From Ascidiella aspersa (taxonomy: Eukaryota), in the NCBI GenBank assembly GCA_963924565.1, contig OZ004607.1, forward strand, positions 34,224,001-34,288,000: a stretch of 64,000 bases of DNA. Reading direction: 5' to 3'. Positions within the stretch are counted from its first letter, which is position 1, and each line of letters starts with the position of its first letter. Made by a program: the position numbers and the translations under genes. Shown here in pieces: positions 1 through 64,000 of this stretch. Below the pieces are notes generated by a model, which was given only the letters and a program-made list of their open reading frames with translations, was not told where the DNA came from and made no database searches.

Positions 1-1880
1 TGCTGAAATACATTCACGGTCCCCAGCGACCGCTTTATCCTCGATCAAACCTGACCTCAAGGTGCTGAAAAACGCCTTTTTATCTCGGAATTGACCGTGA
101 CTCATATTTGCCGAAGAACCAGCGGTTTTGCCGGTTTTTGGAGCGCTCACAAACGGTTTATTCCTGCGGTTGGTCTGACAGCTCGATAGATATCTCTTCT
201 CGCCGTTTAAGCAGAGTCATATTTTGAGTGATGACTTTTGTCCTTTCACAGGTCTCGGAGCGAATCCAGGTTCTCAGTATTTGTCGAGGATTCATTTCTC
301 GCGTAAGCACTTTTTTGTATTTTCGTATTTTAAACCGCCGAACCGCAGAGCGATTATTTTCGTCGATCTTGAACGATTACGCTTGGGACGACTTGCGAAA
401 AACAACACTGAACTTCAAATTTATATCAAAGATCGCACTGCAATAGGGATCGAAATATGCCACATAGCAATGTCCGATAATAGCGGATCGGAGCCGATAC
501 CGGATGCAAAGTGTTAGTTTACGTATTCAAATAACTTGGTTGATATCGATGCCGATCCGATACCAAATTACATGAAAATTTTAGGTAATATTTGTTTTTC
601 AACCCCGCGATTTTACCTTAAAGTAACGTGATGCTGGTGAATAATTTTTTAACGCTGAAGCTAACTTTGCTCTAACAATTTCAAAAATATTCCTATGTAC
701 ATTTAAATGGTTTTTAGTTTTCTTGTGTAAGCATGGTATGACGTCATTTATCGTATCGGATCGCAATATGCGTTTGCTCCTGAATTCTTGTATCAGTATC
801 GCAAAAAATGTCAAGTATCATACACTACTGTCTATACTTTTTTATGTGCTTTAATATTCTTATTACGTCTTTCTGCAACCTCCAGCATTATGCTACAAAC
901 ACTAAACTTATTGTTGGACTCGGTTGCTTTTCCTTATTTGAACTTCCTATCCCACACAGTAAAGTGACGTCTGCGTATTGCAAAAAACAGTTATCTGGGA
1001 ACGCCTACCGAAAGAATGACGTCACGAATTTCAAGGGCGGTGTTCAATTTCACCAAAAATATGGAAAGCGTACAAAAACTTTTTATGTTGGTTTCCACGC
1101 TTTTCTAATCCATGCTAAGCCGTAAAATGAAGACTCAACACACTTCGTTGACTTTAGCTGATTGGGTTTGCTTGAAGTCCAATCAACTGTACTGTTTCTT
1201 GCTATAACAATTCTAACGTTACCGATGTGCGAACTGTTGCCATTTTGCGAGGACGAAAGTTGCTATTGTTCGTTGATCCATTATAACCGAAAAAAAAATA
1301 CACTTGCGAATACTCAATATATTTGGTCGTCGAATGAGTTGCAACTATGTACTTTTGCACATTTGTACCGAGTCACAAAGGGATTGCTTCCAGCTCCAAC
1401 TTTTGACAAGCAAAGCGCAAAAGTCGGTAGTTTGTTGCTCCTTAAAACACGAAGGAGAAGCGTAATTCGTGATAAAACGGTCAGATCTAATCGGCTTTGG
1501 ATTCTCGCTTACAAAAAGCTTGAGGGCAGACTTGGGCTAGATATAATGCTAGTTTTTAATTCAATAAAGTGGAGCAAAAAGCGACTAATTATAATTGGAT
1601 TCTAATTAGTGAATTGCTTGAGTTATAGTTCTAATCTAATATGTGAATTGCTTTGTGCGTTCTTATGAGAAGATATTGAGATTTAAATTAAATTGACTCT
1701 GAATCAATTTAAATGTAATTCTAGTTTGAATTGTTTTCTTATGAATTTGGTAATTTTAAGTCCGATCTATAATGTTAGAAAACTAAAATAATCTAATTAG
1801 GAAAACTGAAATGCCCTAATTTTATTTCTAATCTCATTTAAAAAAGACAAAAATAATTCTAGTTGTTCAAGTCAACTTAA

Positions 1881-2260
1881 GGGTGACGTACAGTTTCAGG
1901 AGGACCATAGGGCGTTCCCCCAATTGGGCCAAGCGTTCCCCCCAATTGGCCCAGGCGTTCCCCCCAATTGACACCTCTCCCTCGGCGCCTAATCTGCCCT
2001 CTTTGCGGGTTGGTCGCTAACGACTCGCACTTGACTTCCCAGTGGATTCGGGTCCTTTAAGCTGCTGGGTGAATTTGTACAGTGGTGAAAAGGTTTCCGC
2101 TGGCTTAAAAGCGCGTAGTTGGTTAGTGGCAAATAAATGCAACTGTGTTTGTTCAGTTTGAAGCGCGCATTTGTAAAGGGGTGGCGCACACTTGGGTTAA
2201 GTTGGGTGACTTCCTGATGCCACTACAGATACGAATTTGTGGTAAACTGATACCCACCCC
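1881..2260. mobile_element. TTAA-flanked non-autonomous element (Kolobok-like) containing a 3-copy ~22-bp minisatellite
   Basis: TTAA|GGGTGACGTACAGTTT ... AAACTGATACCCACCCC|TTAA imperfect TIRs; internal GCGTTCCCCCAATTGG repeats at about 1910-1970. Confidence 0.55.
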
Positions 2261-5029
2261 TTAATTGCAGGAATGCTGCTGCCGAGATTTCACGTTACAT
2301 TTTATCGGAAATGCAATTGTTGGCGCGGGGGTACGCACGCAAGAGTGTTTTATTTATAGGTGGCTCTTGGGTGCGGTGATGGGAGAAAATTTTGCTGAGA
2401 AACTACGAAAAAATAAAATTTGCTGTTATGGCTTACAACTGCAATTGCACCAATCCCTCTGTATAGATTATTATAAAGGGTTAGGGTTGTTGTTGCATAT
2501 TTCTGTAATGGTATTAAAGTTGTTTATAGCTTCAATTGTCTAGAGCTATACCGAATTGTTTTTATCATGGTAGACATCTGTGAGTTACCAAAATAGGAAA
2601 AACATATTTTAACAAAACTTCAAGGGCATCCCTATTACAGGCTTTTGTGCGTATAATCGTATATGCTATGAATAATGTTAACCGAACGTGGCCGTATTAG
2701 TCATAACCACTCCCATAGAAAACGAACATGATTACATAACTTGTATCACGTCACTAGAAGACAACCGTGTAACAAAGTTGTTGTTGATGTGTGTTTCTGT
2801 TAAACTTTAATTCATTACGAACGTTATTCCGTGTTTACCACGGGTGTGACAATGTGGACATTACTCTAGTAGGCCTACCAGTGTTGGGCATAAGTACGTT
2901 GAGTATTTCTGATAACTTTGAGAGTTTATACAATTCATAAAAAATGTAGAATAATCAGCGCTTTTTCTGTCAAAAGTCAATTTCGAATTTAAGCAATTAG
3001 ATAAAGTGACTTATATTCGAATAAATAGAAAAGAAACGTTTAAACATTCATATCTATTAAAAAAAACACTCTCCCGGAAGGATTATTATTTAAATAATAT
3101 TATTTCTGTCAAACCAAGTTCTACAGAAGTATAGTGTAGTTTTAATGTTTACTTAAATGGTAATTAATTATATCCAACATATTAACGCCCTATTTCGTAT
3201 TCTAAAACCTGAACAAATAGCAGGGAAAAAATTCGATAAAAATTAGTCGAATTCCGGGCCAGGCATACTTTAAGAATCCGCCAAATGAAGTGATTCAACA
3301 AAACTCCGGGGAAACTAAACAAAAAATAATAACCCAGAAGACCCCATCGATCACCCATACTACGTAACACCCTGTTTTGTTCGACTATGACGCCTTCTGC
3401 ATTTCAACTGCATCAGCATAACAGTCAGTGGTTTGGCACTCGGGCCGCTGAGCCTATTGTGACGCATGAGACGAGCGCCGTACTGTGTGACGTCACAACC
3501 GCATCTCCCCGAGCGACAAAGCCGCTGCATGACATAGTTGGCCGTTTGGGCCCGAAAGGCCCGTCGAAATATGACGCCGCGCGCTAATATAGCGGTAGAG
3601 GCCACGTCGTATTTATTTCTGTATGTGTACAGTTGCCAATCCGCTTTTAGATATTACATAAATGTGTGTTTGTGTTGAATTGGCCTAACGTTGAATAGAA
3701 TGTCTTTAGGCGATTCTTGAGCTCCGTTTTCTACTTAGTCGATGTTCTAGCGCTTAACATTGATTGCTATGTCCAAAGTTACATCTCGTTTAAAGTGTTT
3801 TAGCCTTTGTGTTTTTTGTGGATTTCATTTTTGTGACTGTTTTTCTATGGTTTATCTTATTTGCCTAATGTTTCGAGAGCTGTTATGTTAATACTGGAAG
3901 GCATTTGTAGCTACATCTATCATTTTTGTACGTTTCAGGGAACAGAATTATTTGTATGCCTAACTTAAATACGGGCGAAGTGTAAACAGGGGGTAGAAAA
4001 ATAAAGTAAAGGGGTAGAAAATAAAGTTTTCTTTCTATTGAATATACTGGATTTTAATATTTATTGAAATAGGCTTCACGATTGTAAAGTTAAAAAAAGA
4101 AAAGGGGGTTGGGGGTAATGAATGCGGGGTTACAAATGTAAATCACACTGTAAGTGCCTATACATGCTAAAGGACCCGGCTTTTGGTATAAATCGATCAA
4201 ACAGTGCAGTCTGTAATTTTGTCAAAGTGGCAATTTTGCGTCATCAGAGCACGTCATGCTGTATGATCTACCAATCGGTTGCCATGCAATATGAATTGTC
4301 CTGGTTTTAATACAGATCCTTATTTTGAAGGCTCGCGTCGAAAACGTTGCTTCAACTTATCGCAATTTCATACTATAGTTTGTCATTATTTTTGTTAAAT
4401 TGCACTATATAAAGGATGAAAACATATTACTGGGTGATACATCAATTCAGAAGCAACTCCTCATAATCTAGATTAAGGAAAAGTTAATAGTAAAGACATT
4501 GCATTTAAGAAAGTAAGGAATAAGTTCTTGTTGCAAGACTTACCACATATTAGGCATTAAGGGTCAACAACACTGGTTTTATAATTACACTTTGTTCAAA
4601 AATATCTTAAGACTGTTTATTGATTAAAACAGATAAAACATAAAATCATTTCTTAAAGTCTTACAGAAATATATATATTACGCCAGTAAAACTATATCTT
4701 ACTTTTTAACCACCCATATTGACGTTTTTACATGCTTGTTTTTTGTACAGAAACTGACGATGCCTTATAGGCGTAATATATATATTTCTGTAAGATTTTA
4801 AGAAATGAATTTATGTTTTATCTGTTTTAATAATCAAACAGTCTTAAGATCTTTGGATACGAAGACAAGAATCTTCCTTTTACATTATATTGTCCGCGGG
4901 AGATTATTACTTTCTAAAATGTTTCAGCTTGTTCAAAAAGATTTCGATTTTAAATTTAATAATCTTTGCCGTGTGTCCTTATCTTCTAGTCTATAGATGT
5001 ATGATATAACCGTAGTTAAAAATCGCACG

Positions 5030-5480
5030 CGCCTTAGACGGGGGACCTCTTAATTAGGCCTTCACCCATCCGGCGCACATTCCCCGACGAAATTTCTGCC
5101 AAAAAACAGTCGCCTCCAAAGGCGTGAAATGCTAAACTTGTTTACCTGTTGTGTAGAGAGAGCGGGCGCCGACACATCAGCACTAACGGCTTGTTTCCGA
5201 TTTACTTTTAATAACTCAAAGCCTTCCTTGCCAAATATGGAGTCCGCCTGTATTTAGCAGAGGCCGCCGCCGCATACTTTGGCGAGAGTTGCATTTTTTT
5301 AAACTGGCGTGACGCGCCACAACGTCACAGGTTCATTCATCGTTCGGGTTGTAGGCCTGTCATGAATGAAGTCACGTGCTTGGTAGGCTGCATTCTTACC
5401 AGTCGATGTCAGAGCGGATGAGCTATCCGAATTTCCGGTGATGATGATTCGCTTGCAAGCGATTCGCAATCTTGCCGGCT
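5030..5480. promoter_or_regulatory. Candidate upstream enhancer (CArG/TEAD/Fox motifs)
   Basis: GC-richer block containing a perfect CArG box CCAAATATGG (5231-5240), TEAD-like CACATTCC (5076-5083) and Fox-like TGTTTAC (5139-5145). Confidence 0.4.
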
Positions 5481-7420
5481 TGAATGGCAATTATTTTTAC
5501 ACCTAGGGAGACGTTCTTGATCAAAACACGGGCGTTGGAATGCAAATTCAGTGTATTGCTGTTTTTGTAGACTTGCATCCTGCATTTGCAACTAAAGGAG
5601 GTTCGATTAAAACCTTTTAAATTCGTTTCGAAACAAAGTCAAACTTTTCTGAATGTCTGTATTTACGGTACGCCTTATTTTGCCAATTAAAGCGTTTTTT
5701 GTTGTTGTTTCGCTTACTGTAGTCCTCTATTTGTTATAGATTTATTTGGTTCTAGATAGATTGTTCTGAATAATGATTACATTAATTTTTTGTGACCGAA
5801 ACCTAAAAATATATACATTGTCATAGGCCTTTGTAAACTTCTCATTTTATATTGCACAGAGTTTTTTCGTTTTTCACCCATGTGGCAGACTGCATGCACA
5901 CAAATGTGCCGTACCTGGTTTAATGTTCGAATGTTTGAATGTTAAATATTATTTTGGAAGGACAAGAGGTGCCCTCTAGACATTACTCTTTGAATTGATT
6001 TTTTGTTAGGCATGTAACGCAGTTCTCTACCTAGGAATTAACTGGTGAAGTTCATTAAGTAAGTGGTCGTCAACCAGTGTCAAGCGGTTGTGTAAAAACA
6101 CGCCGTTTTCAGTAAACAATGTTGGTAACATGCTTTTTTGGTTAGTTACATAAGTTGTAACTGTTGGTTAAATATAGGCTACCCGTCCTTACCATAATAA
6201 ATTATATAGTATGTATGTAATTTTTCCTTAATCGAACACGGCAGCCTATTCGACTAAAAGCTTTTTTACGACATCAGGAACTAAATATTTACTCCCATGT
6301 CCGAACAAGAATATTCCTAATTAAATTAGAAAATTTTTCCGAGTAAAGCCGTGTACTGCGTGTATAGACGCGGTTGAACCAACCCATCCACATATATAGG
6401 TTGCTAGCAACGTCTTAACTCCGTGCCCGTCTTACGCGGTCGTGCGTGCTGTGTACGTCTGCGCGCGCAATCGCACTTTACGTGCATAGGTCTGCGTTGT
6501 TCAGGTGATTATCGCGCTTAATCTCCAAAGGTAGAGGAGTGTCCGAAGCGGGTCGGAGACCACCGCCGGATCGACACAATCCGATACAATTCCTTTTCTG
6601 CATACTCGGCTTAAAGAATGCTAAAAATGCCGCACCGCGACGCTCCAAATACGGCGCGAAGACGCTGACCTTATGACTGTGCGGCGAATTGCGAGTCGTA
6701 AACAATTCTCCGAGATACACTGATGCTTGGATCGCCTGGAATACTGGATTATAGCGGACGCCGTTCGGGCGCCTTGCCTCTTTCCAATACCTCGATTTTA
6801 CAACGAAAATTCCGAGTTTTAGTACTTTTGCAGATTGAAGCCGTTATTAAAAAGGGGCGTTGCTGGTAGACAGTTGCCCCGCCCCCTTTTTTGGATTGTT
6901 CCAACTTGAGCGTGTCCTGTTATTTCGTGTTATAATCTTAAGTTTTTTTAAAAGTCATTTTATGGTATATGTTGTACTTCTATACTGTGAGTCGAGACAA
7001 TTGTAGGGGTTACATTAATTTCACACAAAGTGTTACACTGTTCTATCCTTATGTGCCAAAATGTCAAAACTTTATGCCAAAATCGTACGTCAACTGAGTT
7101 CTACAATGATATAAAATCCAGTTTAAGAGAAATATAAAAGAGTACTTTTTATCACTGTCAAACATGAGGGGCGTGCCAAGTTTCAAATGCAATTAAATTG
7201 GATGAACAATGAAAAGTTCGGAAGCCCTACCTTGGGCTTTACGGCATTAACAGGCAAGGGATAACATTTAATAATTCTACTCTGCAGATACATATAATGC
7301 CGCAATAATGTCATATCGGGTTGCGTCCGACGTTTTAACAGCTTTTCGAGCGTGGTAAATATTTTGAAATCGCCTTAGCGTTTAAGTTTAAGGTCGTCGC
7401 GCGAAATCGTAAAGCGAGCG

Positions 7421-7971
7421 TATATAAAGAGGGAGAAAAATCGCAAAAGCTTGGGCGTCGTGCGCCAGAGACCAAAATAACAACTTAACGACGGCTGCTG
7501 CACGAAAATAACGTCAGAGCACAGTTACCACGTGACAACGCAAGGCTAGTTTGCGCACAGATCCGGTAAAAAATCTCGGTTGTCGGAGACAGGCTCTGAC
7601 GCTCCCGGATTTGCGGAGAAAAGCACGGAGCGGGTTTTTGGAGGAGATCGGCGATTCGCTGGCCCGCGCTATCTGCTCCAAAGACGAGAAACTCGAGAAA
7701 AAAGGGGCCGCAGGTATGCCGACGGCTTTAGAGAAAGGAGGCACGGCAAAGGCATAAATACAGGCGCTTGTGCTTTGAAAGGGTCAGTTGTGAATTGTGA
7801 GGCAAGACGATAGGAAGACATAAAAAGAGGCCATTTTTATCGTGGTGGAAGATAAAAAAATTAAAGTGGAAAAAATTGGATTCCGGGTTATTGTTAACCG
7901 TGATTTTCAGTTTTTACACCAAAAAAATAAAATTGGATTCAATCAGTTTTAAGTCTGCATCTGATCTGACG
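7421..7971 (+). promoter_or_regulatory. Putative thrombospondin TATA box and non-coding exon 1
   Basis: TATATAAAGA at 7421-7430 and donor G|GTAAGC at 7971/7972. The first coding exon has an acceptor (ttttcag, 8446) 63 nt upstream of the ATG, so it needs an upstream exon or trans-splicing. Confidence 0.55.
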
Positions 7972-8509
7972 GTAAGCGAGCCTTAAAGCTCTTTGCGGAG
8001 AATTTAATTAGTCAGGGCGTGTACCCGAACCCGTCAGACGCCCAATGCCGAAATTGGCGTCTGCCCGACACACGCGTAAGCCCCGTCGCCGCTTTTATTG
8101 TGCTGGCTGCGCTTTGAAATGGCTTTAGCGCGTTCGTGCGAGCCACCCTTAATCGAATAAGGAGAAGCCCGCACCTGCAAATCAACACAGGCCTGTAATG
8201 GAAGGCAATAAAAATTAGAACTTTCCGTATAGAGATTTGCCTAGAAGCGGCTTGTCGTTGATGTGTCCCTATATATAAGACCATTATATATAGGCAGGTT
8301 ATTGCTTTTTGTGAATTTAGAATAATACTTTTTTAGGCGAGCAAAGGCTTAACATTTATGTTTAAGTATTTGTTGTCGTTTTACGTATTCTTCAAGGGTT
8401 ATTTTTTCTGTTTGCTCTTTTAACATTGTTTTACCACATTTTTCAGCGCTATATTCGAATAAACCTGTTTTATCTGCAACAAATCGTTTTTCAAAGCTTT
8501 CTACAAACG

Positions 8510-35739
<27,230 letters not shown>

Positions 35740-36296
35740 AGAGCTCCTATTGTGACGTCACAAGCGGCTTGACACGTTATGGCCGCGTGGCGCCACCTTG
35801 CGGACAGCTTTTGGCTGATGCTGACTCAGCGATTTGCGCAGGAAACAGAAAGTAGTTTTTCGACGCTGCGTGTTTATAACGTGCCTTTGTTGATGCTTCG
35901 TTATCTCCTTTTAACGCCGCCTTTTAGCTTGGAACAAAAACGGTCTCCAATTTTCAAAGCATTTTATAGCCTACTTCTGTAACTATACGGAAGTTATGGC
36001 AACTATGATTAACTTTCACATACTTGAGTGGAAGAGTTATGCTATCTTAAAACTTTCTTAACCAAAATTACAGAATACGAAAATACTTTTTTAACTTTTT
36101 TCTCAGTGAACAAAGCCAAATATTAACACAAAAACTCGTAAGGAGTATCAAGAACAAGTTATAAAATCCTTACATGTTTAATAGATTTTGGTTAGAGTAA
36201 TGAATAATGTGTTGTACCTTCTACGCGTTAGTTAGCTTTTATGATGATTCGAAACGAGTAAGATAACACCCATTTATATTTTGAATATTGTTATTT

Positions 36297-36302
36297 AATA
36301 AA
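36297..36302 (+). terminator. Thrombospondin polyadenylation signal
   Basis: AATAAA about 560 nt after the stop codon, followed by T/GT-rich sequence. Confidence 0.6.
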
Positions 36303-37133
36303 ACATTTCTTAAGCATTTTGACTTGACTTGTGTTTACCTGTGATTGAAAGAGAACAAAAGCTTGAATTATCGTACAAATCGGGACAAAGCCTCGTTTCG
36401 TTTTCAAAGTCTTTTTCATAACGCTCTGTGTCTCTTGCCATTGCTTCTTGCACTTTTGCGTCTTTTTTCTGTTTTTTTTTTGCTTTCTTTAGTCGACACT
36501 TGTCGGCGCTCCTGGGTAACTTTCGCCTTATTTATTTGCCGTTTTCAAGATAGACTTTTGTAATTTTTTTCGCGCGCTGTTTTTCTATTGTCGTGAACGT
36601 GCGTTTAACGTGTTTCGCCGCCAAAATAGACCAAGTGCCTACCTATATGTAACGTTGATTGTTTTAATGAGGTGAGACGCGTCGGCAAAGGATCTGTCTA
36701 ACTTAACAACAAAACTACATGTCCATGCCAAACCTAATATTTTGTTATAAAAAATATAGGTCTTCAGAAAGAATTCCAAAGCCAAAAAGGTCGAGTAAAT
36801 CGACAGCATCTCGAATATGACTTTTCGATAAGAACTTGTGTCATCCTCAGTTAAAGTGATAAGTCTATATATTTACTATAAGTTTTTTATGTTGCGTCGA
36901 AATTCAAAAAGTTACGACGAAATAACCATTTTGTCGCTTAGAACAGAAAAATAATACATATTTGATTTCAAGAAAATACAAAAAAATTGAAAAAGGGGAA
37001 GTTTTTCGTGCGATTTCAGCAAATAGACTCTATTGGCAATTTGAATTGAGTTAATAAGAATTAAGGTAAATAAGAAGCTCTGTAATGTGGATTTAGCTTT
37101 ATTTTATAGCAACACTGTTTAAGTCAGGACACC

Positions 37134-37985
37134 GAATAAAAAACAGGTAATAAAATATGCTTCTCAGCACTTCACCGTTTGGCTAATGTATGTTCCTTTG
37201 GTGCGAATTAGATGCCTGTGTGACATTAGGAGGCGCTGTAGGGTCTCTATCAGTATTCTACATTAACAATATGAATTAGAACATGATCGAACGTTAAAAT
37301 TATCAAGGCGTTTGCCAATTCGACGTCTAAAAATGCAAATAAAAAAGAAGGTTTAGAAATTGTGGTAATGGCTTACGAAAGAGGACAAGTTCAAGTTTGT
37401 CTATGACTCTTTACCGCCTACACTGGACGTGGATTTTACAAGTGCTGCAAATTTAGATTTAAAGTACTTTTATAAATTTTGTCATCTTCCTTGTTTTTGT
37501 TTTTATCTTCGTAGTCATTTTCATTTAGTGTTTTTTGAGTTAGTTATACGAATAAAAAAGAGGTAATAAAATACTTTACCGTTTTGCTAATTCATGTTCT
37601 TTAGGACTGAATTACAGATGCCTTCGTTACCTTAGCAGGTGTTGTAGGCCTGCAGGGTGTCTCACGATATCCTACTTTAATTCAGGTGTCTTAAAAACGA
37701 CAAGTTCATAACGAAAATTATTTATTCAAATTAGTAAAAATTATGAACATGATCGGTCGTAAACATTTTCAAGGCGTTTGCCAATCCGACGTCTTAAAAT
37801 GTCAATAAATAAAAAGGAAGGCTTAACAAATTGTGATAATAGCTTACGAAAAAAACAAGGCCAAGTTCTTCTAATCTAAGACACTTTAGCGCCCTACACT
37901 GGAAAAAAGGTTTGGCAAGTTCTGCAAGTTCTGCAATATTAATTTTAAAGTACTATTATATGTTTTGCTATCGATTTGGTTTTCG
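37134..37985. repeat. Diverged two-copy tandem duplication (~420-bp unit) between thrombospondin and the atlastin-like gene
   Basis: GAATAAAAAA.AGGTAATAAAATA...TGAACATGATCG-like...TCAAGGCGTTTGCCAAT.CGACGTCT...GCTTACGAAA...CCTACACTGGA...TTTAAAGTACT occurs at about 37134-37470 and again at about 37549-37957. Confidence 0.85.
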
Positions 37986-38605
37986 TTTTCCGATTTGCAG
38001 ATTTTTATTTGTCCCATTTTCTTTTTTTCTTTCAATTTGCTAATATTCTCTTCTATTCCCCAACATAAGTTTCAGCAAAATTCCCAGTAACAGCAAGGTC
38101 AGCAAAAGCATAAGAGTGCTACTTCGTTGGTTGCAGCTTATTACAATAATGTCTGCATGTATGGTTCATGTACAACACAAACAAGCATACCAACGGATCA
38201 AACGTAAAAACATTACATCTGAACGCCGTACTTTTATTACGTACTTCATGTATATAGAAGGTTTCATGGCTGCTTTTATTCTCAGAATGCCATGTATATA
38301 AATTTTATATAATCAAACAGTTAAGTTTAATAGTGGCTCACTTGCTCATAAATAGTCAAATTAAATAAAGTGATAGGGCGCGGTAAACATAGTTGAAGCC
38401 AAACATTAGATGTTGTCGCCTGTGAAAATAAATTATATCCTAGCAACCAGCAATTCAAAGTGGATTCCATAAAAAATTAAACAATTTCACGCCGTACCGT
38501 ATATTTTTTGCAAGGTTTGGAGCAACAGTAGAATGGCAATAAACTACTTCTGATAGCACTAGTTTATGATTACCGAAATGTTCTGGTGCTTTGCGGCCCT
38601 CTTTT

Positions 38606-38675
38606 CAGGGGGAAACACCATGTTGTGTACAGGGGAAAAACCATGGGATATTCAGGTGGAAACACCATGATGGTC
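38606..38675. repeat. Three-copy minisatellite
   Basis: CAGG(G/T)G(G)AAA(C/A)ACCATG repeated three times. Confidence 0.6.
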
Positions 38676-39827
38676 ACAACCAGGGGATAATCACGCAATT
38701 TTTGAAGGGTTTGCCATACAATGGTCAGAGTGACGTAAAAAGATTCTTGTAACACCGTGAAGTCATTGAACTGCTAGACGTAAGAAAGTAGTTTTTGATT
38801 AAACCCGTGAGAGAACATGCAATAGAAGTTTAAAAAAGGACTACAACACATAAGTTTATTTACTTTAAATAGGCACATTTTAAAATGTTGAAGAGTTTTT
38901 ATTTAGCTTCGTCAGACAGGTTTAAAAATGCAAGAAGATAAAAAAATATACGAAAATATAGTTTGGCGGTGTATTCTGATGCCCATCGATCCACTCTTGC
39001 AGGCAAATCAATAACACCTGTGTAATGTATAACACTTATAACATTAACCTATGCGTTTATTGTTTTCCAACAAGTAACCTGAGTTACCAGGCAAACATCA
39101 GATTTGCTCTCCCGTTTAACTTTCTTTGTCGCGATACAAGGCTGGGACATCCAGTCGTTGAAATACCCGAGCGACGGGTAACCACCTCGGCTTTGTTGAT
39201 GGGGAAATCACCTAACGGTTCAAAAAAACCTTTTTCATTACGTTTCAAATCGGAAAAGAGGAACCAACCGAAGAGGAACTACTTGTTGCCTGTACAGCGC
39301 CAGTGTTCGTTTTGCGTTTTGTTCATAGCGTGTGCAATGCATCCTTGCCTAATTTTGTGTGAAAATATGTACCGAGCGTATTCTGTCTCAGTTTAGTGCT
39401 GATCAGACGCTTTGCTGTTGATCAAACAGACCAAAGCAATGCTTGTTTTAAATTCGTCCAGATTTGACCTTCAGTCACTTTAGCTATTTCGGCACATTGG
39501 CTTTGTTTGCTAAAATGTTGCTATATAAACGCTCACACACACAATATGTCTATTTATGAAGTCATTCTGGAGTCGTACTGACCAACAAAAAACGGCAATT
39601 ATTATATATGTATTAGCCTACACCGGATGCCTTCGGAAAGGCTTAACGAAAAGCAGTCAGCTTAACCTGGATTGTAGTTCAAGCAAGGCCAGTATAGAAA
39701 AACATGTTGCTATTTAGAACGTTGTTATTCTATTTCAGCGAATATTGAGAACTGAAGCAATTTCGATTTCATTTCCTTTTTATCGTTTGATTGCATTTGT
39801 TATAGCAGTAAACACTGCGCTGCAAGT

Positions 39828-42800
39828 ATGTCGTACACGCCGTGGGATCAAATGGACGATTCGTCTGACGATTATATAGAGAAGTTGAAAGAGATGGGAT
39901 TCAACGAACAGCAAATACGAAAGGCTGTCAACGATACAGGTAACTGCAAAGCCACTGGCAATTTATTTCCGTTGCAGAGAAGCGAGTATTACGGTGACAT
40001 AGCTTTATGTGTGACTTCAGTGCGTTGTCTATATGTGCTTTGTTGTAGGCCCCTCAATAATAAGCTTCCTTGGCACTGTACTTTCGTTTTTGAACGATAT
40101 ACAGAAAGTCTTATGATTAGCTAGTTTAGCCGAGAAGCCTTGGCTTTTAAGTAGGGCAGCCTACGTACAAGGCATTCTCTGTTCTGTCAACATTGACTTT
40201 ACTATAGATCAATACATTCGAACCTGCCGCTTATGTGGAATCGGTTGTGTTGCTTTATTGTAGGGTTTCTACCAGATATGACAAACAATAAAATTAAATA
40301 TTCGTCATTGGATACATGTTTCACGAAAAGTTAGAATTTAGTACAGTACATGTTTCACTAAAGGCATTTATCAAGCTAAATACATAATCCTTGCATATGG
40401 CGTTCTGCAAAATCTGTTCGATACTTTGAAAGAGTAACTGAAGCTTTGTAATTAACCTCGTTTTGTATAAAAAACTTGGCTTACAAATCAACGATAAGAA
40501 TACTTGCAGAATTAAACTTCGCGTTAACCGTAAATGGTAATTAATGTATGAACCAGCGCCGCTGCGTTTTTAAGCAATAAAGTCTGCTTTGTCACTCAGG
40601 CAATAACAACAATTCGCTGCGCTTGCTATAATTATGAAGTTGTGGCCCTTCGCGGAAGTAACCAATGCGGCTCTTTATAGTCTCTTACTGGTTAGCCAAC
40701 CCTGTACTTCGCCTTAGTTTAACCGCCGTTATATCGCACATGTAACGAAGTTATTCGACGTCATATTACCTAACATTTTACTCAAATACTATTGCATATT
40801 TTCACAGGCGCTTCACCCTCCCAAGCATCCATGGAGCTTTTAACCGAGTATATGTTCAACAACCCTATCAGCAGTAAGTGTAAATGGGTACCACAAGGTC
40901 GATTCAATAAATGTCCACCACGTTTTCGCTTGCAGTGGTTGGTTTAAAATCAACCGTTGTGTTACGCAGGTAGTCAACCGAGCGGGTCTTACTACACACC
41001 CTCGTATGAATCGCACCAGGACGACTACTATGAACCAGAACATGATATTCCCCAATCTTCAAGCGCCTATTCGCAGCCTCAAGGTCAACGTAAGTTGTCT
41101 TATCGTATTTTGAAGCATCTTTGTGTAACATATAGGCTTTTCAACCGGTGGATCCTTTATTATAAGGATGCATATGTCAGTTACTTAACATTTATAAATA
41201 AAAAAGTTAAAAAAACAGATCACTTGCTTTTATAAAATATGATTATTTTCCCGTAATCTAACATTAATTATATAATTCGATTAGATTTTTTGTCGACAAA
41301 TTTGTATTTTATGTAACTTTCCGTATTATAACGATGCAGGTAGCCTACATTTTAACAGAGTGGTTTGAATCAGCGTAACATTTAGAATATAATTTGACAT
41401 GAAACATTTAAAAAACGCAGATGTCCCCTGTGGCATCATGTTCTAAGGCCACTAGTTTATAGTTTTAATTTGCCTTATGCTGTTTCAATACAGAACGCTC
41501 TGGACGTTATAGTGCTGTCCAAATTGTACGCCCTGGTCGGAATGGTTCGTTTGAAATGGACTCCAACGAGCTTGAACGGGTGTTTGGTCAAGTTGCTGAC
41601 GTACCAGTTGCTGTGTATTCCTTGGCTGGTGCATTCCGCAAAGGGAAGTCCTTCATGCTGAACCTGTTTCTTCGGTACCTGTGGTTCCAAAAGAAAGGAC
41701 AGGTTAGCCGCCAAAACTATAACTTCAGTTGTTACCGACCCTTACCTTCCCCAAACAATTAAAAATAGTTCACTGCCAAAACAGAGGCGTCCAAATGTCC
41801 ATAATAGAACAGCCACTTATGGTATAATAGATAGATCCGCTTTAGACACTGTATTGCTGTGTGCTCCCATTCAAATAAACTACGTATGTGTATGTGTTGC
41901 ATTAGCTTATACCAGTGCTACCCGACATTTTTTAGTTTGCGACCCACTTTTAATGCAAGTTTAATTGTGCGACCCACATGAGATTTGACGAAACGAATAA
42001 AATTACATAAAACCTGTATCTTCACTACTATCGTACCTACTGACATAGTCAATAGGACACAACACATCTAATTCTTACGGATTTGTGATATTGTTACATA
42101 AATGTTACATACTGATAATGCAATAGTTTCCCACTATAATAAAAAACTGTAACAATTAGAAATGCTTGTCAACCCAACTGAAATGGAAAACGATACCGGT
42201 ATGTTTATAAATTAATGGAGTGTTTCCACACGGCATACGAAGAGTTAGGTTGAACAAACGGCTAAACAAAACTGCCAGTTAACCTAGGAAGGCTTGGTCA
42301 GTTCTTTACAAATTATCAACTGTTTCCAAAGGTTTAAATTCCCAACAGGTTTAAAATGTCGGATCTTAAACAGGCCATCAAAAGTCTTCTTTTGAGCCAC
42401 TTTTCGTATAATTCTTGCATTGTCCCAAGCCTGAGTTAATAAGCTATACGAGAGTGTTCCCACGTTGATTATATTTTGAGAATTTTTCCATGTTAATTAT
42501 AATTGAACAGTGTTTTCATGGTCTTAATAGCATATACTGTGGTTACAGTCTAACAACTGGCTTTCCAACAAAAACGAGGAGGTGCGGAAAGGTTTTGGTT
42601 GGAGAGGCGGACATGATCGAGACACACAGGGAGTCTGGCTCTGGGATGAACCGTTTTTCATAAAAACACCGAGTGGCGAGGTAAGAAGGTACAGGCATGC
42701 TAAAAAGGCTCTAGTACCAACAAACTTGAATAAGTATTAACATAGATAACCATAATTATGTCAACTTGTTTATTATTTAACAATTCATTTGTAGCGACCC

Positions 42801-45800
42801 AACCAAAAACCTTTATACCAATATAATGAGGTCACTATTTTTCAAGTGGCATGTGTTGCAAGTCCCAAAATTGCCATTAATTGTACAGTAATTTAACGTT
42901 CTATTTTTAAGTAACAATTGACTGGTACTTAAGAAATTATAAGATTACTTATTTGAAACTCTGTGATATGTTGTGCTTTCAGGTTGCCTTGTTTCTGATG
43001 GATACACAAGGTTCGTTCGATCACAACACTCCGGTCCAAGGGTGCTCGGTCATTTTTGCTTTGAGCACAATGATAAGTTCCGTGCAAATCTACAACGTTA
43101 TGCAACAGATACAAGAAGATTCGCTTCAGCATTTGCAGGTAAAAAACAAAAGATAAAAATGATGAGACTATTTTTGTTTTAAATCGTATATCGCATAATA
43201 TTTTTAACTTTATTATTTCAGTTGTTCACCGATTACGGCAAAGCAGCATTCAAAACTCGCAAGCTTGAGGGAAAACCTTTCCAGGTAAGATCAAAGCTGT
43301 TTACTGTCTCAAATGCTTCTAAGATTCACAGGCTTATAACCAGGGTTACCATCTGCTAAAACCAAAAAATAAGCACGCTACTAATAACTCGGGGCAGATC
43401 CAGAATTTTTTAGATTGCATCCAAACATAAATAATCCTAATAACAATTGTCATTCTCAGCGTCAAAAAGAGCTTAATGGGGCGAAGCACAAAAAATGGTT
43501 TTATTTGGTTGAATTGGTAAAACTTTTAATATAAAAGAAAACATGTCGCCTTGATTTTACGCTATGAGCAAAGGATTACAATATAAAAGAAAGAAATATG
43601 CTACCATACATAAATTTCCTGTATATGACGCCACATGCTCTTACTGGGCAAAACAAAATTTAAAACTATTTCGGGAAAGACTAATTTACATCGTAGTATG
43701 ATCCTCTTTTGGGAAGATCATGTTCGGTCACTTGGTGTTTAATTAAATTTACTTACCTTATCTACAGAATTTGCTGTTTCTGGTTCGTGATTGGCCAGAC
43801 CCAGAAGTCTCTTTCGGCACGAAAGGCGGTAGAAGTGTTTTGAACAAGTTACTCACTTTGAAAATGAAACACAAAGACTTGGAATCGGTCCGGGAAAACT
43901 TAACGAATTCCTACGAGGACGTTTCCTGTTTTCTGATGCCCTATCCTGGACAGACAGTGGCCGTCAGGGGAAAAAGCCAGGGAAGTTCTCTGCGACTAAA
44001 AGGTAAACTATAAAATGAAATGCTATAAAAATGTACAGATGTGGCCATAGATGCGATTCTGAGTCTGACTCGGGACTTGACGGAGTCGTTTTGTTTTGCT
44101 GGAGTCAGAATCGTGACTCGAATAAGACTACGTAAAACTATCCGAGTCCAGAGTACGACGTGCGCATGCGCAGTACCTAATTTTAAAACTGTTATGGCCG
44201 GGAGAAATTCTGAATATACACCTTATTTAAGTTTCGTAAATTGGTGAAAGGCATGCTGTAGAGTCGGAGCCGGGCTCGGGACTCGACGAAATCGCACATT
44301 TAGCCGGACTCGGGGCTCCGGAGTCCAACTCGGTTTTATTTTATTGGCTGGATTTGGACTCGAGAATTGGACCCGGGTTATTTTTGACTGATCCGCAGTC
44401 CTGGATGTAGGTCATCCGTTTATACGAGTTTGAAAGTTGTAATTAATTTGCATATGTAAACCAATCATGCGATTACCGGAATCCAACCGTTATTATTTGT
44501 TTGCATGTTCCAACAAATATTGTAAATGAACGTTTTATCCTTACAGATGTTGATCCGAAGTTTTTGCACCACTTGGATGAGCTTGTTCAGCATCTGTTTT
44601 CACCCCAAACAATCGTCATCAAGAGATTCAATGGCAATATTGTCAACGGGAGAGATCTGATCAACTTTATGCTGGCTTACTTCGAGGTGTTTAAAAGTGG
44701 ATCGATGCCTAAAGTTGGCAATATTTTGCAGGTATACCGGGCCTTGGTTTAGAGTTCGCGCGTATATTTAAAGAAAATAGTCAAAACATAGGTAGTTTAA
44801 TGTAAAAAAATGGGATTTTATAAGAAGTGAGTCAAACCAGAGTAGGCCTAATTATTATTGTTGGTAAATAAACCAGGTGTATTATGATACGTTTTTTCCA
44901 CCGTTGAGAACCGCCAAACTTGGTTATGCCTACTCCGAACTTTAAAATCGGGAAGCTGTGAGTCGAAAATGTTTGCACATCAGTGGCGTGAAAAGAAAAA
45001 TAAAGTTGTGCTCGTTCTTTCGCTGTTTAAAGTTAACAATATGCGTTAAACTCACAAAATAAAGAAATCAAAAAAAAAAAAAAAAAAAAAAAGTTTTGGT
45101 AGCGTTTCTTGCCTAGCCATTGTTTAGACTTTTCTTGGTGAATTAAAGTAAGCGGTAATAAATCGACATCGGCGCCCACTCGCTGTACACCGTATCTCCT
45201 ACGCGATAATGCGCACTGACTATAGAGAAACCAAGCCCACACTGTTTTTTCTGTTTGCAGGCCAGCGCAAAAGCTGCCATGATCACCGTCATTCAACAAT
45301 GCAAGGAAACCTACGCGAAAGAAATGAGCAAGGTTGGTAAAGAGTCAAACCTATCTTTTAAACACCTAGGACTAAACTTACCAAATACCGCTTTGCCCTT
45401 GGCATATTACACATTTCCCAACCGATGCTCTGCGGTAACAAAAACAAGCTGAAACACTAAAATTACGGGTTGTCCAGATGCATTTCATTTCAGTTATGAT
45501 TTTTTTTTATTTCAGTTTTGTTTTTATGTTGCTTGGTGCAGGTTTTTGAGCAGGTTGGTTTCTTGGAAGGCCAAAAACTTTGTAAACGGCACGAAAACAA
45601 CATGCAACTGGCCTTGTCTCAATACGACGGTCTTCCCAAGCTCGGAGACGATTCATTTATTACCAAGTCCAGACGGAACTTGATCGATCTAATAAACCAG
45701 CAGTTTGCTGTCCACGAGCAAACTAACATCGCTCAAATGGTAAATTTTACGGCCGCGCTAAACTTAATGTTGAGCTTTTTTGACAATTATGGTCCCAAGT

Positions 45801-48800
45801 AGAATCAGCCGCTGAATTGTTATAGAACCGAAAGTTAAAAGTGTAATATGTAGAAGTTATATTCCTACGTAACCTCCAAGTATAAAGTGCTTACATATTT
45901 ATACAATTTTCTATTACTAGCTAACAATTTCAACACTTTAAATACTTTAATTCGAGTTGTCACAGAATAATTTTTTAACACGTTAATTTTAAACCGTGTC
46001 TTCATCCTTGTTTACAATGAATGGTATTTCAGGAAAGGATGAAAAATCAAGTTCGTGATGTTGTAGCAGAAGCCGAACAACAATATTTAACCAGCCTCGA
46101 AACTGTGAGTTTACTTCTGCAGTTGTACATTGTCAGTGTAATGAAACGATAAACGTCACAACTATCACTAATAAGAACTAAATCAATGGTTTCTCGAAAG
46201 GTTGCAAATAACACAATTTAAAATCCATTTACAACTATTCGTTTTAGTTTCAAACTGTCTTTTATTACACCCAAACACAGTAGCAAAGCTAAACCTAATT
46301 CCATCTTGGCGTTTTACAACACGGCATCCATAAAAGTTACGAGCTATTGTCAGTTTATAGCCTGCTTGTAGTTCGGGTTGTGTTCGGGTTGCACTTAGAG
46401 CCGTAACACAGACGTAAAAGCATGCGGTTGGATTCCATGTCGTTTTTTTTACAGCTGTAAGCATCGTTTCTTGCATGTTAACATGCCGATGAGATAAAAA
46501 GCGTTCAAACTTTAAATTTAAAAAGCTTGACTGGTTAACTTAATATGAAACCAGTTTGCCAATGGCGAATTCATGGATGGCGAGGAATTTCGCCGAGCGG
46601 ATGATGAGAGCCGTAAAGCCGCCTTGGCCTTGTACAAGCAAAACACTAGAGAATGTCCGCCAAAGTTCGTGAAGAAATACAAAGACAAGCTCGTCGAGCT
46701 TATGGAGCAAGCACTCAAGCGCTTCAGAGAGGGAAACAACCACAGAAGGGTAATATTGCCTTTTTCTATTCACGTCACGCGAAGTGTAAGCTGCATAGGG
46801 AATACCCATTAGCGTGCAGCGGGTTTTGTCATTGCACCTTTCTTGCGAAAACAAGTACAGTATTATTCTCGCCAGGAAGAGGTTCATTTAAATATAATTT
46901 TTTTTGTGTTACCTGATATGACTGAAAATAAATCTTTCAGTTCCACAATAAGGATAGGAAAAAACATTTTAATACAATTTCATTCTATGCAAATTCGGTT
47001 AATCTTATACTCCAGTGCTTCTAGTGCTGCACATGTTTGTACTTTTTATGATGTCACGTTTTAAAGTAATTTTCTGATATCGTGTTAAAAGTCATTCCTC
47101 CCCCCCAAAAATGCCCTTAATATAATCTATAACGGTGGTTCTCAACCGCCGGTCCGCGGAGCTTTTTAGTTGCATACTTTTGTCATATTTGCATTTTGGG
47201 TTGATTTTGATATTTGAAGGTCAACCGATCCGCAAAATTTGTTTTGAAATTGTACCGGTCCGTAAGATAAAAAAGGTTGAGAACCACTGATCTATAATGA
47301 CGTTTAAAATATTTTAATCTAAAGCATATAAAGCAATATACATACCGTTTTAAACATCTTCAATGCCATTAAATGACCCGTAAGCTAATATTTTTTTTGT
47401 TATGTAGGACGAGTTGCGACGTGGGATCGAGAGTCAAAAGTTTGCGGCCCTCGATGCTTACGCAAAAGGAATGGACGAGGTAACAGATATTCGCGTGTTT
47501 CACTTCTGTTGCTGAAACATATAGGCTAAATTGCTTCAAAACTTGAACTTTGTGTGTTTATATCGAACTTTTTCTTCTGCTATAGTACGGTGGAAACATA
47601 GCCAAATATACATTATAGAGAGAAAATTTGTCTTTTGCCACAAAGACGTGATATATAAGTTACAAGTAGGACAAATAGGCTACAACTATAAACAATATTA
47701 TGGAGACTCTGCTATCAAACAACAAGGACTATTTTATTTCTCAACACGCCCCAAACTAACACAAACCATTTGTTAACAAGCAATAACACATTTCTTAACA
47801 GCGGTAACCAGCACAGAGTCCTTTCTTAACCGGATTTAAACCATCTTTTGGCATGCAGTAATTTATTCCCCAGCGGCACTAAAGTATTTTGTAAAAAACA
47901 ACAAAGCACACCTTATTTAGCACCAACTATTTCGTAATAAGAAAAAAAATCATTCCTTTCGTTGCAGCAATGCAGGGACACTTTCCTGGAAGATCACGAT
48001 TTCGAAAATGCTCACGAAACATCGCAGAGAAACGCGCTGGAAATTTTTGATTCCTCCGAAGTCGGAAGAGGAACTGATCTTAGAAACGAAGAGCGGGAAA
48101 GACTTCTAAGGAAAATCGGGGAAGAACAAAGGAAGATGAAACAGACCAACGACATTAACAAAGTGATTTATATAAATACTTTTCTACTTGAAATACCAAG
48201 CTCTGTGTTTTTTGATTAACCTTATTATATTTACCTTGCGATTGGAGATACATTTCATCGTCACTGTTGCTTATGCTTGGTTAATCGTTTTTGCCTTTCT
48301 ACTTTAAAATACATTTTCCTAATCAACAATTGTCTTGTGTTTTGCAGAAACTAGCGCATGCCAAGACACTTGAAGCAATGAACCAGGCTAAGAACTTATA
48401 CAATACTGCAATGCAAGATGTAAGTATAGGCCTGACCTATAGGCTGCAGGTAGTGGGCTACAGAACTATTACACTAGCCTCGGTATTGTTAAAATCAGTT
48501 CTATTTACCAGGGTATACTGAAACAGTTTCGCACAGGGAAAACAGTGCTTTGCGACCGTTTTTCGGTGGTGTACCTTTAATAACTTATTAAAAACTTCGT
48601 ATAGGTTCACCTCACTACTTTGCACCCAAAGTAGAAAAAAACTAATATAAAACCATGTTAATTGGTAATACATCTGGCCACAAAACGAAGGAACCGGAGT
48701 AGTTGCTAGTAGTAAAAAAATGCAGCACAGATCACGTAAATGAAAAGAAAATAACACAGGTATGACATGCACACATACTGACCTAATCCATATAGGCCAG

Positions 48801-51800
48801 GGGTGTCCAACTCAAACATGCCGGCGTGCCAGTTTTTTATCTTATAACTTCTTCCCGTGCCGAAGTTTAATAAATAATTTAGAATATTGAAAGCGATTTT
48901 TTTAAGTAATAAAAACGTTTATTTGCACATAAAAAACATTTCTTTATTTAATCAAGCAAACCATTCATATTTAACTAAAAGCTTAGGTAGGCTAACTATG
49001 TAAAGGCTAGCCTCCACTACAGTATAATGTTATAATATCAGTTACAAGTAATTGTTAGTTGTCGAAATTGTTTAATATTGTGAATAAACAATAACCATTG
49101 GCTGTATAACAAATTAAGCATGTTTTGACAATTTGCTGGATAAGAAATTAAGTATTTTAAATTGGCTGGGGCTTGTGTGCCATTTTTTATTAGGTCGCGT
49201 GCCACATGTTGGAAACCCCTAACATAGGCCCACCCTTCGTATACCTCTTATCAGTTGTGCATCCTGGCTTTGATTCGGTTTTACACCCGAATATACAGTA
49301 TAGGCTACCCGGCACTGATATACACTACCGTACACTAAGAGCACATCAAACCGTTGCTAATATTTTTTATAGGCCGGCATTTCTGAGTACACAGAAGAAT
49401 CTCGTCTCAAAGAAGCACATCGTGAAGGCAAAAAACAAGCCCAAGCAATCATCATGTCATTAGCGCAAGACAACCAGGCTTTGGCTGAACATTGCCGCTC
49501 ACAACTGGACGAATTTCTCGACAACGAATTCGACATGATCAAGCGTAGAAACGAAAACTTGGGGGTAGGCTAACTCACGGCGGCCGGACGGTTACTTTTC
49601 AAAAGAATTCCTAAGTTTTGGAGCATAATGGTTGGAGGTTGTAGTAAGACGTAATAAGAATATCAAAGCCCATACAGAAGTAGGTATCATTTTAAACGTT
49701 TCGAATAACTCTTTATTCATTTTCAACATAGAGAGAAGGCACTGATGGTAAGTGTATATATAATGCTAAGGCAGACGTCAGAAAGAAGGAAACGTGGAGA
49801 GATACACTATCTAAAACTCCTAATTAGTTGTATTATACAACAACTTGTATACCCAGAAAGGATGTAGCTGTGCATTTTTAGCCAGGTTTATTTTTGTAAG
49901 CACTTTAATTTGGTGATTTTTCGTGGTTATAAAATGCAGGGATGTTTAGTAAAGGTAATAGATAACGGAGGCTGGTTTCTCATAAAGCATGTTCCCATCC
50001 CTCGTTAAAAATCCCTTACAACGCTAAAATTCGTACCGACAGATTGGCAGACAAACCTTGATAGATAGAAAAACATACATAAAAATATTTCGCTAAATCT
50101 ATCCTTATTCTTTACTAGAATCATTTTAGATTTGAACTTCAGCCATTTTTAGATTTGAATTAAAATTACCAGAGGAGCTGTTTTTGTATTTGTATTACTA
50201 TGCCTGGTAGCAACAGTTTACATATTAAACTTAAGAATTACAATTACCACAAGTCCCCAACTTTTAAAAACTTTTTACGAATTTCCTTGAACTTAATTTC
50301 CCATTGTTACGTCAGAAAAGCAAAATACAATTTTTAAACAGAAGGCAAGACACTTTTGTCCAGTTTGTTATGCGTGTTTAAATTCGAGACGCTGGTCTGG
50401 AATCCTACCACAACAAGCTCAACTATTTGGGTTACGATGCGCGTTTGGGTTTGGGTGGGTTAAGCAATATTATTAATAATAAATTTCAAAGAATTAGAAA
50501 AAAAATAATAATAATTCAAAGAATTAGAAAACTAGAATTATCTAGTTGTCCAAGTCTGCCTAATACCCAATCGCTAACCCAAATAATGTGCGTTACTTTG
50601 AAAATTGTTTTAACGGTGTGGCAGGATTCTAGACCTGCGCCAAATTCGATTCCTATTGACCCTGGTTTAGGTTTAACAGACTTAAACTTAGCGTCGTGAC
50701 ATTTTTTACAGAAACTGAAAACACCAATAAAATAATTTCAAAAATGTGGGTCACCTTCTAGTTATTAAATTCACTTTCTAATTCGTTTATTTTGTTTTAC
50801 AGCAAAAGGCACGAAATGGATTTGAGAAAGCAAAGAACAACGCCTACATATTCTACCAACGAGGAATCGACGAGGTAACTTAACTAAAAAGAGGCAGACT
50901 ATGTGATAGAAATCTTCTAGTACAGCTTACTTTTATTCCAGTACAACTTACTTTTTTATATTTTTCAAGTTAGCATTACGATTAACGATCAGTGATCAAT
51001 AAATCTTTAAAAAAAAGAGTATCCTATTGACTTTTTTCGCGGGCTTGAATTACGCAACATGTTATAATGTACTTTGATAAAAAAGTAAATTTGAACTTTA
51101 ATTAAAGATCCAATATATAATGATGTTAAGTGCAAGTGAACCACAGTACAGTGTTTGATGAATGGTTATACATATAATGGTAACCAATGTAAATTATTGT
51201 ACAACTTTGACAAAAACAACTGCAATTTGTATTTCATATCTCAAGGAAAGTTTTTCCTGATTGGTCCACAACCTAAAAAAATTATCTTTTTTACTTGTAA
51301 AACTAAATCAGAGCTACAGCTAGATTTGTCAAATTATCTGTTTTGATTATTATTTTTTTTTGCTTTAAACAGCTACGTCCAGAAAGTTAAATCTTCCAAC
51401 AAACTGCAAAATCCCTTTTTCCACGTTTTTTACAAGATGCATGAGAAATAACTCAATTTTCTAATAACTTGTGAATTTAGTTTATGTTTGTTAGAGGTAT
51501 GCTTTCAAAAATCAAACTACAAGAAAAAGGGTGACACAGCCCTATTTTGTAAATAACATTTCCAAAGACAAGATGTTTTGATAATAGCTTATCTAGGAAA
51601 CAATAAACTACTGCTAAGTTTGCAAGCGTAAAGAAAAATAACCTACAAAAACATATATTTGAATTTATTTATTTTCCAAATATATTTTCTATCTTTATAT
51701 GAAAACGAATAATAACAAACAGTAATCTCATAAACAGAGGCAAGTGAATTTAAAAAAAACAAAGCAAAGGTGAATTTTAAACAATGCTTTTCATTTATTT

Positions 51801-54800
51801 ATGTAAGTTGGTCTTACCACATAAACAAAAAAATATTGAATAGAAATCTATGAAATAAAAAATCTACCATTTACTAATATATGTTAGCTTTAGGTGTTAT
51901 AGGTTTTCCCAAATTTCCTTGTCATCTTTCCAAACAATTTTCCAACGACTAGGTTGTTCACAGTCATCACCTTTGGATTCAGAACAGATTCTGTTAAAAG
52001 TATGGTCCCTGTTAAAGCACATGATTTCACGCTCTTCCTGGATCCTAAAAGAGAATGTCGATTCTTTTGTGCCCATAAAATAGCGTGCATGTGAGCAAAT
52101 TATTTGGTCTATAATAGCAACACCGCCCATTTTATATTGTTTCATTTGCTTTTTGCTAGGTGTAAACATAACCATCTCAGGTAGTAAGCTTTTCAGATCA
52201 TCCATTTCTTCTTCAGTACCATCAGATGCGATGAACACCTTGTCAACTTGAAATTCAGCCATCTTCTTCTTAAGATGATCGGCAACTGTCTTTAAGGATG
52301 GCACGTATTCTTTTCTTGCATAGAGGAAATCTTTTCTTCTTAAATGTGCAGCGATGTATGGGCCCCCCAAAGCAGTTACCCCCTCGCAGGAGTGGTCTTT
52401 CCAATTCGGCGGGATGACAGTCTTGTCTTTCATGTCATCAGAGTCCAAAAATTCTTTGCGAAATTGATTGGCCTCATTTATCAACATATCAGAAAAGATC
52501 ATACTTCTCCGACAGTCCCAGTAGTTTTTGCCGCCGAACATGTCATGAAGCATGTTTTCTGCACGATCTAACATGATGGACTTTGCAGTTGTGTTTGTCC
52601 CGCACAGAGGTTTAATAAAGATGTCAGATTGGCCCTGCACAGAGACGCACTTAAACGAGTGGGCATATGTTTCTTCATAACCCCAGAACCAGCCCCTGAT
52701 TGTGTTGGTGTCCTCGTCAGTTTCGTAAACAGGTGGTTCTAGGCACTCGCGCTGGTGCATTTTTTCAACCCACTCTCCCGACGTCCAACCTTCAGCGTAG
52801 TTTTGCAAATACCACACTTCGTCGATAGCTGGTTCACCAATTTCCTCGACATAATCACTGTACTCCAAAACTGGAACATGAAGGCCTAAACTTTTTATAT
52901 TGAAAAATTTTGACCATGGGATTTTGCTCTGTTCCATATCACTTTCTTTCCAATGATACCCAATTCTACCCCAAGGTGGTAGAACTAAAGTCCAGTCGTA
53001 TTTTTTACAATCGTCACTTTCTCTCATTGCCTTCACAAGATTGGCAACTCTCATGTAGACATCTCTCCTAAGGTTAAAGCCCTCACCTGGATTGCAGTCG
53101 TACAGCAAATAGCGCTTCTGCTTTTCAGCCGCTGTACTCAGACAAATGAAAAGTGACAGTGATATGAATTTCAGAAACATCCTCATTGGTCCTAAATATA
53201 TATAAAAAATTATTAATTTATACAAATACTTTAAAATCATAGTTCTTGATTTTTTAAAGATACAACATCAAAGAACTGAATGACTTGAATAATACATTTT
53301 ATCATAATAATAAACTGTGACCTACAAGTTTTTAATATTAAAACAACACAAAATCCATAATAGATTTAATTAGAAGGTTATTTTTAAGTTTAACATTTAG
53401 TTTTTTTTTTAAAACCATATTTTAAGATGTGAAATTATGTTTGTTTGAACATCTGAATCTGAGGTTTAAAAAATTCAAATTTTTTTTTAAATTAAAATGG
53501 TGCACACAAATAAATAAAAGATGTGATTGAGCACTGGCTTAATAAAATTGTGATTTTACACCTGTCTTAAAACATGGACTGGACTGTATACCTGAAAAGA
53601 GTGAACCATACCCTAGGTTCTGAACTCTACAACAATTCAAACTTAAAAATTAAGTAGTGCAACTTACTAATTCAGGTTTGCGCACAGATTTTTCATAAAG
53701 TCTTAGGTGTGCACTTTTTTATACTTGATACAATAAAGGTCTCAACTTAATTTTAAGTTAATTTACTGTTCAGCAGAGCTACTGCATTTAATTGCTATAA
53801 CTTACTGTGAAGCACAACTATATCAATGACAGAAAATAATTTAACCTTTCTCAAATAATTTCACTATTGTAGCCTGTTAAAGTTTTTACTGCCGCAGGGC
53901 ACAACATAAAAAATCGGGCAGCCATTGACTGAATTGCACGGCTTTTGTGAGGGCCACGTGAAAAACTGTAAGCCCGAGGGCAAAAGCTGTTAAAACATGA
54001 CGTGGCAACACAAAACATTTGATACATCACCTTCTTATCCCAGCAGATAAAGTTACATTTTTGTTTTTGAATTCACTAAAACGTGCTGATTAGGCTTGTA
54101 AACTTTCGCCGTGGCAAATACTGAACTGACTTTATTTACTTATTTTTAAATTAAAAGTTCTGCTGTGCCTCCATTTTATGTCTGTTTAAAAACAGAAAAA
54201 CTAACGTTACCAGCATTTTGGTAGGGAGCTAACTTTAAAAACATATCACATGTTTAATTAAAAAATTATTTAATTCCAAAACAATCTAGCAATATACGAA
54301 TCAAGTTTAAAATAACTATACGAACGTTAAAAGTCGTACCAATCGGTAACAACCATAAACCGGTGCATAATACATTTCTATACTAAATAACACGTTATTT
54401 GTGTGAAGTAGTGACAATTTAAATTGATAGGTAGACAAGTGAATCATGTTTTAACTAGTACAACATGTACATCGGGGTCTTAGAAGGCAAGAAAGTTATT
54501 TCGTTCTGGTTCTTAATTTGAAGGATTTGCTCAGGCATGACCACTACGTCTGTTGGTCATGCAAGACTGAACTTGTGTGTACACAAAGTCTGGCGATAGC
54601 TGTGTGTTGGTCAAAAAAAATTGGCGACAATAAACACCCGATCCGTTAGAAATCAGTGCATTTCTAAGCAAAAAGGTCTACGACAATCAGGGCATCCAAT
54701 GGCAGAAAAGTCTAGACTTTGAGGTCCTGGCAATGCACTGATTTGGACCTTAAGGTAAACTCCCGGCGGAGATAAATGAAAAATATTCATTAAAAGTTCA

Positions 54801-56991
54801 GAAAAAATAACAAAAAATATGAGATAGGATTAATAACACTTGACCCACCTAAACCCTAACGCTAACCCGAATCCTAACCCAAATAATGTGCGTTATTTTA
54901 ATAATTCTTTAAATGCTGGGGAAAAAAGCCCAAACTCGGATGGGCATAAGATGGTTTCTCGTCCATTGTATTTAAGATTATTACGTCACAAATTGAGGTA
55001 TTGGGTCCTGAAGCTGAAGCGTTATAATTATTAAATTATCGCACATTATTTGGGTTAAGGCGCTGGTTAGCGTTTGGGTTTGGTTGGGTCAAGTATTGTT
55101 AAATTTAATCTTCTTATGCACATTTGTTAATGCAACTTAGTGCATTGTCCAAGACATCAAAGTCTAAAAGTCGGACTTTTTGATCCTTTGAATGCACTGA
55201 TTGTCATAGACCTTTTTGCTTAGAACTGCACTGATTTCTGACGGATGGGGTGCAATAAACCACACGGTGGTATTATATGCGACATTTCTCTACAATCACA
55301 ACAGAGCTAATGAATCATTTTTGTCGAAACTATACAATTAAATTTTTTTACCAAATATACAATTTCAAGATTTCACTGCGTTGCCAAAAAAGACATACAA
55401 AACTCAACATTCACTTAACAAACAATTTTTTGGTCATGTTGTCATTATATTTGCATTACAGTAATAATAATTTTACAATCGTTATTTAAAGAATAATCAT
55501 TAATGCTTAAAATAGTTTTAAATTACACACATCCTAATTGCATTCTATATATTATAGGGACTCAAAAAATATTTTTTTACCTTAATCTTATGCCCAACTT
55601 CTCTAACGGAAAGGGACTGAAATGCAATCAGGCCCAATTGCATTCCAGTGTGTTTCCGCCAGAGATCTTTGGCATGGAATGCTTGCCAAAAATCACGCCG
55701 GTGACATCATTAATTATGAAACATCACTGGGCTTGTGAATTTACCAATACAAAATTGTCTTTTTGGCTTATATATTGTCTTATTTTAGTGTGGGATTTCA
55801 GCGAGAAAAAAATTTAGCGTGAATATTTGGCGGCATTAATAAATTTGTTTGGTTCACTAGTGTTTGAGTAAACAATTCATCAAAAATATTTTACTTTTTT
55901 AAAGATATTACTGTTTTACACAAGAAAAATGGTTTCTAGTGCCCACAGCGATAAACAAAACATGTAAATATGGAAATAATACATAAGTCGTTTTTCTGAT
56001 AAGATCACCCTATTAAGACAAACATATTTTTGTAGTTAGGCTAATACATGTTACGTTGCTTGTGAAATATCCCTTAAGGTGTATATAATTAGTGCAATTT
56101 TGATATTTATAACAAAAAAGGTTTTGTTGTAATATTGATCTGGACAACAAAATTATACTAAACAGGCTTAGTATAAATGAAATTACTGGAAGAGGTCAAT
56201 GGAGAAATTTGTCTTTTCAAAGATGCAACTTTTGTCGCTGTGTAACCCAATATACTTTTATATTTCTCCATTTTTTTTTTTAAGTATTTAAAACCTATTT
56301 TAAGGGATCACAAAAATTTGAAGAAGAGCAATACTTAAACAGAAGACACGAACAACTCAAGAATGGAGCTCTTCAAGATTATGAACGAAACACTGACAAA
56401 CGACCGCTAACAGATTTTCAGGAATTTCATCGCAAGCTAGATGAGGACATTGAAAAGCACTTTGTTGCAGTTAAGGAAAGAAATGCAGAAAACAAGGTAT
56501 TTGTTGTCATATCCTTTTAAATAAATGTACTGGAGTGCTGTATTGCCTAATACAACTGCTTGGGACAAGCAATACTTTTAAACAAGAAAATTCCTAGTAA
56601 GAAGACGATTTATGTTCACTTTAAAACTCTTTGTGCTCTAAAGCTCTCTCAATTGGCATTAAGATTGTCAACTGTTTTCTTGAATCATACATAACTGTAG
56701 ACACATTTAGTGGCCCAATTTAAGAATCATGCAAATGCTGTTAAGCCTTTTCTTTCCAAACTTTAATCATCGGAAAGAGTAAATCATAAAAAGAAGGTGC
56801 ATCTTATTTTGATGTGCAATTGTCAGTATTTGCATGACAGATGCTGATGATTAATTTATGACTGCACTAGGAAACTAGCATGTTTAGCAAAAGTAAGGCA
56901 CAGGTTCAAACCAAATTAGATTTCTAATACCTACTTCTGACGACATAGTTGTTATGTTAAAAACCTAAAAAAATGGTGTTTAACTATTCGC

Positions 56992-57026
<35 letters not shown>

Positions 57027-58119
57027 TTCTCTTGTTATAATTGAAAGCTGGATTTAAAAATGAGAAGTGGTAAATTAAAAACATCTTTATTTCTTTTATT
57101 CATGCTTGTTCATATATTTGAAATATGCAACACACATTTAAAACATTCAGTATTATAAGACAAAATGTATACAGAAAAATAGCCTTAGATATATTATAAG
57201 TATATGTAAATAATATAAACCGGCAACTGTTTTCCTTTAAATTTTGTTTGCAAAAGTTTAAACTGCGTTCTGTTTTTTCAGCAAAGAGTTGTGGAGAAGG
57301 CAGATAAAGCCTTAGAAGATATCAAAGAAGAATACCTAAAAACTATGAATGAAGTAAGTTTTGCAAAGATTTAATGTTTTTCAAAATAATTTTTTTAGTG
57401 TGTGGTCTAATGCATTCGGTATTTACTAGCTATAAATCAAACCCAGCTTACTTACATATACCTTCAACTTTTTGTTTACCCTTGGCCGCTTTCTTGATTG
57501 TAAAACTTGCTAGGGTTTTATAATTTCCAATCTGGCTTCATTAATTTAGCTTTGTGACGGAAGATCAGTTGAACCAGAAGAATTGGAAAAGTTTCACCGC
57601 AAAATTTTGGAAATGAGTGATGCGAAAATCCACCAAACACTTGGAAACAAGGAAATTGCAGATCGGATATCAAAGAAACTTCATCGCTATGCCGATGCGG
57701 AACTTCCAAAACTGAAAGAAAACAACAAGAAAGGCGCATCAATTTGGATTCGAAAAGTGTTAGCTGCACTGCCACAAGCACTTATGCATGGCGCACAGAT
57801 GTTCTTCACCAACATCAGCCATCCTAAACGAGCAGTAATGGCTGGACTTGCTGGCGCTGCAAGTTTGGTGAGCGGCGTATTTTCAGATGACAAAGAAGGT
57901 GACAAGAAGCAAGATGCCGCCTTGGACAAGTTTACCCAGCAAAAGTGGGAATCTCTCTCCCCATCAACAAGCGTTGATCCTAAACCTGAAAAGCCGGCAT
58001 CTTATAAAACCGAAGCCCCTCCTCCATACACAAGACAGGCTCCTCGGAGCTCTAAGTCAAATACTCCACAACAATCCTCTTCACAAGAAAGAAAAATGAC
58101 CCCGGAGAGTTTGGACTAG
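39828..58119 (+). CDS. Atlastin-family (GB1/RHD3) large GTPase with N-terminal UBA-like domain and six tandem three-helix-bundle repeats, isoform A (~1083 aa, 21 coding exons)
   Basis: Exons: 39828-39939, 40808-40873, 40970-41089, 41494-41702, 42549-42680, 42983-43138, 43222-43284, 43768-44002, 44547-44731, then pairs 45261-45332/45542-45739, 46033-46104/46555-46749, 47408-47479/47968-48162, 48348-48419/49373-49564, 50803-50874/56305-56496, 57282-57353/57550-58119; total 3252 nt, open frame. G1 GAFRKGKS, G2 [15 protein letters not shown]3 [22 protein letters not shown] and G4 FLVRDW all match atlastin. UBA-like segment [18 protein letters not shown]...ELLTEYMF. Confidence 0.9.
44046..44403. 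mobile_element. Degenerate MITE with GGAGTC/GACTC subterminal repeats
   Basis: Many GAGTC/GACTC motifs, right end GATCCGCAGTCCTG, possible TSD GATGTGGC / GATGTAGG (6/8 match), and internal palindrome TGCGCATGCGCA. Confidence 0.6.
47133..47289. mobile_element. hAT/Charlie-type MITE (157 bp)
   Basis: TIRs CGGTGGTTCTCAACC / GGTTGAGAACCACTG; exact 8-bp TSD ATCTATAA at 47125-47132 and 47290-47297. Confidence 0.9.
48798..49221. mobile_element. hAT-type MITE
   Basis: TIRs CAGGGGTGTCCAAC / GTTGGAAACCCCTA; 8-bp TSD ATATAGGC / ACATAGGC (7/8 match). Confidence 0.82.
50388..50641. mobile_element. MITE related internally to the 54635-55252 element
   Basis: TIRs GACGCTGGTCTGGAATCCTACCACA / TGTGGCAGGATTCTAGACCTGCGCC; exact TSD AAATTCGA (50380-50387, 50642-50649). 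Shares TAACCCAAATAATGTGCGTTA and GCGTTTGGGTTTGG motifs with the 54.6-kb element. Confidence 0.8.
51897..53186 (-). CDS. POFUT2: GDP-fucose protein O-fucosyltransferase 2 (~429 aa), intronless CDS nested antisense in an intron of the atlastin-like gene
   Basis: Motifs [22 protein letters not shown] (catalytic Glu), [49 protein letters not shown]. Signal peptide [21 protein letters not shown] minus-strand acceptor (tatatttag|gaccaATG, exon starting 53191) places the start at 53186 rather than 53240. Minus-strand AATAAA at 51794-51799. Confidence 0.95.
   Translation of the reverse strand: MRMFLKFISLSLFICLSTAAEKQKRYLLYDCNPGEGFNLRRDVYMRVANLVKAMRESDDCKKYDWTLVLPPWGRIGYHWKESDMEQSKIPWSKFFNIKSLGLHVPVLEYSDYVEEIGEPAIDEVWYLQNYAEGWTSGEWVEKMHQRECLEPPVYETDEDTNTIRGWFWGYEETYAHSFKCVSVQGQSDIFIKPLCGTNTTAKSIMLDRAENMLHDMFGGKNYWDCRRSMIFSDMLINEANQFRKEFLDSDDMKDKTVIPPNWKDHSCEGVTALGGPYIAAHLRRKDFLYARKEYVPSLKTVADHLKKKMAEFQVDKVFIASDGTEEEMDDLKSLLPEMVMFTPSKKQMKQYKMGGVAIIDQIICSHARYFMGTKESTFSFRIQEEREIMCFNRDHTFNRICSESKGDDCEQPSRWKIVWKDDKEIWENL
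54635..55252. mobile_element. Long-TIR foldback MITE (possibly Mutator-like) with CCCTAA-like internal motifs
   Basis: Imperfect palindrome: ATCCGTTAGAAATCAGTGCATTTCTAAGCAAAAAGGTCTACGACAATCAG versus CTGATTGTCATAGACCTTTTTGCTTAGAACTGCACTGATTTCTGACGGAT. Inner inverted TAACCCAAATAATGTGCG / CGCACATTATTTGGGTTA. Flanked by the direct repeat CAATAAA(C). Confidence 0.85.
56995..57022. repeat. (AT)n microsatellite
   Basis: Uninterrupted AT run in an intron. Confidence 0.9.
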
Positions 58120-59222
58120 ATTTTAGATCAAACAAATGCAAGAAAAACCCTTGTGTGAATCTACTCTTATAAAGACTTGATTTATGTGTGACCGAAACAT
58201 TTTTCCTTGTAAAGAAAAAACTGAAGTGTATAAAAAATAATCGTGGACAGCTTTGTGGTCTATTTTTAAACCTTGTGTTAGTACCTAATCAAAAAGCGAA
58301 TTCAAAATCATTGCCAGTAAACATAATAAAGTTTAGCTGTATAAAACCAACATTAGTTACATTCAATTTAAAAATTGCTTTTGCAGTCAAGCAGTACCAA
58401 CGTTTCGACCACATATTCTGGCAATCTTCTACAGGGCAAAATAATTGCAACTATAGGCGAACAAATAGGATAGGTGGTCTAAACGTTGATACTTTAATGA
58501 AATTTTGCCGAAAGAACAATTTTACAATTGAAACAATGCCTGGCAGCAATTAGCAATGTATTCATTAGTTACATTGTCCACATGATTTCCTATTTAGTCC
58601 ATATGTGAAACCTATGGTTTGTTCTTTGTTTCCCCGTAACGTTTAGTATAGCAGATTTACTGTAATCGTTTTTCAGCACAAAAGATGTTGTTTTCTGCAA
58701 ATGCTTTAAAATCAGGTTGTTCATTTTATGTTACGGTGGTGTTGTGAGGTATTATTTTGTTCTGAACGCTAAATCTTGCGTAATTTAAAATAAATATTGG
58801 TTTGTAGTCGTGATATATTTATATTTGCTTACCTGTATTAATTTCCAATGTACAAGTGATATTCTGTTTTTAAATAGTTATGAATCCAATGTAGGACTTT
58901 ATGTGAACAATAATATTAAATATTAATGTAGTTAATCGTTGTTTTCTGGTGTCCTCTTTATTGATGTAGTTACTGATGGCTTGTTCCATTAAAGTTGTAA
59001 ATTAAGTTACTTCTTGAAATAAACCTTAACTCGAAATGTAAATAAACGTTTTAAAGTTATATTTCGTTTTTCTTTGAAAAATCACGCAGGACACTATTTA
59101 AATTTATAACCAAAAAACATCGACGTTTAAAAAGGGAAATTTAGTGTTAAGTAATGGGCTGTTGCTCGCAATTTATTCTCGCGCCCCTAATTTTCCAATG
59201 AACCTGACACCGTTGCTTTCAG

Positions 59223-59555
59223 CTCTGCGACGGCAAGTACGTGGATCCGACAGCGTTGCAAGATGCGCACGACAAAGTACTCCAAGAACTGAAGCAGGAA
59301 TGCAGAGAAAAGCTGCGCGGGTACGACGATCTGGCTAATAAATTGCTCGCGGCATGCAGCTCTCAACTGGAAACCCTGTTTGAGCAAGTCAAAGCCAACA
59401 ATGAGAATAACAAGTCAACTTGGCTGCGCAAACAGGGCAGTGCCTTGTGGTCTGCAACCAAAGGAGCCGCTTATGGGTTCTTTTTTGCACCCCCTGGCTT
59501 TCGTCTTTTCGGGGCTGCCATAGGTGGTATAATTGGCTACATAAAGGGATTGTGA
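59223..59555 (+). CDS. Alternative terminal exon (isoform B, ~1004 aa) of the atlastin-like gene; paralogous to exon 57550-58119
   Basis: Phase-0 acceptor gctttcag| at 59222. Begins LCDGKYVDPTALQDAH versus [16 protein letters not shown] in the other terminal exon, and the two share N..K..S.W.RK. Ends in a hydrophobic Gly-rich segment and TGA, with AATAAA at 59796-59801. Confidence 0.8.
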   Translation, partial: LCDGKYVDPTALQDAHDKVLQELKQECREKLRGYDDLANKLLAACSSQLETLFEQVKANNENNKSTWLRKQGSALWSATKGAAYGFFFAPPGFRLFGAAIGGIIGYIKGL

Positions 59556-61703
59556 AACTGAATGACGACTTCAGCACGCCGTATTGTTTATGTATATATG
59601 TATATCCGCCAAAGTGCACAAAATCCTTTAGTATTGCTTCTTTTTGCACTTTGTATAAATCACTTCTGTGGACAATGATAATCTGCGGTTCTGTTTCAAG
59701 CACGTTGCATAGCTTTGCCAATTAGCATTTCAACAATTTTAAAACCCGCGAGGAAGCTTGTGCTCTGTTATTTTATTGAGAAGTATGACGAAATTAATAA
59801 AATTATGTTTCAATTGTTTGGCCATTGCATGTTTGCTTTGTGAAAAACTGCGTTGGTGTATTTTGTTTTCGTTGTGGTTACTCCTAATTATAGCAACCGT
59901 ATTGTAACCTGCCTATTAATATAACTATTGCTTATATAACTTCTTGCACTCTATAAGCCTCATGACTTGTAATTTTTGTGATTCAGTGTAGAAGTAGGTA
60001 TATTAGTACAACTTTGTCGTAGTGATTCTGTAATCGCGGTAAAATATACCTAGTCGTTTAGCAGAAACGACCGTGTTTCAGTTGACCCGTGTGTGAACCG
60101 CTTTAAGTTTTTGTTCGCTTTGTAAAACAGTTGGTAACTGGTCGTGTTCGATAACGCACCTATATTTTGCAAAGTTAGGCCGCACCACCGCGTTGTCAAG
60201 CCAGTTTCAAGACATCTACAACAATTGAAGCATTTTTACCCGGACAACCTATCCCTTTAGGTAAAACTTAACGCTTATCGATTCTATATAGGCTACTTGT
60301 TAATAATCACCCACAAAGCTATGTGGGTGATTATTATTTGCAGTCGTTTAACGATTAAATCAGTAGTACAGTAATAAATACGGCTCTGGCTTCACGGCCA
60401 TAGACGTGTTGAGTACCGTGTTGGAGTGGGGCACTTTTACTTGGGCGACAGGGCAAGTGCCTGTTCTCCAGCCGAAGGGGCCGCTTCTGTGTTTATTTCG
60501 CTTGCCTTCAGAGCTATTGGAGGCCATATCAAGTAATCACAACGGCTGACAATAAAGCCTTATTATCCCTAAGTGTTTTTGTGTATTAACAATACTCCGG
60601 CAAAGTTATTCGTTCTTTATATAGGGCTTTTATCTTATAACATATAAATACGCACATGTTAAAGTTGTTACTTTGCGCACCACCGATTTAATTCGCTCTT
60701 TCTTCGCCTTAAACAACAAAAATTGTTCTCAAATATTAGGTGACCATATAAATTTAGGTTCAAGCGAATGTTTTTCAATCTCCAGTGAAGGTTATGCATA
60801 CAACTGTGAAAAAGCAAACGAGTCATTTTTACAGTCAGCTGATTCAACGTACTCGCGATTAGGCAAATATCTTTATTTCTTAACCGTCCAATCTGGCCAA
60901 GATGCACATTTTGTGCAATAAATCTATTATTTTGGTAGCAAACTGTCATTGAATTTTAACGATCTGCTGTGATTTGTAGCTAAGACTTTATAGATGAACT
61001 ATAATTTCGCTAAAGATGAAACAAAGTAGGAATTCCAGTTCTTTCCACGTCATGGTTAACGTTTATTTCGCCCGGCGAATGATCAAGGCAGGGGAGGGGG
61101 GAAATGGAGGCCAAGACTTAACAGGGGGCGCTGTAATATTAAGTTAAACATACGCGAACACGATCAGCAAAAAAGAGAAAAGGAAATAGAGCCTTTTTCC
61201 TTTTTTCCCCTCTATCTCTCTTTCGCCTCTGTTCAGATTTAGAGGAAAATTACAAGGCCGACCATGCGCGCTTTATACAGGCGACAGTATATAATACAGC
61301 AAAAAACAAACGAACGCGGCGTTTCTTCTATACTTGTTTTAACGGGGGCGATAGGCACTGCAGAGACGATGATTGCAAGGAAAGGAAAAGGGCGAAAAAT
61401 TATACAGTACACGTTCGTAAACACATCTCTGTTGCTGCGTTGCTGCCAATACAGCACAGCTCAGTTGTAATTTAAGGTGCGGCGGGGAATGTGTTATGCC
61501 AGTGCAAAGGCGGAATAGCGAGTTTCTTAGCTGGGAAACAGTGCAAAACGGACATTGTATTGCCCGTACCGACAGCTCTAGTCAAGTTGGATTTTCTGGG
61601 AATCTTACAAGTCTGCTGGTGTAAAAGTAGATGTGTTTCGCGTCGGGATAGAATTGTGCTAGAAATTTGCGATTCTCGCACGAACTACATGTAAAATCGA
61701 AGC

Positions 61704-62021
61704 CAGTGTTTCTCAACCTTTTTTGGGCGGCGACCCTAATACTGAGCGTTATACTCATAAAACAGCGAAGCTTTGGCGACCAAATTCTCTTCACCGAACT
61801 TTTTGTAAGCCAAAAAAAGACATCGCCATAAATAATTTTAAATTTAATTACCATGAGCTATGTTTTCGTAATGCTTCCGCAATTTTCTCAAACTTTGGAG
61901 CAATCTTGCTCAGAACTGAGTTTAATAACTTTAAACATATTAAAATAACTACAGTCGGCGAACATACTAAATTAAACGGCGGTAAAATATTGGTTCGCGT
62001 CCCATAGGTTGAGAAACACTG
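61704..62021. mobile_element. hAT/Charlie-type MITE
   Basis: Perfect TIRs CAGTGTTTCTCAACCT / AGGTTGAGAAACACTG; 8-bp TSD ATCGAAGC / ATCTAAGC (7/8 match). Confidence 0.88.
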
Positions 62022-63064
62022 ATCTAAGCAATGGACGTTTGCCTATATTAAAATAAAGATGGCGTTAAGATGATATTTAGTTGAAAAAGCATTTTGTCAC
62101 TGGACTTCAACTGGCGGAATGATTTCATGTTGGGATAAAAACAAGAAAAAAGAGAAAACCACCTCATACCGTTCAATTCGCTCAAGTTCGCGCGCAAAAA
62201 AATGCTGAAAGTCTTTAATTCCAGCAAAAAACAACAAACAAGCGAAAAAGCAGTTCACCGAACTAAGCATAACTTCAAGGGGTAAATAACACTAAAAACG
62301 AGAGGGGAACAATAATAATTCTTTTTTACACAATGACCGTGTGAGAATGAGATAAAGCAGTTGTCGAAGGTTGGATTAATGGGAATTTTTTTCAGGAATG
62401 GCACGACTTGGAATGCTGATTCTAATCGAGGGAAAAGCCTTGAAAGAGCTTTTCTTCTGTTTGGAATGCGACGATCAAGCAAAATATTTCATTTTTTTTC
62501 GAAGGCGGCTTTGAAAAACCTTTGACAGAAATAGCTCGCGCACATTTTTCAAAGGGGCAGAAGATAAGTTGATTAGTAGGTCGCTTAAGCTGGCTCAGAA
62601 GCGTTTTTACACGATATTGTGGCAGCCGTATATATATATATAGATACATATATATAATGTGTGGTAGTGTAGAGATAGTAGGCATTAGCACTGCGCGCGT
62701 GAGACAGTAGCAGTGAAAAAACTCGACAAAAAAGGCGGCAAAAGATAAACGCGGACCTGGGTAAATGATCGGGTATTCGAGAGTACAGGATAAGCGTGCC
62801 TACAAAGCAAAAAAAACATGGTTAGGGGCTTTTGGACTTTAAAAACCTTTTTGGAGGCTTTAAAAATCTACGTTTTATGGTGCTGTTGAATTATCTCGAA
62901 AATTAGGGCGTGAAAGCATGAAAATAGGCCGTGTGTCGCCTGTGGGGCCAGAGCGGTTCGTTTTTGTTAAAATCCAGCGCCATTTTTTGTCTTTTACGGG
63001 CGCTGGTTTCGTCTGCGGGAATTCGGGCGTCGAAAGCCGGCGGCGGGCAGGTCGGCGAGTCAAT

Positions 63065-63773
63065 CTACTTTCCGTAGAACTTCTTGTTGAGCAGAAAGAT
63101 GAGCAGGTTAACGTTGATGCGAGCCCGGCCGTCGAACATTTTCATCACCGCAACGCCCTCGTACTGGAGCTGGAGCAGATCCTACAAAGAAAAGGAGAAG
63201 GATAATTAGTGAGAGGAGAATAATTAGTGGGAGGAGTGAAAAAATTGCTCCTGGGAGAGAAACGAGAGTTGGACTTCAACTTACAGAGGAAAGACATTAC
63301 CATAAACCAGTTAACTCAAAATGGAACTCCAATATTGCTTTCTACTGTTAAGCATTATCGATTTTAGTGGTGTAACACGGATCAGTTAAATTAAATGGTC
63401 CCAGATTTTTCATTTAGGTCTTTGTTTTACTTATAAAATTGACGCACTGGGATTTCCGCAGCATTGTAAATATAGCCAAGTTGGGTAAAAATAACAACTT
63501 GATCCAACTTTTCTGCCTAACTTTTGTTTTTAGCAACAGAAGGGAAATGTTTCATTCTAATCGAGATAATGGGTTTACCCTTCCAATCACATAAATGATT
63601 TTTGTTTCATTATATCTACATGTTGTTTAACGTTGCTAAACCGCGTTTGCTGAAAACTCACCTGGAACACGAGACCAACTTTCTCAACATTGACTCCGAC
63701 CAGTTTGGCCTTGACCTCGAACTTGCCTACGTCATCCTCGGTCTGCGCGATCTCGAACACCACGTTGCGAAAC
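63065..63773 (-). CDS. IQGAP1: IQGAP (Ras GTPase-activating-like scaffold), last two coding exons; gene continues beyond the window
   Basis: Exons 63773-63662 (FRNVVFEIAQTEDDVGKFEVKAKLVGVNVEKVGLVFQ) and 63181-63065 (DLLQLQYEGVAVMKMFDGRARINVNLLIFLLNKKFYGK-stop) closely match the IQGAP C-terminus. The symbol is a family-level call. Confidence 0.93.
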
Positions 63774-64000
63774 CTGACGTCATCAAAAATAAAATATATT
63801 AGTTGAAGTGAAAGGAAAAGGTTTCATGCGAACGACAAGTTATAGGGAAGAAATAGGTTAGGCATATTTTGAAGCTAGAACATCGGACTTTTGTCATGAC
63901 GAAGATTAAGCATCATTAGGTCAAAAAAAAAACATTTCTGTATATTTGTTTTCATAATTTTTACAATAAATCAGCGGGTCATTCATGACTTAAAAGAGCG

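Follow-up and report, generated by a model that had tools for sequence, protein, structure and literature searches.

Could a GTPase of the atlastin kind carry a ubiquitin reader of its own? The question is raised by a locus of Ascidiella aspersa that lies within a 64,000-nt stretch of contig OZ004607.1 (positions 34,224,001 to 34,288,000; hereafter the window, to which coordinates refer unless a contig or locus is named), where a preliminary description proposed a UBA-like domain fused to the N-terminus of an atlastin GTPase at 39828–41089. The gene extends well past these limits. Our model, on the forward strand, consists of 21 GT-AG exons that run stop-free from 39828 to 58119, or to 59555 when the alternative last exon is used; the protein has 1083 amino acids with last exon A and 1004 with last exon B. 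The UBA-like part occupies residues 14–54, followed by a Ser/Tyr/Gln linker (55–101) and the GTPase (102–426).

Exon 1 (39828–39939) starts with the ATG at 39828 and encodes residues 1–37, comprising an acidic leader, UBA helix 1, the MGF loop (39894–39902) and helix 2, and ends in a phase-1 donor. Exon 2 (40808–40873; residues 38–59) supplies a lengthened loop and UBA helix 3, which ends at about 40857. Exon 3 (40970–41089; residues 60–99) encodes a little conserved Ser/Tyr/Gln/Pro linker, and exon 4 (41494–41702; Pfam GBP, E = 3e-8) opens the GTPase with the P-loop GAFRKGKS (41628–41651). All these exons have AG/GT ends and introns 1–3 are all in phase 1, so that an open frame leads from the UBA-like exons into the GTPase with no stop. 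The peptide of exons 1 and 2 and the Ser/Tyr/Gln-rich linker after it, as originally read, are indeed present and can be spliced in frame.

The GTPase continues through exon 5 (42549–42680; switch I, catalytic Thr retained), exon 6 (42983–43138; DTQG of switch II; Pfam GBP, E = 2e-18), exon 7 (43222–43284), exon 8 (43768–44002; RD motif and guanine-cap region; Pfam GBP, E = 1.5e-8) and exon 9 (44547–44731), which holds its end and the crossover linker. Its motifs (GAFRKGKS, switch I Thr, DTQG and RD) are intact. The stalk is made of six repeats, each encoded by a 72-base exon and a 192–198-base exon, all in phase 0: bundle 1 (45261–45739; exons 10, 45261–45332, and 11, 45542–45739; helical in a model of a Clavelina relative), bundle 2 (46033–46749; exons 12, 46033–46104, and 13, 46555–46749), bundle 3 (47408–48162; exons 14, 47408–47479, and 15, 47968–48162), bundle 4 (48348–49564; exons 16, 48348–48419, and 17, 49373–49564) and bundle 5 (50803–56496; exons 18, 50803–50874, and 19, 56305–56496), the last of which spans an intron with a nested gene and has its exon pair also in a paralogue. 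Bundle 6 opens in exon 20 (57282–57353) and ends in the last exon, either A (57550–58119), which adds an amphipathic Gly/Ala-rich tail with a PPPY motif (58018–58029), or B (59223–59555), with an amphipathic Gly-rich tail.

The gene nested in intron 18 (51897–53267, reverse strand) is intronless and encodes a separate protein, an O-fucosyltransferase (Pfam O-FucT, E = 3e-50) that we take to be POFUT2-like. It is one of three intronless housekeeping genes encountered, together with a canonical atlastin (L040, 4093–5679) and a NEDD8-like gene (L118, 1495–1728); these are possibly retrocopies that replaced their parent genes. Polyubiquitin repeats at C2:24.096–24.100 Mb are split by introns, as is every ubiquitin repeat found. 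Upstream in the window lies a thrombospondin gene (about 8881–32400, forward strand) with type 1, type 3 and C-terminal domains. Several introns between 41601 and 56300 contain high-copy repeats, with summed contig depth rising to several hundred thousand near 49600–50270.

The closest relatives of the encoded protein are ascidian proteins. Two of them from Clavelina lepadiformis, LOC143462270 (XP_076816473) and LOC143463183 (XP_076817702), match it end to end (about 950–990 residues, 36–37% identity) and have the same UBA-like start, GTPase, six-bundle stalk and tails (of type B and A, respectively); independent GenBank models show the same layout. Both are databased as 'uncharacterized protein' with GBP as their sole precomputed Pfam domain, the UBA being unannotated. 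The relatives were drawn from the best 120 of 948 and the best 150 of 4650 matches, so their taxonomic range is a lower bound; among the 304 GTPase proteins retrieved in these best-match sets, a UBA-like domain was found in just the two Clavelina loci (four whole and two partial records), which is what the proposed search for UBA plus GBP/atlastin architectures yields for the matches listed. Isoforms X2 and X3 of LOC143463183 diverge from isoform X1 directly after the Gly aligned with split codon 38 (Gly38) of the Ascidiella gene, and this breakpoint points to an intron common to both species.

Identity with the Clavelina protein P0027 amounts to 15/41 residues in the UBA, 171/316 in the GTPase and 156/524 in the stalk; the UBA of P0031 gives 10/41, and the linker of exon 3 gives 5/23 (P0027) and 6/24 aligned residues. 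Tail A matches P0031 (score 84) and tail B matches P0027 (score 102), neither score being reached in 1000 shuffles, while the cross pairs gave no match (247 and 41 of 1000 shuffles). In the Clavelina records, each of two genes has a single tail, whereas Ascidiella has one gene with two last exons; the Clavelina proteins also differ in a shorter linker and an imperfect ubiquitin patch. Together, the in-frame exon chain and the Clavelina proteins of the same layout support the predicted fusion of a UBA to an atlastin-type GTPase, and on this point the preliminary description holds.

Whether the N-terminus is a UBA domain was approached by several profile comparisons. Exon 1 alone matched Pfam UBA with E = 0.001 and 19.3 bits (gathering cut-off, 22.4), and six of the eight Pfam families that it matched are UBA, UBA-like, ubiquitin-binding by name, or DUF7626. 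Exons 1 and 2 together scored 16.1 bits on a profile that we built from 12 further UBA domains of the same genome, a value reached by none of 500 shuffles, with exon 2 contributing 0.2 bit beyond exon 1. Residues 14–56 align with P0027 (score 72) and P0031 (score 47), and none of 2000 shuffles reached either score; exon 2 on its own gave no significant similarity to these two proteins (81 and 770 of 2000 shuffles). By HHalign, a profile built from exon 1 and both Clavelina domains matched 10 UBA domains of the genome with a probability of 94.9% (E = 4.7e-8); the match took in helices 1 to 3 and had seven residues inserted. Compared with the other UBA domains, the loop that joins helix 2 to helix 3 has 5–7 extra residues. 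The Clavelina N-termini reached E = 0.075 and 0.16 against UBA-type Pfam families, and the whole Clavelina proteins gave no UBA match in Pfam. A PDB sequence search with exon 1 alone returned 15 weak matches, none of them UBA; with a three-row profile, three of seven weak matches were UBA proteins (best E = 0.024). In the ESM Atlas, the N-terminal part gave a best score of 0.81, which we treat as a lead, and residues 15–420 retrieved GBP/atlastin-type clusters, none listed with a UBA.

Structure prediction was carried out for the Clavelina relative's domain. Its model has three helices (pLDDT 83), and its top five Foldseek and top five VIA rows are all UBA-bearing chains, including those of UBAP1 (ESCRT-I, the top match), Ube2K, Rad23, Dsk2 and Ede1. 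These matches are modest (best Z 6.5, Foldseek E about 1), with EF-Ts and RuvA, which do not bind ubiquitin, close behind. The profile comparison and this predicted fold speak for the UBA-like domain first noticed in the sequence; we consider it very probable that the N-terminal domain has a UBA fold, albeit a divergent one, a prediction that comes from modelling the Clavelina protein.

In most UBA domains, ubiquitin is contacted by the MGF loop together with an LL/V pair where helix 3 ends (PMC3240630). In the assembled Ascidiella allele the loop (M23-G24-F25) is intact, as is the helix-3 pair, the 'LL/V' position being occupied by M53-F54, hydrophobic residues other than the usual LL/V; a visible LL at 48–49 was rejected as the pair, because the alignment places M53-F54 there. 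By alignment, then, the Ascidiella domain keeps MGF and a hydrophobic pair at the ubiquitin-binding positions. The patch is imperfect in Clavelina, with MGY and L-S in P0027 and MSF and L-I in P0031. The predicted domain is, in our view, somewhat more likely than not to bind ubiquitin, and we hold this with clearly less assurance than the fold.

We then asked which kind of GTPase the domain is joined to. An AlphaFold model built for the Clavelina relative from a 44-row alignment (mean pLDDT 81, pTM 0.51) has bundles bridged by helices of 52–56 residues, from which a staggered-bundle stalk is predicted; the counterpart of the linker has pLDDT <50. A fold search with this model placed ATL1 and ATL3 nearest, above RNF112 and the GBPs (identity 32–37% for atlastins, 16–21% for GBPs and 19–22% for RNF112). 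By its modelled fold, the GTPase is of atlastin type and not of GBP type. No 19-residue window exceeds a hydropathy of 1.8, vs 16 and 25 such windows in true atlastins, so no transmembrane hairpin was detected; the peak values, 1.41 and 1.44, lie in the tails and compare with 2.34 and 2.35 in true atlastins. Both tails carry amphipathic, Gly/Ala-rich helices, and neither ends in a CaaX isoprenylation motif. Neither a cysteine nor a RING pattern was found in spliced residues 1–100. The original label 'atlastin GTPase' is apt for the motifs and modelled fold, but the protein is not an atlastin proper: it has six bundles and no hairpin, and a true atlastin is encoded elsewhere in the genome.

The UBA-like domain is labile, being lost through an allele, through decay of a paralogue and through alternative first exons. 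A stretch at 40586–40980, which includes exon 2 (helix 3), intron 2 and the exon-3 acceptor, is missing in a second allele. The joint of 40585 to 40981 occurs in both DNA runs, at 34.7x in run X1 (one contig) and 160x in run X2 (two contigs). In run X1 its depth, 34.7 vs 44 for the assembled form, is like that of a heterozygote; in run X2 nothing covers 40597–40941, and exon 2 is uncovered. As the region of exons 2 and 3 is single-copy in the assembly, the joint is most likely a second allele, and on the same ground a paralogue artefact was rejected. No long repeat was found at the deletion ends, and the second allele also differs at about 40141–40538. Splicing from exon 1 to exon 4 would stay in frame; use of the candidate acceptor that the joint may create would break it. 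In the X2 allele, a difference at 39944 turns the intron-1 donor into GTAAG and another at 39887 turns Leu20 into Phe; the donor looks kept or improved in this run without exon 2. Exon 10 shows five clustered differences in run X1 (45315–45321, no X2 cover), which may reflect either a further divergent allele or paralogous sequence. At a distance of 140 kb, the nearest paralogue retains the start of exon 1, some 640 bases ahead of its P-loop exon, but has a stop after an MGF-like loop, has lost the donor there and lacks exons 2 and 3. An intact UBA exon was found in none of 45 paralogue 5′ regions (0.8–7.5 kb each), the nearest paralogue alone having a remnant. In Clavelina, isoforms X2 and X3 swap the first exon and so are without the UBA. 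The domain is thus dispensable in some chromosomes.

Such lability raises the alternative that the fold is real yet does not read ubiquitin on targets, being an optional or fading module, kept for a protein contact or on its way to being lost, while the GTPase works without it. The deletion allele seen in both runs, the in-frame skip of exons 2 and 3, the decayed paralogue, the UBA-less Clavelina isoforms, the imperfect ubiquitin patches in that species, and the presence of UBA folds with no ubiquitin role in the list of structural matches all fit this reading. On the other hand, the UBA is conserved against Clavelina like the stalk, unlike the adjoining linker, and both the MGF loop and the helix-3 pair persist in the assembled allele. 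We regard this alternative as unlikely, though it is the strongest of those considered.

The tails bear on another possibility. PPxY motifs are linked to NEDD4-type ligases, and coupled mono-ubiquitylation is known for proteins that bear ubiquitin-binding domains. The UBA might accordingly act in cis: a ligase recruited through PPxY would ubiquitylate the GTPase, and the UBA would bind that ubiquitin, serving as an off-switch or as a shield against degradation. A PPxY motif is present in tail A of the Ascidiella gene (PPPY) and in the A-type tail of P0031 (PPSY), but the B-tail form and P0027 have the UBA and lack PPxY, and we find such a role quite improbable.

Searching the genome with a GBP profile gave 125 matches (145 of 183 candidates scored). 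Exon 4 by itself, used as the query for homologues, recovered none of 45 candidates. There are at least 55 GTPase loci, counted from 55 separate switch II matches; many are clustered in tandem, and one is the canonical atlastin of the genome (G000:C2:4449162), intronless and with a hairpin. Tandem atlastin-like clusters were seen in the assembly (G000) at C6:27.02–27.39, C6:11.53–11.65, C6:5.19–5.25, C3:7.67–7.95, C2:14.28–14.36 and C2:6.37–6.40 Mb. The number of bundle repeats varies among 10 mapped loci, and loci C3:7.673 and C3:7.766 match both tail types, the former in two separate places. In a quick tree of 57 rows, 28 of them paralogues (L066 dropped as too short, about 17 fetched loci left out, and no outgroup, GBP or RNF112 row included), the Ascidiella UBA gene falls in a nine-row clade of its own genome (support 97). 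The UBA forms of Clavelina sit in a clade of their own species (95), and a 32-row ascidian clade (94) encloses the two groups. The canonical-atlastin clade (94) holds the genome's own atlastin and excludes the UBA gene. The UBA-bearing forms are not one clade; given the common intron and tails, one gain of the UBA followed by many losses would be the simplest reading. We infer that the expansion and turnover of the family resemble those of defence genes.

No Pfam match above cut-off was obtained for other N-terminal domains in 33 upstream frames of the paralogues, picked by hand from 152 frames scored as coding-like and one further frame. UBA-looking frames in L065 and in L075/L077/L086 were rejected as unsupported, and all-against-all clustering of upstream frames was dominated by recent duplicates. 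ORFs of about 160 codons lie about 1 kb before the P-loop exon in divergent paralogues (L075, 2109–2588; L077, 2315–2794; L086, 3695–4174; L092, 5761–6246); they have no Pfam match and may encode N-terminal domains of an unknown kind. A non-coding block upstream of the UBA gene (39125–39319, forward strand), common with paralogue L037 (78% over 206 bp), is a candidate promoter. With the patterns that we assumed for NF-kB-like and IRF-like (GAAA-N-GAAA) promoter motifs, neither was enriched (107 matches vs 101 expected, and 0.11 vs 0.08 per kb, respectively), and an immune promoter signature was rejected. The 5′ region of L033 has four IRF-like GAAA-N-GAAA matches about 740–1520 bases before its P-loop exon, the most of 46 regions.

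The protein could also be a housekeeping or developmental membrane remodeller, acting in endosomes, autophagy or ER tethering in the manner of Sey1p or RNF112, in which the UBA would find ubiquitylated cargo or organelles and no defence role would exist. This would suit the atlastin-type GTPase, UBAP1 of ESCRT-I as the top fold match, the unenriched immune motifs, and a stalk predicted to form staggered bundles like those of Sey1p, whose length matters for fusion according to the cited section of PMC4576867. It sits poorly with the missing transmembrane hairpin, a separate canonical atlastin in the genome, a species-specific tandem expansion of high turnover and a common loss allele, and in our judgment its probability is low. 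Finally, that exons 1–3 are not spliced to the GTPase in Ascidiella and the fusion is a modelling artefact, as might be argued from exon 2 having no significant Clavelina similarity on its own, is highly improbable in view of the matching intron phases without stops, the two Clavelina RefSeq and independent GenBank models of the same layout, the same split codon in Clavelina, and the start of exon 1 retained by the paralogue some 640 bases ahead of its P-loop exon.

The family can be placed among known systems as follows. With ATL1-3 and the genome's own atlastin the protein has in common the GAFRKGKS P-loop with its arginine finger, the switch I Thr, DTQG and RD, and these are the nearest solved folds; atlastins differ in having one bundle instead of six, a transmembrane hairpin, no folded N-terminal domain, and a separate clade. 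RNF112/neurolastin is likewise an atlastin-related GTPase with an N-terminal ubiquitin-system domain, in its case a RING; its structures rank below those of atlastins, and a RING writes ubiquitin where a UBA would read it. Vertebrate GBPs (GBP1 and others) have a related GTPase, a helical stalk and tandem expansion as in the Ascidiella family, but show lower fold similarity to the UBA gene's relative than atlastin does. According to PMC11746146, GBPs need isoprenylation, whereas the Ascidiella tails end without CaaX. Sey1p/RHD3 has staggered three-helix bundles in which the last helix of one runs into the next, as in the Clavelina model; Sey1p, as described in the relevant section of PMC4576867, has four bundles and transmembrane segments, whereas the UBA gene has six and none and its GTPase is nearer atlastin. 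Silkworm BmAtlastin-n is likewise an atlastin-type GTPase with a long helical region, no transmembrane segments and antiviral activity; it has 770 aa, no N-terminal UBA appears in the portion of PMC4926086 cited here, and the likeness is drawn from its description. Hsp70-family domains are found in further long proteins of the atlastin-like kind (mayfly, springtail and others), and a kinase in Clavelina P0049; records with extra domains are P0023, P0029, P0030, P0034, P0035, P0038, P0040, P0041, P0044, P0045 and P0049, and P0037 has an N-terminal extension of about 150 residues without a Pfam match. In the literature searched we found no description of a UBA-atlastin fusion or of this ascidian GTPase family, which supplements of genome papers could list.

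The reading that we tentatively put first, short of an even chance, is that of a GBP-like defence GTPase which would read ubiquitin by itself, with no adaptor. It draws on analogy with two systems: p62 brings murine GBPs to ubiquitinated vacuoles (PMC4802790), the ubiquitin reader there being a separate protein and here predicted to be built in, and in the silkworm an atlastin that lacks transmembrane segments acts against viruses (PMC4926086). The UBA, on its flexible linker, would tether the GTPase to a vacuole or microbe through the ubiquitin that marks it. Crossover dimerisation, reported for atlastins and GBP1 in PMC11746146, would be driven by GTP. The long stalk would position the amphipathic tail on the membrane, the tail would anchor there, and the anchored GTPase would coat or deform the target membrane. 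Alleles, isoforms and paralogues without the UBA would find their targets differently, or be carried along in heterodimers by the form that has it. The defence role, like the binding of ubiquitin, the crossover dimers formed on GTP and the attachment of the tail to membranes, is what we infer for this protein. A bolder version, which we hold to be distinctly unlikely, is that ascidians rebuilt GBP-like cell-autonomous defence on an atlastin basis. There would be dozens of soluble GTPases with long stalks, and one, equipped with its own ubiquitin reader, would nucleate a coat on ubiquitylated microbes and so merge the jobs of p62 and GBPs; the choice of first exon, together with a presence/absence allele that the population maintains, would toggle the reader.

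The domain layout is conserved and appears to be new; hairpin-less atlastins were already known. If the domain does not bind ubiquitin, it is still one that databases do not annotate, on an expanded family so far undescribed. The exon-paired six-bundle stalk provides a natural ruler of stalk length, and the alleles, isoforms and paralogues that occur naturally with or without the UBA offer controls for the ubiquitin steering of membrane-coating GTPases. If ubiquitin is bound, this would be a dynamin-superfamily GTPase that reads ubiquitin directly. GBPs are reported missing in Ciona in the cited part of PMC4926086; if the proposed reading is true, the sister group of vertebrates would have reached a GBP-like design from atlastin.

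Follow-up and report, generated by a model that had tools for sequence, protein, structure and literature searches.

A divergent atlastin-family GTPase gene of Ascidiella aspersa with a predicted stalk of six three-helix bundles

Atlastins, GBPs, and Sey1p are textbook examples of a G domain joined to a helical stalk that works mechanically on membranes, and their stalks contain one, two, and four three-helix bundles (3HBs), respectively. In Ascidiella aspersa, a 64,000-nt stretch of contig OZ004607.1 (hereafter the window) carries six GTPase exons (41.5–44.7 kb, + strand) followed by six exon pairs. This arrangement raises the questions of whether the pairs are related units of a single stalk, where they came from, and what a GTPase built in this way would do.

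Each stalk pair consists of a 72-nt exon (exon a) followed by a 192–198-nt exon (exon b) or, in unit 6, by the terminal exon. All stalk exons are in phase 0 with lengths that are multiples of 3, all acceptors are AG after a pyrimidine tract, and all donors are GT, which confirms, with canonical splice sites, the exon pairs described in an earlier sequence-only reading of this DNA. Both peptides quoted in that reading map to the + strand (45261–45332 and 57282–57353). Among database proteins, XP_076818141 of Clavelina lepadiformis (P0043; 983 aa) comes closest; it also carries six units, without interruption and in matching order, and the units of the two species correspond by position. Exon G1 and exon a of unit 1 are each 58% identical to P0043 (residues 82–140 and 400–423, respectively), and exon b of unit 5 matches residues 796–847. 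The encoded protein would comprise a UBA-like N terminus, a G domain, six 3HBs, and one of two C-terminal exons.

Table 1. Exons of the atlastin-like gene, in window coordinates
Feature	Position	Strand	Remarks
Putative N-terminal UBA-like exon	39828..40010	+	Boundaries provisional; Pfam UBA_7 match
GTPase exon G1, P-loop GAFRKGKS	41513..41702	+	5' boundary provisional; translation
GTPase exon G2, switch I region	42549..42680	+	
GTPase exon G3, DTQG motif	42983..43138	+	Pfam GBP PF02263 E=2.4e-18
GTPase exon G4	43222..43284	+	76% identity to paralog exon
GTPase exon G5, RD motif LVRDW	43768..43984	+	Pfam GBP E=1.5e-8; donor leaves phase 1
GTPase exon G6, G domain end and linker	44547..44731	+	
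Unit 1 exon a, 72 nt, predicted first helix of 3HB-1	45261..45332	+	
Unit 1 exon b, 198 nt	45542..45739	+	X3 contig covers 45539-45738, joins 46033
Unit 2 exon a, 72 nt	46033..46104	+	X3 joints 45739/46033 and 46104/46555, both GT..AG
Unit 2 exon b, 195 nt	46555..46749	+	Leave-one-out 24.7 bits; X3 joint
Unit 3 exon a, 72 nt	47408..47479	+	Same 72-nt exon in paralog
Unit 3 exon b, 195 nt	47968..48162	+	Exon-like X3 depth
Unit 4 exon a, 72 nt	48348..48419	+	
Unit 4 exon b, 192 nt	49373..49564	+	X3 joint 49564/50803
Unit 5 exon a, 72 nt	50803..50874	+	X3 joint 49564/50803
Unit 5 exon b, 192 nt, 3' of 5.4-kb intron	56305..56496	+	Leave-one-out 24.3 bits
Unit 6 exon a, 72 nt	57282..57353	+	
Unit 6 exon b fused to terminal part (6b)	57550..58119	+	Stop 58117-58119
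Candidate alternative last exon 7b	59223..59555	+	Second copy of unit-6 b part

Spliced contigs of one public run (X3) join exons 1b to 2a, 2a to 2b, and 4b to 5a at 45739/46033, 46104/46555, and 49564/50803, with exon-shaped depth; of the 11 stalk junctions, these 3 were listed, and all lie 5' of 51 kb. One contig begins exactly at 49373, with 112 more letters upstream. Because the X3 contigs splice them together, the joined units are used serially and not as exclusive cassettes. We conclude that the locus is a real, expressed gene for an atlastin-like GTPase.

Comparison of the units by BLAST gave no unit-to-unit match. When aligned, the a exons share an invariant Y18 and have M, L, or I at position 22, and the b exons need hardly any gaps to align along the pattern F/Y.E...L...H......AL...L...F......N, with one invariant N; the residue patterns proposed earlier for both exon types are borne out. 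In leave-one-out HMM searches, the b exons scored 12.6–24.7 bits (z 5.7–12.2) and none of 2000 shuffles reached these scores, whereas the 24-aa a exons were weaker, with 4–225 of 2000 shuffles reaching the score. Run over the whole window, the two profiles recovered six exons of type a, seven of type b, and no others, the next match falling below 8 bits. Exon 7b (30% identity to 6b, E=2e-8) was considered as a seventh unit and rejected; it is a second terminal exon, without an a-type exon in front. A profile of inner units 2–5 alone picks up the 3HB in the canonical atlastin of this species (24.1 bits, residues 361–422) and, at the 3HB position, approximately 90% of 98 canonical atlastins, in agreement with the proposed homology of the units to that bundle. 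Judged by these profiles, the stalk units are truly related to each other, though beyond the reach of BLAST, and every one derives from the atlastin 3HB. Repeated duplication of the atlastin 3HB exon pair (72 nt plus approximately 195 nt, phase 0) would have produced the six-bundle stalk.

The gene is one of many. A canonical atlastin, scoring 590 bits against the Drosophila protein, is encoded elsewhere in the genome, which has at least 26 atlastin-type loci, by their G3 exons, and 109 exons of the b type. In a G-domain tree, the multi-unit proteins of tunicates group in a single clade (SH-aLRT 95) and the fly multi-unit atlastins nest within insect atlastins; on this tree, the fly proteins arose independently of the tunicate clade, and the multi-unit state changed at least three times. 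The number of units per protein ranged from 2 to 11 by profile count in the proteins collected here. Against an inverted paralog, dN/dS was approximately 0.34 for the b exons and 0.25 for the G domain; these sequence ratios place the stalk exons under purifying selection, and this comparison gave no sign of the positive selection that an arms-race effector might show. Together with the positional match to the Clavelina units, the b-exon ratio upholds the view of an old, selected array. The architecture itself is not unique: several tunicates and arthropods already have it, unnamed, in their RefSeq proteomes, where automatic names such as "GBP7-like," "uveal autoantigen...-like," and "PFB0145c-like" are misleading. 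The gene belongs to a large, undescribed, multi-copy, tunicate-specific clade separate from the housekeeping atlastin.

Pfam GBP matches exons G3 and G5, and the atlastin-family set of a P-loop with Arg finger, switch regions, DTQG, and an RD G4 motif is present. Among solved structures, atlastins are nearest in sequence (E=8.6e-17 for G3). By its motifs, the G domain is of the GBP/atlastin type and catalytically intact. It is not closest to Sey1p/RHD3, and Sey1p has no place among the sequence matches; in the structural ranking of the P0043 model, Sey1p reached Z 19.7 compared with 41.6 for atlastin. Upstream, the UBA-like exon matches Pfam UBA_7 at E=6e-5, with a score of 23.3 bits that falls short of the curated cut-off, and P0043 residues 10–38, where AlphaFold places three short helices; an N-terminal UBA-like domain is likely in the encoded protein.

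Structural models were those of the Clavelina homologue, which is 40–70% identical to the window protein. The AlphaFold model of P0043 (mean pLDDT 82, approximately 85–95 in the stalk) is a chain of 3HBs that share long helices (DSSP: 459–514, 549–604, 730–782, and 818–873), although at a pTM of 0.57 the rod need not be straight. Residues 77–487 superpose on ATL1 29–439 (Z 41.6, rmsd 2.8 Å). In a stalk-only model, unit 1 overlays the 3HB of ATL1 (Z 13.2, rmsd 2.1 Å), and two units fit the middle domain of GBP1 (Z 10.8, rmsd 3.3 Å, 190 residues); the inner units compared with solved structures gave Z scores within the noise range for helical proteins. The earlier suggestion of a spectrin-like rod of bundles fits this model, in which the six-bundle stalk is predicted to be an elongated rod.

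The membrane hairpin expected of an atlastin is not evident. A 19-residue Kyte-Doolittle scan for a transmembrane (TM) hairpin found none that was clear in either C-terminal exon, with maxima of 1.41 (6b) and 1.44 (7b); the canonical atlastin of this genome reaches 2.34 across a stretch of more than 40 residues. The terminal part of 6b contains two weakly hydrophobic segments and a disordered Pro/Ser-rich tail with PPPY. The sequence most similar to it is the tail of Clavelina P0067 (E=9e-14), which conserves the PPxY and shares a two-segment pattern, W..K...A / N..HP.K.A.GL.G, at the position of the atlastin hairpin. The end of 7b is short, Gly/Ala/Phe-rich, and hydrophobic, and 7b matches the C termini of P0043 and P0060 from Clavelina, with E values between 1e-19 and 1e-23. 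Neither exon encodes a CaaX box: 6b ends in ...ESLD and 7b in ...IKGL, without Cys at −4. A monotopic or peripheral membrane anchor may be present. Strong TM segments do occur in relatives from Ciona (P0058), Styela (P0005), and Bactrocera (P0003).

Measured against ATL1–3 and Drosophila Atl, the window protein is alike in its GBP-type G domain with GAFRKGKS, DTQG, and RD motifs. It differs in having six bundles where atlastin has one, in its lack of a convincing TM hairpin, and in its UBA-like N terminus and PPxY tail. On balance, we lean toward a divergent atlastin-family GTPase whose six-3HB stalk serves a GBP-like tether or coat, possibly linked to ubiquitin, rather than ER fusion. By analogy with atlastin and GBPs, the protein would dimerize through its G domains in a GTP-dependent manner. 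The rod would set the distance from the G-domain/UBA end to a weak, isoform-dependent membrane-binding end, so that the protein could tether over a long range or form a coat, with endomembranes or ubiquitin-marked structures as its targets, and a GBP-like role in cell-autonomous defense could take the place of ER fusion. Counted for this role were the low C-terminal hydrophobicity (1.4 compared with 2.34 in the canonical atlastin) and the UBA-like N terminus and PPxY tail, both conserved in Clavelina; counted against it were the compatibility of the Sey1p stalk with fusion and the strong TM segments of some relatives.

GBPs form coats on their targets, and this is the working analogy for the window protein. 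The two share a G-domain superfamily and the habit of multi-copy, clustered gene families, but the window protein lacks the CaaX box and the back-folding alpha12/13 helix of GBPs, and its G domain is closer to that of atlastin. GBP_C (PF02841) had no match at E<=1 on the stalk exons, and a PF02841 scan of the whole genome returned zero matches, with the controls equally silent. To our knowledge, BmAtlastin-n from Bombyx mori is the sole long atlastin-like protein with functional data. This cytoplasmic, TM-less homologue restricts BmNPV (PMC4926086) as well as microsporidia (PMC9005921), and its antiviral activity was also counted for the proposed role. It comes, however, from an insect, and 3HB repeats have not been described for its middle domain.

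An unlikely alternative is that the protein is a specialized fusogen or tether, similar to atlastin and Sey1p, in which the six-bundle stalk is a long lever and a degenerate, weakly hydrophobic hairpin still works as a membrane anchor; it would fuse or tether a particular organelle. Sey1p fuses ER membranes with a stalk of four similarly joined 3HBs, and shortening that stalk abolishes fusion (PMC4576867); the earlier argument that six bundles are too long for crossover fusion is therefore unsafe. GBP1 has a stalk that opens with two 3HBs arranged like 3HB-1 and 3HB-2 of Sey1p (PMC4576867). Two units of the stalk-only model match the Sey1p stalk (5ca8) with Z 10.1 over 165 residues, and a multi-3HB stalk with shared helices is common to Sey1p/RHD3 and the P0043 model; this is a resemblance of build, not membership, as Sey1p has a G domain of another subfamily, a true TM hairpin, proven ER fusion, and four bundles that are not recognizable as sequence repeats. 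A fusogen would also be consistent with the P0043 model, whose G domain and first bundle together superpose on the entire cytosolic domain of ATL1, with the conserved pattern at the hairpin position in 6b and P0067, and with the strong TM hairpins or tail anchors of Ciona, Styela, and fly relatives. Against it, the hydrophobic maxima do not reach the range usual for TM segments and are much lower than that of the species' own atlastin, a canonical atlastin already exists in the genome, and many copies with changeable ends would be unusual for a housekeeping fusogen.

We give still less credence to a soluble structural rod that, like spectrin, would serve as a scaffold or spacer under a regulatory GTPase head and take no part in defense or membrane remodeling. 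Tandem 3HBs on continuous helices, an origin by duplication (here with the exons in phase), purifying selection throughout, and the lack of a clear TM segment would all suit such a rod, and the stalk-only model superposes on spectrin repeat pairs at Z 7–8. However, that is noise level for helical repeats, spectrin Pfam families had no match on the stalk exons, and the unit is approximately 89 aa, compared with approximately 106 aa in spectrin; moreover, the units derive from the atlastin 3HB, and the conservation of the hydrophobic C-terminal segments, the UBA, and the PPxY speaks for targeting and not for scaffolding alone. It is very improbable that the six pairs are alternative cassettes, used one or a few per transcript to give one-bundle isoforms with different stalks: all stalk exons are in phase 0 and therefore any combination keeps the frame, and Ciona and Styela RefSeq isoforms differ by exactly one 24-aa segment, equal to one 72-nt exon, but the X3 contigs join successive units, all six are present in Clavelina protein models, neither an anchor nor a stop is encoded within units 1–5, and the shared helices of the AlphaFold model require neighboring units. 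Single stalk exons may be skipped occasionally.

For the favored tether or coat, the wider setting is suggestive. Ciona has been stated to lack GBPs (PMC4926086), and a review has asked whether atlastins took over GBP defense functions in such animals (PMC9005921), a question that we also counted for the proposed role. More speculatively, tunicates, reportedly without GBPs, may have made the atlastin scaffold into clustered defense GTPases, in which the number of 3HBs would act as a molecular ruler for reach and the UBA and alternative last exons would target ubiquitin-marked or membrane sites.

In this family, the 3HB proves to be a module that can be duplicated, with a pair of phase-0 exons as its coding unit, and the range of 2–11 units offers a natural series for relating stalk length to tethering, fusion, and coat formation. 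A correct description would improve the annotation of the misnamed RefSeq proteins, and the family bears on the question, raised in the GBP literature, of atlastin relatives as defense proteins in animals without GBPs. If the defense idea is true, GBP-like cell-autonomous immunity would have been invented independently in the sister group of vertebrates.

The gene model was built from stop-free stretches and splice-site scanning, and both peptides quoted in the sequence-only reading were found in their places on the + strand of the window. That reading had described six exon pairs behind the GTPase domain, all in phase 0 and each opening with an exon of exactly 72 nt (the a exon, followed by a longer b exon); this arrangement was confirmed, with AG acceptors after pyrimidine tracts and GT donors. 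The G domain is of the GBP/atlastin type (Pfam PF02263), and atlastins are its closest solved relatives. No credible Pfam match was found for the stalk exons. The 5.4-kb intron between 5a and 5b contains, in antisense orientation, an intronless 447-aa open reading frame with a GDP-fucose protein O-fucosyltransferase domain (Pfam O-FucT, E=3e-50). Several stalk introns also hold high-copy repeats, probably transposon fragments, where contig depth was 1e4 to 1e6 in all three sequencing runs and many joints were chimeric.

Features of the atlastin-like gene and its surroundings: feature, position in the window, strand, remark
UBA-like exon	39828-40010	+	upstream of GTPase exons
Tyr/Ser/Gln-rich open stretch	40948-41110	+	upstream of GTPase exons
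G1	about 41513-41702	+	G domain exon
G2	42549-42680	+	G domain exon
G3	42983-43138	+	G domain exon
G4	43222-43284	+	G domain exon
G5	43768-43984	+	G domain exon
G6	44547-44731	+	G domain exon
Unit 1	1a 45261-45332, 1b 45542-45739	+	72 nt + 198 nt
Unit 2	2a 46033-46104, 2b 46555-46749	+	72 nt + 195 nt
Unit 3	3a 47408-47479, 3b 47968-48162	+	72 nt + 195 nt
Unit 4	4a 48348-48419, 4b 49373-49564	+	72 nt + 192 nt
Unit 5	5a 50803-50874, 5b 56305-56496	+	72 nt + 192 nt
Unit 6	6a 57282-57353, 6b 57550-58119	+	72 nt + terminal exon
7b	59223-59555	+	second terminal exon
X3 joint 1b-2a	45739/46033	+	GT..AG
X3 joint 2a-2b	46104/46555	+	GT..AG
X3 joint 4b-5a	49564/50803	+	GT..AG
O-FucT ORF	51897-53240	-	intronless
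High-copy repeats	47000-47400, 48600-49400, 49600-49800, 50000-50600		stalk introns

When the exons were compared with the window by BLAST, no similarity between units was detected; the repeat was therefore tested with profiles. The b exons aligned nearly without gaps, with the positions listed in the sequence-only reading conserved and one Asn invariant, and position 18 is Tyr in every a exon. In a leave-one-out test, in which each b exon was scored with a profile built from the remaining ones, the scores were 12.6-24.7 bits (z 5.7-12.2), and none of 2,000 composition-matched shuffles did as well. The 24-aa a exons were weak when taken singly, with 4-225 of 2,000 shuffles reaching their leave-one-out scores. 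A six-frame scan of the window with both profiles picked out exactly six exons of the a type and seven of the b type, and the next match was below 8 bits.

Against solved structures, the best match of a profile of all b exons was Drosophila atlastin at residues 360-413, within its three-helix bundle (3HB; E=0.003), followed by ATL3 and ATL1 at the equivalent place. A profile restricted to units 2-5 found no atlastin among the solved structures. On the canonical atlastin of the A. aspersa genome, the same profile scored 24.1 bits at residues 361-422, and over a set of 98 canonical atlastins drawn from many phyla its best scores averaged 12.8 bits, against decoy maxima of 3.0 bits (reversed) and 3.7 bits (shuffled). 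Approximately 90% of these best matches begin at residues 330-420, the position of the 3HB. Because the matches lie at this position and above the decoys, the inner units are homologous to the atlastin 3HB, and the proposal that the stalk is made of atlastin bundles was borne out.

None of the sequencing runs is recorded as RNA; one of them, X3, behaves in an RNA-like manner, with high depth on exons and near-zero depth in most introns. Among the rows listed, up to 51 kb, its contigs contain at least three GT..AG joints (1b-2a, 2a-2b, and 4b-5a), and one contig starts precisely at the acceptor of 4b and carries 112 extra letters upstream of it. Mutually exclusive use of the pairs as cassettes, the alternative raised in the sequence-only reading, is ruled out by these joints for the units that they involve. 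A spliced X3 contig differs from window positions 45539-45738 at 11 of 200 exon positions and is far closer to the window than the inverted paralog described below; the differences are probably allelic or population variation, pointing to very high heterozygosity.

The closest database protein is P0043 from Clavelina lepadiformis (XP_076818141, 983 aa; automatic name 'guanylate-binding protein 7-like'), which is 40-70% identical to the window exons and has six contiguous units of 86-93 aa each. Counted along the stalk, window units 1, 2, 4, 5, and 6 match best, or nearly so, the units of the same number in P0043 and its Clavelina paralogs P0060 and P0067. The six-unit array is therefore older than the split of A. 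aspersa and C. lepadiformis. A protein search with the P0043 stalk region as query matched solely two Clavelina proteins.

The window exons were searched singly, and the fold was predicted for the natural protein P0043, as a stand-in for the window protein, from a 25-sequence alignment. The model has a mean pLDDT of 82.4 (approximately 85-95 along the stalk) and a pTM of 0.57, and the G domain is followed by helices at residues 394-425, 432-452, 459-514, 522-543, 549-604, 611-632, 643-696 (kinked), 703-728, 730-782, 791-810, 818-873, 880-902, and 907-930. From the helix lengths, the rod would be an estimated 25 nm or so long. Residues 77-487 superpose on ATL1 29-439 with Z 41.6 and an rmsd of 2.8 A over 387 residues (Foldseek TM 0.82-0.88). 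For P0041, a stalk-only database fragment, two units were modeled confidently, and the first superposes on the ATL1 3HB with Z 13.2 and an rmsd of 2.1 A over 91 residues. The two P0041 units together also superpose on the middle domain of GBP1 (Z 10.8, 190 residues) and on the stalk of Sey1p (Z 10.1), whereas pairs of spectrin repeats match at Z 7-8 at most, which is the noise level for helical proteins.

Past its bundle, 6b encodes two weakly hydrophobic Gly/Ala-rich segments split by N-x-x-H-P and then a disordered PPPY tail. Exon 7b is a second copy of 6b that has diverged from it (E=2e-8); its end is a short Phe/Gly/Ala-rich segment. It was rejected as a seventh unit because the profile scan of the window placed no a-type exon in front of it; 7b is instead predicted to be an alternative last exon joined to 6a. 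The best match of 6b is the tail of P0067 (E=9e-14), and those of 7b are the tails of P0043 and P0060 (E=1e-19 to 1e-23). In Clavelina, the two tail types belong to separate paralogous genes (6b-type, P0067; 7b-type, P0043 and P0060), whereas in the window both lie behind the single 6a. PPxY is kept in the 6b-type tail, as PPPY in the window and PPSY in P0067. The expectation of a classical transmembrane hairpin after the stalk was not supported because the best 19-residue hydropathy windows of 6b (1.41) and 7b (1.44) are far below that of the genome's canonical atlastin (2.34 over more than 40 residues); it is possible that 6b and 7b form a monotopic or peripheral anchor. The C-terminal end varies among relatives, with a strong hairpin in Ciona P0058, tail anchors in Styela P0005 and the fly proteins, and nothing in others. 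RefSeq isoforms of the relatives exchange last exons with and without an anchor or leave out a single segment of exactly 24 aa.

At the other end of the gene, the UBA-like exon matches Pfam UBA_7 with E=6e-5, below the cut-off, and a UBA-like three-helix domain forms the N terminus of P0043, P0060, and P0067. With such a start in both the window and Clavelina, the putative fusion of a UBA-like domain to the GTPase seems to be conserved. A Tyr/Ser/Gln-rich open stretch also lies upstream of the GTPase exons.

An inverted paralog with an identical exon chain lies approximately 105 kb downstream (C1:34389255-34404714, - strand; extracted as L012, L014, and L015), and its 72-nt a exons are bordered by AG and GT. 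Relative to this paralog, the G domain has a dN/dS of 0.25 and the b exons have one of 0.34; the values of the four correctly paired a exons lie between 0.13 and 0.76, and the a-exon total of 0.56 takes in a misregistered 2a pair. These ratios show slightly relaxed purifying selection on the stalk and give no sign of positive selection. Values of dS are 0.03 in G3, 0.08 in 5a, and 0.3-0.8 elsewhere, and the two very low values suggest patchy gene conversion between the genes.

Atlastin-type G3 exons number at least 26 in the genome (308.6 Mb, 75 contigs; threshold E<1e-10). The b-type exons number 109 and are clustered behind G3 exons on contigs C1, C3, and C6, with 1 to 16 behind each G domain. 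These counts were rejected as numbers of units per gene; they overstate serial units because alternative last exons and a duplication on C3 are counted. There, inside or behind one family member, a 3'-end block of three exons resembling 5b, 6b, and 7b has recently been duplicated in tandem (L013 1011-4745 versus 6420-9912; C3:7747500-7757499), the copies being 93-96% identical in nucleotides. The canonical atlastin (C2:4449085-4450680; L011 2085-3683) encodes 532 aa, is intronless, and scores 590 bits against Drosophila atlastin. It is a single uninterrupted reading frame, unlike the many-exon family members, and may have arisen as a retrogene and taken over from the original copy.

Units were counted at the protein level by iterating the unit profile on 180-odd collected proteins. 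One unit was found in 127 proteins, the canonical atlastins; two in 10, three in 13, four in 14, five in 3, and six in 10; and seven, nine, and eleven in one protein each. Planococcus citri and Amphibalanus amphitrite have three units; Bactrocera oleae and Ceratitis capitata, four; Ciona intestinalis, four and five; C. lepadiformis, six in three genes; and Styela clava, three, four, six, and at least nine. In a G-domain tree, which leaves out the window's own protein, all tunicate multi-unit proteins form one clade (SH-aLRT 95), and the canonical A. aspersa atlastin groups apart from them with ordinary metazoan atlastins. The tree forces at least three changes of multi-unit state, and the fly multi-unit proteins nest inside insect atlastins; therefore, the stalk lengthened independently in flies. 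Two proteins of the ostracod Darwinula stevensoni, P0013 and P0034 (the latter named 'J domain-containing'), have 7-11 unit-profile matches, and Pfam found no GBP G domain in P0013; these may represent the 3HB module outside GTPases or fragmentary gene models.

No description of tandem-3HB atlastins was found in open-access papers and preprints, and such proteins are already in RefSeq under automatic names. What is new is that the bundles are recognizable tandem repeats, derived from exon-pair duplication, in an atlastin-clade protein. The sequence-only reading had held that a six-bundle stalk is too long for fusion. This argument fails: stalks of several 3HBs are already known from this part of the dynamin superfamily, so a long stalk is no bar to fusion. 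We nevertheless consider it unlikely that the window protein is a fusogen. The long Bombyx mori homolog BmAtlastin-n is cytoplasmic and restricts baculovirus (PMC4926086) and microsporidia (PMC9005921), GBPs have not been found in Ciona (PMC4926086), and the question has been raised whether, in animals without GBPs, the functions of GBPs passed to atlastins (PMC9005921). A scan of the A. aspersa genome for GBP_C (PF02841) gave no match, with the controls silent too. Because a housekeeping atlastin is kept alongside a clustered multi-copy family with changeable anchors and UBA and PPxY features, and given the literature on BmAtlastin-n and GBPs, we favor by analogy a GBP-like role for the tunicate multi-unit proteins, which would act as tethers or coats rather than in ER fusion.

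Follow-up and report, generated by a model that had tools for sequence, protein, structure and literature searches.

The 3' end of the gene lies on the + strand of the window, by which we mean the whole 64-kb stretch of DNA analysed, and comprises a stalk exon, a short penultimate exon and two last exons, A and B, each in phase with the same donor (Table 1). Judged by its sequence, the gene encodes an atlastin-related large GTPase with a GBP/atlastin-type G domain and a long, repeated helical stalk. PF02263 was found on two exons of the window, at 41556-41680 (E 4.6e-7) and at 43771-44013 (E 4.2e-8), and the window exons are collinear, at 35-68% identity, with the Clavelina homologue P0018, which matches atlastin-3/atlastin-1 over residues 84-484 (E 5e-73) and GBP5/GBP1 at ~1e-17. 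The GTPase domain and the first three-helix bundle are both present and closest to those of atlastins. However, a KD19 scan of A and B found no closely spaced pair of strongly hydrophobic TM segments such as atlastins have immediately behind a single middle domain. The stalk also exceeds a single bundle by far (relatives have 917-1047 aa, versus about 540-580 aa for atlastins), and B ends at its hairpin, where atlastins continue into a C-terminal amphipathic helix that fusion requires. Membership of the GBPs was considered and rejected because P0018 and P0002 carry PF02263 only, with no match to the GBP_C domain PF02841, and neither tail has a CaaX box. Precomputed Pfam lists of four other relatives (P0027, P0028, P0035 and P0037) hold PF02263 alone. 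The NCBI name of P0002, 'guanylate-binding protein 7-like', is an automatic label.

Table 1. Features at the 3' end of the GTPase gene (positions in the window).
Feature	Position	Strand	Details
Antepenultimate coding exon, stalk	56305..56496	+	64 codons, phase 0; AG at 56303-56304, GT at 56497
Penultimate exon	57282..57353	+	24 codons; donor aatgaa/GTAAGT at 57353 common to both last exons
Alternative last exon A, coding	57550..58119	+	189 codons + TAG; acceptor ttag/CTT, phase 0 with donor 57353
A-type hydrophobic region	57742..57882	+	residues 65-86, loop 87-94 (TNISHPKR), residues 95-111; KD19 maximum 1.41
S-SVD motif in A tail	57964-57978	+	conserved
PPPY (PPxY-type) motif in A tail	58018..58029	+	
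3' UTR of isoform A	58120..59060, end approximate	+	AATAAA at 58325, 58789, 59018, 59041; X4/X2 depth
High-copy repeat inside isoform A 3' UTR	58437-58633		
Alternative last exon B, coding	59223..59555	+	110 codons + TGA; acceptor tcag/CTC, phase 0 with donor 57353
B-type hairpin	59463..59552	+	GAAYGFFFA-PPG-FRLFGAAIGGIIGYIKGL; residues 81-110; GxxxG at 97, 101, 105; KD19 maximum 1.44
3' UTR of isoform B	59556..60380, end provisional	+	passes AATAAA 59796; next + strand AATAAA at 60373

Exons A and B are duplicates of each other, with 26/87 identities (30% over 87 aa) and a BLASTP E value of 2e-11 in a single A-versus-B comparison, indicating homology beyond chance. They are alike at the start, where residues 9-62 are predicted by AlphaFold2 to form two stalk helices (pLDDT 74-86), followed by an N..N..W.R motif. 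A preliminary description of this DNA had proposed duplicated phase-0 terminal exons, and the proposal is borne out: the translations match its quoted peptides exactly, and both exons have AG acceptors.

Two data sets place both exons in RNA. One consists of raw stranded RNA reads (X4), with tiny counts from the roughly 6% of the run that was sampled; the other consists of spliced contigs from a second run in a different study (X2), whose record does not state RNA. The X2 depth of 0-6 in introns versus 80-170 in exons indicates that it behaves as RNA, while two further data sets (X1 and X3), with an even depth of 44-94, behave as DNA. The joint leading to A, 57353>57550, is bounded by GT..AG and was found in 1 X4 read (side 51) and in an X2 contig of depth 170; the joint leading to B, 57353>59223, likewise GT..AG, was found in 2 X4 reads from 2 starts and in an X2 contig of depth 43. 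Both joints are exact, and their placement is unambiguous ('both' = 0). All X4 reads have their first mate on the minus strand, consistent with transcription of the + strand. Sides are short in the X2 contigs that cross the joints (23 and 28), as expected of a k-mer graph branch, and these contigs are weak taken alone. The preceding joint, 56496>57282 (reported as 56494>57280, cut +2), is covered by 4 X4 reads and an X2 contig of depth 117. The two junctions singled out in the preliminary description are therefore both found in reads and contigs, including the joint to B whose absence would have counted against that exon. A single upstream donor is joined in RNA to either of two terminal acceptors, as alternative last exons require, and the gene ends in two duplicated last exons that are both used in RNA and conserved. 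A/B alternation within one gene appears in none of the database records found, and the annotated Clavelina isoforms found differ at the N-terminus only.

RNA depth also outlines the 3' UTRs. Along that of A, X4 depth runs 3.2, 4.0, 6.8, 0.55 and 1.47, then 0.02 (bin 59028-59224), and an X2 contig spans 57999-58541 at depth 169; a 3' end near 59.03-59.06 kb fits the drop after 59027. Beyond the B stop, X4 depths as far as 60200 are 1.16, 2.32 and 0.93; the X2 contig that begins at 59223 is 1105 nt long and continues past 60200, the limit of the examined stretch. The AATAAA hexamers previously assigned to A (58789, 59018 and 59041) and to B (59796) are present, but the claim that B is polyadenylated at 59796 has to be given up, since X4 and X2 coverage extends beyond it to 60200. 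AATAAA is common in the window (182 occurrences versus 145 +/- 11 in shuffles), so that the hexamers alone prove nothing. No read-end pile-ups marking 3' ends were seen in the RNA runs over the examined stretch, which ends short of the B 3' end.

Past the helices, the two exons encode different tails. That of A has the weak, two-segment hydrophobic region and Ser/Pro tail of ~75 aa described earlier; the tail proper counts 78 residues (37% S+P+T), ends ...TPESLD and is predicted by AlphaFold2 to be disordered. It had been treated as filler, a view that does not fit the conserved motifs it contains: S-SVD is conserved among A-type exons, and PPxY occurs in 6/7 A-type exons versus 0/6 B-type exons. 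FFTN.SHPK, in the hydrophobic region, is also retained in 6/7 A-type exons. PPxY is a WW-domain ligand, and the conservation of these motifs suggests that exon choice may alter binding partners no less than membranes. Exon B ends abruptly (...YIKGL) in a hairpin at the very C-terminus, with the glycine zipper and PPG turn that had been recognized. F(F/L).PPG is retained in five of six B-type tails, with the B-type motif extending as F(F/L).PPG..GG..G, and B matches the C-termini of Clavelina P0027 (40%) and P0018 (37%). Assignment of B to the Bacteriocin_IIc glycine-zipper peptides (PF10439) was rejected because the match on residues 70-109 (E 0.032, 14.6 bits) is under the curated cut-off of 27.1; the GxxxG repeats are a motif, not membership.

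The hydropathy of the tails bears on whether they are membrane anchors. The unlikeness to the strong two-TM hairpin of ATL1-3 remarked on earlier is evident, with KD19 maxima of 1.41 for A and 1.44 for B versus two adjacent segments of 1.69-2.66 in 7/8 sampled atlastins. The classical transmembrane threshold is 1.6, and a buried GTPase-core segment of relatives (1.40-1.75) is as high as either tail. Both tails have pLDDT values <50 in AlphaFold2; a Pfam search gave no family for either, and no Atlas neighbour was found. In P0005, a further member of the family, the terminal stretch is more hydrophobic. Of the earlier idea of an exon switch between two membrane anchors, the switch stands, with one donor and two C-termini seen in junction reads, two studies and a conserved exon order, but the tails lie under the usual transmembrane hydropathy. 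They may nevertheless be anchors that send the protein to different membranes; put more broadly, the two conserved tails probably decide where, or with what, the GTPase attaches in the cell.

Comparison with other genomes suggests that both tail types are old. In metagenome contigs of another organism, an A-type exon comes after the penultimate exon in 7/7 cases and a third, 'X' type exon after that in 6/7, and on two of the contigs (L034 and L037) a B-type exon follows, so that the A-then-B order of the window is retained. These terminal exons each have an AG acceptor and their own stop. Contigs L039 and L040 have an in-frame stop in the A-type exon and no B-type exon within ~4.5 kb downstream. 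Ascidian (Clavelina) proteins end in either the A type or the B type, one tail per protein, and type-specific motifs are kept across organisms at 26-42% identity. The A-type clade has support of 96/92 on 106 columns and 90/84 on 68 columns with the tails excluded, and a tree grouping win_A with win_B is not rejected (p-AU 0.143), so the case for an old duplication rests largely on the tail motifs.

Contig C3 of this genome carries paralogues from the same gene family with the same arrangement, in which a penultimate exon leads to a tandem pair of homologous terminal exons, each with acceptor and stop, but their tail types differ from those of the present gene. Their terminal exons, ~1.1 kb apart, encode amphipathic ('up') and CaaX (CVII/CVIT) endings, whereas this gene encodes the TNISHPKR-loop hairpin with PPxY and the Gly-zipper hairpin. 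Four C3 pairs are intact and one is degenerate, an AG acceptor is present in 14/16 exons inspected, and CaaX occurs only in the second terminal exon. Both in the paralogues and in the metagenome contigs, the terminal exons come after a homologue of the penultimate exon. In the nearest paralogue, a B-like exon is degenerate and lacks a proper stop. That a CaaX box occupies the equivalent position suggests that the module serves in membrane targeting.

The reading that we consider probable is that duplicated last exons, chosen by one donor, serve as interchangeable targeting modules of an atlastin-related GTPase. Joining of donor 57353 to A would be followed by cleavage and polyadenylation near 59.03-59.06 kb, upstream of B, while skipping of A and its poly(A) sites would allow splicing to B at 59223, placing splicing and 3'-end formation in competition. 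Either exon supplies the N..N..W.R motif and the two helices that complete the final bundle of the stalk. What follows differs, A adding the weak two-segment hydrophobic region and the disordered S-SVD/PPxY tail and B the short Gly-zipper hairpin with its PPG turn. The exons may thus be swappable modules situated where atlastins have the membrane hairpin and GBPs the CaaX box, and their choice could alter how and where the GTPase attaches and, for A, which WW-domain partners are met.

It is conceivable, though we think it unlikely, that these are real alternative last exons whose tails are regulatory or partner-binding modules instead of membrane anchors, so that localisation need not differ. 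A could recruit WW-domain proteins (e.g. NEDD4-type ligases) via PPxY, B could self-associate via its glycine zipper, and either tail could autoinhibit the GTPase, like the ATL2-1 C-terminus. The sub-transmembrane hydropathy, on a par with a soluble-core segment, the low AlphaFold2 confidence of both tails and the PPxY motif conserved in six of seven A-type exons are consistent with this, as is the case of ATL2-1 and ATL2-2, which according to the available part of the source differ only in a C-terminal extension setting autoinhibition (PMC8624677). Against it, each tail places a turn between two hydrophobic arms where atlastins have their hairpin, the paralogues have a lipid-anchor signal at the equivalent position, and the ending of P0005 is more hydrophobic.

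That only one exon is the working end, with A a product of premature intronic polyadenylation or B of rare read-through splicing, would suit the low read counts and the single tail type of each annotated Clavelina relative found, but is improbable given that both frames are open with type-specific motifs conserved across organisms (26-42% identity), that X2 assembles both joints (depth 170 and 43) and X4 covers both 3' UTRs, and that another organism retains the A-then-B order. Still more remote is the suggestion that exon B is a relic of tandem duplication or part of a separate downstream transcript. The degenerate exon of the nearest paralogue indicates that such relics occur, yet reads and a contig link 57353 straight to 59223 with no other first exon needed, and full-length annotated relatives end in sequence that matches B. 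Another locus is an unlikely source of the joints, the paralogues being too divergent for 95% read matching.

The targeting-module reading can be extended, speculatively and with considerable doubt, to an ancestral exon-cassette system, in which one atlastin-derived GTPase scaffold picks among four attachment modules and the family is intermediate between atlastin hairpin and GBP prenyl anchoring. Two of the modules would be peptide hairpins, one with the PPxY tail and one a bare Gly zipper; the other two would be an amphipathic helix and a CaaX lipid anchor. Birth-and-death might have produced the dozens of copies, a pattern expected for cell-autonomous immune GTPases; regulation of exon choice, e.g. 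on infection, might retarget the same rod to different membranes; and A might be coupled to ubiquitin ligases via PPxY and an N-terminal UBA-like region.

In GBPs and atlastins, the mode of membrane attachment of a dynamin-superfamily GTPase largely decides its function. Here a single gene, and its paralogues in a different form, would swap a putative attachment module via duplicated last exons, and the modules are conserved across species. Four kinds of tail on a common G domain and stalk would provide a natural, testable system for the anchor's contribution, in a family that may link atlastin-like with GBP-like anchoring. Whether invertebrate atlastins acquired defence roles is left open in the available part of a review (PMC9005921). 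The arrangement also bears on annotation: relatives, in those of their database records that were found, have one tail per gene, without C-terminal isoforms.

Alternative terminal exons have precedents among small GTPases, KRAS 4A/4B being a case similar to CDC42. In CDC42, as the available text of the sources describes, alternative terminal exons with separate 3' UTRs yield a prenylated CaaX isoform and a palmitoylated CCaX brain isoform that differ in localisation (bioRxiv 10.1101/366369, PMC10883850). The likeness lies in a GTPase gene whose alternative terminal exons give different C-termini, membrane targeting being established for CDC42 and suggested here. However, CDC42 belongs to the Ras superfamily and its isoforms differ by ~10 residues and lipid type, whereas the present protein is of the dynamin superfamily and atlastin-like, its swapped exons of 110 and 189 codons also encode two stalk helices, and its tails are peptide hairpins, with CaaX in paralogues only. 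Human ATL2, also of the atlastin family, likewise confines alternative splicing to the C-terminal end, affecting autoinhibition of fusion, and ATL2-2 is brain-restricted, as far as the accessible portion of that report goes (PMC8624677). There the TM hairpin and amphipathic helix are shared and the extension beyond them differs, whereas here the hydrophobic module itself is swapped, in exons that are duplicates of each other and have no strongly hydrophobic hairpin. GBP1/2/5, in the part of the review available, share the Pfam G-domain family PF02263, and their helical stalk is followed by a lipid-anchor signal at the C-terminus, as in the C3 CaaX exons (PMC9005921); the G domain here is much nearer atlastins (E 5e-73 versus ~1e-17), and both of its tails lack CaaX. 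The arrangement is a variant of the known alternative-last-exon choice, comparable to the Cdc42 isoforms and to ATL2-1/ATL2-2.

The atlastin-related gene is a multi-exon GTPase gene on the + strand, in which the G-domain exons (Pfam PF02263 at 41556-41680, E 4.6e-7, and 43771-44013, E 4.2e-8) are followed downstream by a long run of helical stalk exons. Our results show that a single donor at the end of this run is joined to two homologous terminal acceptors, that each terminal exon, A or B, has its own stop, and that both joints are present in RNA (see table). Both exons have AG immediately on their 5' side and are in phase 0 relative to the donor, and the pyrimidine content of the two acceptors is equal (0.65). 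A BLASTP comparison of A with B gave 26/87 identities (E 2e-11), in agreement with the preliminary description of homologous terminal exons, whose quoted peptides and AATAAA positions also matched the sequence exactly. AATAAA is abundant in the window, with 182 occurrences observed and 145 +/- 11 expected.

Terminal exons, splice joints and paralogous exon pair, in window coordinates where a position is given
Feature	Position	Strand	Description	X4	X2
Splice unit, third from end	56305-56496	+
Penultimate splice unit	57282-57353	+	donor aatgaa/GTAAGT at 57353
Exon A, terminal	57550-58119	+	189 residues, then TAG
Exon B, terminal	59223-59555	+	110 residues, then TGA
Joint into penultimate unit	56494>57280 (cut +2 = 56496>57282)		GT..AG	4 reads	contig depth 117
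Joint to exon A	57353>57550		GT..AG	1 read, side 51	contig depth 170
Joint to exon B	57353>59223		GT..AG	2 reads, 2 starts, side 25	contig depth 43
Pair on contig C3, first exon			up-type, 105 residues; QCNGRYVEE...NRTLWYR..., then amphipathic tail
Pair on contig C3, second exon			70 residues; ends NQPDCVII or CVIT directly at stop (CaaX box)

We compared region 54300-60200 with four sequencing runs: X1-X3, contig-kept runs from one study whose kind is unrecorded, and X4, raw stranded RNA-seq reads from a different study and labelled as the same species. Depth in X1 and X3 was even over introns and exons (about 44-94), as in DNA, while X2 had a depth of 0-6 in introns vs 80-170 in exons and contained spliced contigs; we infer that X2 behaves as RNA, its run record being silent on kind. 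First mates of X4 reads across the gene were exclusively on the minus strand, consistent with + strand RNA in a stranded library. Three GT..AG joints were reported in this region, with small X4 counts, about 6% of that run having been read, and with short sides in X2 for the A and B joints (23 and 28), as expected at a branch point of k-mer assembly and weak alone. The preliminary description had staked the second isoform on reads joining 57353 to 59223, and such reads are present in X4, with a contig carrying the joint in X2, ruling out that exon B is a relic or part of another gene. Cross-mapping of reads from paralogues is also ruled out, since paralogue exons are 30-88% identical at the protein level and reads were required to match at 95% identity. 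The joints show that both forms exist, and they bear on existence rather than on ratios or regulation.

Depth over the 3' UTR of A persists as far as ~59027, beyond which it is 0.02, agreeing with the AATAAA at 59018 and 59041. The end proposed for B, at AATAAA 59796, did not hold: X4 depth continued at 2.3 and 0.9 onward to 60200, a 1105-nt X2 contig begins at 59223 and exits the compared region at 60200, and the + strand has its next AATAAA at 60373. Read-end pile-ups marking 3' ends were not reported in 54300-60200 over runs X1-X4. The 3' UTR of A contains a high-copy repeat (58437-58633; depth 8e3-1.6e4 in X1 and X3), over which contigs show variant internal deletions. Another repeat, of very high copy number, lies at 54497-55284 in the intron preceding exon 56305-56496, and is probably a transposable element; its summed contig depth was 6e4-3e5 in the DNA-like runs, both of its strands were read in the RNA run, and many loose ends occurred at 54634/54635 and 55252/55253. 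An intronless open frame of 447 codons (51897-53240, minus strand) lies antisense within an intron of the GTPase gene.

Using single exons or natural full-length relatives as queries, we show that the two types of exon are conserved, and so is the order in which they stand. Twelve terminal exons were made into a profile (A1), and among 1.84 billion representatives it matched 11 proteins at E <= 1e-3; the match to one of them, P0011, a protein of Cys-rich repeats, is apparently spurious. A-type relatives, comprising proteins P0004 and P0008, the metagenome exons and the C-terminus of P0028 from the ascidian Clavelina, have in common the loop FFTN(I/L)SHPK, S-SVD and PPxY; the last occurs in 6/7 A-type exons, the seventh, on metagenome contig L038, being truncated ahead of the motif position. 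B-type relatives (P0001, P0003 and the C-termini of Clavelina P0027 and P0018) carry F(F/L).PPG in five of six cases and a GG..G zipper, with PPxY in 0/6. Open frames of both types share metagenome contigs (seven fetched). In all seven, the penultimate exon (KHLEEKGE...KEEYLKHMNQ) is followed by an A-type exon, and in six a third kind of terminal exon, the X-type, which has an amphipathic tail, stands ~0.5 kb after it. L034 and L037 retain intact A, X and B types, with the B-type exon 2.2 kb beyond the X-type, and all metagenome terminal exons have an AG acceptor, an LCD(G/E)K start and their own stop. A B-type exon is found in two of the four contigs with 2.5 kb or more of sequence beyond the X exon. 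Contigs L039 and L040, which represent one foreign copy, speak against a uniform A-X-B picture: their A-type exon (2072-2266 and 4116-4310, respectively) is interrupted after 65 codons by an in-frame TAG, and a B-type exon was not found within about 4.5 kb downstream of it. In the window, neither the interval separating the two exons nor the sequence following B yielded an X-type relic, X-type queries matching A and B only. Two profile matches from other organisms, P0010 (82 aa) and P0005 (100 aa), show that the family has tails beyond the A, B, X and CaaX kinds on this same terminal exon: one carries a polybasic run ending ...GFCC, and the other ends in a distinctly more hydrophobic stretch (VVFSGVLIAGKLALLIVSFAGTG).

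By its G domain and first bundle the gene is related to atlastins, yet it lacks atlastin architecture, with a stalk far longer than theirs. Its exons are collinear with the 983-aa P0018 from the N-terminal region (39801-40121) and the G domain (45-68% identity) through exon B, which matches the P0018 C-terminus at 37% over 109 residues and also weakly matches an internal repeat of that protein. P0018 is a longer isoform of P0002 (NCBI XP_076818142.1, 'guanylate-binding protein 7-like isoform X2', Clavelina lepadiformis). Residues 84-484 of P0018 match atlastin-3 and atlastin-1 structures at E 5e-73, vs about 1e-17 only for GBP5 and GBP1, and its Pfam content is PF02263 alone, with GBP_C absent. 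Other long relatives are P0027, P0028 and P0037 (Clavelina) and P0035 (Ciona intestinalis); the remainder of the best 120 whole-protein matches to P0018 were ordinary atlastins (about 540-730 aa) or other GB1/RHD3-type proteins. A search for full-length relatives with the P0018 stalk and tail (480-983) recovered only its own cluster.

Examination of the source genome revealed a multigene family that looks like one evolving by birth-and-death. The G-domain exon 42911-43153 has 39 genomic matches at E <= 1e-5, several with in-frame stops, clustered on contigs C3 (7.67-7.95 Mb), C6 (5.19-5.25, 8.16-8.19 and 11.53-11.65 Mb), C2 and C1. Exon B matched 23 genomic places at E <= 10, and below E 1e-3 exon A matched nothing other than itself and B. 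On C3 (7.66-7.84 Mb) the terminal-exon matches form tandem pairs about 1.1 kb apart, four intact and one degenerate, with an AG acceptor in 14/16 exons inspected; one pair terminates a complete paralogue, each of whose exons lines up in order with an exon of the window gene. After a complete paralogue at C3:7745001-7755000, the last four exons (56305-like, 57282-like, up-type and CaaX-type) recur once in tandem. The nearest paralogue (C1:34389255-34389452; L021:8955-9446, minus strand) lies about 100 kb downstream of the window, with a G-domain exon 88% identical and exons collinear at 60-88%. Its last exon is B-like only, running through ...KKKGGCAIQ into about 100 codons without a stop, and an A-like exon is not present at this locus; the tail may be decaying or remodelled.

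The duplication of the terminal exon appears to be older than the species split, a case made mainly by the shared tail motifs and shared exon order, because the tree weakens when tails are removed. In a tree of 25 terminal exons (106 columns), exon A of the window groups with foreign A types (96/92*), and exon B falls near mg1_B, P0003 and the CaaX exons without a resolved placement. With the helical part only (68 columns), support for the A group is 90/84, and a tree constrained to unite the two window exons is not rejected (p-AU 0.143), so that the helical part alone is suggestive of an ancient duplication, not significant. Clavelina annotation places the two tail types on separate genes that are about equally close to the window G domain (68%, 68% and 70% on exon 42911-43153). 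Among the annotated isoforms found there, none has a different C-terminus: the P0028 cluster has four members, which vary in their N-terminal ends and in single residues only.

The choice between the two forms is probably the usual competition between splicing to distal B and cleavage/polyadenylation after proximal A. Judging from predicted helices, and for exon B from its weak match to the P0018 internal repeat, either exon would supply the same pair of helices to close the final stalk bundle, after which each would add a different attachment module. AlphaFold2, run exon by exon on shallow alignments (14 and 11 rows), placed two helices in B (9-30 and 35-62) and two in A (9-31 and 34-87), and pLDDT was 74-86 across residues 11-60; the helices are confident only for residues about 9-62, and both tails are low-confidence. 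A role for the tails in membrane attachment is suggested because they occupy the position of the atlastin hairpin, because both have two arms and a turn, and because paralogues carry a CaaX box at the same place. Against this reading, tail hydropathy is sub-threshold, a buried G-domain segment of relatives itself reaching 1.40-1.75. As previously proposed, the tails do not resemble the strongly hydrophobic two-segment atlastin hairpin: maxima of the hydropathy measure KD19 are 1.41 (A) and 1.44 (B), and 7/8 sampled atlastins have two adjacent hydrophobic segments of 1.69-2.66, P0062 having one only. No Pfam family scored above cut-off on either tail or on A- and B-type relatives, and ESM Atlas gave no usable look-alike for the tails. 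PPxY is a classical WW-domain ligand, and its conservation in A suggests that the switch may also change binding partners.

The A/B exon pair is real, conserved and directly testable; the principle that it illustrates is already known. The literature searched gave no account of duplicated last exons exchanging the anchor module of a GTPase of the atlastin or GBP type. Alternative last exons change the membrane-targeting end of KRAS 4A/4B. The same is described for CDC42 (bioRxiv 10.1101/366369; PMC10883850), and the likeness lies in alternative last exons altering the end of a GTPase, a membrane-targeting end in CDC42 and a suggested one here. GBP1/2/5 employ CaaX, and an antiviral Bombyx atlastin is known, defence roles of invertebrate atlastins being posed as a question, according to PMC9005921. 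Among atlastins, PMC8624677 describes ATL2-1 and ATL2-2, which differ by splicing in the C-terminal extension, a difference that sets autoinhibition; these are likewise C-terminal splice isoforms, but the ATL2 hairpin is common to both.
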